A DNA stretch of 32,000 nucleotides. It comes from Horticoccus luteus. Its GTDB lineage: Bacteria; Verrucomicrobiota; Verrucomicrobiia; Opitutales; Opitutaceae. Numbering within the stretch: position 1 is the stretch's first letter; every line of letters starts with the position of its first letter. Location: contig NZ_CP080507.1 of NCBI RefSeq assembly GCF_019464535.1, positions 1,740,001-1,772,000 on the forward strand, read 5' to 3'. A program made the translations under genes and the position numbers. The notes beneath the pieces were generated by a model that searched no databases, was not told where the DNA came from, and saw only the letters and a program-made list of their open reading frames with translations. This document shows, one piece after another, positions 1 through 32,000 of this stretch.

Positions 1-399
1 AGCCAGGGCGATGAGCTCGGCGTGGCCACGCCGTTGCCCGCGCTGGTGCAGGCGGAACCGGAAAAACGCTGGGCGGCGCTGCTCGAAACGATCAAAGCGC
101 GGCGGATCACCGACCTCGTGGTGGGTTATCCGCTCAACATGGATGATTCCGTTGGTTTCAAGGCGCAGGAGGTGGACGCCTTTATTGCGCGTCTGACGGC
201 GGCGACGGATGTGCCGGTGCATCGGATCGATGAACGGCTGACGAGTTACGAGGCGGAAAGCTCGATTCCCAAGGTGCGGCGGCGCGACGTGCGGGCGAGC
301 GGGGTGATCGATTCCCGCGCGGCGACGCTGATTTTGCAGGACTACTTGGATACGCGGATTCTGCTCTCGTCGGAGGACGGCGAACGCGACGAAACCTGA
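1..399 (+). CDS. ruvX: Holliday-junction resolvase-like protein RuvX/YqgF, 5' end cut by the window edge
   Basis: Frame 1 is open from nt 1 to TGA 397-399. The translation (...DLVVGYPLNMDDSVG...IDERLTSYEAE...GVIDSRAATLILQDYLD) matches the YqgF/RuvX family. The track ORF 22..399 starts at an internal GTG. Confidence 0.85.
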   Translation, partial: SQGDELGVATPLPALVQAEPEKRWAALLETIKARRITDLVVGYPLNMDDSVGFKAQEVDAFIARLTAATDVPVHRIDERLTSYEAESSIPKVRRRDVRASGVIDSRAATLILQDYLDTRILLSSEDGERDET

Positions 400-400
400 C

Positions 401-1156
401 GTGAAGGCGACCTCGGAGCGTACGCGTTGGCGCGCCGTCTGTGCTTACGACGGGACAAATTTCGCGGGGTGGCAAAGCCAGGCGGGTGGCAATGCAATTC
501 AGGACGTGATCGAGAAGGCGCTGGGCAAGGTGTTGAAGACGCCGGTCAGGATTCACGGCAGCGGTCGGACAGATGCGGGCGTGCACGCGCTCGCGCAAGT
601 GTTTCACTTCGACGCAGCATGGTCCCACGGCGCCGAAAAACTGCGGGCGGCGTTGCGGGTGGAATTGCCGGCGGCGATCCAGATCGCGGCATTGCGGCGC
701 GCGAAACCGACGTTTCATGCGCGGTTCGACGCCAAGGGGAAGATTTACGAATACCATGTTTGTCTGGGCGAGGCCGATCCGTTTACCCGGCTGTTTGTCT
801 GGCCGGTCTTCCGGGCGCTGGATCTTGCCGCGATGCAGACGGCCGCGCGACGACTGACCGGTCGGCATGATTTTCGTGCGTTCACGGCGCTCAACGGGCC
901 GGAGCGCGAGGACACGGTGCGCGATCTGCGGCGGTTGGAGGTCGCCCGGCGCGGGCGGCGGATCAAGATCACCGCGGAGGCGGACGGATTTCTCTATAAA
1001 ATGGTGCGGAGCCTTGCCGGAACCCTCGTGGCGGTGGGTGAGGGAAAACTGACGCCGGCTCAGGTCACGGGTTTGCTCGCGGGCGGCGTGCGAACCGCCG
1101 CGGTGCCGACGGCGCCGGGCAAAGGCTTGTTCCTCCGACGCGTGCTTTACCGATGA
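401..1156 (+). CDS. truA: tRNA pseudouridine(38-40) synthase TruA
   Basis: GTG start 1 nt after the ruvX stop. Motifs AYDGTNFAGWQSQ, GSGRTDAGVHA (catalytic Asp loop) and FLYKMVR are typical of TruA. Confidence 0.9.
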   Translation: MKATSERTRWRAVCAYDGTNFAGWQSQAGGNAIQDVIEKALGKVLKTPVRIHGSGRTDAGVHALAQVFHFDAAWSHGAEKLRAALRVELPAAIQIAALRRAKPTFHARFDAKGKIYEYHVCLGEADPFTRLFVWPVFRALDLAAMQTAARRLTGRHDFRAFTALNGPEREDTVRDLRRLEVARRGRRIKITAEADGFLYKMVRSLAGTLVAVGEGKLTPAQVTGLLAGGVRTAAVPTAPGKGLFLRRVLYR

Positions 1157-1890
1157 AGAACGGATGGCCGCAGCTTGGTCGTGGTTTGGTGGACACGGTG
1201 TTTCCGCCGGTCTGCGTGAATTGCAACGGTCTCGTGGAGCACAATCCCGAATGGCGGCACGTGTGCCCGCGGTGCGTGGCGCAGATGGATTTTGTGCATG
1301 CGCCGCAGTGCACGACGTGCGGGCATCCGTTTTACGGGCACGTGATCGGTGAACGGTTGTGTCCGCACTGCGAGTCGCTGCACCCCGCTTTTCGCGAAGG
1401 GCGCACGGCGGTTTTGTTGAAAGGAGCGGGGCGCGCGCTGGTGCATGGGTTGAAATATCACCGGCAGTTGCACGTGCTCACGGATATCGCTGCGGTGTTC
1501 AGGCGTTCGCCGGCGCTGCTGGATTTCGTGCGCGACGGGCGGCTGGTGCCAGTGCCCTTGCATCCGCGCAAGGAGCGGGAGCGCGGTTACAATCAGAGTT
1601 TGTTGCTCGCCGAAACGCTTGCGGAAGTCGCCGGCGGAGCGACGACCGTGGCACCGATTTTGCGGAGAGTCGCCGACACGGAGACGCAAACGCATCGCGA
1701 CAGAAGAGAGCGGCAGTTGAACCTGAAAAATGCCTTTGCACTGGCCTGCGACGCCGACATTAATACGAGCCAACATTACCTTCTCGTTGATGACGTTTTC
1801 ACCACGGGTTCCACCCTCAACAGTTGCGCGCTGGTCTTGCGCCGCGCGGGAATCCTGAACCTCGATGTCGTGACGTTTGGTCACGGTTAA
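1153..1890 (+). CDS. comF: ComF-family phosphoribosyltransferase-domain protein
   Basis: ATGA start/stop overlap with truA at 1153-1156. N-terminal Cys-pair zinc-ribbon pattern (CVNC..CPRC..CTTC..CPHC) and C-terminal PRTase motif LLVDDVFTTGSTL. Confidence 0.8.
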   Translation: MKNGWPQLGRGLVDTVFPPVCVNCNGLVEHNPEWRHVCPRCVAQMDFVHAPQCTTCGHPFYGHVIGERLCPHCESLHPAFREGRTAVLLKGAGRALVHGLKYHRQLHVLTDIAAVFRRSPALLDFVRDGRLVPVPLHPRKERERGYNQSLLLAETLAEVAGGATTVAPILRRVADTETQTHRDRRERQLNLKNAFALACDADINTSQHYLLVDDVFTTGSTLNSCALVLRRAGILNLDVVTFGHG

Positions 1891-1897
1891 TACCGCT

Positions 1898-2767
1898 ATG
1901 TCGCATTTCGACAAACCCACTTACAACGTCCGCCGCACGCGGAAAAAGGACATTCCCCAAGGGATCTACACGAAGGATCCGATCACGGGGGAAGCGTTGT
2001 TCACGAAGGACATCGTGGACAACCAAATGGTCTCGCCGAAGAGCGGGCATCATTTCCCGATCGGAGCGCGCGAGCGCATCGCCGCGCTCGTCGACAAAGA
2101 ATCTTTCCGGGAAATAGCGGCGAATGTGAGATCGGGCGATCCGCTCACGTTCGTCGATTCGACGCCGTATCCGGTGCGTCTAAAACGATACGAAAAGGAG
2201 AGCACGCTGCCGGAGGCGGTCATTACGGGAACGGCCAAAATCCACGGGATCGAGGTATCGCTAGCGGTGATGGATTTTCGGTTTTGCGGCGGCACGCTCG
2301 GGTCGGCGACGGGCGAGAAGATCACGCGCGCCATCGAAGAGGCTTTGGAACGGAAATGCCCGTGCATCATTTTCAGCACGTCGGGTGGCGCGCGCATGCA
2401 GGAAGGGATCCTCTCGTTGATGCAGATGGCAAAGACGAGCGCGGCGCTGGGGCGCCTGGCGGAGGCGGGATTGCCCTATGTTTCGGTGCTGACGAATCCG
2501 ACGACGGGCGGTGTTTCAGCGAGCTTTGCGACCATCGGTGACGTGATTCTGGCGGAGCCGGGCGCGTTGATCGGATTCGCGGGTCCCCGCGTGATCAAGG
2601 ATACGACGAAGCAAACGTTGCCGCCGGGGTTTCAGACTTCGGAATTTCTGCTCAAGCACGGACTCGTGGACCAAATCGTGAGCCGCACCGAGATGCGGGA
2701 TCGGCTGGGCGATCTGCTGCTCGCGTTGCACGTGAAGAAAAGTCCGGGCGTCAAAGCGAAGAGCTGA
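1898..2767 (+). CDS. accD: Acetyl-CoA carboxylase carboxyltransferase beta subunit AccD
   Basis: ATG at 1898 (MSHFDKP...) is preferred over the track's TTG at 1877, which overlaps comF. Core motifs FCGGTLGSATGEK, STSGGARMQEG, MQMAKTSAAL and GFAGPRVI are present. The N-terminal Zn-ribbon cysteines are absent (see findings). Confidence 0.92.
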   Translation: MSHFDKPTYNVRRTRKKDIPQGIYTKDPITGEALFTKDIVDNQMVSPKSGHHFPIGARERIAALVDKESFREIAANVRSGDPLTFVDSTPYPVRLKRYEKESTLPEAVITGTAKIHGIEVSLAVMDFRFCGGTLGSATGEKITRAIEEALERKCPCIIFSTSGGARMQEGILSLMQMAKTSAALGRLAEAGLPYVSVLTNPTTGGVSASFATIGDVILAEPGALIGFAGPRVIKDTTKQTLPPGFQTSEFLLKHGLVDQIVSRTEMRDRLGDLLLALHVKKSPGVKAKS

Positions 2768-2770
2768 CGA

Positions 2771-2795
2771 GCGAAGCCGCGCCGGGCGGATTCGC
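2771..2795. terminator. GC hairpin in the 29-nt gap between convergent accD and the ABC ATPase gene; no U-tract
   Basis: GCGAAGCCGC-gccgg-GCGGATTCGC gives 5+4 bp with one mismatch and a 5-nt loop. It lies exactly between the two stop codons (2765-2767 and 2797-2799). Confidence 0.35.
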
Positions 2796-2796
2796 G

Positions 2797-3798
2797 TCAG
2801 ATTTCGTCCAAGCGGATACAGGCAGCCGTGCGGTTCTCGCCCGCGGGCAAGAGTGGAGGCACTCGTTCGCGGCAGCGCGCCACGGCATAACGGCAGCGGG
2901 GATGAAAGGCGCAGCCGGGCGGAGGTGAGAGCGGAGAGGGAGGATCGCCGTCGAGAACGATACGCGACGCAGCCGGGCCGAGGTCGGACTTCAGCGCGGG
3001 AATGGCACTGACCAGCGCCTGCGTGTAGGGATGTCGCGGTCGATCGATCACGTCGAGGGCGGGGCCAAGCTCCACGATTTTCCCGAGATACATCACGGCG
3101 ATACGATCGGAGATATGTTTCACCACGGAAAGGTCGTGGGCGATGAAGATCAGGCTCAGGTTCATCTCGCGGCAGAGACGCGCGAGCAGATTGAGGATCT
3201 GAGCCTGGATGGACACATCCAGCGCGGAAACGGGCTCATCGGCGATGAGGATGTGCGGATTCAGCGCCAGCGCGCGTGCGATGGCGATGCGTTGCCGCTG
3301 GCCGCCGGAAAATTCATGCGGATATTTTTGCATGAAGCGCGGCGCGAGGCCGACACGCGCCATCAAGTCGGCGACGCGGCGGGGGATTTCGTCGCGTGGG
3401 GCAATTTGGTGGACGCGCAGCGGCTCGGCGAGCGCGTCGAACACGGTCATGCGCGGATTGAGCGATGCGTAGGGATCCTGAAAGACGAGCTGCATCTCGC
3501 GGCGCGCGGCCGCCAGTTCGCGTTCTGAAGCGCCCGTGAGTGTGCGGCCGTTGAGGAGGACCGTGCCGGAAGTGGTGGGCACGAGTTGGAGGATGGTGCG
3601 CGCGAGCGTCGATTTTCCGCAGCCGGATTCACCGACGAGGCCGAGCACTTCGCCGCGCGCGAGGGAAAGCGTGACGCCGTCGACAGCTTTGAGGATCTCG
3701 GCTTCGCGGTGGAACCAGCCGCGCGAGCGCACGGGGAAGTGCGTGGCGACGTCGCGCAGTTCGAGCACGGGATCGGTCGTGACAGAGGGCTGCGTCAT
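2797..3798 (-). CDS. Oligopeptide/dipeptide-type ABC transporter ATP-binding protein (OppF/DppF-like)
   Basis: Walker A GESGCGKST, signature FSGGQRQR, Walker B LIADEPVSALD and C-terminal oligopeptide-ABC Cys motif CAFHPRCRYAVARC. The start is set at MTQPSV (ATG 3798), which forms an ATGA overlap with the upstream ATPase stop. The track's longer 2797..3906 version is Arg-rich and overlaps that gene. Confidence 0.88.
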   Translation of the reverse strand: MTQPSVTTDPVLELRDVATHFPVRSRGWFHREAEILKAVDGVTLSLARGEVLGLVGESGCGKSTLARTILQLVPTTSGTVLLNGRTLTGASERELAAARREMQLVFQDPYASLNPRMTVFDALAEPLRVHQIAPRDEIPRRVADLMARVGLAPRFMQKYPHEFSGGQRQRIAIARALALNPHILIADEPVSALDVSIQAQILNLLARLCREMNLSLIFIAHDLSVVKHISDRIAVMYLGKIVELGPALDVIDRPRHPYTQALVSAIPALKSDLGPAASRIVLDGDPPSPLSPPPGCAFHPRCRYAVARCRERVPPLLPAGENRTAACIRLDEI

Positions 3799-4796
3799 GA
3801 CAGGGCGGGCGCGGCGTCGAAATGGAGTTCGCCGGCCTGGACGCGCAAACAGGCGTGAAGATGCCCGGGGGCGCTGGGTAGAAGCGCGGGCGTTTCGGCG
3901 GTGCAACGGGCGGTGGCGTATTCACACCGGGGAGCGAATGGGCAGCCGGGGAGCGGTTTCGAAACATCGGGCGGCAGGCCGGGAATCGTGAAGAGTTCGG
4001 CGCCCTTGGGCTGGAGCGACGGGATGGAGCGCTGCAGCGCGCGGGTGTAGGGGTGTTGAGGTTGAGAAAACAGCGTGCGTGTGCCGGCGGTTTCCACGAT
4101 GCGTCCGCCGTACATGACCTGAACGCGATCGCAAAGACCGGAGACAACGCCGAGGTCGTGAGTGATGAAGATCACCGCCATGCCAAGGTCGCGCTGGCGT
4201 TGCTTGATGAGTTCGAGAATTTCCGCCTGCACGGTCACGTCGAGGGCGGTCGTCGGTTCATCGGCGATGAGCAGCTCCGGACGCGTGATCAATGCCATGG
4301 CGATCATCACGCGCTGACGCATGCCGCCGGAAAACTCGTGCGGGTAATGGCGGATGCGGCGCACGGCGTCGTTGATGCCGACGGCTTCGAGCGCAGCGAT
4401 GCCGCGTTTCAGCGCCTCGCGCGGAGAGGTTTTCTCGTGGATCAAGAGCGGCTCGATGAGTTGATCCGCCACGCGCAGGTAGGGATTGAGCGACGTCATC
4501 GGATCCTGGAAGATCATCGCGATGCGTTTGCCACGGATGGAACGCGAGACGCGGGGCGGGCAGCGCAAGAGATCGATGCCGTCGAAGATCGCCGAGCCGC
4601 TCTCAATGCGGCCGGGCGGCTGCGGAATCAGGCCCATCAACGAATAGCAAGTGACGGATTTGCCCGAGCCGGATTCGCCCACGAGGCCGAGAGTCTCGCC
4701 GCGTTCGATGTCAAAGCTCACACCGTCGACCGCACGATAGACGCCCGAGCGCGTATGGAAATACGTGCGGAGGTCATTGACGGCGAGCAGCGGCAT
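3795..4796 (-). CDS. Oligopeptide/dipeptide-type ABC transporter ATP-binding protein (OppD/DppD-like)
   Basis: Walker A GESGSGKS, signature FSGGMRQR, Walker [12 protein letters not shown] and C-terminal [14 protein letters not shown]. The start is chosen at [13 protein letters not shown] (4796) rather than the 13-codon Arg-rich extension to 4835. Confidence 0.88.
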
Positions 4797-4985
4797 CGGA
4801 GCGCCAAGGTGGCGAGCGCGCCGCCGGACGGGCAACGTTTTATTGAATCACCGCAATGCGCGCGAGAGCTCGCCCAACAGGACGAGCCGGCGGCGAGCGG
4901 CTGAGACTGGGCGTGGGTGCGGACGTCACCAGCCCGCCGAGCGTGTGGTCCGCGCTCCGAACGACGTGGAGACGGGCGGGCCGGA

Positions 4986-5837
4986 TCAGGCGGCGGCGTG
5001 TTTCCGACCGGCGATGCGGCGGCGCGAGAGGACGATCAACAGCAGGCCGGCGCCCATCGCTCCATAGGTGCTGGGTTCGGGCACCGGGGTGAGTTGCGGA
5101 GAGCAAAAGCCGCCATCGATCGCGCTGGCATCGATGCGATTGTTGTCGAGGGTGACAGCGCCATTGAGCGCGAGGGCGCGGCCAAAATCGATGGAGGCGC
5201 CGGTGTTCAGGGTGATGCTCGCCAGCGCAAGAATGTTGCCCGCGAATGCACTGCCGGTGCCGAGCGTGGCGGAGCTGCCGACCTGCCAGAAAAGCCCATT
5301 ATCGGGGCCGCAGGCGTCACCGATATTGACGATATTCACCGCCGAATTGCTTGCGCTGATCAAGGTGCTACCAATCTGGAAAACAAAGCGGGCGTTGGCA
5401 TCGCCCTGAGCGTCAAGCGTGAGAGTGCCGGTCAGTTGAGCGGATGAACTGAAACGATAAACGCCAGGCGTGAGCGTCAGACCACCAAGATCCAGGCCCG
5501 TCAGGTCGGAGGTGAAACTGAGGCCGGCGAGCGTCGTATAGGCGGACGCGGCATCAGCGTGGGCTTGCGCAGAAGCGAAGTTGCCGAGGTTGGACGCGCC
5601 GGAATAGAGCCCGGGCCCGCCATCGAGGGCGGAGAATCCGGTGACGGCGGTGCCGGGAGAGACGCCGAGGTCACCGGTGATCATGGTATTGCCGGTATTG
5701 GTGACGGCCGAGCCGCCGAGAACGCCGTAGCTGCCGGCGGCGCCGATGAGTTGCGCCTGAGACGAAGGCGCCAGAGCTAAAAACACCAGCGATGCAGCCA
5801 GAGTGCAGATTTCGCGGAACGGAGGTTGGTTCTTCAT
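4986..5837 (-). CDS. Secreted ice-binding-like (DUF3494) beta-helix protein with C-terminal PEP-CTERM sorting signal
   Basis: N-terminal signal peptide (…LVFLALAPSSQAQ). DUF3494-like blocks GDLGVSPGTAVTGF, LTPGVYRFSSSAQLTGTLTLDAQGDANARFVFQIGSTL, LFWQVGSSATLGTGSAFAGNILALASITLNTGA and GRALALNGAVTLDNN. The C-terminus carries VPEPSTYGAMGAGLLLIVLSRRR. Confidence 0.8.
   Translation of the reverse strand: MKNQPPFREICTLAASLVFLALAPSSQAQLIGAAGSYGVLGGSAVTNTGNTMITGDLGVSPGTAVTGFSALDGGPGLYSGASNLGNFASAQAHADAASAYTTLAGLSFTSDLTGLDLGGLTLTPGVYRFSSSAQLTGTLTLDAQGDANARFVFQIGSTLISASNSAVNIVNIGDACGPDNGLFWQVGSSATLGTGSAFAGNILALASITLNTGASIDFGRALALNGAVTLDNNRIDASAIDGGFCSPQLTPVPEPSTYGAMGAGLLLIVLSRRRIAGRKHAAA
4989..5084 (-). 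other. PEP-CTERM sorting domain (exosortase recognition signal)
   Basis: The last 32 codons are VPEPS, then a hydrophobic helix (TYGAMGAGLLLIVL), then a basic cluster (SRRRIAGRK). Confidence 0.8.
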
Positions 5838-6130
5838 GATACTTTTCCTTTTCTAATGGGCCTTGATCCGATCGGCGTCGGCTGGAAGCCACGCTCGGGA
5901 AACGGGAGCCCAAGCGACCGCGAGATACGGTGCGTGCAATCGGGCTGGGGAGCCCCATGAAAATACTTTACTCGCTAACCGGATCGCGGGCTAGTGGGCT
6001 TACGCTGGTTGGGCTATGAAGCAATCGACTCTTCGAGCGGGGAGAATGGCTGATGCAGAAAACGTTGAAGCGTTGGCGAGACGGCGGCGGAGACCGTTCC
6101 CGGGACACGGCTCGTGTGTTTCGGTTTGGC

Positions 6131-8023
6131 TCAAGCGAGTTGGGCGCGGACCGCGGTCGCGACGGTGGTGGGAAGAAGTTCCGCCAAAGGCGCGCCGCCC
6201 GTGGACGGACAATTCGCGGGCTGCAAAATTTGAACCGGGGCGGCGAACACTGGGCCCGTGCGCACGGGGTTGGTGGGACCGAACAGGGCGATCAGCGGCA
6301 CGCCGAGCGCGTTGGCGAGGTGCATGCCGCCCGTGTCGTTGGTGACGAGCAGTTCGCATTCGGACAGCCCGGCGCAGTATTCGGCGAGAGTTGTGCGGCC
6401 GGCGAGATCGGTGACGCGTGACTCGAAACCAGCGGCGATTTGCTGGGTGATCGGCCGGTCATTGGCCGTGCCGAAAAGCAGCACGGGGCGGTCGGGCGGG
6501 AGGGCTTCGAGCAGATCGCGCCAGTAAGTGACGGGCCAGCGTTTTTCGGGATTGTTTTCGGAGCCGGCGATGAAACCGATCGGACGCGATCCGGGGGGCG
6601 GTGGAGCGCTCGTGCGGATCGGCGTTGTATTGGGTTCGCCCACCAAACCGAAGGCGCGAAGAAAGTGCGTCCACAACTCGAGTTGGTGATGCTGGCGTTC
6701 ATCGAATCCGGGCGGCACGCGAAAGGCGTGCGAAAGGAGAGGCCGGCGCTTGCCTGGCCGCACGAGACCGAAGCGCTGGCGGCAGCCCGTAAGACGGGCT
6801 TCCAGATCACCGCGAAAGGAGTTTGTGAAAAGGAGGTAGCAGTCCGGAAATTCGCGGCGCGCACGCCAGAAATGAGCGAAGTAGCCACGGCCGCGCGGGG
6901 GCAGCGGGCGGATGTGGTCGGCGACGGCGAAGTCGCGCAGAAGGTCCGCAAACGCGGGCTTGGCCACGAGGGTTATTTCGGCGTCGGGACGGGAATGGCG
7001 GATGGCGCGCAGGAGCGGCAGTGCCATCACGACGTCACCGAGCCAGTTGGGGAGGCGAATCCAGAGGCGGGTTTTGCGCGGCAGTTGCATCCAGTTGCGC
7101 AGGCGAAGATCGGTCGCGAGGAAATCGCGTTTGGCTTCGAGTCGCAGGCGGCGCGCGGGCATGTCCTGATTGCGCCAGCGATCGTGCAACCAAAGCCAGG
7201 AGGCGCAGGCGTTGTCGTCGGCTTGCAGGAAGTTTTCGAGCCAACGGTTGAGGTTGATGACGGGCTCTTCGATGCCGGTGCCGGCGTCTAGGCGGTGCGC
7301 ATCGATTTCGTAGGACCAGAAGCCGTGGCGGCGGGGAAACACGCAGACGATCTCGGCGTGGTATTTCTCCACCAGCAGACCTGGTAGTTCGGAGCTGGAG
7401 CAAATGCGCCCGAAGAGCGTCGCGAGTGCGCCCTGCAAGCCCGCATTTTGGTCGAACAGCAACGCCACGAGGCCGCCACGGCGCAGCACCTGCAGCGCCT
7501 CGGAGAATCCGCGTTTGCGGGAAAGCATTTTTACGCCGAATCGCTCGCGAGTCAGGCGCACCCAGGCGTCGAGGACGGGATTGTCGAGGGGACGAAAGAT
7601 CGTGTTGAAAACGGGAGAGTCGGCACCGAGGAGCAGTGGGAGCGCGGTCTGCATTTCCCAGCCGGTGAAGTGCAACGTGGCGATCAGCGTGGGCGTGGAG
7701 GTTTGCACCTGCCGCCGGGAGAGGGCGCGCATCGTGGGTGAGACCGAGGCGATGCGTTGCGTGCGCTCGGCGCTGAAAAACGGCATCGCCAGCGAGAGTA
7801 AACCCGATTCCACCAGCCGATGGGAGCAGGCGCGGGCGATGCCGCGGCGCCAGGCATCGCTCCGCTCAGGGAAAGCGTGATGGAGGTTGGAGAAGAGCAG
7901 GCGTCGGCGACGGCGGAGAACGAGCAGCATCGCGTCGCCCAAGGCGGCGCTGAGGGCCCGCAACAGCGGCACGGGCGAGTGCGCCGTGAGCCAGCCGAGG
8001 ATCTGCAGAAGCAGTTTAAGCAC
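6131..8023 (-). CDS. Fusion protein: N-terminal LpxL/HtrB-type lipid A late acyltransferase domain plus C-terminal glycosyltransferase family 9 (heptosyltransferase-like) domain
   Basis: Single uninterrupted 630-codon ORF with a GTG start at 8023. aa 1-286 carry the HX4E motif (HFTGWE), FDQNAG and the terminal WLWLHDRW typical of lipid A lauroyl/myristoyl acyltransferases. aa ~318-630 carry the GT9 hallmarks RLPNWLGDVVMALPLLRAI, GSENNPEKRWP, LVTNDTGGMHLANALG and LFGPTNP. Confidence 0.85.
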   Translation of the reverse strand: MLKLLLQILGWLTAHSPVPLLRALSAALGDAMLLVLRRRRRLLFSNLHHAFPERSDAWRRGIARACSHRLVESGLLSLAMPFFSAERTQRIASVSPTMRALSRRQVQTSTPTLIATLHFTGWEMQTALPLLLGADSPVFNTIFRPLDNPVLDAWVRLTRERFGVKMLSRKRGFSEALQVLRRGGLVALLFDQNAGLQGALATLFGRICSSSELPGLLVEKYHAEIVCVFPRRHGFWSYEIDAHRLDAGTGIEEPVINLNRWLENFLQADDNACASWLWLHDRWRNQDMPARRLRLEAKRDFLATDLRLRNWMQLPRKTRLWIRLPNWLGDVVMALPLLRAIRHSRPDAEITLVAKPAFADLLRDFAVADHIRPLPPRGRGYFAHFWRARREFPDCYLLFTNSFRGDLEARLTGCRQRFGLVRPGKRRPLLSHAFRVPPGFDERQHHQLELWTHFLRAFGLVGEPNTTPIRTSAPPPPGSRPIGFIAGSENNPEKRWPVTYWRDLLEALPPDRPVLLFGTANDRPITQQIAAGFESRVTDLAGRTTLAEYCAGLSECELLVTNDTGGMHLANALGVPLIALFGPTNPVRTGPVFAAPVQILQPANCPSTGGAPLAELLPTTVATAVRAQLA

Positions 8024-8119
8024 GCGGGAGCCGGATTAGCATTTGATTTTCAGCGGGAAAAACCATGAAACGAGAGGCTCGCGTGGTTAAAAGCAGATTC
8101 TGCGGCGCGCGGGCTTACA

Positions 8120-9094
8120 ATGATCGAACTGCTCATCATCAAACCTTCCTCGCTGGGCGACATCGTCCAGGCGCTGCAAGTCGCGACGTCGTTGAAGGCG
8201 CAGCGTGACGATTTGCGCATTTCGTGGATCGTGCGCGACATCTTCGCGCCGTTGGTGCGGGCGTGCGAAGCGGTGGATGAAGTTTTTGTCTTCGAGCGCA
8301 GCGGCGGCACGAAAGGGTTTTTGCGCCTGATGCGGGAGGTGCGGCGAACGAAATTCGATTACGTTTTTGATCTGCAAGGGTTGCTGCGCACGGGTTTGAT
8401 GACCTCGCGGACGATCGCGAAAAAGAAAGTCGGCCGCACCGACGCGCGGGAGTGGTCGAGTTTGTTTTACGACGAGAAAGTGCCGTTGCCGCCGAATGGG
8501 CGGAAGAGCCACGCGCTGGAGATCTTGCTGCAGTTTTGCGGCGTGCTGGGGGCAAAGCCGGAATTGCGGGGCACATTGAAATTTCGTGCGCCGGAAGGGT
8601 TGAATCTGAAGTTCGTCGAAGGGCGGAGCGGCGGGAAGCCGGTGCTGATGTTTCCGGACAGCCGGCGCGCGGAGAAATGCTGGCATGGGTTCAAGCAACT
8701 CACGGAGATGGTGTTGCGCTCCGACCGCAACCGCAAGGTCGTGTGGGCGGGGAGCAATGTCGTCGCGGATCGCGGGGCATTTCCCGCCGCGCAGTTCCTG
8801 AATCTGACCGGCAACACGAGCCTGCTGTCGCTGCCTGCGTTGGTGAAGAGCGCGGATTGGGTCATTTCCAATGACAGCGGACCGATGCATCTGGCGGCGG
8901 CGTTGGGCGTGCGCACGCTGGCGATATTTGGGCCGACCGACCCGCGGCTCTATGGCCCGTTTCCGCCGGACGCGCCGACGAATCATGTGATTCAGGCGCC
9001 GGTCGGCGCGTTGAAATTACTGACGGCGAAGGATGTCTTCGCGCGTTTGCAGAAACTCGAAGGCAAAGGCTCGCGAGGCCGCCGCAGCGAATAA
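8120..9094 (+). CDS. Glycosyltransferase family 9 (LPS heptosyltransferase-like, WaaC/WaaF class)
   Basis: LLIIKPSSLGDIVQALQVATSLK, DSRRAEKCW, VISNDSGPMHLAAALG and IFGPTDP. Divergently transcribed from the LpxL::GT9 fusion across a 96-nt spacer. Confidence 0.85.
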   Translation: MIELLIIKPSSLGDIVQALQVATSLKAQRDDLRISWIVRDIFAPLVRACEAVDEVFVFERSGGTKGFLRLMREVRRTKFDYVFDLQGLLRTGLMTSRTIAKKKVGRTDAREWSSLFYDEKVPLPPNGRKSHALEILLQFCGVLGAKPELRGTLKFRAPEGLNLKFVEGRSGGKPVLMFPDSRRAEKCWHGFKQLTEMVLRSDRNRKVVWAGSNVVADRGAFPAAQFLNLTGNTSLLSLPALVKSADWVISNDSGPMHLAAALGVRTLAIFGPTDPRLYGPFPPDAPTNHVIQAPVGALKLLTAKDVFARLQKLEGKGSRGRRSE

Positions 9095-9101
9095 TTTTCC
9101 C

Positions 9102-10370
9102 ATGCTCGATCCCAAACTTCTCCGCGATTCGCCGGACATCGTCCGCGCCGCCATCGCCAAAAAGCACCTCGATATCGATCTCGATGCGGTCCTCGCCGTC
9201 GATACTGCGTGGCGCACGCGTTTGATCGAGGTGGAGCATTTGCGCGCCCAACAGAAGGCCGCGAATGCAGAAATGGCGGCGCTGCCGAAAGGGTCGCCCG
9301 AATTCATCGCGAAGGTGCAGGAGATGAAAACCGTCGCCGCCCGCGCGAAGGAAGGCGACGCGAAGCTGAAGGAGTTGGAGGAGAAATGGCGCGAGGCATT
9401 GCTTTCGCTGCCCAACCTGCCGCACAGCTCGGTGCCGGAAGGGCGCACGCCGGAGGAGAACGTGGTCTATGCCTTGCACGGCGCTCAGGATGCGGCGTAT
9501 CCCGCGGCGCGTCCGCATTGGGAGATTCCGGGGTTCGAGCGGCTTTTCGATTTTGCGCGTGGCGCCAAGGTGACGGGGGCAGGTTTCCCGTTCTTCATCG
9601 GCGATGGGGCGCGGTTGGTGCGGGCGCTGTTGCAATTTTTTTTGGAGGAGGACACGCGGGCGGGTTACGTGGAGGTGGCGCCGCCGATCTTCGTGAATGA
9701 AGCGAGTGCCACGGCGACCGGGCAGTTGCCTGACAAGGAAGGCCAGATGTATGAGACGACCGACCGGCTCTTCGCCGTGCCGACGGCGGAGGTGCCGCTC
9801 ACGAATTTTTTCCGCGACGAGATTTTGGACGAAGAGGCGCTGCCGGTCTATCGGTGCGCTTACACGCCGTGTTTCCGCCGCGAGGCGGGGAGCTACGGCA
9901 AGGATGTGCGCGGACTGAATCGGGTGCATCAATTCGACAAGGTGGAGCTGCTCAAGTGGGTCCATCCGGAGTCGAGTTACGTCGAACTCGACAAACTGCG
10001 GGAAGATGCCGAGCGGTTGATCCAAAAACTCGAACTGCCTTATCGCGTGCTGCTGATGTGCGGTGGCGATCTGGGTTTTGCGCAGGCGAAAAAATACGAT
10101 TTGGAAGTCTGGGCGGGCGGGCAGAAGCGGTGGCTGGAAGTCTCCAGTTGCAGCAATTTCGAGACGTTTCAGGCGCGGCGGGCGCAGATCCGGTTTCGCA
10201 GCAAGGAGAGTGGGAAACCGGAGCTGGTGCACACGTTGAACGGCTCGGGGCTGGCGGTGCCGCGCATTGTGGCGGCGTTGCTGGAAAATAATCTCCAGCC
10301 GGATGGCACGGTACGCATCCCGGCGGCGCTCGTGCCGTATTTCGGCAAAGAGACGTTGCGGTTTGCGTAG
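9102..10370 (+). CDS. serS: Seryl-tRNA synthetase
   Basis: The start is set at MLDPKLLRD (ATG 9102); the track's 9033 start overlaps the GT9 gene. The protein has the N-terminal coiled-coil arm plus class II core motifs (FRREAGSYGKDVRGLNRVHQFDKVE, TLNGSGLAVPR). Confidence 0.93.
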   Translation: MLDPKLLRDSPDIVRAAIAKKHLDIDLDAVLAVDTAWRTRLIEVEHLRAQQKAANAEMAALPKGSPEFIAKVQEMKTVAARAKEGDAKLKELEEKWREALLSLPNLPHSSVPEGRTPEENVVYALHGAQDAAYPAARPHWEIPGFERLFDFARGAKVTGAGFPFFIGDGARLVRALLQFFLEEDTRAGYVEVAPPIFVNEASATATGQLPDKEGQMYETTDRLFAVPTAEVPLTNFFRDEILDEEALPVYRCAYTPCFRREAGSYGKDVRGLNRVHQFDKVELLKWVHPESSYVELDKLREDAERLIQKLELPYRVLLMCGGDLGFAQAKKYDLEVWAGGQKRWLEVSSCSNFETFQARRAQIRFRSKESGKPELVHTLNGSGLAVPRIVAALLENNLQPDGTVRIPAALVPYFGKETLRFA

Positions 10371-10380
10371 GTAAAGACGC

Positions 10381-11424
10381 ATGGCGCGGCGCCTCATCGA
10401 CTGGCCGTCGGCCGCGGTCCGACTGGCGGAGGTGTTACCGCGCGAGCGGCTGCACCCGCGGGTAGTCGCGTGGGCTGTGCACCCGAGAAATCGGGCGACG
10501 CCCTGGACGGTGGCGCTTTCGGGCGGCGCCGACTCGCTGAGTGTGCTGCTGCTGCTGTGGGGCCTTTGGCCCGAGCAGCGGCGCAGACTTCGCGTTGTGC
10601 ATTTTGATCACCGGTTGCGCGGACGTTCATCGATGATGGACGCACGGTTTTGCGCCGAGGTCTGTCACGGGCTCGGGTTGGCCTTGAAAATGGGCCGATG
10701 GGACGAGCGGCCGTTGAAAGTGAGTGAAGCCACGGCGCGCGCGGCGCGAATGGCGTTTTTCGATCAGGTCCTCGAGCGGCAGAAAGAGAGCGCAATCTGG
10801 TTCGGCCACCAGCAGGACGATATTGCAGAGACACTCTTGATGCGCCTGGCGCGCGGCAGCGGAACCGCAGGCTTGGCGGCGCCGCGCCCGGTGCAGGCGA
10901 TTTCCCGAAGGCGCGTGCACCTCCGACCGTTGTTGACGTTGAGCAAAGCAGAAATCACGCAGGCGCTAACGGGGGCCAACATTCCGTGGCGCGAAGATGC
11001 ATCGAATGCACGCGCGACGTTTCTAAGAAATCGGATCCGGCGCAGCGTGGTGCCGGCGTGGAGCGAAGCTGTCGCCGGGCGCAATGTCCTTCAAGGGGCG
11101 GCGCTCGCGCGGGAGTTGATCGAAGAGGACGATGCGGCGTTGGAAGAGTGGACGGAGAGGCTGCCGCTGTTCACTCCGGCGGGCGCGCTGCGGCTGGCCG
11201 CGATCGCCGGGTGCCCGCGGGCGGTCAAGCGCCGCGCGTTGGCCCGGTGGCTGGCGCAGCACCAGCTTGTGCGAGCGCTTTCGCGTCAGGCGGTGGACGC
11301 GTTATTGCAGGCGATCGAGCGTGGGGGGGCGGCGCGCCACAGCGTGGGACGCGATGTATTCGCAGTGATCCGCCGTGGCTTACTGTGCATCGAACGCCGC
11401 AAGGTCGTTAAGGCCCAACGCTAA
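10381..11424 (+). CDS. tilS: tRNA(Ile)-lysidine synthetase TilS (short form)
   Basis: PP-loop motif ALSGGADSLSVL, HFDHRLRG and GHQQDDIAETLLMRLARGSG. It sits 10 nt after serS and upstream of ftsH, a common tilS-ftsH neighbourhood. Confidence 0.88.
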   Translation: MARRLIDWPSAAVRLAEVLPRERLHPRVVAWAVHPRNRATPWTVALSGGADSLSVLLLLWGLWPEQRRRLRVVHFDHRLRGRSSMMDARFCAEVCHGLGLALKMGRWDERPLKVSEATARAARMAFFDQVLERQKESAIWFGHQQDDIAETLLMRLARGSGTAGLAAPRPVQAISRRRVHLRPLLTLSKAEITQALTGANIPWREDASNARATFLRNRIRRSVVPAWSEAVAGRNVLQGAALARELIEEDDAALEEWTERLPLFTPAGALRLAAIAGCPRAVKRRALARWLAQHQLVRALSRQAVDALLQAIERGGAARHSVGRDVFAVIRRGLLCIERRKVVKAQR

Positions 11425-11518
11425 AGCGTGCGCGGCGTTATCGCGGCGGCCCGATTGACATTACTCGGGGAACATCCAGCTTGGCGGCTCAGTCGAAAAC
11501 ACTTAGTTTAATCCTCAA

Positions 11519-13537
11519 ATGCCTGAAGTGGACAACAAGAAGAAGCGTCGGCCTTTAAAGAATCTGCCGCCAGATCGTTTTCAGCCGAAAGTGCTATTTA
11601 TCTGGTTCGCGATTTTCGTCGCGGCCATGGCGCTGCTGTATTGGACGCCCGGGCGGATGACGTCGCCGGCGACGCTGAAGATTCAGCAGGTGGTCGAGCT
11701 CGCTGAAGGCGGCAAAATCAAGGAAGGCGTGATCCGACCGGACGCGAGCGGCGGGCGCGACTGGGCGGTTGTCACCGGCGAGTTGAAGGAGTCGATCCCG
11801 GAAGCCCCGGGCAGCAGCACGATGACGAAACAGTTTCGCGCGGCGGGGCGGCTGACGGATTCAAACATGGAGCGTTTGCAGAAGGCGCAGGTGTTCGCGG
11901 AGCAACCGGCGACGACGCTGCTCACGCAAATCGCGGCGCAGGTGGTGCCTTTCCTGATCATTATCGGACTGCTGTATTTTCTCTTTGTGCGGCAGCTCAA
12001 GCAGGCGGGCCGCGGGGCATTGAGCTTCGGCAAAAGCCGCGCCAAACTACTCACGCGCGATCGTGACAAAGTGACTTTTGCTGACGTGGCGGGTTGCGAC
12101 GAAGCGAAGGAAGAAGTGGCCGAGGTCGTCGAATTTCTGAAGGACCCGAAGAAGTTCACCAAGATGGGCGGCCGGATTCCGAAAGGCATTCTGATGGTCG
12201 GGCCTCCGGGCACCGGTAAGACGTTGCTGGCGAAAGCCGTGGCCGGGGAGGCGGAGGTGCCGTTCTTCTCGATCAGCGGATCGGATTTCGTCGAAATGTT
12301 TGTCGGCGTGGGCGCCAGCCGCGTGCGCGACATGTTTGAGCAGGGCCGTAAGAATGCGCCCTGTCTCATCTTCATCGATGAAATCGATGCGGTGGGCCGT
12401 CAGCGCGGTGCGGGCCTCGGCGGCGGCAACGACGAACGCGAGCAGACGTTGAATTCCCTCCTGGTTGAGATGGATGGCTTCGACACCACCGAGGGCGTGA
12501 TCATCATTGCCGCGACGAACCGGCCGGATGTGCTCGACAGTGCGCTGCTGCGCCCGGGGCGCTTCGACCGCCAGATTTACGTGGACCTGCCGGATTTGGT
12601 GGGGCGGGAACAGATTCTTCGCGTTCACGCGCGGAAGATCTCGTTGGCGGAGAATGTCGAACTCTCGATCATCGCACGCGGGACGCCGGGCCTCTCCGGT
12701 GCCGAACTCGCCAATTTGTTAAACGAAGCGGCGCTGCTCGCCGCGCGGCGCAATAAAAAGAAGGTTGAGATGATCGATGTGGATGATGCCCGCGAGAAAG
12801 TGCAGTTTGGTCGCGAACGCCGTCGTTTGATGGACGACGAGGAGAAGAAACTGACGGCGTTTCACGAGGCGGGACATGCCTTGGTACAGGGGGTGCTCGA
12901 TGACGGCTATCTGCCAGTCCACAAAGTAACAATCATCCCGCGCGGGCGCAGCCTTGGCAGCACGATGTTTATCCCGAAAAAGGATGTGCTTACCCACGCG
13001 AAACAACGGATGTTGAATCAAATCGCCATGGGTTTGGGCGGCCGGATCGCCGAGGAAACGGTGCTGGGCGACATCTCGAGCGGGGCCGCGGGCGACATCA
13101 AGCAGGTGACGAAAATCGCGCGTCACATGGTGTGCGATTGGGGCATGAGCCCGTTGGGCCCGATCGCTTACGGAGACAACCACGACACCGTGTTTCTCGG
13201 GCGGGAAATCACGCGGAACGAGAAATATTCGGAGGAGACTGCGCGTCGGATCGACGAGGAAATTCGGCGCATCATCGATGAGCAATATCAGCGCGCCACG
13301 CAGATCATCACCGAACGGCGCGACGCGTTGGAGAAGATCGCGAATGCGTTGATCGAATTCGAGACGATCGAGGGCAAACACGTCTTGGAGATTCTCCAGC
13401 ACGGAAATATCCAGACGCCGGTTTTTCGCGATCCGCTCACGAAGCAGGACACCAAGCCGGTCGAAAAGCGTCCGCCGGAGAAGAATGCGGCAGCCGATAC
13501 GCTTCCCGGGTCCAGTCCGGCACCGACGCCCGCTTGA
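11519..13537 (+). CDS. ftsH: ATP-dependent zinc metalloprotease FtsH
   Basis: Two TM segments flank a periplasmic domain. AAA+ Walker A GPPGTGKT, Walker [13 protein letters not shown] region, and Zn-protease motif HEAGHAL. Confidence 0.97.
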
Positions 13538-13561
13538 CGGGTCAGTGGGAGCAAGGAAACG

Positions 13562-13590
13562 AACGTGGGCGATTCGCCCACGTTTTTTTT
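13562..13590 (+). terminator. Rho-independent terminator of ftsH
   Basis: AACGTGGGCG-att-CGCCCACGTT is a 10-bp perfect stem followed directly by a T-run (to 13590), 25 nt after the ftsH stop. Confidence 0.8.
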
Positions 13591-13672
13591 GCGTCGTGAT
13601 TCCTTCATGCACGCGCCAGAAAATCGGCCTTGGTTTTTTCAACTTCACCGAACACAAATCCCTTACTGAGAT

Positions 13673-15058
13673 ATGAAAATTTGTTGCATTGGCGCAGGTT
13701 ACGTAGGCGGCCCGACCATGGCCATGATCGCGCTCAAGGCGCCGGACATCACCGTGACGGTGGTGGATATGAACGCGGCGCGGATCGCGGCGTGGAATTC
13801 CGACACGCTGCCCATCTACGAGCCGGGACTTGATGAAGTGGTGCGCGAAGCCCGCGGGAGAAACCTGCATTTTTCCACCGACGTGCGCGGTGCCATCAAA
13901 GACTCTGACATCATTTTCGTGGCGGTGAACACGCCGACTAAAACCTACGGAGTGGGGAGCGGACGCGCGGCCGACCTCCGATTTATCGAGTCCGTGGCGC
14001 GCACCATCGCCGAGGTGGCGGACGGTCCCAAGATCATCGTCGAAAAGTCCACCATTCCGGTGAAAACGGCGGAGACGATCAAAGACATCCTCGCCGCCAA
14101 CACGCGGGGAGCGAAGTTTCAGGTGTTGTCCAATCCGGAGTTCCTGGCAGAGGGCACGGCGGTGGCGGATCTCATCAGCCCGGATCGCGTCTTGATTGGC
14201 GGCGAGCGTGTGCCGGACGGCGACGCGGCGGTGCAAAAGCTCGTCGATGTTTACGCACGCTGGGTGCCTCGCGAGCGGATCATCACAACTAATCTGTGGT
14301 CGTCGGAGCTCTCAAAATTGGTGGCCAACGCGTTTCTGGCGCAGCGCATCTCCTCGATCAACTCGATCTCCGCGTTATGTGAGGCGACCGGCGCGGATGT
14401 TGATGAAGTGGCTAATGCGATCGGAAAGGATAGCCGGATCGGCTCGAAGTTTTTGAAGGCGAGCGTCGGCTTCGGTGGCTCCTGCTTTCAAAAAGATATC
14501 CTGAACCTCGTCTACCTGTGCGAGCACTTCGGACTGCCCGAGGTGGCTTCGTATTGGGAAAGTGTCGTCAAGATGAACGACTGGCAGAAACACCGGTTCG
14601 CCGGTCGGATCGTGCGCGCACTTTTCAACACGGTGGCCGACAAGAAAATCGCGGTGCTGGGTTTTGCGTTCAAGAAGGACACCAACGACACGCGCGAATC
14701 CGCGGCGATCAATATCTGTCGCGATCTGCTTTCGGAGCACGCCCGGGTGGTGGTGTATGATCCTAAAGTGCCGGCGGATGAAATCCGGCGCGACGTGCTG
14801 GGCGGAGCGAAAAAGGAAGGTGCCCAGGAGTTGCCGGAGGAGCGGTTAAGTGTCGCGCAGAGCGCCTACGAGGCTGCGAAAGGCGCGCACGCGATTGCGA
14901 TCGTCACCGAGTGGGATGAGTTCAAGACGCTCGATTACGGAAAGATCCACGAAGCGATGGCGAAACCCGCGTTCATCTTCGACGGCCGAAATATCCTCGA
15001 CCTGGCAAAGTTGACGGCGATCGGTTTTCGGGCGCACGGCATCGGTAAGTCTGCGTAA
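13673..15058 (+). CDS. ugd: UDP-glucose 6-dehydrogenase (long, eukaryote-like type)
   Basis: N-terminal Rossmann motif [13 protein letters not shown], catalytic region [10 protein letters not shown], and the C-terminal UDP-binding domain [13 protein letters not shown]. Confidence 0.93.
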
Positions 15059-15099
15059 GCGGAGAACTCGTTTTCGGCGGCATCTTTTTTTGGGGTGTC

Positions 15100-15164
15100 C
15101 AACGTCGCAGCCTTAGGCTGTGGCGCCGCCTGTGGAGGCGTTGCTCGCCTCGACTGCGACGTTG
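15100..15164. repeat. Nested inverted repeat in the ugd/glnS convergent spacer
   Basis: An 11-bp perfect closing stem, CAACGTCGCAG (15100-15110) / CTGCGACGTTG (15154-15164), encloses an inner hairpin GAGGCG-ttgct-CGCCTC (15135-15151). Confidence 0.5.
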
Positions 15165-15360
15165 AGCGCGGACGTGAAGCTCAGGTTGGTATTAGGCCTA
15201 CGCGGCGCTCGATGCCGCGCGCCGAGGCCTCTTGCGCCTGCCAGCCGCAGAAAGGCGGAAGCTCAACGTGGGATTTCGCACCCGTCGTCGGAACGCGTGC
15301 GACCAAGGATGCGCCGGGCTGGCGGATGGATTCGAAGCGACTCTCGCGAATTTCGCGCGA

Positions 15361-17163
15361 TTAGCTCTTTTGCACGGCCGGTTTGGCCGATGTGTCTTTC
15401 AGCGTCAGGGTGCGGTTGAAGACCAGTTTGCCTGGCTGCGAGTCTTTGGCGTCCACCGTGAAATAGCCGAGGCGCTCGAATTGATAACGCTCGTCGGGCG
15501 TGGCAGTGGCGAGGGCGGGCTCCAGTTTTGCCGTCACAATTTCGAGGGAGTGCGGATTCAAGACCGTGGTAAAGTCGGGCTCCGACGCTGGCTCGGGAAC
15601 CGTGAAAAGGCGGTCGTAGAGCCGCACTTCCGCGTCGACGGCTTGCGTGGCGCTCACCCAATGGATGGTGCCTTTGACTTTGCGGTCTGCGTTGGGGCCG
15701 CCGGCTCGGGTGGTGAGATCGGCGGTGCAGCGCAATTCGACGAGCTGGCCGGTGGCGTCTTTCACGACTTCCTCGCATTTGATGAGGCAGGCGTATTTGA
15801 GCCGGACCTCACCGCCGGGCTTCAGGCGGAAATATTTCGGCGGTGGAATTTCGGCGAAATCGTCGCTTTCGATGAATACTTCGCGCGTGAGCGCCATCTT
15901 CCGCGAGGAAGGCGCGGCGGATTGCGGGTCGTTGACGGCCTCGCATTCGATCACCTCATCGGCAGCGAGGTTCGTGAGCACGAGCTTGATGGGACGCAGC
16001 ACGCCGAAGCGGCGGATGGCGGATTGATTCAAATCGTCGCGCACGACGTGCTCGAAAAGCGCGAGATCGACGATGCCTTGGTAAGTCGTGACACCGGTGC
16101 CGATCACGAAGCGGCGGAGCGAGGCGGCGGTGACACCGCGGCGGCGGAGACCGGTGAGCGTGGGCAGACGCGGATCATCCCAGCCCCGCACAAATTTCTC
16201 CTGCACGAGGCGGAGGAGGTTGCGTTTGCTCATGATGGTAAAGCTCGGGAGGAGCTTGCCAAATTCGTATTGGTGCGGCAGCGGCCGGGGCAGGTCGAGA
16301 CTCTCGAGCACCCAATCGTAGAGCGGGCGGTGGACGACGAATTCGAGGGAGCAAAAGCTGTGTGTAATGCCTTCGAGGTAGTCGCTCAGGCAGTGCGCAT
16401 AATCGTAAAGCGGATAGATGCACCACTTGTCGCCGGCATGATGATGCGGGATGTGGCGAATGCGGTAAAGCAGGGGATCGCGCAACCAGACATTCGGCGA
16501 GGCCATGTCGATTTTGGCGCGCAAGGAACGGGCGCCATTGGGGAATTCTCCGGCGCGCATCCGGCGGAACAGGTCGAGATTTTCCGCCACGGAGCGGTTG
16601 CGCCACGGGCTGTCGCGCCCGGGCTGATCAGGGGCACCGCGATACTGATCGGTTTCCTCGGGGGTGAGGTCGCAAACATAGGCGCGGCCTTTCTCGATCA
16701 AGGTGACCGCGTATTCGAACAGTTGCTCAAAATAGTCTGACGCGAAAAACGCTTCGGTGCCGGGCCCGGGAGGAACCGCGGCCAGCAAATAGTCGGGGCG
16801 GCCATCCGTGGTGATGCGCGCGGGGTGGGCGCCTTTGGGTTTAAAACCAAGACAATGGTCAGCCCAACCGGCGATGAGCCACTGGATGTCAGCAACGATG
16901 GCGTCGACGTATTCGATGTCTTCTTTGACCGGGTTGGTGTCGTCGAAGCGCAGGTTGCACTGGCCGTCGTTTTCGCGGGCGATACCGAAATTCAGACAGA
17001 TGGACCGGGCGTGGCCGAGATGGAGGTATCCGTTGGGCTCGGGCGGAAACCGCGTGACAATCTTCGAGTAGCGCTTCTCCGCGACGTGCTGGGCAACGAT
17101 GTCGCGAATAAAATCGCTGGGCGCGCCAGGCGTGGGGCCAGATTCAGTGGGCTCGACGGTCAT
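15361..17163 (-). CDS. glnS: Glutaminyl-tRNA synthetase
   Basis: Class I signature PEPNGYLHLGH (HIGH), IMSKR (KMSKS), and the GlnRS-type C-terminal anticodon-binding beta-barrels (RLGYFTVD). Confidence 0.95.
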   Translation of the reverse strand: MTVEPTESGPTPGAPSDFIRDIVAQHVAEKRYSKIVTRFPPEPNGYLHLGHARSICLNFGIARENDGQCNLRFDDTNPVKEDIEYVDAIVADIQWLIAGWADHCLGFKPKGAHPARITTDGRPDYLLAAVPPGPGTEAFFASDYFEQLFEYAVTLIEKGRAYVCDLTPEETDQYRGAPDQPGRDSPWRNRSVAENLDLFRRMRAGEFPNGARSLRAKIDMASPNVWLRDPLLYRIRHIPHHHAGDKWCIYPLYDYAHCLSDYLEGITHSFCSLEFVVHRPLYDWVLESLDLPRPLPHQYEFGKLLPSFTIMSKRNLLRLVQEKFVRGWDDPRLPTLTGLRRRGVTAASLRRFVIGTGVTTYQGIVDLALFEHVVRDDLNQSAIRRFGVLRPIKLVLTNLAADEVIECEAVNDPQSAAPSSRKMALTREVFIESDDFAEIPPPKYFRLKPGGEVRLKYACLIKCEEVVKDATGQLVELRCTADLTTRAGGPNADRKVKGTIHWVSATQAVDAEVRLYDRLFTVPEPASEPDFTTVLNPHSLEIVTAKLEPALATATPDERYQFERLGYFTVDAKDSQPGKLVFNRTLTLKDTSAKPAVQKS

Positions 17164-17235
17164 AGCGGAAAACGATGCAGCTCGGGGCAGCGCGATGCAA
17201 CGCTCCGTTGCAGCCGCGCGCGGAAGGATGCTGCG

Positions 17236-18957
17236 TTAACCGTGGCGGTTGCGGGCGGGCGAGGGCAGCACGCCTTCCGCAGTCATTTCCTTCAGCAAAC
17301 TCGTGAGGTAGGGAATGAGTTGCTTCTTTCTGCTCACGACTCCCGGCAGATCGAACACCCGGTCCTGCTCCACGTGCGAATAGGAGATGCGGCGGATGAC
17401 TTCAGGGTCGCCCTTCACCAACATGAGCGAGTTTTGGGTGTTGATGTCGGTGACCAACAGGCAGGCAAAGGCGAGATTCTCGCTGTGCGTGAGTTCGGTC
17501 AGTGCTTCGGCGAGATTTTTCGCGTTGGCCCAAAAGTTATTAAATCCGAGTTCTTCGACTTGGGAGACGGAGAACTGCACACCGTCCTCTTCGTAGATCT
17601 TGAAATCGGACCGCACGACCTTCGCGGGAGCGCTGGCCAGAATCACCGAGCCCGAGCTGAAGATGAGTTCGGCCAGTTCCTTGGGTTGCACCTGTGCGAT
17701 CGAAGACAACCAGTCCAGCAGCTGGGCGTCCTTGGACGTAGACGTGGGACTTTGGAGCAGGAGCGTGTCGGAAATAATGCCCGACATCATGAGGCCGGCG
17801 AGGTCGGGATCCGGTGTGTGACCGGATGAGCGGAAGAGCCCGGCGACGATGGTGCTCGTTGAACCGATCGGTTCGTTGAGAAACAAGATTGGCTGGGGCG
17901 TCGCGAGCGGTCCGAGACGGTGGTGATCGATGATCTCGGTGATCATAACTTCGTCGGCGCCGGGAACCGCCTGCGTGAGCTCGTTGTGATCGACGAGAAC
18001 GAGGCGGGTGGGAACGGGGCGAAGAATATCCGATTTGGACAGCACGCCGAGGAGCCGGCCGTCGTCGGCGAGGACCATGTAAGCCGGGGCGGAGGAGACG
18101 GCGAGTTTCTTCCGCATGTCGGCGATGCGGGTGTCGGGGCTGACGATGGTGAAGTTGGTATCCATCAGTTTCGAGATTCGCCCCGCGGTGCGAATCACCC
18201 ACGCGGTGGTGGCCGAATCATACGGACTAACGATGAGGCTGACGCCGCAAGCGCGGGCCCGGGCGACGACTTCGTCGGAGACGGGCAGGTTGCCGGTGAT
18301 GACGAGCAACCGCACGCCGATGTCCATGGACTTGTTCTGAATGTCCACGCGGTCGCCGACGATAATCGCGGACTGACCGGGCGGAATGCCTTCGGCCTGC
18401 GAAATGCGCCAGAACGACGTTATGTCCATGGCGCCGATGCGAACGAAGAGGTCTTCGGTGCGGTTTTCCTCGACCATGTGCAGCACGCGGGCGCGCAGCG
18501 CGCGCGCCAAGTCGGCCAGGCTCGTATGCACTTTCCGCATGAGCTTTGGCTCATTAACCTTGGGAAGAAAGAAGTGCCCCAGCGTGAACACCGAGACTGT
18601 GCCCGCGAGACGACGATTTTCATCGACGACGGGCAGCACGCGCAGGTCAAAGCGATCGATGAACTCCAAGGCTTCCGCGCAGGTGGCGGTCGGCGGCACG
18701 GAGACGACTTCGGTCGTCATCAAATCGTGAACGCGCGGGGAGACGTCGCTCAGGTAGAGCGGCAGCGGGTGGTGAAACCGCGAGAGAATCGTATCGATGC
18801 GCGCGTTGGAGTTGCCGCACCGCGCCGGCACGTAACCGTGTTCGCCGCACGCCGTTTTGTAGGCGGCGTAGGCAATGGCGGAGCAGATCGCGTCGGCATC
18901 GGGGTTGCGATGTCCGACCACGTAGGTCAAAGGCGAGGAAGGCCCGGCGGCTGTCAT
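17236..18957 (-). CDS. CBS/DRTGG-domain family II (DHH/DHHA2) inorganic pyrophosphatase
   Basis: DHH motifs VVGHRNPDADAICS and DHNE...IIDHHR. A CBS pair and a DRTGG-like insert lie between them. The C-terminal DHHA2 region contains VSQVE.... Confidence 0.85.
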   Translation of the reverse strand: MTAAGPSSPLTYVVGHRNPDADAICSAIAYAAYKTACGEHGYVPARCGNSNARIDTILSRFHHPLPLYLSDVSPRVHDLMTTEVVSVPPTATCAEALEFIDRFDLRVLPVVDENRRLAGTVSVFTLGHFFLPKVNEPKLMRKVHTSLADLARALRARVLHMVEENRTEDLFVRIGAMDITSFWRISQAEGIPPGQSAIIVGDRVDIQNKSMDIGVRLLVITGNLPVSDEVVARARACGVSLIVSPYDSATTAWVIRTAGRISKLMDTNFTIVSPDTRIADMRKKLAVSSAPAYMVLADDGRLLGVLSKSDILRPVPTRLVLVDHNELTQAVPGADEVMITEIIDHHRLGPLATPQPILFLNEPIGSTSTIVAGLFRSSGHTPDPDLAGLMMSGIISDTLLLQSPTSTSKDAQLLDWLSSIAQVQPKELAELIFSSGSVILASAPAKVVRSDFKIYEEDGVQFSVSQVEELGFNNFWANAKNLAEALTELTHSENLAFACLLVTDINTQNSLMLVKGDPEVIRRISYSHVEQDRVFDLPGVVSRKKQLIPYLTSLLKEMTAEGVLPSPARNRHG

Positions 18958-18999
18958 GGGTGTAGTCGGAAAGCAATAAGTGGCGCGAGTGCCGGAGGG

Positions 19000-19030
19000 A
19001 AAACAAAAAAGCCCAGCAGGTGGGCTGGGC
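19000..19030 (-). terminator. Rho-independent terminator of the pseudopilin gene
   Basis: On the minus strand, GCCCAGC-ccacct-GCTGGGC is followed by TTTTTTGTTTT, beginning 27 nt after the TAG at 19057-19059. Confidence 0.8.
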
Positions 19031-19056
19031 GCAGAACGATGAAGAAGGAAGGCCGT

Positions 19057-19815
19057 CTAGTTGGGGGCGACGGGTGGGGTGCCCGCGCTGGTGCCGATCG
19101 TGCCGCCTTTGCCGTAAACGCGTTGCGTGGAGGTGCGGGGAATCGCTTGGAGAATGTTGTTGGTCAACTTGCCGTTGCCTTGGGTGAGTTTGCCGGTGGC
19201 GGCGGTCGCGCCGAGGTCTTGGTAAAACTGAACATTGCCACCCAAAAAGGCGATGTAGCCGCCGATTTCGCCGTAAACCGAGGTGCCGTTGCCGTCGGAG
19301 TTGTTGTCCCATTTGCCATCGGTTGCGAGGCCGCGGGTGAAGGCGACAGGCGTGGTTGCGGGGTCGCTCATTTTCAGGCCGCCGACCATCTCGATGCTGG
19401 GTGTCTTGGCGGTGAAGTCGGCGTTGAGGGTGTTTTTCGACGAGTCAGCGCCGTCCAGCACGAGCGCGGGAATGGTGCCGTCGCTTTTCGGGTCGGTTTT
19501 GGAAAAATAAAGTGAACCGTCGGTCAATGCGCCCGACTTGGCGAGCAGACCGGCCCAGACGTAGACTTTCTCGCCGGTGATGGACGGGGCCGGAGAGCTG
19601 TTCGGGTCGGGCAGGCGATCGTTGTTGTCAGCCGCATAAATCATCGCGGCCTTGGCGATCTCGCGGAGATTATTGGCGTCGACGGCGCGTTGCGCTTTGT
19701 CGCGGACAGTGCCGACGGTCGGGATGATGATGGCGGCGAGGATGCCGATGATCGCGATCACAGTCAGCAACTCGATCAACGTAAAACCCCGGGGGTAACG
19801 GGACAGTTTCTGCAT
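19057..19815 (-). CDS. Prepilin-type N-terminal cleavage/methylation domain protein (orphan pseudopilin)
   Basis: The start is set at MQKLSRYPRGFTLIELLTVIAIIGILAAI (ATG 19815), a class-III signal peptide with G|FTLIE. The track's 365-aa version extends across the ilvE promoter and start and is rejected. Confidence 0.85.
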   Translation of the reverse strand: MQKLSRYPRGFTLIELLTVIAIIGILAAIIIPTVGTVRDKAQRAVDANNLREIAKAAMIYAADNNDRLPDPNSSPAPSITGEKVYVWAGLLAKSGALTDGSLYFSKTDPKSDGTIPALVLDGADSSKNTLNADFTAKTPSIEMVGGLKMSDPATTPVAFTRGLATDGKWDNNSDGNGTSVYGEIGGYIAFLGGNVQFYQDLGATAATGKLTQGNGKLTNNILQAIPRTSTQRVYGKGGTIGTSAGTPPVAPN

Positions 19816-19917
19816 GAGGTAGGGCGCGGCAGAGTGCGGGAAAGAACTTCGTGGACACAAGGCAGAAAGGCCGCCGCAGACTGGACAAAGTTTTCGGGCT
19901 CCCCGTAGTCTGGGGAA

Positions 19918-20784
19918 ATGAAAATTTACCTGGATGGCAAATTCGTGGACGAAGCAGAGGCGAAGATCTCCGTTTTCGACCATGGATTGCTCTACGGCGA
20001 CGGGGTGTTCGAAGGCATCCGGCTGTATGGCGGGAACGTTTTCCGACTCGAAGAGCACCTGGAGCGGCTCGAGTATTCCGCGAAAGCCATCCTCTTGAAA
20101 TTGCCGCTGTCGCGGGCGGATTTGAGCGCAGCGACGTGCGAGACGTGCCGCCAAAACGGATTGAAGGACGCGTATATTCGCTTGGTCGTGACGCGCGGTG
20201 TGGGCGACCTCGGCCTCGCGCCGTGGCTGTGCCCGAAGCCGTCGTTATTCATCATCGCGAGCAAGATTTCCCTCTATCCGCAGGAATACTACGACAATGG
20301 TCTCGCCATCGTGACGGTGCCGACTCGCCGCATCAATCCGGCGGCACTGCCGCCCACGATCAAGTCGCTCAACTACATGAACAACATCCTCGGCAAGATC
20401 GAGGCGAAGCAGTTCGGCGCGTTGGAGGCGATTATGTTGAACGATCAGGGCTATGTGGCGGAGTGCACGGCGGACAATGTCTTTCTCGTCCACAAAGGTG
20501 AGATCATCACGCCGTCGGCTTCGCAAGGAGCCCTCAAGGGCATCACGCGTGGGACGATCTTCGACATCGCGAAAGAGCTGGGCGTCCCGATGCGCGAGGC
20601 AAACGTGACGCGGTATGATATCTGGTGCGCCGACGAATCGTTTCTCACGGGATCGGGCGCGGAAGTGATACCCGTGGTCAAGCTCGATGGCCGGGAGATC
20701 GGCACGGGGAAACCGGGGCCCATCACGCAGCAGGTGCTGGCGTCGTTTCGTCGGCGTGTGCTGGTTGAAGGCACGCGCATTTGA
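19918..20784 (+). CDS. ilvE: Branched-chain amino acid aminotransferase (fold-type IV PLP enzyme)
   Basis: DHGLLYGDGVFEGIR, EHLERL and KSLNYMNNILGKIEA (PLP-Lys region), with the typical ~290-aa length. Confidence 0.88.
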   Translation: MKIYLDGKFVDEAEAKISVFDHGLLYGDGVFEGIRLYGGNVFRLEEHLERLEYSAKAILLKLPLSRADLSAATCETCRQNGLKDAYIRLVVTRGVGDLGLAPWLCPKPSLFIIASKISLYPQEYYDNGLAIVTVPTRRINPAALPPTIKSLNYMNNILGKIEAKQFGALEAIMLNDQGYVAECTADNVFLVHKGEIITPSASQGALKGITRGTIFDIAKELGVPMREANVTRYDIWCADESFLTGSGAEVIPVVKLDGREIGTGKPGPITQQVLASFRRRVLVEGTRI

Positions 20785-20945
20785 CGTTTGCCCGGTCACT
20801 CTCGCGAGTGTGTTCGGTGCGACACCTTTGCCCGCACGCGGTGTCACACTGGATGCGCATTGGCGCAGCAATTGAAGGTCCCGCCTCTTGCCACCCCGGC
20901 GGCACCATGGCATGTTAACTGCACAGAACTTCTGACGCTCAAACT

Positions 20946-21452
20946 ATGGCCAACCCGCTGAAATGTGATCTTTGCTCGAAACCGGCGACCGTGCACCTCA
21001 CGCAGATCGTGAACAACAAAGTGCACAAGATCGACCTGTGCGAAGCGTGTGCGCAGGCGAAGGGCGTCACTGACCCCAGCGGGTTCTCGCTGGCTGATTT
21101 GCTGTTAAAAGCTTCCCTCAATCCCGAGGCCGCGACGACCGGCGTGCGGTGTGAGCAATGCGGTTTCACGCAAACGGATTTTAAGAAGCATGGCCGTTTC
21201 GGCTGTCCCGCGTGCTACGAGACATTCAAAGGCATTCTCGAGCCAATGCTCGACAACATGCACAAGGGCACCGTGCACACCGGCAAAGTGCCGCAACGGG
21301 CACTCGAACGGAAATCACTTTACGACCGCCTGACGAAACTGGAGGTCGATCTCAGCGATGCGATCAAGTCTGAGCGTTACGAGGATGCAGCGCGCTGCCG
21401 CGATGAAATCAACCAAGTCAAACAGTCCGTCGCGACCAAGCCGTCGCGCTAA
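20946..21452 (+). CDS. mcsA: McsA-like activator of protein arginine kinase (zinc-ribbon pairs plus UVR motif)
   Basis: CDLC...CEAC and CEQC...GRFGCPACYETF zinc-finger pairs, HTGKVP, and a C-terminal UVR motif ERYEDAARCRDEINQVK. Colinear with Bacillus McsA as I recall it. Confidence 0.85.
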   Translation: MANPLKCDLCSKPATVHLTQIVNNKVHKIDLCEACAQAKGVTDPSGFSLADLLLKASLNPEAATTGVRCEQCGFTQTDFKKHGRFGCPACYETFKGILEPMLDNMHKGTVHTGKVPQRALERKSLYDRLTKLEVDLSDAIKSERYEDAARCRDEINQVKQSVATKPSR

Positions 21453-21456
21453 CGCC

Positions 21457-22548
21457 ATGGATATTGCCACGCTCATCGACAGTCCGTCCGAGCTCACCGA
21501 TTCAGCGGGGAGCAAGACGGCGATCGTCTTGATGACGCGCGTGCGTTTGGCTCGCAACCTCGACCGCCGTTCGTTCCCCGGCTGGGCCAACGAGCAAGAC
21601 AAGGCGGCGATCCTCGAAACCTGCCGCGCGGCCGTCGCGAGCGCACCGGCGATGCGCCGCGGCCTCAACGTGGCGCTCGCTGATCTCTCAGATCTTGAAC
21701 GCCAGATTCTGGTGGAACGGCATTTGATCAGTCGCGAGCTAAGCGGCGCCAAATCCGGCGCCGGCCTCGTGGTCAGCCGGGATCAAGCGGTCGCGGTGAT
21801 GATCAACGAAGAGGATCACCTGCGGATTCAAGTGTTGCGCTCGGGACTTCAACTGAAGCGGGCGTGGAATACCATTAACGATCTCGATTCCAATCTGGAG
21901 GAGCGGCTCGATTTCGCCTATTCGCCCACGCTTGGGTATCTGACGGCGTGTCCCACGAATCTCGGCACGGCGATGCGCGCTTCCGCGATGATGCACCTGC
22001 CGGCGCTGGTGATTGCGGGGCAGATGGAGAAAGTCGTCCGGGCGGTCAACCAACTCGGCATGGTCGTGCGCGGCTTGTTCGGCGAAGGCTCGGATGCGAG
22101 TGGTAGCATTTTCCAAATCTCCAATCAGACGACGCTCGGTGAGGCGGAGGAAGAGATCATCAAACGCCTCGGCAGTGTGCTGCAGTCGATCATCGATCAC
22201 GAAGTCAACGCCCGCGAAAAGTTGATCGAGTCCGACGCCGGCAAGCTGTTCGACAAGATCGGCCGCGCCTACGGCATTCTGCAAAACAGCCACATGCTCA
22301 GTTCGAGTGAAGCGATGAACTTGTTGTCGCTCGTGCGCCTGGGTGCCGACTTGGGCGTGTTCCCTGCGGAGCAACGTTCGATTATCGACCGCCTCCTCAT
22401 CGAGGCGCAGCCCGGGCATTTGCAGCATGCCCAACGCGGCGAATGTGACCCGAGCCAGCGCGACCTTTTGCGGGCCGCGCGCCTCCGCACCGAATTTGCA
22501 AATTTCGGCCGGCCCGAGTTCTCTCCTTCACGCAACGGCAACAATTAA
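21457..22548 (+). CDS. mcsB: Protein arginine kinase McsB (phosphagen-kinase fold)
   Basis: The start is set at MDIATLI (ATG 21457), 4 nt after the mcsA stop. Motifs RVRLARNL, NEEDHLRIQ, YLTACPTNLGTAMRASAMMHLPAL, VRGLFGEGS and IFQISNQTTLG are shared with McsB/ATP:guanido phosphotransferases. Confidence 0.9.
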   Translation: MDIATLIDSPSELTDSAGSKTAIVLMTRVRLARNLDRRSFPGWANEQDKAAILETCRAAVASAPAMRRGLNVALADLSDLERQILVERHLISRELSGAKSGAGLVVSRDQAVAVMINEEDHLRIQVLRSGLQLKRAWNTINDLDSNLEERLDFAYSPTLGYLTACPTNLGTAMRASAMMHLPALVIAGQMEKVVRAVNQLGMVVRGLFGEGSDASGSIFQISNQTTLGEAEEEIIKRLGSVLQSIIDHEVNAREKLIESDAGKLFDKIGRAYGILQNSHMLSSSEAMNLLSLVRLGADLGVFPAEQRSIIDRLLIEAQPGHLQHAQRGECDPSQRDLLRAARLRTEFANFGRPEFSPSRNGNN

Positions 22549-22563
22549 CCCCTTTACCATTTC

Positions 22564-25092
22564 ATGTCACAAGAACCGATGAATAATTTCACCCCGCGGG
22601 CGCAGCAGGTGCTCGCGCTGGCGCGGAAAGAGGCCGACCGGTTTCACCACAACTACGTGGGCACCGAACATCTGCTGCTGGGCTTGATCAAGCTCGGTCA
22701 GGGCGTCGCCGTGAGCGTGCTCCAGAAAATGGGTCTCGACTTGGAGACGGTGCGTTCAGCCGTCGAGAAGCAGGTCGGCACGGGGCAGGAAAGCAAACCC
22801 GCCGGCAGCATCCCTTACACACCCCGCGTGAAAAAGGTGCTCGCGCTCGCCGGCAAGGAGGCGAAGGCGCTCAACCATTCCTACGTCGGCACAGAGCACA
22901 TTTTGCTCGGCTTATTGCGCGAAGGCGAAGGAGTGGCCGCGCGCGTGCTCAAGTCGCTCGACATCGACATCGAACGCACCCGCAACGAAATTTTGCGTGA
23001 ACTCGATCCTCAGTTTTCCGCCGGTGAAGGCGGTGGCGGCGGCGAGGAATCGGCGGCGGGCAACGGTCCGGTCCGCAGCGGCGGCGGCGGCGGCGAGGAC
23101 AAAAAAGAGGTCAAGACACCGGCGTTGAAAGCGTTCGGCCGCGACCTCACTGAACTCGCGCGCAAGGGCGAGATGGATCCGGTCGTGGGTCGCAAAAACG
23201 AGATTCGCCGTGTCATCCAGATTCTCTGCCGGCGGACCAAGAACAATCCCGTGCTGATCGGTGAAGCCGGCGTGGGCAAGACGGCCATCGTCGAAGGACT
23301 CGCGCAGGAAATCGTGGCCGGCAACGTCCCCGAGATCCTGTTTGAGAAAAAGGTCATCACGCTCGACCTCGCCCTCATGGTGGCGGGCACCAAATACCGC
23401 GGTCAGTTCGAAGAGCGGATCAAAGCAGTGATGGACGAGATCAAACGCGCGAAAAATGTCATCCTGTTCATCGACGAGATGCACACGATCGTCGGTGCAG
23501 GCGCCGCGGAAGGCGCGATGGATGCGTCCAACATCTTCAAGCCGGCGCTTTCGCGCGGTGAGTTGCAATGCGTGGGCGCGACGACGCTCAACGAATACCG
23601 GAAATACATTGAGAAGGATTCGGCGCTCGACCGCCGCTTCCAAAGCGTGAAGGTCGAACCGCCGTCAGTCGAAGACACGATCACGATTTTGAAGGGAATC
23701 CGGAGCAAATACGAAGATCACCACAAGGCGACCTTCAGCGACCGCGCCATCGAGGCGGCGGCGAAGTTGTCGGATCGCTACATCACCGGACGGTTTTTGC
23801 CCGACAAGGCCATCGACGTCATGGACGAGGCCGGTTCCCGCGCACGCATCGCCGCGCTGACCCGTCCGCCGGATGTGGAAAACATGGTGAAGGAAATCGA
23901 CGAAGTCTGCGCTCAGAAAGAGCAGGCGATCGCTGCCCAACGCTTCGAGGAAGCGGCGAAATTCCGCGACCATGAGAAGCAGTTGCGCGCCAAACAGGAG
24001 GAGATCACGGAGTCGTGGAAGAAAGCTCGCGATGAAAAGCGGGTGGAGATCGACGACGAGCTGATGATGCAGGTCGTCGCCGATTGGACCGGCATCCCGC
24101 TGAACCGGATGGAGAAGAAGGACAGCGAGAAGCTGCTCGCCCTGGAAAAGGAGCTGCAAAAGACCGTGATCGGTCAGGACGCGGCGGCCAGTGCGATTGC
24201 GCGCGCGCTCCGTCGTTCCCGGGCGGACCTCAAGGATCCTCGGCGGCCGATTGGCTCGTTCATGTTCGTCGGGCCCACGGGCGTTGGCAAAACGATGCTC
24301 GCGAAGCAACTCGCCGCGCAGATGTTCGGCAACCAAGAGGCGATCATCCAGATCGACATGTCGGAATACATGGAGAAGTTCGCCGTCTCGCGTTTGGTCG
24401 GCTCGCCTCCGGGCTACGTCGGCTACGAAGAGGGTGGGCAGCTCACCGAGGCCGTGCGGCGCAAGCCGTATGCCGTGGTGCTCTTCGACGAAGTCGAAAA
24501 GGCCCATCCCGACGTCATTCAACTGCTGTTGCAAATTTTGGAAGACGGCCGCCTCACGGATTCCCTCGGGCGCACGGTCGATTTCCGGAATACGATCATC
24601 ATCATGACGTCGAACGTAGGCGCGCATTTGCTGCAGCGGCAGACGTCGATGGGATTTGCGGCGGCATCTACGAACATCAATGATTCGGAGAAGATGCGGG
24701 AGAAGGTGCTGGAAGAGTCGAAGCGGGTGTTCAAGCCCGAGTTCCTCAACCGCATTTCCGACATCATCTTCTTCCATCCGCTCACGCGGGATGATCTCGT
24801 GAAAATCGTGGAGCTCGAAACCGCGAATTTCTCGAAACGGCTGTCGGAACGGAAGATCACGCTCGAGTTTACGGCGGAAGCGAAGGCGCTTCTGATCGAG
24901 AAAGGCTACGACGAGAAATACGGCGCGCGTCCCTTGCGCCGCGCGGTCGAGCAATATCTCGAGGATCCGTTGGCGGAAGCGATCTTGCGCGGCGACGTCA
25001 AAGACGGCGAGCCCGTGACCGTTTCGCGCGAAGGCGACAAGCTGGTCTTTCAGCAGCAAACGCCCGCCGCCGACACCGGCGTGGCTCCCTGA
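22564..25092 (+). CDS. clpC: AAA+ unfoldase ClpC (Clp protease ATP-binding subunit)
   Basis: Duplicated Clp_N repeats each carry GTEH(L/I)LLGL. D1 Walker [10 protein letters not shown]-domain UVR motif [12 protein letters not shown]2 Walker A GPTGVGKT, and a ClpP-docking-type loop region. The gene lies 15 nt after mcsB. An alternative start is MNNFTPRA at 22579. Confidence 0.95.
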
Positions 25093-25125
25093 AAGCGCCA
25101 GCCATCTGTGGCCGAAAAAGCCCCG

Positions 25126-25162
25126 GAGCCGCAAGCCGGCCCCGGGGCTTTTCGTTTGATCG
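25126..25162. terminator. Bidirectional rho-independent terminator between convergent clpC and paralog B
   Basis: The stem AAAAGCCCCGG (25126-25136) / CCGGGGCTTTT (25152-25162) has an inner GCCG/CGGC extension. T-runs follow the stem on both strands. Confidence 0.8.
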
Positions 25163-25181
25163 GTGCCGCGAAAAAGAAGGG

Positions 25182-27389
25182 TTACGGAATTTCGTAGACT
25201 TCGATGAGCCCGACGCCCGTCGTGGCATCGGCGCCGGCGAGTTGCACGGTATAAGCGCCGGGTTCCAACGTGAGAATGAAGGCGGCATCCTTCGATCCGG
25301 CCACGAGCGGGAAGGCGCCAACCGTGCTCGAAGTGGTCGCGATCGCGGGGCCGTCGTTGGTTTCCCAATCGTTGTTCGCGGCGATGGCGGTCGCGTTGCC
25401 GTTCGCAAAGAGCGTCAGCGTAGGATCAGCGAGCGTACCGGCAACGCCGTAGGAACCAAGAGTCGGACCTACGCCGCGCACGAGAACCCTCAGGCTGGTC
25501 GCCCCGCGGACAACGAAACCAGCGATCATGATATCGCTGCCGCTACCGACGTAGCCCCGACCCGAGACGTTGATCAACCGGCCTGACGTAGCATTGTAGG
25601 CGGTGATTTCCTGCGCATCGTATACTTCCGCCAAAAGAGGGCCCGTGCCGCCCGCGACACCGGTAACCACGATCGAATAGGGTGCAGGTTCGAGAGCGGG
25701 AGCATAAAGCGCGGCGTCTTTGCTGGTGACATTCGCGAACGGGAAGGCACCGACTCGAGCGCTGAGCTGAACGATATCGGCATCGCCCGCCCAATTGTCG
25801 TTTTCCGCGATCGTCGCGCCGGTCGCTTGCACGGCCAGGCGCAATTGAGGATCGGCGAGGGCGCCGGATACGCCGTAGTCACCGAGAGTGGGGCCGGCGG
25901 CGCGCACCAACGTCGGTTTGGCACCCGGTCCGCCCACGACGGTGCCGACGATGAGCGCCTGGTCGGCCGTGCCGCAAAAGCCGCGGATGGATACGTTCAC
26001 GATGTGCCCGGCACTCGAGGCATCGACGAGCGTGAGGGTGACGGCCGAACTCGTCGTGGTGCCCACGTCGTTGGCAATATCGACGGTGTAGGAGCCGGCG
26101 TTGGCGGAAGTGGCATTGTGCACCATCAACGTCGCGCTGGTCGCGCCCGTGAGGGCCACGTTGTTGAGTTTCCACTGATAGCTGGTCCCTCCGGTTGCGA
26201 CGACAGTGAAGACCGCCGTGCCGCCGGCGACGACCGACTGAGATTGCGGCTGCGTGGTGATGACCGCGGGTGCCGGCGCGGCGGCGCCCGTGACGGTCAG
26301 GACCAAAGGGAGGTTTTGAATACTGAACGCCGCTTGAGAGTTATCCTGACCGACGAGCACGTATGTGCCGTTACCGTAGGCGATATCGTAGGGGAGATAA
26401 CTGCGGACCAAAAAGCCGGACTGGGGCGTCGGATTGGCGGGCAGATATCCGACGGGCGTCCAACTCGCGCCGTCAGCCGAAACCATGTAACCGCTCTTGC
26501 CGGTGGAGAGATCGACGGATTGGGCGACAAATCCTGCACTCGTGAAGCGCGGCGTGCCTCCGGGCGGAAACCAGCCGGTCGGCGCAGTGGTCGTGAGTTT
26601 GGTGAAGGCGACCCCGTCGGCGCTCCGGTATTGGAAGCCGTTCGCCGAGGCCACGAGGATGCCGTTGCCGGCCTCCACGCGGCTGCCGCCCGGCACCGTC
26701 AGGCTGGAAAGCGCCGTCCATGTTTCGGCGTCCGAACTGGAATAAGTCGTGCCGCCGAAGCCATTGATACTGGAGAAGAATTTTCCGTTGGAATAGGCGA
26801 GATCGAGATGGTCGAAGCCGACCGCGTTGGCCACGACGGGACGAGACACCCACGTGACGAGATCGGTCGAAGCGACTTGAGCGCCGTTGCTGGCGGCGGC
26901 GACATACAGCGTCGGGCTGGCATCGAACTCCTGCACGTTGATCCGACCATCGGTGACTTTGTTCGCCGTCCACGTCAGGCCGTCGGCACTTGAGTAGCAC
27001 CACGTAGTGCCGGCCACGCCGCCAAGGGTGTCGCCGAAGCCCGTGAAGAAAATGAATTTTCCGTTAAGGTAGTGAACCTTCGAGGTCTGGAAGGTGACGA
27101 GCGTGCTGTCAGGAAGCGCCTGACTTCGCCCGGTCCAGGTGGTGCCGTCCGGGCTCGTCGCCCAACGGATGACGGTTTCCTTGGTCGACGCGCAGACTGC
27201 AACGAAGAGGCCGTTGCCATAGGCGACGCCGACAAATCCGACGGCTTGAGGATCAAGGACCGCTTTGCCGGCATTGCCAAATGTCGCGTCGAGGCCGGTG
27301 TTGACGACGGTGAACGTGGGTGTCTGGGCAAACGCGGAGACCGCGGCGAGGGCGAGAAGCAAGCCAAGCGAACGAGCGAGGAGGTGCAT
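25182..27389 (-). CDS. Secreted paralog B: signal peptide, ~7-blade Asp-box-like beta-propeller, Ig-like domain and 2x uncharacterised C-terminal module (function unknown)
   Basis: The start is set at MHLLARSLGLLLALAAVSAFAQ (ATG 27389, a good signal peptide). Blades repeat as [Y-G-N-G-x-F-V...S-x-D-G-x-x-W]. The Ig-like segment is ITTQPQSQSVVAGGTAVFTV...YQWKLNN...AGSYTVDIAN. The two C-terminal modules are homologous to those of paralog A. Confidence 0.85.
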   Translation of the reverse strand: MHLLARSLGLLLALAAVSAFAQTPTFTVVNTGLDATFGNAGKAVLDPQAVGFVGVAYGNGLFVAVCASTKETVIRWATSPDGTTWTGRSQALPDSTLVTFQTSKVHYLNGKFIFFTGFGDTLGGVAGTTWCYSSADGLTWTANKVTDGRINVQEFDASPTLYVAAASNGAQVASTDLVTWVSRPVVANAVGFDHLDLAYSNGKFFSSINGFGGTTYSSSDAETWTALSSLTVPGGSRVEAGNGILVASANGFQYRSADGVAFTKLTTTAPTGWFPPGGTPRFTSAGFVAQSVDLSTGKSGYMVSADGASWTPVGYLPANPTPQSGFLVRSYLPYDIAYGNGTYVLVGQDNSQAAFSIQNLPLVLTVTGAAAPAPAVITTQPQSQSVVAGGTAVFTVVATGGTSYQWKLNNVALTGATSATLMVHNATSANAGSYTVDIANDVGTTTSSAVTLTLVDASSAGHIVNVSIRGFCGTADQALIVGTVVGGPGAKPTLVRAAGPTLGDYGVSGALADPQLRLAVQATGATIAENDNWAGDADIVQLSARVGAFPFANVTSKDAALYAPALEPAPYSIVVTGVAGGTGPLLAEVYDAQEITAYNATSGRLINVSGRGYVGSGSDIMIAGFVVRGATSLRVLVRGVGPTLGSYGVAGTLADPTLTLFANGNATAIAANNDWETNDGPAIATTSSTVGAFPLVAGSKDAAFILTLEPGAYTVQLAGADATTGVGLIEVYEIP
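25185..25580 (-). repeat. Paralog B C-terminal module copy 2
   Basis: LINVSGRGYVGSGSDIMIAGFVVRG...LVRGVGPTLGSYGVAGTLADPTLTL...ANNDW...VGAFPLVAGSKDAAFILTLEPGAYTVQLAG...GVGLIEVYEIP(stop). Confidence 0.8.
25617..26006 (-). repeat. Paralog B C-terminal module copy 1
   Basis: IVNVSIRGFCGTADQALIVGTVVGG...LVRAAGPTLGDYGVSGALADPQLRL...ENDNW...VGAFPFANVTSKDAALYAPALEPAPYSIVVTG...GPLLAEVYD. Confidence 0.8.
26025..26267 (-). other. Ig-like (I-set-like) domain of paralog B
   Basis: Pattern Q-P-x-S-x-x-V-x-x-G-x-x-x-x-F-x-V...Y-Q-W...L-x-V-x-N...-G-x-Y-x-V-x-I-x-N, typical of bacterial Ig-like domains. Absent from paralog A. Confidence 0.6.
26340..27242 (-). repeat. About 7 Asp-box-like propeller blades of paralog B
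   Basis: Blade ends at TSPDGTTWT, SSADGLTWT, ASTDLVTWV, SSSDAETWT, RSADGVAFT and VSADGASWT, plus a closing YGNGTYVLVG strand. Confidence 0.7.
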
Positions 27390-27426
27390 GGGGCCGAAAT
27401 TTAAGGCAACTGGCTCGCCCCGAAAA

Positions 27427-27442
27427 TACGCACACGTGCGTA
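27427..27442 (-). promoter_or_regulatory. Palindromic element TACGCAC-AC-GTGCGTA upstream of paralog B (core of the shared 19-mer at 27425-27443)
   Basis: 7+7 bp perfect inverted repeat, 36-54 nt upstream of ATG 27389. A 17/19 identical copy sits at the equivalent position upstream of paralog A (30191-30209). Confidence 0.6.
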
Positions 27443-27451
27443 GATGATGCA

Positions 27452-27481
27452 GCGTCGCGCCCGAGCGGGCGGGCGCGACGC
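27452..27481 (-). terminator. 12-bp perfect GC hairpin directly after the paralog A stop; no U-tract (terminator, attenuator or RNA stabiliser)
   Basis: GCGTCGCGCCCG (27452-27463) / CGGGCGCGACGC (27470-27481) with a 6-nt loop. It lies 6 nt downstream of the TGA (27488-27490) on the minus strand. Confidence 0.5.
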
Positions 27482-27487
27482 GCACGT

Positions 27488-30154
27488 TCATGGCATCGCG
27501 TAAATCTCGACGAGCGCTTCTCCGGTGGTGCCGCCGACGCCGGAAACCTGCACGGTGTAGGCGTTGCCGGGTTGCAGCGTGAGCAACACCGCGGCGTCTT
27601 TGCTCGCGTGCGGAAGGTCGAAGGCACCCACCGTGGTGAACGAACTGGCGAGGGAGGGATCCCAGTCATCATTGGCAGCGATCGGCGAGCCGCCATCGTA
27701 GACCGAGAGTTGCGGATCGGCGAGGGCGCCGGCGACGCCGAAGGTGGTGAGCGTGGGGCCGACAGCGCGGATCAGGAGTTGGCGAGGCCCGGCGCCGCCG
27801 AGCACGAAACCGGCAATGAGAATATCGTTGCCCGTGCCCACACGGAAACGCGTGGAGAGATTAACCATCTTGCGACCATCGTCCGGGCCGGCGTCGTAAG
27901 CTTCTACGAGCACGGAACCGGTGTCGGTGGCGGTCGCTTGCGCCGTGTGGGGGCCGCTGACCGGCTGCAAAAACGCCGCGTCCTTGCTGCCGGCGTCGAA
28001 GGCAAAGGCACCGAGACTCGCGAAGGTTGAGGCGAGCGAGGGATCCCAGTTGTCGTTGGAAGTCACCACCGTGCTACCGTCGAAGAGCGTCACGTTCGGG
28101 TCGCTCACGCCGGCGACACCGAATTGCGCAAGGGCCGGGCCGGCGGCGCGGACGAGGATGGGCTTGGCGCCGCCGTCGACGACGAAGCCGACGATCAGTG
28201 TCTGCGCCGCGGTGGTCGCGGCGCGAACGGAAAGATTGGAAAGGTAACTTGGCGGCGCGGCAACGACGAGGAGGTCGCCCCGCAGAATGGTGCCGGCAGA
28301 GCCGATGCCGACGACGACCGAGTCGTGGGCGACCGTGCGTTCGATGAGAGAATTCGGAGCAAACGAGTTTTCGACAGGTGTCCAGGTCACGCCGTCTGCG
28401 CTGCTGTAGGCGGCGGCGCCATAGCCGGCGCTGCGCGCGATGAACTGATGCCCGACAAACTTAACGCTACTCAGCGCAAAAGTCGTCGGCAGCGCGTTGA
28501 TGGTCCAGTTGGTTCCGTCCGGGCTTGTGACGGATTGCCGATCACTGTTCAGGATGACGAAGCGGTTGTTGCCGTAAGCGATGGACTCCGGGCTGGCGGT
28601 CATGCCGGTCGGCGTGGTGTTGGACCATGCAATGCCGTCGGCGCTGGTGAAGAGTTTAGGCGCGGTGGAACCGTAGCCCAGCATGGCGAGCACGAATTTG
28701 TCGCCGCCGAAGACCAGGCCGACGGTGTTGCCGCCGGAAGAGGCGATGCCGACGGCGGCACTCCACGTGACGCCATCGACGCTGGTGCGCGCGCCGAGGG
28801 CAGTGGCGTCGTAGGCGGCGACAAATTTGCCGTTGCCGCAGGCGACGTCTTTGTAGCGCTCATACTGGGTTCCGCTGACATTGGTCCAGGTGGTGAGGTC
28901 GGAGCTGTGATAGATACCGGCGTAGTCAGCGGTGACGTAACGCGTGCCGTTATAGGTCAGGCGGCCGAAGTTGGCGGTGGTGCCGGTGTTGATTTGGGTC
29001 CACGTCGCGCCATCGGGACTGGTGAGGATCGTACCCCCGGCGCCCGACGCGACGAATTGTGTGCCGTCGAAGATGAGGCCGCTTAGGTCGTTGATCGTGC
29101 CGGTCGACTGCCGTGTCCAAGTCACGCCATCGAGCGACGTGGTGATGGAGCCGTAGGAGCCGAAAACGAAAAAAACGTTGTTGGCGCAGGCCGTCCAGGA
29201 GACGCCTTCGAATTGCGCGCCGAGCTGGCGGGCGGAATTGGGAAGGGCGGAGGTTTGTTTTGTCCAGGAAACGCCGTCCGGGCTGGAAAAGACGAGTTTG
29301 CCGCCGGCGCCCACCACGGCGGTCGGCGAAGCGCATACGGAGATGAGTCCCACGCCGCCTCCGCCACCCGCGAGCGCGTTGGCAATGGTCCATGACGTGC
29401 CATCCGTCGACGTGTAGGCGACCGCGTTGAAATTGTTGTCGCGGCCGACGGCGATGAACATAGTGCCGTTGAAGGCGACATCCGAAATGTAAGGCGCCGA
29501 ATTGCCGATGCTGCCTGCGACGGCGATTTGCGTCCACGTGGCACCGTCCGCGCTCGTGATAACGGAGTTGCCGCTGCCGGCCACCACGAAGCGGCCATTG
29601 CCGTAGGCGCTGCCTTCCGGGATGATCACGGTGTCGGCAGCAAGCGGCGACCACGTCAGGCCGTCGGGACTGGTCAGGACACGGGCGCGAGCGGCGGCGC
29701 CGCCGCCCAAGACCCAGAGTCCGTCGCCATGCACGACAGTGTGATATTGCGCGTTGTAGGAGGCTGCGACTGTGGAGTTGATGGTCCAGTTGATGCCGTC
29801 GGCACTCGTCATCACGAGGCCGGCACCCGACGCGTCCGGCGTGCCCATGCCCACGGCGACAAACAAACCGTCTCCGTAATCGATCGAGTTGAGCACCACG
29901 TTGGCTGTGCTCATGCGTCGAATCGTCCAGGTAACGGTGTCCGGACTGGTGGCGATGGTGCCGTCCGCACCGACAACGACGTAAAGACCGTGGCCGTAAG
30001 CCGCGTCCTTCCACGCGATGGAGGCCGGGAGAGAATTCGCCCACTGCCAGTTTTGCTGGGCGAGCAACGGAAGCACGGCGAGCGCGAGCGGGACCAACCT
30101 CGCGACGGAACGGAACGCGCAATAAAGGGCGCGCTGAACGGTGAGAAATTTCAT
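27488..30154 (-). CDS. Secreted paralog A: signal peptide, 14 Asp-box-like blades (probably two 7-blade beta-propellers) and 2x uncharacterised C-terminal module (function unknown)
   Basis: MKFLTVQRALYCAFRSVARLVPLALAVLPLLAQQ is the signal peptide. There are 13 clear S/T-x-D-G-x-x-W blade ends plus a closing strand. Two C-terminal modules follow. The protein ends ...LVEIYAMP(stop). Confidence 0.88.
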   Translation of the reverse strand: MKFLTVQRALYCAFRSVARLVPLALAVLPLLAQQNWQWANSLPASIAWKDAAYGHGLYVVVGADGTIATSPDTVTWTIRRMSTANVVLNSIDYGDGLFVAVGMGTPDASGAGLVMTSADGINWTINSTVAASYNAQYHTVVHGDGLWVLGGGAAARARVLTSPDGLTWSPLAADTVIIPEGSAYGNGRFVVAGSGNSVITSADGATWTQIAVAGSIGNSAPYISDVAFNGTMFIAVGRDNNFNAVAYTSTDGTSWTIANALAGGGGGVGLISVCASPTAVVGAGGKLVFSSPDGVSWTKQTSALPNSARQLGAQFEGVSWTACANNVFFVFGSYGSITTSLDGVTWTRQSTGTINDLSGLIFDGTQFVASGAGGTILTSPDGATWTQINTGTTANFGRLTYNGTRYVTADYAGIYHSSDLTTWTNVSGTQYERYKDVACGNGKFVAAYDATALGARTSVDGVTWSAAVGIASSGGNTVGLVFGGDKFVLAMLGYGSTAPKLFTSADGIAWSNTTPTGMTASPESIAYGNNRFVILNSDRQSVTSPDGTNWTINALPTTFALSSVKFVGHQFIARSAGYGAAAYSSADGVTWTPVENSFAPNSLIERTVAHDSVVVGIGSAGTILRGDLLVVAAPPSYLSNLSVRAATTAAQTLIVGFVVDGGAKPILVRAAGPALAQFGVAGVSDPNVTLFDGSTVVTSNDNWDPSLASTFASLGAFAFDAGSKDAAFLQPVSGPHTAQATATDTGSVLVEAYDAGPDDGRKMVNLSTRFRVGTGNDILIAGFVLGGAGPRQLLIRAVGPTLTTFGVAGALADPQLSVYDGGSPIAANDDWDPSLASSFTTVGAFDLPHASKDAAVLLTLQPGNAYTVQVSGVGGTTGEALVEIYAMP
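27491..27871 (-). repeat. Paralog A C-terminal module copy 2
   Basis: MVNLSTRFRVGTGNDILIAGFVLGG...LIRAVGPTLTTFGVAGALADPQLSV...ANDDWDPSLASSF..VGAFDLPHASKDAAVLLTLQPGNAYTVQVSG...GEALVEIYAMP. Confidence 0.8.
27890..28249 (-). repeat. Paralog A C-terminal module copy 1
   Basis: LSNLSVRAATTAAQTLIVGFVVDGG...LVRAAGPALAQFGVAGVSDPNVTL...SNDNWDPSLASTF..LGAFAFDAGSKDAAFLQPVSGPHTAQATA...GSVLVEAYD. Confidence 0.8.
28280..30022 (-). repeat. 14 tandem ~40-45-aa propeller blades of paralog A
   Basis: Each unit is [I/V]-x-[Y/F]-G-[N/D/H]-G-x-[F/Y]-[V/I]-A-V-G, then a short loop, then T-S-x-D-G-x-[T/S]-W-[T/S]. Examples are YGHGLYVVVG..TSPDTVTWT, YGDGLFVAVG..TSADGINWT and YGNGRFVVAG..TSADGATWT. Confidence 0.75.
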
Positions 30155-30192
30155 GACCCGCCGAGTCTAACGGCCTCGGGAGACCTGCGGAA

Positions 30193-30208
30193 TACGTAGA
30201 CGTGCGTA
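30193..30208 (-). promoter_or_regulatory. Second, partly degenerate copy of the palindromic element, upstream of paralog A (core of the 19-mer at 30191-30209)
   Basis: Plus strand AATACGTAGACGTGCGTAG against AATACGCACACGTGCGTAG at 27425-27443. It lies 37-55 nt upstream of ATG 30154 and 50 nt downstream of the LuxR-type regulator stop. Confidence 0.55.
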
Positions 30209-30258
30209 GCCTAATTCCACCATCGCGCGGCCGGGCGGTACGACGCGGCGCGACGGAA

Positions 30259-31143
30259 TCAGCGGGCGTCCGGCCGAAGAATTTCCAACGCAGCGACGGT
30301 AGCGGCGGTGCGTGTTTCGCAGCCGAGTTTGCGGAAAATATTTTCCACGTGCTTGTGCACCGTGCGGACGTTGGCGCCCAGAATGGTTGCTACGTCGGGA
30401 TTACTTTTCCCTTGGGCGATCCAATACAGAATCTCCGCCTCGCGGGGCGTCAGGCCGAGCGCAATCAGGGCCGGCGGGCCGAGAGTGGAGCGTTTCTCGT
30501 CGAGCATGAGCAGCACGAGATCAGTGCGCCCGGTTTCCGCGAAACGACGGACATCAAGCGGGGACTCGGCGTCAGCCAGATTCGCCGGGAGAGCGCCGGC
30601 GTCGCGGGCCGGGAAATGCTGGTGCAGGAGATTCTCCGCCCGGCGGGTCGAAAAGACGATGCGCCCGGCGGCATCCACGAGGAGGACGGCGCGATCGAGC
30701 GACTGGCTCAACTCGTTCTCCGCTTCGATGCGCAGCGCGAGTTCGTCGGCGAGGGAGCGTTGCAACGCGCGGATTTGGAGATGGGCGGCGACACGCGCCA
30801 GCACCTCTGGGGGATACACGGGTTTAGTGATGTAATCGACGGCGCCGGCCGAAAATGCGCGGACTTTTTCCGCGGCGTCGTGCAATGCAGTCATGAACAG
30901 AACCGGCACCTCGCGGCACCGCTCATCGCGCTTCAAGATGGCGCAAAGCTCGAAGCCATTCACCTGTGGCATCAGCACATCGAGCAGGAAGAGATCAGGG
31001 GTGTTGTGCGCGAGCAGGGCGAGGGCGCTGGCCGCGCTTTCGGCGACGAGCACATCGTAACCGGCGTCGCTCAGGGCATCGAGCATGAGCGAGATGTTGG
31101 CCGGCGTGTCATCGACCACGAGGACCTTGGCGGGCGGGCTCAT
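30259..31143 (-). CDS. Response regulator: receiver (REC), coiled-coil/PAS-like segment and LuxR/FixJ-type HTH
   Basis: REC: VLVVDDTPANI...LLDVLMPQVNGFE...ITKP. Middle: AVLLVDAAGRIVFSTRRAENLL (PAS-like). C-terminus: LTPREAEILYWIAQGKSNPDVATILGANVRTVHKHVENIFRKLG (LuxR HTH). ATGA overlap with the upstream kinase stop (31140-31143). Confidence 0.88.
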   Translation of the reverse strand: MSPPAKVLVVDDTPANISLMLDALSDAGYDVLVAESAASALALLAHNTPDLFLLDVLMPQVNGFELCAILKRDERCREVPVLFMTALHDAAEKVRAFSAGAVDYITKPVYPPEVLARVAAHLQIRALQRSLADELALRIEAENELSQSLDRAVLLVDAAGRIVFSTRRAENLLHQHFPARDAGALPANLADAESPLDVRRFAETGRTDLVLLMLDEKRSTLGPPALIALGLTPREAEILYWIAQGKSNPDVATILGANVRTVHKHVENIFRKLGCETRTAATVAALEILRPDAR

Positions 31144-32000
31144 GTCACGGGCGAATCGCCGAGGCGCCCGGCCAGTTGCCGGCGGATTGCTTCCATCTGG
31201 AAGGCGGTGGCGGCGATCTCCAACTCGCGCAGCCCGGCATCGGTGGGGAATTGTTTTCGCAGGACCGCAAGGTGTTCACGGAGCGGACGAATTTCGCCGC
31301 GACGCGCGAGATCGAGGAGTTGCCGAAGATCGCGCAGAGGAACGTCACCCGGTGCGGTGGAGCTGAACGGCGACGATGATTCTTCGTAACGCCAAGTGAG
31401 CCGAAGATGGAGGCCGAGTTTCGCCAGCAGTTCGGATTGGCGGAAAGGCTTGGGCAGAAAGTCATCGCAACCCGCGGCAAGCGCTTCGTCGCGATTGAAC
31501 GAGAGCACCGAGGCGGACATCGCCACGATGGCGATGCGCGCGGCGGCAGGGCGCGTGCGCAGGGCGCGCGTGATGGCGATCCCATCCATGTCGGGCATGC
31601 GCAGATCGACGAGCACCGCGTCGAAGGCTTGCGCATCGAATTTCGCAAGGGCGGCGAGTCCCGTGTCGGCTTCTTCGCAAGCGAAACCCAAAGGGGTGAG
31701 CAGCTCCACGAGCACAGCGCGATTCACTGCCACGTCGTCGACGATCAAAAGCCGTCGCCGCGGACCGGCGTAGGCGAGGGGCTGGCGCATGGTCGGCGCG
31801 GAGGCGTCGGCGTCGACGGCGAGCGGTTCGAGCGCGAGTGAGAAGGAGAAGGTGCTGCCGCATCCGAGTTCGCTTTCCACGGTGATCGTGCCGCCCATGA
31901 GCTGCACGAAGCGCTGGGCGATCGCGAGGCCGAGACCGGTGCCGGGCTCGGGTGGGCGCGCGTCCGCCGCTTGATGGAACGGCTGGAAAAGTTGGACTTG
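31140..32000 (-). CDS. Hybrid sensor histidine kinase, 5' part outside the window: end of HATPase_c, receiver domain and an ~86-aa helical tail
   Basis: The reading frame is open to nt 32000. G2-box region FQPFHQA...GTGLGLAIAQRFVQLMGGTITVESELGCGSTFSF. REC: RLLIVDDVAVNR...DLRMPDMDG...LPKP. The C-terminal tail ...LRDLRQLLDLARRGEIRPLREHLAVLRKQFP... has no family I can assign. Confidence 0.85.
   Translation of the reverse strand, partial: QVQLFQPFHQAADARPPEPGTGLGLAIAQRFVQLMGGTITVESELGCGSTFSFSLALEPLAVDADASAPTMRQPLAYAGPRRRLLIVDDVAVNRAVLVELLTPLGFACEEADTGLAALAKFDAQAFDAVLVDLRMPDMDGIAITRALRTRPAAARIAIVAMSASVLSFNRDEALAAGCDDFLPKPFRQSELLAKLGLHLRLTWRYEESSSPFSSTAPGDVPLRDLRQLLDLARRGEIRPLREHLAVLRKQFPTDAGLRELEIAATAFQMEAIRRQLAGRLGDSPVT

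Follow-up and report, generated by a model that had tools for sequence, protein, structure and literature searches.

A 16-bp palindrome, TACGCA-N4-TGCGTA, lies at a rigidly fixed distance upstream of the predicted -10 hexamers of two secreted-protein genes of Horticoccus luteus (Opitutaceae), next to the genes of a hybrid histidine kinase and a LuxR-type response regulator. The same promoter architecture recurs at no fewer than 30 promoters in about 25 Verrucomicrobial genomes, nearly always before genes for exported proteins, and its sites cluster at the orthologous kinase–regulator loci. This suggests, from the distribution of the motif, that one site controls scattered genes for secreted and envelope proteins as a regulon in Opitutaceae and other Verrucomicrobiota. 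The window (the whole stretch of DNA that we analysed, 32,000 nucleotides) probably contains a chromosomal two-component system and two genes of the regulon that it controls.

Soil, fresh water, and the gut all harbour Verrucomicrobiota in abundance. To our knowledge, almost nothing has been established about their gene regulation, and no operator of the phylum is known to us to have been defined by experiment; a literature search for such an operator of the present system found none. The analysis provides a candidate operator that occurs in two promoter geometries and a regulator that may bind it. It also gives an initial list of the regulon, which includes secreted propeller, PQQ-like, lipoprotein, and PEP-CTERM-type proteins.

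Organisation of the locus

The kinase, the regulator, and the two structural genes (hereafter A and B) are all encoded on the minus strand, and gene calls agree with the initial annotation on this point. The kinase gene is truncated at the window end (31140..32000, 3' part), beyond which lie its 5' part and the region upstream. The ATG of the regulator gene (30259..31143, 294 aa) overlaps the kinase TGA in an ATGA at 31140-31143. Gene A (27488..30154, 888 aa) follows after 104 nt and gene B (25182..27389, 735 aa) after another 98 nt, with a GC-rich hairpin immediately 3' of the A stop (27447..27485, minus strand, -31.7 kcal/mol, z -3.8). This hairpin lacks a U-tract and may be an insulator or a terminator separating A from B. 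Behind B lies a strong bidirectional intrinsic terminator shared with the plus-strand clpC gene. It had been placed at 25126-25162, about 10 nt off from the position that we find (25115-25153: 17-bp stem, -34.5 kcal/mol, z -4.1, an A-run on one side and a U-run on the other).

The kinase fragment comprises the end of a HATPase_c domain (PF02518, E 7.7e-11), a REC domain (PF00072, E 9.5e-25), and a helical tail of about 80 aa. The succession of HATPase_c and REC in one polypeptide identifies it as a hybrid histidine kinase, and its best NCBIfam matches are of the TorS, ArcB, and BarA types. Precomputed Pfam annotations of full-length orthologues (1255-1332 aa) show Reg_prop/Y_Y_Y, HisKA, HATPase_c, and REC domains, but no HTH_18/AraC domain. 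No HPt was recognised in the tail, which has no Pfam or NCBIfam match, and no separate HPt gene was seen at the loci examined. The kinase's own REC and the lack of a recognisable HPt, which leave the route of phosphotransfer to the regulator ambiguous, count somewhat against the mechanism proposed below.

The regulator consists of a REC domain (residues 1-118; PF00072, E 9.7e-28), a helix (111-148), a small alpha/beta domain (152-216), and a GerE/LuxR helix-turn-helix (HTH, 223-289; PF00196 over residues 231-284, E 2.8e-15). We could not uphold the earlier label of its middle part as PAS: Pfam gave no PAS match at E 0.1 or better, and residues 143-224 used as a profile matched nothing in the PDB at E 10 or better. 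In the AlphaFold model, a helix of 38 residues leads here into a small domain with four strands and a single helix, where a PAS fold has a five-stranded sheet with flanking helices. Foldseek matched the protein to full-length StyR, LiaR, VraR, and FixJ, and its sequence is 100% identical to that of a Horticoccus luteus protein. Across 56 orthologues (65-88% identity), the REC residues D11, D12, D55, T85, and K107 are invariant, as are R260, T261, H263, K264, H265, and E267 of the recognition helix, where V262 and V266 are conserved in at least 90%. In every locus checked, the regulator gene follows the kinase gene. It is a strongly conserved core gene of Opitutaceae.

A palindrome at the promoters of A and B

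A 19-nt palindromic element had been described at the same offset from the start codons of A and B. Between its copies, CTACGCACGTGTGCGTATT at 27425-27443 (B) and CTACGCACGTCTACGTATT at 30191-30209 (A), and the ATG of the gene concerned there are indeed 35 and 36 nt, respectively. They are the sole matches in 32 kb when up to three mismatches are allowed, whereas shuffled controls gave a mean of 0.02 matches and never two or more (0 of 100 shuffles). The element is thus real, but its true core is the 16-bp TACGCA-N4-TGCGTA, which is perfect at B (27427..27442, minus strand, TACGCACGTGTGCGTA) and has one mismatch at A (30193..30208, minus strand, TACGCACGTCTACGTA).

Both palindromes are of the proximal class (P-type) and end exactly 23 bp upstream of a predicted -10 hexamer, TAGACT for A (30164..30169, minus strand) and TAAATT for B (27398..27403, minus strand), which places their predicted centre at about -43.5. 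The adjoining -35 regions are poor (TTCCGC at A, TTTTCG at B), and no sigma-70 consensus promoter was found in the region, which fits a dependence on an activator. An inverted repeat at about -42 to -44 by the -35, in fixed phasing, corresponds to a class II site of the LuxR/TraR type, with the numbering itself predicted. The ATG follows the -10 by 9 nt at A (30154) and by 8 nt at B (27389), so the mRNAs are predicted to be leaderless or nearly so. For B we used the second in-frame ATG; the palindrome/-10/ATG geometry favours this 735-aa start over the longer ORF of 769 aa.

A dispersed set of secreted-protein promoters

We searched 185,579 species genomes with a strict 17-nt pattern and obtained 51 stretches, 21 of which are from Opitutaceae or other Verrucomicrobiota. 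The gene behind the Verrucomicrobial sites almost invariably encodes a signal-peptide protein. Many promoters with the same palindrome and geometry have no kinase or regulator gene within 10 kb (L003, L006, L008-L056), and the genes behind them encode A/B homologues and other secreted proteins. The motif extends to Verrucomicrobia other than Opitutaceae (L052, L055), and in two non-Opitutaceae loci the gene behind the palindrome reads as PEP-CTERM-type. That most known sites are distant from the regulator gene counts against the regulator as the binder, as they could be bound by another conserved transcription factor that has the kinase genes among its targets. The occurrence of the motif outside Opitutaceae counts against it as well.

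This distribution is at odds with the initial idea of an operator private to the locus. Its occurrence before so many secreted-protein genes, often far from any kinase or regulator, would fit a regulon-wide activator site. Occurrence at many promoters had also been named as the mark of a general promoter element; the promoters are indeed many, yet the site is rare and precedes a coherent class of secreted-protein genes, and hence is not such an element. We predict that many Sec-exported proteins of this group are translated from leaderless mRNAs, which on such a scale are unexpected in a Gram-negative lineage.

Sites cluster at orthologous kinase–regulator loci

The orthologous loci have a conserved order: LysR, one or more kinases, the regulator, a variable slot, and ClpC. 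The slot holds A and B in H. luteus and one to four other secreted-protein genes in six loci, and it is empty in about ten. The proposed fixed unit of kinase, regulator, and two propeller genes therefore dissolves into a conserved core followed by zero to four secreted-protein genes. Sites accumulate in these loci, with three, five, and four copies within about 13 kb in L138, L141, and L068, respectively. The rough density is about one site per 12 kb at regulator loci, against an estimated genome-wide density of about one per several hundred kb (three strict matches in a genome of 8.86 Mb, at about 30% sensitivity of the strict pattern). We regard the element as an authentic cis-regulatory site of the type bound by dimeric LuxR/NarL regulators. 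Its accumulation, with up to five copies per orthologous locus, connects it with this two-component system.

Some of these copies form a distal class before kinase genes, in which the palindrome has its centre at about -60 and a TTGAC -35 lies downstream of it. All six two-kinase loci (L001, L061, L068, L141, L142, and L144) have a distal site before the second kinase gene; the one in L061 is weak (two mismatches), and those in L142 and L144 have no secreted-protein gene nearby. Such positions suggest, on motif placement, positive autoregulation, and they make the adjacent regulator the leading candidate for the binder. The palindrome is missing within 10 kb from about ten loci with an orthologous regulator, including all four single-kinase loci checked (L060, L062, L140, and L143), so autoregulation is not universal. 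The regulator also suits the role of binder in that its six invariant recognition-helix residues are paralleled by an invariant DNA motif.

We thus regard the adjacent regulator as the somewhat favoured candidate for binding the palindrome. The part of the original proposal that concerned the type of element and its likely binder gains from the clustering; the part that made it the operator of these four genes does not stand. We propose that the hybrid kinase would sense a signal, in the orthologues through a periplasmic Reg_prop/Y_Y_Y sensor, and govern phosphorylation of the NarL/LuxR-type regulator, whose phosphorylated dimer would bind the 16-bp palindrome. At about -43.5 beside a poor -35, the dimer would occupy a class II activator position, like LuxR or TraR. 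Transcription would begin at the ATG or a few nucleotides before it, with A and B each forming their own unit, and the products would be Sec-exported Asp-box beta-propeller proteins with a C-terminal tandem beta-sandwich pair. At the kinase genes, binding to the distal sites would result in positive autoregulation.

The most serious competitor, clearly less probable, is that an unlinked dimeric global transcription factor, for example of the CRP/FNR type, binds the palindrome and the adjacent regulator binds something else. Many sites have the nearest kinase or regulator gene more than 10 kb away, about ten regulator loci are site-free, and centres at about -43.5 and -60 are also usual at CRP/FNR-type class II and class I promoters, respectively. 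However, an unlinked factor does not account for the strong concentration of sites at regulator loci, nor for their presence before the regulator-adjacent kinase in all six two-kinase loci, some of them without secreted-protein genes. No other transcription factor gene consistently adjoins the sites, and the upstream LysR gene is just as present in the site-free loci.

Promoter geometry argues for activation

The spacing between palindrome and -10 is nearly invariant. A TAnnnT hexamer is found exactly 23 nt downstream in 24 of 42 non-redundant palindromes, compared with 0 or 1 at each of the other offsets from 15 to 34. It is present at +23 in 14 of the 21 Verrucomicrobial strict matches and in just 1 of the 30 from other phyla, which served as control. 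The distance from -10 to ATG is 7-12 nt in 25 of 31 promoters.

The adjacent regulator could also bind the palindrome as a repressor, since the site adjoins the -35 and a bound dimer could block RNA polymerase by occluding the promoter. We consider this improbable. Repressor sites tolerate variable positions, whereas the 23-bp spacing is held across more than 30 promoters in many genomes; the -35 hexamers are poor (TTCnGn), and sites of the second class, at about -60, have good TTGAC -35 boxes downstream of them. These three features are activator-like.

The fixed distance to a -10-like box at many promoters would also be expected if RNA polymerase itself recognised the element, for instance through an alternative or ECF sigma factor. 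This is very improbable because the element is a perfect dyad with no difference in conservation between its half-sites, a symmetry that a sigma factor would not require, and because the 23 bp between element and -10 exceed a -35/-10 spacing. The element is found, too, ahead of ordinary TTGAC promoters at about -60, is confined in the 32-kb window to the A and B promoters, and is rare genome-wide (the three strict matches in 8.86 Mb). Finally, a function as RNA (5' hairpin, terminator, or riboregulator) or an origin as a dispersed repeat is scarcely credible: a 6-bp hairpin is possible in the B copy, but the A copy is unfolded (-1.8 kcal/mol, z 0.1), variants break the pairing on one side without compensation, flanking sequences are unconserved, Rfam gave no match, and the -10 downstream of the element should leave it untranscribed from its own promoter.

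The secreted proteins and their C-terminal pair

A and B were correctly recognised as paralogues (34% identity over 700 aa, E 5e-66) with a common layout: a signal peptide, one or more Asp-box propellers, and two copies of a C-terminal module of about 130 aa. A contains 13 SxDGxxWT Asp-box motifs about 43 aa apart (range 38-49 aa) and matches DUF6242 in Pfam (43 bits, cut-off 29). The motif repeated at blade spacing and this match, to DUF6242-type propellers, class A with the BNR/Asp-box propellers. B has four strict Asp-box motifs in a single propeller, remains below threshold for every propeller model, and carries an Ig domain (aa 376-449). We found no sequence relative of A in the PDB.

The C-terminal modules form a tandem beta-sandwich pair, at aa 636-888 of A (DNA 27491-28249) and aa 458-735 of B (DNA 25185-26018). 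The pair is present in at least 19,300 protein clusters, whose passenger domains differ widely. It invariably occupies the extreme C-terminus and ends in LVEVYE[VL]P-COOH (...VEIYAMP in A, ...IEVYEIP in B), and it matches no curated family. The C-termini of A and B have neither a PEP motif nor a transmembrane segment, and no NCBIfam match for PEP-CTERM/exosortase features. The C-terminal 250 aa likewise gave no NCBIfam or Pfam match to a T9SS C-terminal sorting domain at E 0.1 or better. The pair is probably a binding or anchoring module. It thereby represents a C-terminal domain family of very large size and without annotation, which probably decides where its carrier proteins end up.

Comparison with known systems

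The regulator resembles the NarL/FixJ family (NarL, ComA, LiaR/VraR, and StyR) in its REC domain with all phospho-acceptor residues, its C-terminal GerE HTH, and its putative binding to a 16-bp inverted repeat of 6-4-6 layout. Dimers of this family are known to use 16-bp inverted repeats, such as the ComA site TTGCGG-N4-CCGCAA and the 7-2-7 sites of NarL; we know of no characterised NarL/FixJ member with the half-site TACGCA. It departs from the two-domain layout of about 200-220 aa in having 294 aa, with an extra 38-residue helix and small alpha/beta domain between REC and HTH, and its partner is a hybrid kinase with, in the orthologues, a Reg_prop/Y_Y_Y sensor. The promoters resemble those of LuxR and TraR. 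In the class II arrangement (about -42 to -44), a repeat centred here at about -43.5 adjoins or overlaps a weak -35, with constant spacing to the -10, and a second class, with the site some 20 bp farther upstream and a good -35, recalls class I (about -60 to -65). The start sites are predicted here, and control would be exerted by a REC rather than by an acyl-homoserine-lactone-binding domain.

The Reg_prop/Y_Y_Y, HisKA, HATPase_c, and REC domains of the kinase orthologues are those of the hybrid two-component systems (HTCS) of Bacteroides, whose Reg_prop/Y_Y_Y sensors bind glycan fragments and which control polysaccharide utilisation loci. Here, too, the lineage degrades polysaccharides, and the targets are secreted or surface proteins. 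Unlike HTCS, the system has a separate LuxR-type regulator instead of a fused AraC HTH, lacks SusC/SusD in the window and the loci, and has monocistronic propeller genes as targets.

Another parallel is PrsK/PrsR, for which a conserved site was described in front of the genes for PEP-CTERM proteins (Haft et al. 2006, PMC1569441). There, too, a two-component system is associated with one cis-element before many mostly single-gene operons, and the targets are diverse signal-peptide proteins with a common C-terminal domain. PrsR is a sigma-54 enhancer-binding protein with a far-upstream site and -24/-12 promoters, whereas here we find a LuxR HTH and a sigma-70-type -10, and A and B end in the tandem beta-sandwich pair in place of a PEP motif and transmembrane tail. 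It is tempting, if rather doubtful, to regard the pair as a surface-anchoring or sorting tag of Verrucomicrobiota, and the kinase and regulator with the TACGCA-N4-TGCGTA promoters as the switch for the tagged secretome. If so, the system would be a functional counterpart of PrsK/PrsR and PEP-CTERM built from different parts, with leaderless mRNAs.

Gene layout of the locus

The ORF listing and translation agree with the initial annotation, which had placed four co-oriented genes on the minus strand. The kinase fragment ends at 31140, and the ATG of the regulator gene (30259-31143) overlaps its stop codon (ATGA). Gene A (27488-30154, 888 aa) follows after a gap of 104 nt, and gene B (25182-27389), whose second in-frame ATG gives a protein of 735 aa, lies 98 nt after A. 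The clpC gene (22564-25092) is on the plus strand, convergent with B. The terminator proposed between B and clpC is a real hairpin (-34.5 kcal/mol, z -4.1) whose stem has 17 bp, but it is found at 25115-25153, about 10 nt away from where it had been placed; Rfam gave only sub-threshold terminator-like matches at 25086-25195. A second hairpin, strong and GC-rich (27447-27485; -31.7 kcal/mol, z -3.8), separates the stop codon of A, which it follows directly, from the nearby palindrome of B. It lacks a U-tract and may therefore either terminate transcription in a non-canonical way or stabilise the 3' end of the transcript.

The remainder of the window encodes housekeeping functions: tRNA synthetases, FtsH, TilS, LPS heptosyltransferases, and UDP-glucose dehydrogenase. 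Among these genes, a single 630-aa ORF (6131-8023) joins the domains of a lipid A acyltransferase (Lip_A_acyltrans) and of a family 9 heptosyltransferase. The ORFs ahead of clpC (20946-25092) are syntenic with the McsB-like (ATP-gua_Ptrans and McsB_C) and UVR-domain (McsA-like) genes of related loci, and this ClpC/McsB-like/UVR-domain module adjoins the regulator gene across Opitutaceae in a conserved manner. Modules of an arginine kinase and ClpC are best known from Firmicutes.

A palindromic element precedes secreted-protein genes across Opitutaceae

The element reported at the same offset ahead of A and B was recovered: the two 19-mers (27425-27443 and 30191-30209) end 35 and 36 nt ahead of the ATGs of B and A, respectively. 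They are the only matches in the 32 kb at up to three mismatches (mean of 0.02 in shuffled sequences, with two matches in none of 100 shuffles). Their core is a 16-bp palindrome, TACGCA-N4-TGCGTA, perfect ahead of B and with one mismatch ahead of A.

The comparison with other genomes shows that the element, initially described as operator-like, is not confined to this locus. It is present ahead of the start codon of A homologues from other Opitutaceae, with or without the kinase and regulator genes nearby. Among the loci retrieved from these genomes (designated by L numbers), L001 is syntenic with the window; L003-L006 are not, and lack two-component genes within 10 kb. We found no regulator gene near the dispersed sites using tblastn. 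We scanned 185,579 species, each represented by a single genome, with the strict motif CTACGCANNTATGCGTATT and obtained 51 stretches. Opitutaceae and other Verrucomicrobiota account for 21 of them, and one genome of 8.86 Mb alone for three; the remaining 30 occur singly in unrelated phyla. Several of the latter have identical flanks (L013, L019, L020, L028, and L032; L017, L025, and L037) and are read as one conserved coding stretch in Clostridia rather than as regulatory sites.

In the Verrucomicrobial loci, the gene downstream of the element almost always encodes a protein with a signal peptide. Eleven of the 21 downstream genes are of the A/B class; the C-terminal pair of domains described below was detected in nine of them, and the other two are cut by the end of the contig before the pair. 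The remaining ones include PQQ_2/BamB-like propellers and small lipoproteins, and one further product is likely an outer-membrane barrel, judging from its C-terminal sequence. In two metagenome-assembled Verrucomicrobial genomes from outside Opitutaceae (L052, ~3300-4281; L055, ~3600-4455), the palindrome and a -10 promoter precede genes for small signal-peptide proteins. The L052 protein ends with VPEP, a hydrophobic stretch, and RRFKKKD, which we read as a PEP-CTERM-type tail. This distribution marks the element as the putative operator of a regulon of secreted proteins that is dispersed and shared across the family.

The promoters have a rigid geometry

We aligned 42 non-redundant palindromes (at most one mismatch) from the window and 27 related loci, and these fall into two classes. 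The proximal class (~33 sites) has TT directly behind the palindrome and a -10-like hexamer exactly 23 nt past it: TAnnnT occurs at this offset in 24 sites and only zero or one time at all other offsets from 15 to 34. As a control, TAnnnT is found at +23 in 14 of the 21 Verrucomicrobial strict matches against 1 of the 30 from other phyla. When the -10 is set at -12 to -7, the palindrome covers about -51 to -36 (centre near -43.5) and abuts a poor -35 hexamer (TTCAGC, TTCCGC). A sigma-70 consensus scan of the region gave no promoter.

The start codon is 7-12 nt (mode 8) past the -10 in 25 of 31 proximal promoters, 9 nt for A and 8 nt for B; the spans from -10 to start codon are, for instance, 30152-30169 and 27387-27403 in the window, 9986-10003 in L003, and 14675-14691 in L141. 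Because this distance is so short and these promoters have no obvious Shine-Dalgarno sequence, the mRNAs of many Sec-exported Verrucomicrobial proteins are predicted to be leaderless or near-leaderless. The same geometry supports the 735-aa start of B.

The distal class (~9 sites) has other central tetranucleotides (TTCC, ATCC, TACC, TCTC, and TCCT). Some of its sites are centred near -60 and separated by 16-17 nt from a good downstream TTGAC -35; the others precede a proximal site by 28-40 nt. A fixed class-II position together with a class-I position is the pattern of activators like TraR, LuxR, and CRP/FNR. Tandem palindromes, in which a distal-type site precedes a proximal-type one by 28-40 nt, were observed ahead of the first gene after the regulator at three loci (L061, 10885/10913; L068, 10888/10917; L141, 10949/10989), an arrangement that suggests cooperative binding. 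In L001, the distal TACGCATACCTGCGTA ahead of the second kinase gene (5179-5194) and the proximal TACGCAGGTATGCGTA ahead of the A-like gene (9961-9976) are exact reverse complements of each other, and the asymmetric central four bases of the palindrome may thus encode orientation.

The regulator is the best candidate to bind the element

We examined 17 distinct orthologous loci, in all of which the kinase is directly ahead of the regulator. LysR comes first in their common order, followed by one or two kinase genes, the regulator, a variable slot, and the genes for ClpC, McsB, and a UVR-domain protein. A and B occupy this slot in the window; L138 has a B-like gene, an A-like gene, and two others there, L141 has two genes of the Ig or propeller kind, and L001, L061, L068, and L065 have one gene each. 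In about ten loci, the slot contains nothing co-oriented (L058, L060, L062, L064, L066, L067, L140, L142, L143, and L144). The gene content behind the regulator is therefore variable, and the four genes, initially proposed as a candidate unit, very likely comprise a regulator pair and two of its targets. Many relatives also encode, between the regulator and clpC, a conserved convergent signal-peptide gene (~600-657 aa) that is absent from the window (L001, 12998-14797; L058, 2781-4592; L060, 8210-10051; L062, 7479-9278; L142, 10964-12937); the copies of L001 and L142 have no Pfam match.

A proximal site is present at every co-oriented gene directly behind the regulator. A distal site precedes the second kinase gene in all six two-kinase loci (L001, L061, L068, L141, L142, and L144), the one in L061 being weak, with two mismatches, and the first kinase gene in L068, L141, and L142. 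There is no secreted-protein gene nearby in L142 and L144. No site lies within 10 kb at the single-kinase loci whose slot is empty. By a rough count, the regulator loci contain ~20 sites in ~245 kb; genome-wide, we estimate roughly one site every several hundred kb, from the three strict matches in 8.86 Mb and a strict pattern that catches ~4 of 14 independently found proximal sites. The distal sites ahead of kinase genes and the enrichment of sites at regulator loci point to autoregulation of the kinase genes, by the usual comparative-genomics argument from motif to regulator, which is not proof, given the single-kinase loci that lack a site. The proposal that the adjacent regulator binds the element stands insofar as this protein is the best candidate, and we consider it fairly probable that it does so; the element, however, would belong to a dispersed regulon and not to this locus alone.

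Other readings of the element were considered. One is binding by the conserved LysR encoded upstream of the kinases, which was set aside since loci lacking a site have its gene just as well and since this gene adjoins a divergent aconitase gene. The element is unlikely to act as an RNA: the copy ahead of A does not fold (-1.8 kcal/mol, z 0.1), the variants are not compensated, the -10 is downstream of the element, and there is no Rfam match. Readings of the palindrome as a repeat element or as a sigma-factor site were rejected.

The regulator, our preferred binder, has REC and GerE/LuxR domains (Pfam). Its AlphaFold model (mean pLDDT 88) shows the REC domain (residues 1-118) and the four-helix HTH with, between them, a helix of 38 residues and a small domain (152-216) made of four strands and a single helix. 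Foldseek matched this model to the full-length NarL-family proteins StyR, LiaR, VraR, and FixJ and was uninformative on the middle domain, as REC domains dominate the matches. This middle part had been labelled PAS, which we could not confirm: it has no Pfam match, and a profile search of PDB returned nothing. The regulator is a conserved core gene: the best 120 clusters listed, apart from the identical H. luteus protein, are 66-88% identical to it and agree with it in length and domains. Six residues of its recognition helix (R260, T261, H263, K264, H265, and E267) do not vary among 56 aligned orthologues, and conservation of V262 and V266 is at least 90%.

The kinase fragment has HATPase_c and REC domains (Pfam) and groups with hybrid kinases of the TorS, ArcB, and BarA types (NCBIfam); its orthologues have Reg_prop/Y_Y_Y, HisKA, HATPase_c, and REC. 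A helical tail of ~80 aa without family match lies behind the REC domain (31140-31390). No HPt domain or gene was recognised in this tail or in the loci.

A and B share a widespread C-terminal pair of domains

A and B are indeed paralogues (34% identity over 700 aa, E 5e-66), and both have the signal peptide initially attributed to them. Thirteen Asp-box motifs (SxDGxxWT), placed at blade spacing, are found in A, which reaches the DUF6242 model; B has an Ig domain and four strict Asp-box motifs. The unassigned module said to occur twice in each protein (~130 aa) forms a tandem beta-sandwich pair (27491-28249 in A, 25185-26018 in B), and is found in exactly two copies at the extreme C-terminus of 59 out of the 59 homologues that have it. 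The pair has neither a Pfam nor an NCBIfam match. The model of residues 630-888 of A (pLDDT 94.8) shows two beta-sandwich domains, for which Foldseek found in PDB only generic tandem beta-sandwich binding modules with TM of 0.2-0.3 (a PNGase F-like protein, the DeCLIC N-terminal domain, the ColG collagen-binding pair, CBM51, and SGBP-B). These matches indicate the fold class of the pair and assign no function to it.

The pair defines a very large family: its profile retrieved 19,300 cluster representatives (50% identity) among 1.84 billion proteins, 10,993 of them at E 1e-30 or better. Among the best 150 matches, which are 333-3115 aa long, the pair terminates the protein in ~140; their tail, LVEVYE[VL]P, is conserved, and 95 of them end with its proline. 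In the A homologues that bear the pair, it is preceded by propellers, Ig, beta-helix, and metallophosphatase domains, among others. With its very diverse passenger domains, the pair looks like a sorting or anchoring tag. We infer that A and B are propellers of the Asp-box type, either secreted or at the surface, whose C-terminal pair serves in binding or anchoring.

Comparison with known systems

We found no description of this system in the literature. It is an uncharacterised member of the class of two-component/LuxR-type activators, in which the architecture of its regulator is atypical, and its promoters, of unusually rigid design, are probably leaderless. The kinase orthologues have the same type of sensor as the hybrid two-component systems of Bacteroides, but lack the AraC domain that is fused to the latter. 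The closest functional analogue of the system is PrsK/PrsR, with the upstream site of PEP-CTERM genes (PMC1569441).

Follow-up and report, generated by a model that had tools for sequence, protein, structure and literature searches.

A conserved palindromic operator and a probable activator-dependent promoter upstream of secreted β-propeller genes in Opitutaceae

Two paralogous genes for secreted β-propeller proteins (A and B) in a 32,000-nt stretch of Horticoccus luteus DNA (the window) are each preceded by a 19-mer that, on the sequence evidence, is a real regulatory DNA site and part of a cis-regulatory module. The 19-mer is probably the core of an activator-dependent, class II-type promoter that serves a shared regulon of leaderless mRNAs. 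In the proposed mechanism, a dimeric helix-turn-helix (HTH) protein would bind the 16-bp operator TACGCA-N4-TGCGTA within the 19-mer. The binder would be the phosphorylated form of the NarL/FixJ-type (GerE domain) regulator whose gene is located immediately upstream, and its partner would be a hybrid kinase whose orthologs contain a Reg_prop/Y_Y_Y periplasmic sensor and presumably respond to a signal. The dimer would sit at about −43.5 beside a weak −35 element (TTCnnn) and recruit RNA polymerase in a class II manner. Transcription would begin at the ATG or 1–4 nt ahead of it and generate leaderless mRNAs for secreted β-propeller proteins with no need for a Shine-Dalgarno sequence. Each paralog has its own operator copy, and A and B would be separately inducible members of one regulon, which in related genomes would take in the kinase-regulator operon as well.

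Gene organization and the two copies of the 19-mer

Four genes are arranged in series on the minus strand: the 3′ end of a hybrid histidine kinase gene, a response regulator gene, paralog A and paralog B. The kinase segment (31140–32000) encodes HATPase_c and REC domains and runs beyond the window edge. The full-length kinase orthologs consist of about 1280 residues, in which Reg_prop/Y_Y_Y periplasmic sensor domains are followed by a HisKA-HATPase-REC arrangement. The response regulator (294 aa; 30259–31143) contains a REC domain (Response_reg, E = 1e-27), a long helix, a small PAS-like domain and a GerE/LuxR-type HTH domain (GerE, E = 3e-15), and its gene lies 50 nt upstream of operator A. 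The REC domain is PleD-like, the GerE part can be aligned to structures of VraR, and the middle region exhibits only a faint Pfam match to PAS (E = 0.21).

Paralog A (888 aa; 27488–30154) is composed of a signal peptide, a tandem β-propeller (DUF6242/BNR-like) and a C-terminal tandem β-sandwich domain. Paralog B (735 aa from the ATG at 27389; 25182–27389) combines a signal peptide, a propeller and an Ig domain with the C-terminal tandem domain of A. The two proteins share 34% sequence identity and are both secreted according to their signal peptides. The C-terminal tandem domain (about 2 × 125 aa) is common to all of the genes behind the motif, and a Pfam search with this domain of A and B returned no match. 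An AlphaFold model of A (pLDDT 86) folds into a double β-propeller and two β-sandwiches, and a search of the model against the PDB yielded generic double-propeller matches only, with PorZ at the top and no function indicated. A GC-rich 12-bp hairpin (GCGTCGCGCCCG-N6-CGGGCGCGACGC; 27452–27481, minus strand) is found between the stop codon of A and operator B, where it may serve as a terminator or attenuator and separate the A and B transcription units. The ATG at 27491, which overlaps the stop codon of A, was not accepted as the start of B: this choice would place 34 residues before the signal peptide and would turn the hairpin and the conserved operator and promoter into coding sequence.

The plus-strand 19-mers are AATACGCACACGTGCGTAG at 27425–27443 (copy B) and AATACGTAGACGTGCGTAG at 30191–30209 (copy A), and they are identical at 17 of 19 positions. 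In gene orientation, they read CTACGCACGTGTGCGTATT (27443–27425, B) and CTACGCACGTCTACGTATT (30209–30191, A). The 19-mers end 36 nt (B, ATG 27389) and 37 nt (A, ATG 30154) from the respective start codons. Exactly 20 nt 3′ of the 19-mers, the hexamers TTAAAT (27399–27404, B) and TTAGAC (30165–30170, A) are observed 9 and 10 nt ahead of the respective ATG, and the 20-nt spacers of A and B are identical at 5 of 20 positions. This shared layout had been described in a sequence-only reading of the window, and its coordinates and counts for both 19-mers, the hexamers and the spacers were all reproduced to the base. The pattern CTACGCACGTNTNCGTATT, searched with up to three mismatches, has two matches in the 32 kb, both of which are the 19-mer copies, against an expectation of 0.02 from shuffled sequences; the pattern was taken from the data itself, and the independent test is therefore conservation across genomes.

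Conservation of the 16-bp palindrome across Opitutaceae loci

Comparison with 13 related Opitutaceae loci defines the selected element as the 16-bp palindrome TACGCA-N4-TGCGTA, a 6-4-6 arrangement, and the 19-mer decomposes into a C, the 16-bp palindrome and TT. Copy B had been read as a 7+7 palindrome; it is indeed palindromic, but its seventh pair is not conserved in the orthologs, and the conserved core is 6-4-6. Operator B (TACGCA-CGTG-TGCGTA; 27427–27442, minus strand) forms a perfect 16-bp palindrome 5′ of paralog B. Operator A (TACGCA-CGTC-TACGTA; 30193–30208, minus strand) lies 5′ of paralog A and contains one mismatch in its promoter-proximal half (TACGTA). In the closest relative, L168, whose regulator is 88% identical, a perfect TACGCACCTATGCGTA occupies the place orthologous to copy A, and position 7154 is the site orthologous to operator copy B.

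The loci scanned were those that encode homologs of A and those that encode homologs of the regulator. The homologs of A belong to Opitutaceae (Verrucomicrobiota), and the best match is 62% identical to A. The search for the motif in orthologous loci, which the sequence-only reading had proposed as a check, revealed conservation across Opitutaceae loci. Perfect TACGCA-N4-TGCGTA cores occur 26 times in 1.9 Mb of locus sequence versus zero times in ten local shuffles, and all 26 are located within loci that contain orthologs of A/B or of the kinase-regulator pair. Negative-control loci were provided by a metagenome scan in which the regulator alignment keyed on generic REC peptides, so that 79 of 80 loci were unrelated. 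These 79 loci with unrelated REC proteins (772 kb) contain no operator match at up to one mismatch. Among the 80 loci with homologs of A, the sole match outside L001–L004 and L015 is in L068 (one mismatch), and the more distant propeller paralogs in this set are not accompanied by the operator.

An alignment anchored on the palindrome was built from 17 non-redundant sites, all of which are located 5′ of secreted-protein genes. The twelve core positions are invariant in the 17 promoters, which are partly dependent samples in that some loci (e.g. L004 and L083) are close relatives, and the single exception is the mismatch in window copy A. The inner four positions of the operator are merely biased, and a C directly precedes the core in 13 of the 17. 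In contrast to the invariant core, the spacer between the palindrome and the predicted −10 element has a mean pairwise identity of 35% over the 17 promoters. These values uphold the earlier view that the 19-mer is maintained by selection and is not a remnant of duplication.

The element could in principle act at the RNA level as a UACGCA-N4-UGCGUA hairpin followed by U residues (a terminator, attenuator or leader structure), or it could be a mere remnant of duplication; both options are highly improbable. Copy B can form a stem of 6–7 bp followed by UUUU, and the genes are all on one strand, so read-through transcripts would include the element. Copy A, however, breaks a stem pair and does not compensate for it. 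Moreover, both arms are invariant in sequence over the 17 promoters and show no compensatory changes, the hallmark of a DNA dyad bound by protein, and conservation after the palindrome is limited to TT and does not extend to a U-run. The two upstream regions have no fold in common, the stability of region A is at the level of shuffled sequences (z = −0.21), a terminator scan is silent on the element, and a search of the whole window at the Rfam gathering thresholds gave no match. The fixed distance from the palindrome to the −10 element and the ATG is a constraint at the DNA level. A remnant of duplication is excluded by the randomized flanks and by the presence of the motif before genes that are not paralogs (the kinase operon and, in L083, a gene for a Laminin_G/LCCL protein). 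The RNA hairpin and the duplication remnant were rejected on the basis of the absent covariation, the copy A mismatch, the lack of a shared fold and the non-paralogous targets, and an intrinsic terminator or structured leader RNA was set aside since neither a compensated stem nor a U-run is found.

Promoter geometry and predicted leaderless starts

The DNA operator stands in a fixed relationship to a predicted −10 element. The spacer from the palindrome to the −10 is 23 nt in 16 of the 17 promoters and 24 nt in the remaining one, and the operator centre is located 31 bp upstream of the predicted −10 in 16 promoters and 32 bp upstream in one. The predicted −10 of paralog A, TAGACT (30164–30169, minus strand), begins 23 nt after the operator and lies 9 nt before the ATG, and for paralog B the element is TAAATT (27398–27403, minus strand), with the same 23-nt distance from the operator and 8 nt to the ATG. 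The TTARAY hexamer of the sequence-only reading was placed at a −10-like position, but its register was off by 1 nt, and TAGACT and TAAATT are better choices. Over the 17 promoters, the predicted −10 conforms to xAxxxT and is mostly TAnnnT (T in 13, A in 16 and T in 16), and a G is observed at −14 in 14 promoters. The TAG within TAGACT is an in-frame stop codon that closes the upstream open reading frame, and the open reading frame of A therefore cannot start further upstream.

The −35 region is weak. The weak −35-like hexamer TTCCGC (30187–30192, minus strand) abuts operator A, and its TT closes the 19-mer; the corresponding hexamer TTTTCG (27421–27426, minus strand) abuts operator B. In the class II-type promoters, the palindrome is followed by T in 17 of 17 cases and by a second T in 15 of 17, and the sequence is usually TTC. 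The −35 positions read TTCCGC, TTTTCG, TTCAGC and similar hexamers, which match TTGACA at two to three of six positions. A generic sigma-70 scan of 25000–32000 detected no full promoter, consistent with a −35 that is too weak for a consensus rule. The combination of a poor −35 and a recognizable −10 is that of a class II activator-dependent sigma-70 promoter.

When the −10 hexamer is taken as −12 to −7, the operator would span −51 to −36 with its centre at about −43.5, in position numbers that follow the E. coli convention and are counted from a predicted −10. The sequence-only reading had tentatively centred the palindrome near −42 in a class II-like position, and the distance of 31 bp to the predicted −10, next to a weak −35, agrees with that proposal. 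Class II activators bind around −41.5 (−40.5 to −44.5), against or across the −35. The −10 element, the −43.5 position and the leaderless start are inferred from the consensus and the fixed spacing.

The distance from the predicted −10 to the ATG is 7–11 nt in 15 of the 17 non-redundant promoters and also in L170. The start codons behind the motif are all ATG, and a signal peptide is encoded after each of them. From the −10 to the ATG, the sequences are GC-rich and contain no GGAGG-like cores, with one exception, a GAGGA in the L004 promoter at 2929 that would fall upstream of the predicted transcription start site (TSS). The mRNAs of A and B are predicted to be leaderless or nearly so, as the earlier reading of a −10-like hexamer with nearly leaderless transcripts had anticipated: xAxxxT, mostly TAnnnT, is found 23 nt (once 24 nt) past the palindrome, in most promoters with the ATG 7–11 nt further on and no Shine-Dalgarno sequence. 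Longer distances of 22–42 nt occur in L165 (9934) and in the near-identical pair L004 (4887) and L083 (12800), and not all regulon members would thus be leaderless. Elsewhere in the window, other genes also lack a Shine-Dalgarno sequence, and in some of them TAnnnT precedes the ATG by 6–8 nt, as with TAGTCT plus 7 nt at 19918. Leaderless initiation may be common in this genome, as judged from these start regions.

The same geometry bears on the direction of regulation. In a repressor operator, a bound dimer would block sigma region 4 or the α-CTD at −51 to −36 until a signal releases it. Occlusion of polymerase is feasible in that the site abuts the −35, and NarL itself represses at some 7-2-7 sites, such as that of frdA (PMC4549865). 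Repression is nevertheless quite unlikely here. Repressor sites usually overlap the −35/−10 core or the TSS, as with the frdA site at −4/+6 (PMC4549865), and a poor −35 of the TTCCGC type is typical of activator-dependent promoters. In addition, the strict 23-bp distance to the −10 points to a stereospecific interaction with polymerase, and at the kinase-regulator operon the sites are placed a further 16 nt upstream of a good TTGAC −35, from which a bound protein would hardly occlude polymerase. Activation by a dimer bound next to the −35 would account better for this arrangement.

The candidate regulator and comparison with known systems

The motif is linked to the two-component system encoded next to it. 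In the window and in L001, L002 (whose sequence is that of L166), L003, L081, L167, L168 and L170, motif-bearing genes are immediately preceded by orthologs of the kinase and the regulator, and the operator is present in nine of the 11 loci that contain an ortholog of the REC-GerE regulator. The operator is also found 5′ of the kinase-regulator operon, as a perfect copy in L003, L081 and L170 and with one mismatch in L002 and L171, which suggests autoregulation. At four of these five kinase-type sites, the operator is followed after exactly 16 nt by a TTGAC(C/T/G) −35, and the TT after the palindrome is not conserved. The kinase-type sites would be centred near −59.5, which differs in phase from −43.5 by roughly half a turn of the helix. 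The kinase gene of L167 has no upstream site.

In the HTH domain of the regulator, the recognition helix RTVHKHVE is invariant in five aligned orthologs, and its sole variable position across 39 homologs is V262, which is kept in at least 90% of the sequences. At the sequence level, the invariant recognition helix parallels the invariant operator. The operator binder is most likely the response regulator encoded next door. The sequence-only reading had nominated this neighbouring LuxR-type regulator as the candidate binder, and the evidence from the nine regulator loci and the five kinase-operon sites is circumstantial but good.

Alternatively, the operator could be genuine and be bound by another transcription factor, either a LysR-type neighbour or an unlinked protein, with the two-component system as a mere frequent neighbour. 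This alternative is unlikely, although several loci speak for it. The full promoter module is present in L083, L164 and L165, where no such regulator is encoded within 10 kb; the regulon may be dispersed, or the binder may be another factor. Conversely, regulator homologs in L084 and L169 (70–73% identical) are accompanied neither by the motif within 8–20 kb nor by an A-type gene, and L169, which shares an aconitase-LysR neighbourhood with L081, looks like a positional ortholog. A LysR-type gene precedes the kinase genes in L081, L166, L169 and L171 and is found further upstream in L167. The presence of the motif in nine of 11 regulator loci, five of them with a site 5′ of the kinase-regulator operon, argues against a different factor. 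A LysR box is an odd-length T-N11-A element, which an even 16-bp dyad does not fit; a dyad of this length with TAC...GTA ends fits the 7-2-7 sites of GerE domains instead. Furthermore, the LysR-type gene is divergent from the aconitase gene, a classical layout for the regulation of that neighbour, and L168 and L170 carry motifs with no LysR-type gene in the stretch examined.

Recognition by the neighbouring REC-GerE regulator would resemble that in well-studied systems. As a dimer, the NarL GerE domain binds 16-bp inverted repeats of the 7-2-7 type, TACCCCTAAAGGGGTA being one example, and the NarL sites of napF and yeaR are located at −40 to −49 and −38 to −47, respectively (PMC4549865). One 7-2-7 site is enough for activation in ogt1052, where its centre is at −44.5 and lies 32 bp ahead of the −10 (PMC9314961). 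The operator described here can be written in the 7-2-7 form as TACGCAn-nn-nTGCGTA, a 16-bp inverted repeat of the kind bound by NarL/FixJ-type regulators, and the 294-aa protein encoded nearby contains the REC and GerE HTH domains of a cognate regulator. The simple promoters activated by NarL/NarP (E. coli yeaR, ogt derivatives and napF) likewise carry a 16-bp inverted repeat with TAC...GTA outer bases, at which a response-regulator dimer with a GerE-type HTH is bound; the same recognition is proposed here by analogy. At those promoters, one site at about −42.5 to −44.5 suffices, with 32 bp to the −10 in ogt1052, as compared with 31 bp to a predicted −10 in the present module.

The module also differs from NarL-controlled promoters. 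Read as 7-2-7, its promoter-proximal heptamer is usually TACGCAT, which is one position off the NarL heptamer consensus, TACYYMT, and its inner half-site is GCA rather than the CCC/CCT of NarL sites. The regulator is a 294-aa protein with a PleD-like REC domain, a long helix and a PAS-like insert, unlike the 216-aa REC-linker-HTH protein NarL, and the sensor is in its orthologs a Reg_prop/Y_Y_Y hybrid kinase of ~1280 aa instead of NarX/NarQ. The Verrucomicrobiota host phylum, the secreted propeller targets and the predicted leaderless transcripts further distinguish the module from NarL. Membership in the NarL regulon proper, which serves nitrate/nitrite control, was rejected on account of both the heptamer (G at position 4, TACGCA(Y)) and the sensor type, and the module is an analogue rather than a member.

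Three other systems share individual features with the module. The lux box spans 20 bp and is centred at −42.5, and both of its dyad arms are required (PMC3376562). Class II promoters of the LuxR/TraR type also position a dyad for a GerE-family HTH dimer beside or overlapping a poor −35. However, LuxR recognizes a 20-bp box and is controlled by acyl-homoserine lactone and not by phosphorylation, and its site has no sequence similarity to the operator. Leaderless mRNAs, such as that of lambda cI and those of many genes in Actinobacteria, Deinococcus and archaea, resemble the transcripts predicted here in that a −10 lies a few nucleotides before an ATG, with no Shine-Dalgarno sequence and ATG as the only start codon; in the present case, the predicted start may differ in leaving a leader of 1–4 nt. 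The HTCS of Bacteroides polysaccharide utilisation loci have the same Reg_prop/Y_Y_Y sensor layout and target secreted or surface proteins encoded beside the sensor gene. In HTCS, an AraC-type DNA-binding domain is part of the same polypeptide, whereas a separate REC-GerE regulator is encoded here, and the present regulon showed no SusC/SusD or CAZyme genes.

Limited literature searches found no description of the motif or of leaderless promoters in Verrucomicrobia. Text searches that combined the half-sites with 'response regulator' returned primer coincidences only, and a search on Opitutaceae two-component systems returned nothing relevant. Tentatively, the module may belong to an undescribed, lineage-specific Opitutaceae regulon that joins an HTCS-like sensor and an unusual REC/coiled-coil/PAS-like/GerE regulator to leaderless secreted double-propeller proteins with a common unannotated C-terminal tandem β-sandwich domain, in a lineage in which leaderless initiation would be general. 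By analogy, the module would operate as class II promoters with a NarL-type 7-2-7 site or a lux box do and would be a familiar type of switch in an unstudied lineage. It leaves the general understanding of this class of regulation unchanged and is useful rather than surprising.

Promoters, operators and the initiation of translation have scarcely been described in Verrucomicrobiota, a phylum whose Opitutaceae are mostly uncultured. The module provides this phylum with a precise operator-promoter pair that consists of a 16-bp dyad, a 23-bp spacer, a TAnnnT −10 and a predicted leaderless ATG, together with a candidate for the cognate regulator and the outline of a secreted-protein regulon. The module may be used in genome scans for the regulon and as an inducible promoter part for the phylum, and it may provide a DNA specificity for a regulator family that is widespread, with 761 proteins at E ≤ 1e-40.

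Operator variants in related loci

The operator palindrome (TACGCA-N4-TGCGTA) is found in related Opitutaceae loci in a second promoter type that precedes the kinase-regulator operon. In this type, the palindrome is followed after exactly 16 nt by a near-consensus −35 element, TTGAC. Such sites are located at L002 872, L003 1150, L081 5179 and L170 6128, and a site with 21-nt spacing is located at L171 6063. A clear −10 element was not found 16–18 nt beyond the TTGAC element of these promoters. The kinase-operon sites would be centred at approximately −59.5 and would not share the helical phase of the −43.5 sites that precede the secreted-protein genes. In some relatives, two tandem Reg_prop/Y_Y_Y hybrid kinases lie ahead of a single regulator (L081 1330–9064 and L166 620–8840), and an L081 operator is positioned between the two kinases, ahead of the second.

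Upstream of the paralog A homolog, two perfect operators are arranged in tandem (L002 5853–5899, the same sequence as L166 9916–9962) at a centre-to-centre distance of 31 bp. The 23-nt spacing to the −10 element is observed only for the proximal operator, and the pair may bind two dimers cooperatively. At L001 2384–2440, an operator is correctly spaced to GAAAGT, with an ATG 8 nt further on. This ATG opens only a short ORF (<64 codons) that is in frame with a 330-aa ORF starting at 2629; the short ORF could reflect an assembly frameshift or stop, or could encode a small regulated peptide.

Structural features of the regulator and the paralogs

The response regulator encoded at window 30259–31143 (− strand), the candidate operator binder, is predicted to have an unusual build. 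Its AlphaFold model (pLDDT 84) consists of a REC domain most similar to that of PleD, a 38-residue helix (residues 111–148), a small β-β-α-β-β domain (residues 152–216) with a faint PAS match (E = 0.21), and a GerE HTH domain. The regulator family is large in Opitutaceae, with 761 proteins at E ≤ 1e-40, most of which are ~70% identical.

Paralogs A and B both end in a tandem pair of β-sandwich domains of ~125 aa each (window 27488–28260 and 25182–25950, respectively, − strand), for which no Pfam match was obtained. The extreme C-terminus is conserved as E-x-Y-x-x-P. The tandem domain is present in every operator-preceded gene found in other genomes, including those of an Ig-only protein and a Laminin_G/LCCL protein, and may serve as a sorting or anchoring module. 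Convergent to paralog B, window 20946–25092 (+ strand) encodes a UVR-domain protein, a McsB-like arginine kinase and ClpC, a Firmicute-style protein quality-control cluster that is syntenic in L081, L166, L167 and the contig of P0002.

The A–B intergenic region and gene starts

A GC-only hairpin with a 12-bp stem, GCGTCGCGCCCG-N6-CGGGCGCGACGC, is located at window 27452–27481 (− strand), 6 nt past the paralog A stop codon and 9 nt ahead of the paralog B operator. No U-run follows the hairpin, which contributes most of the folding stability calculated for the intergenic region (z = −2.9) and may function as a U-less terminator or an attenuator.

The paralog B frame is open upstream as far as an ATG at 27491 (window 27389–27491, − strand), which overlaps the paralog A TGA (ATGA). 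Automated annotation could therefore yield a 769-aa version of paralog B, with the operator and promoter placed inside its coding sequence, whereas the paralog B signal peptide starts at the ATG at 27389.

Shine-Dalgarno sequences are nearly absent from 18 inspected gene starts in the window, including those at 19918, 11519, 22564 and 13673. Several inspected starts carry a TAnnnT-like hexamer 6–8 nt ahead of the ATG, as exemplified by TAGTCT with a 7-nt gap at 19918. Leaderless or Shine-Dalgarno-independent initiation may thus be general in the Horticoccus luteus genome.
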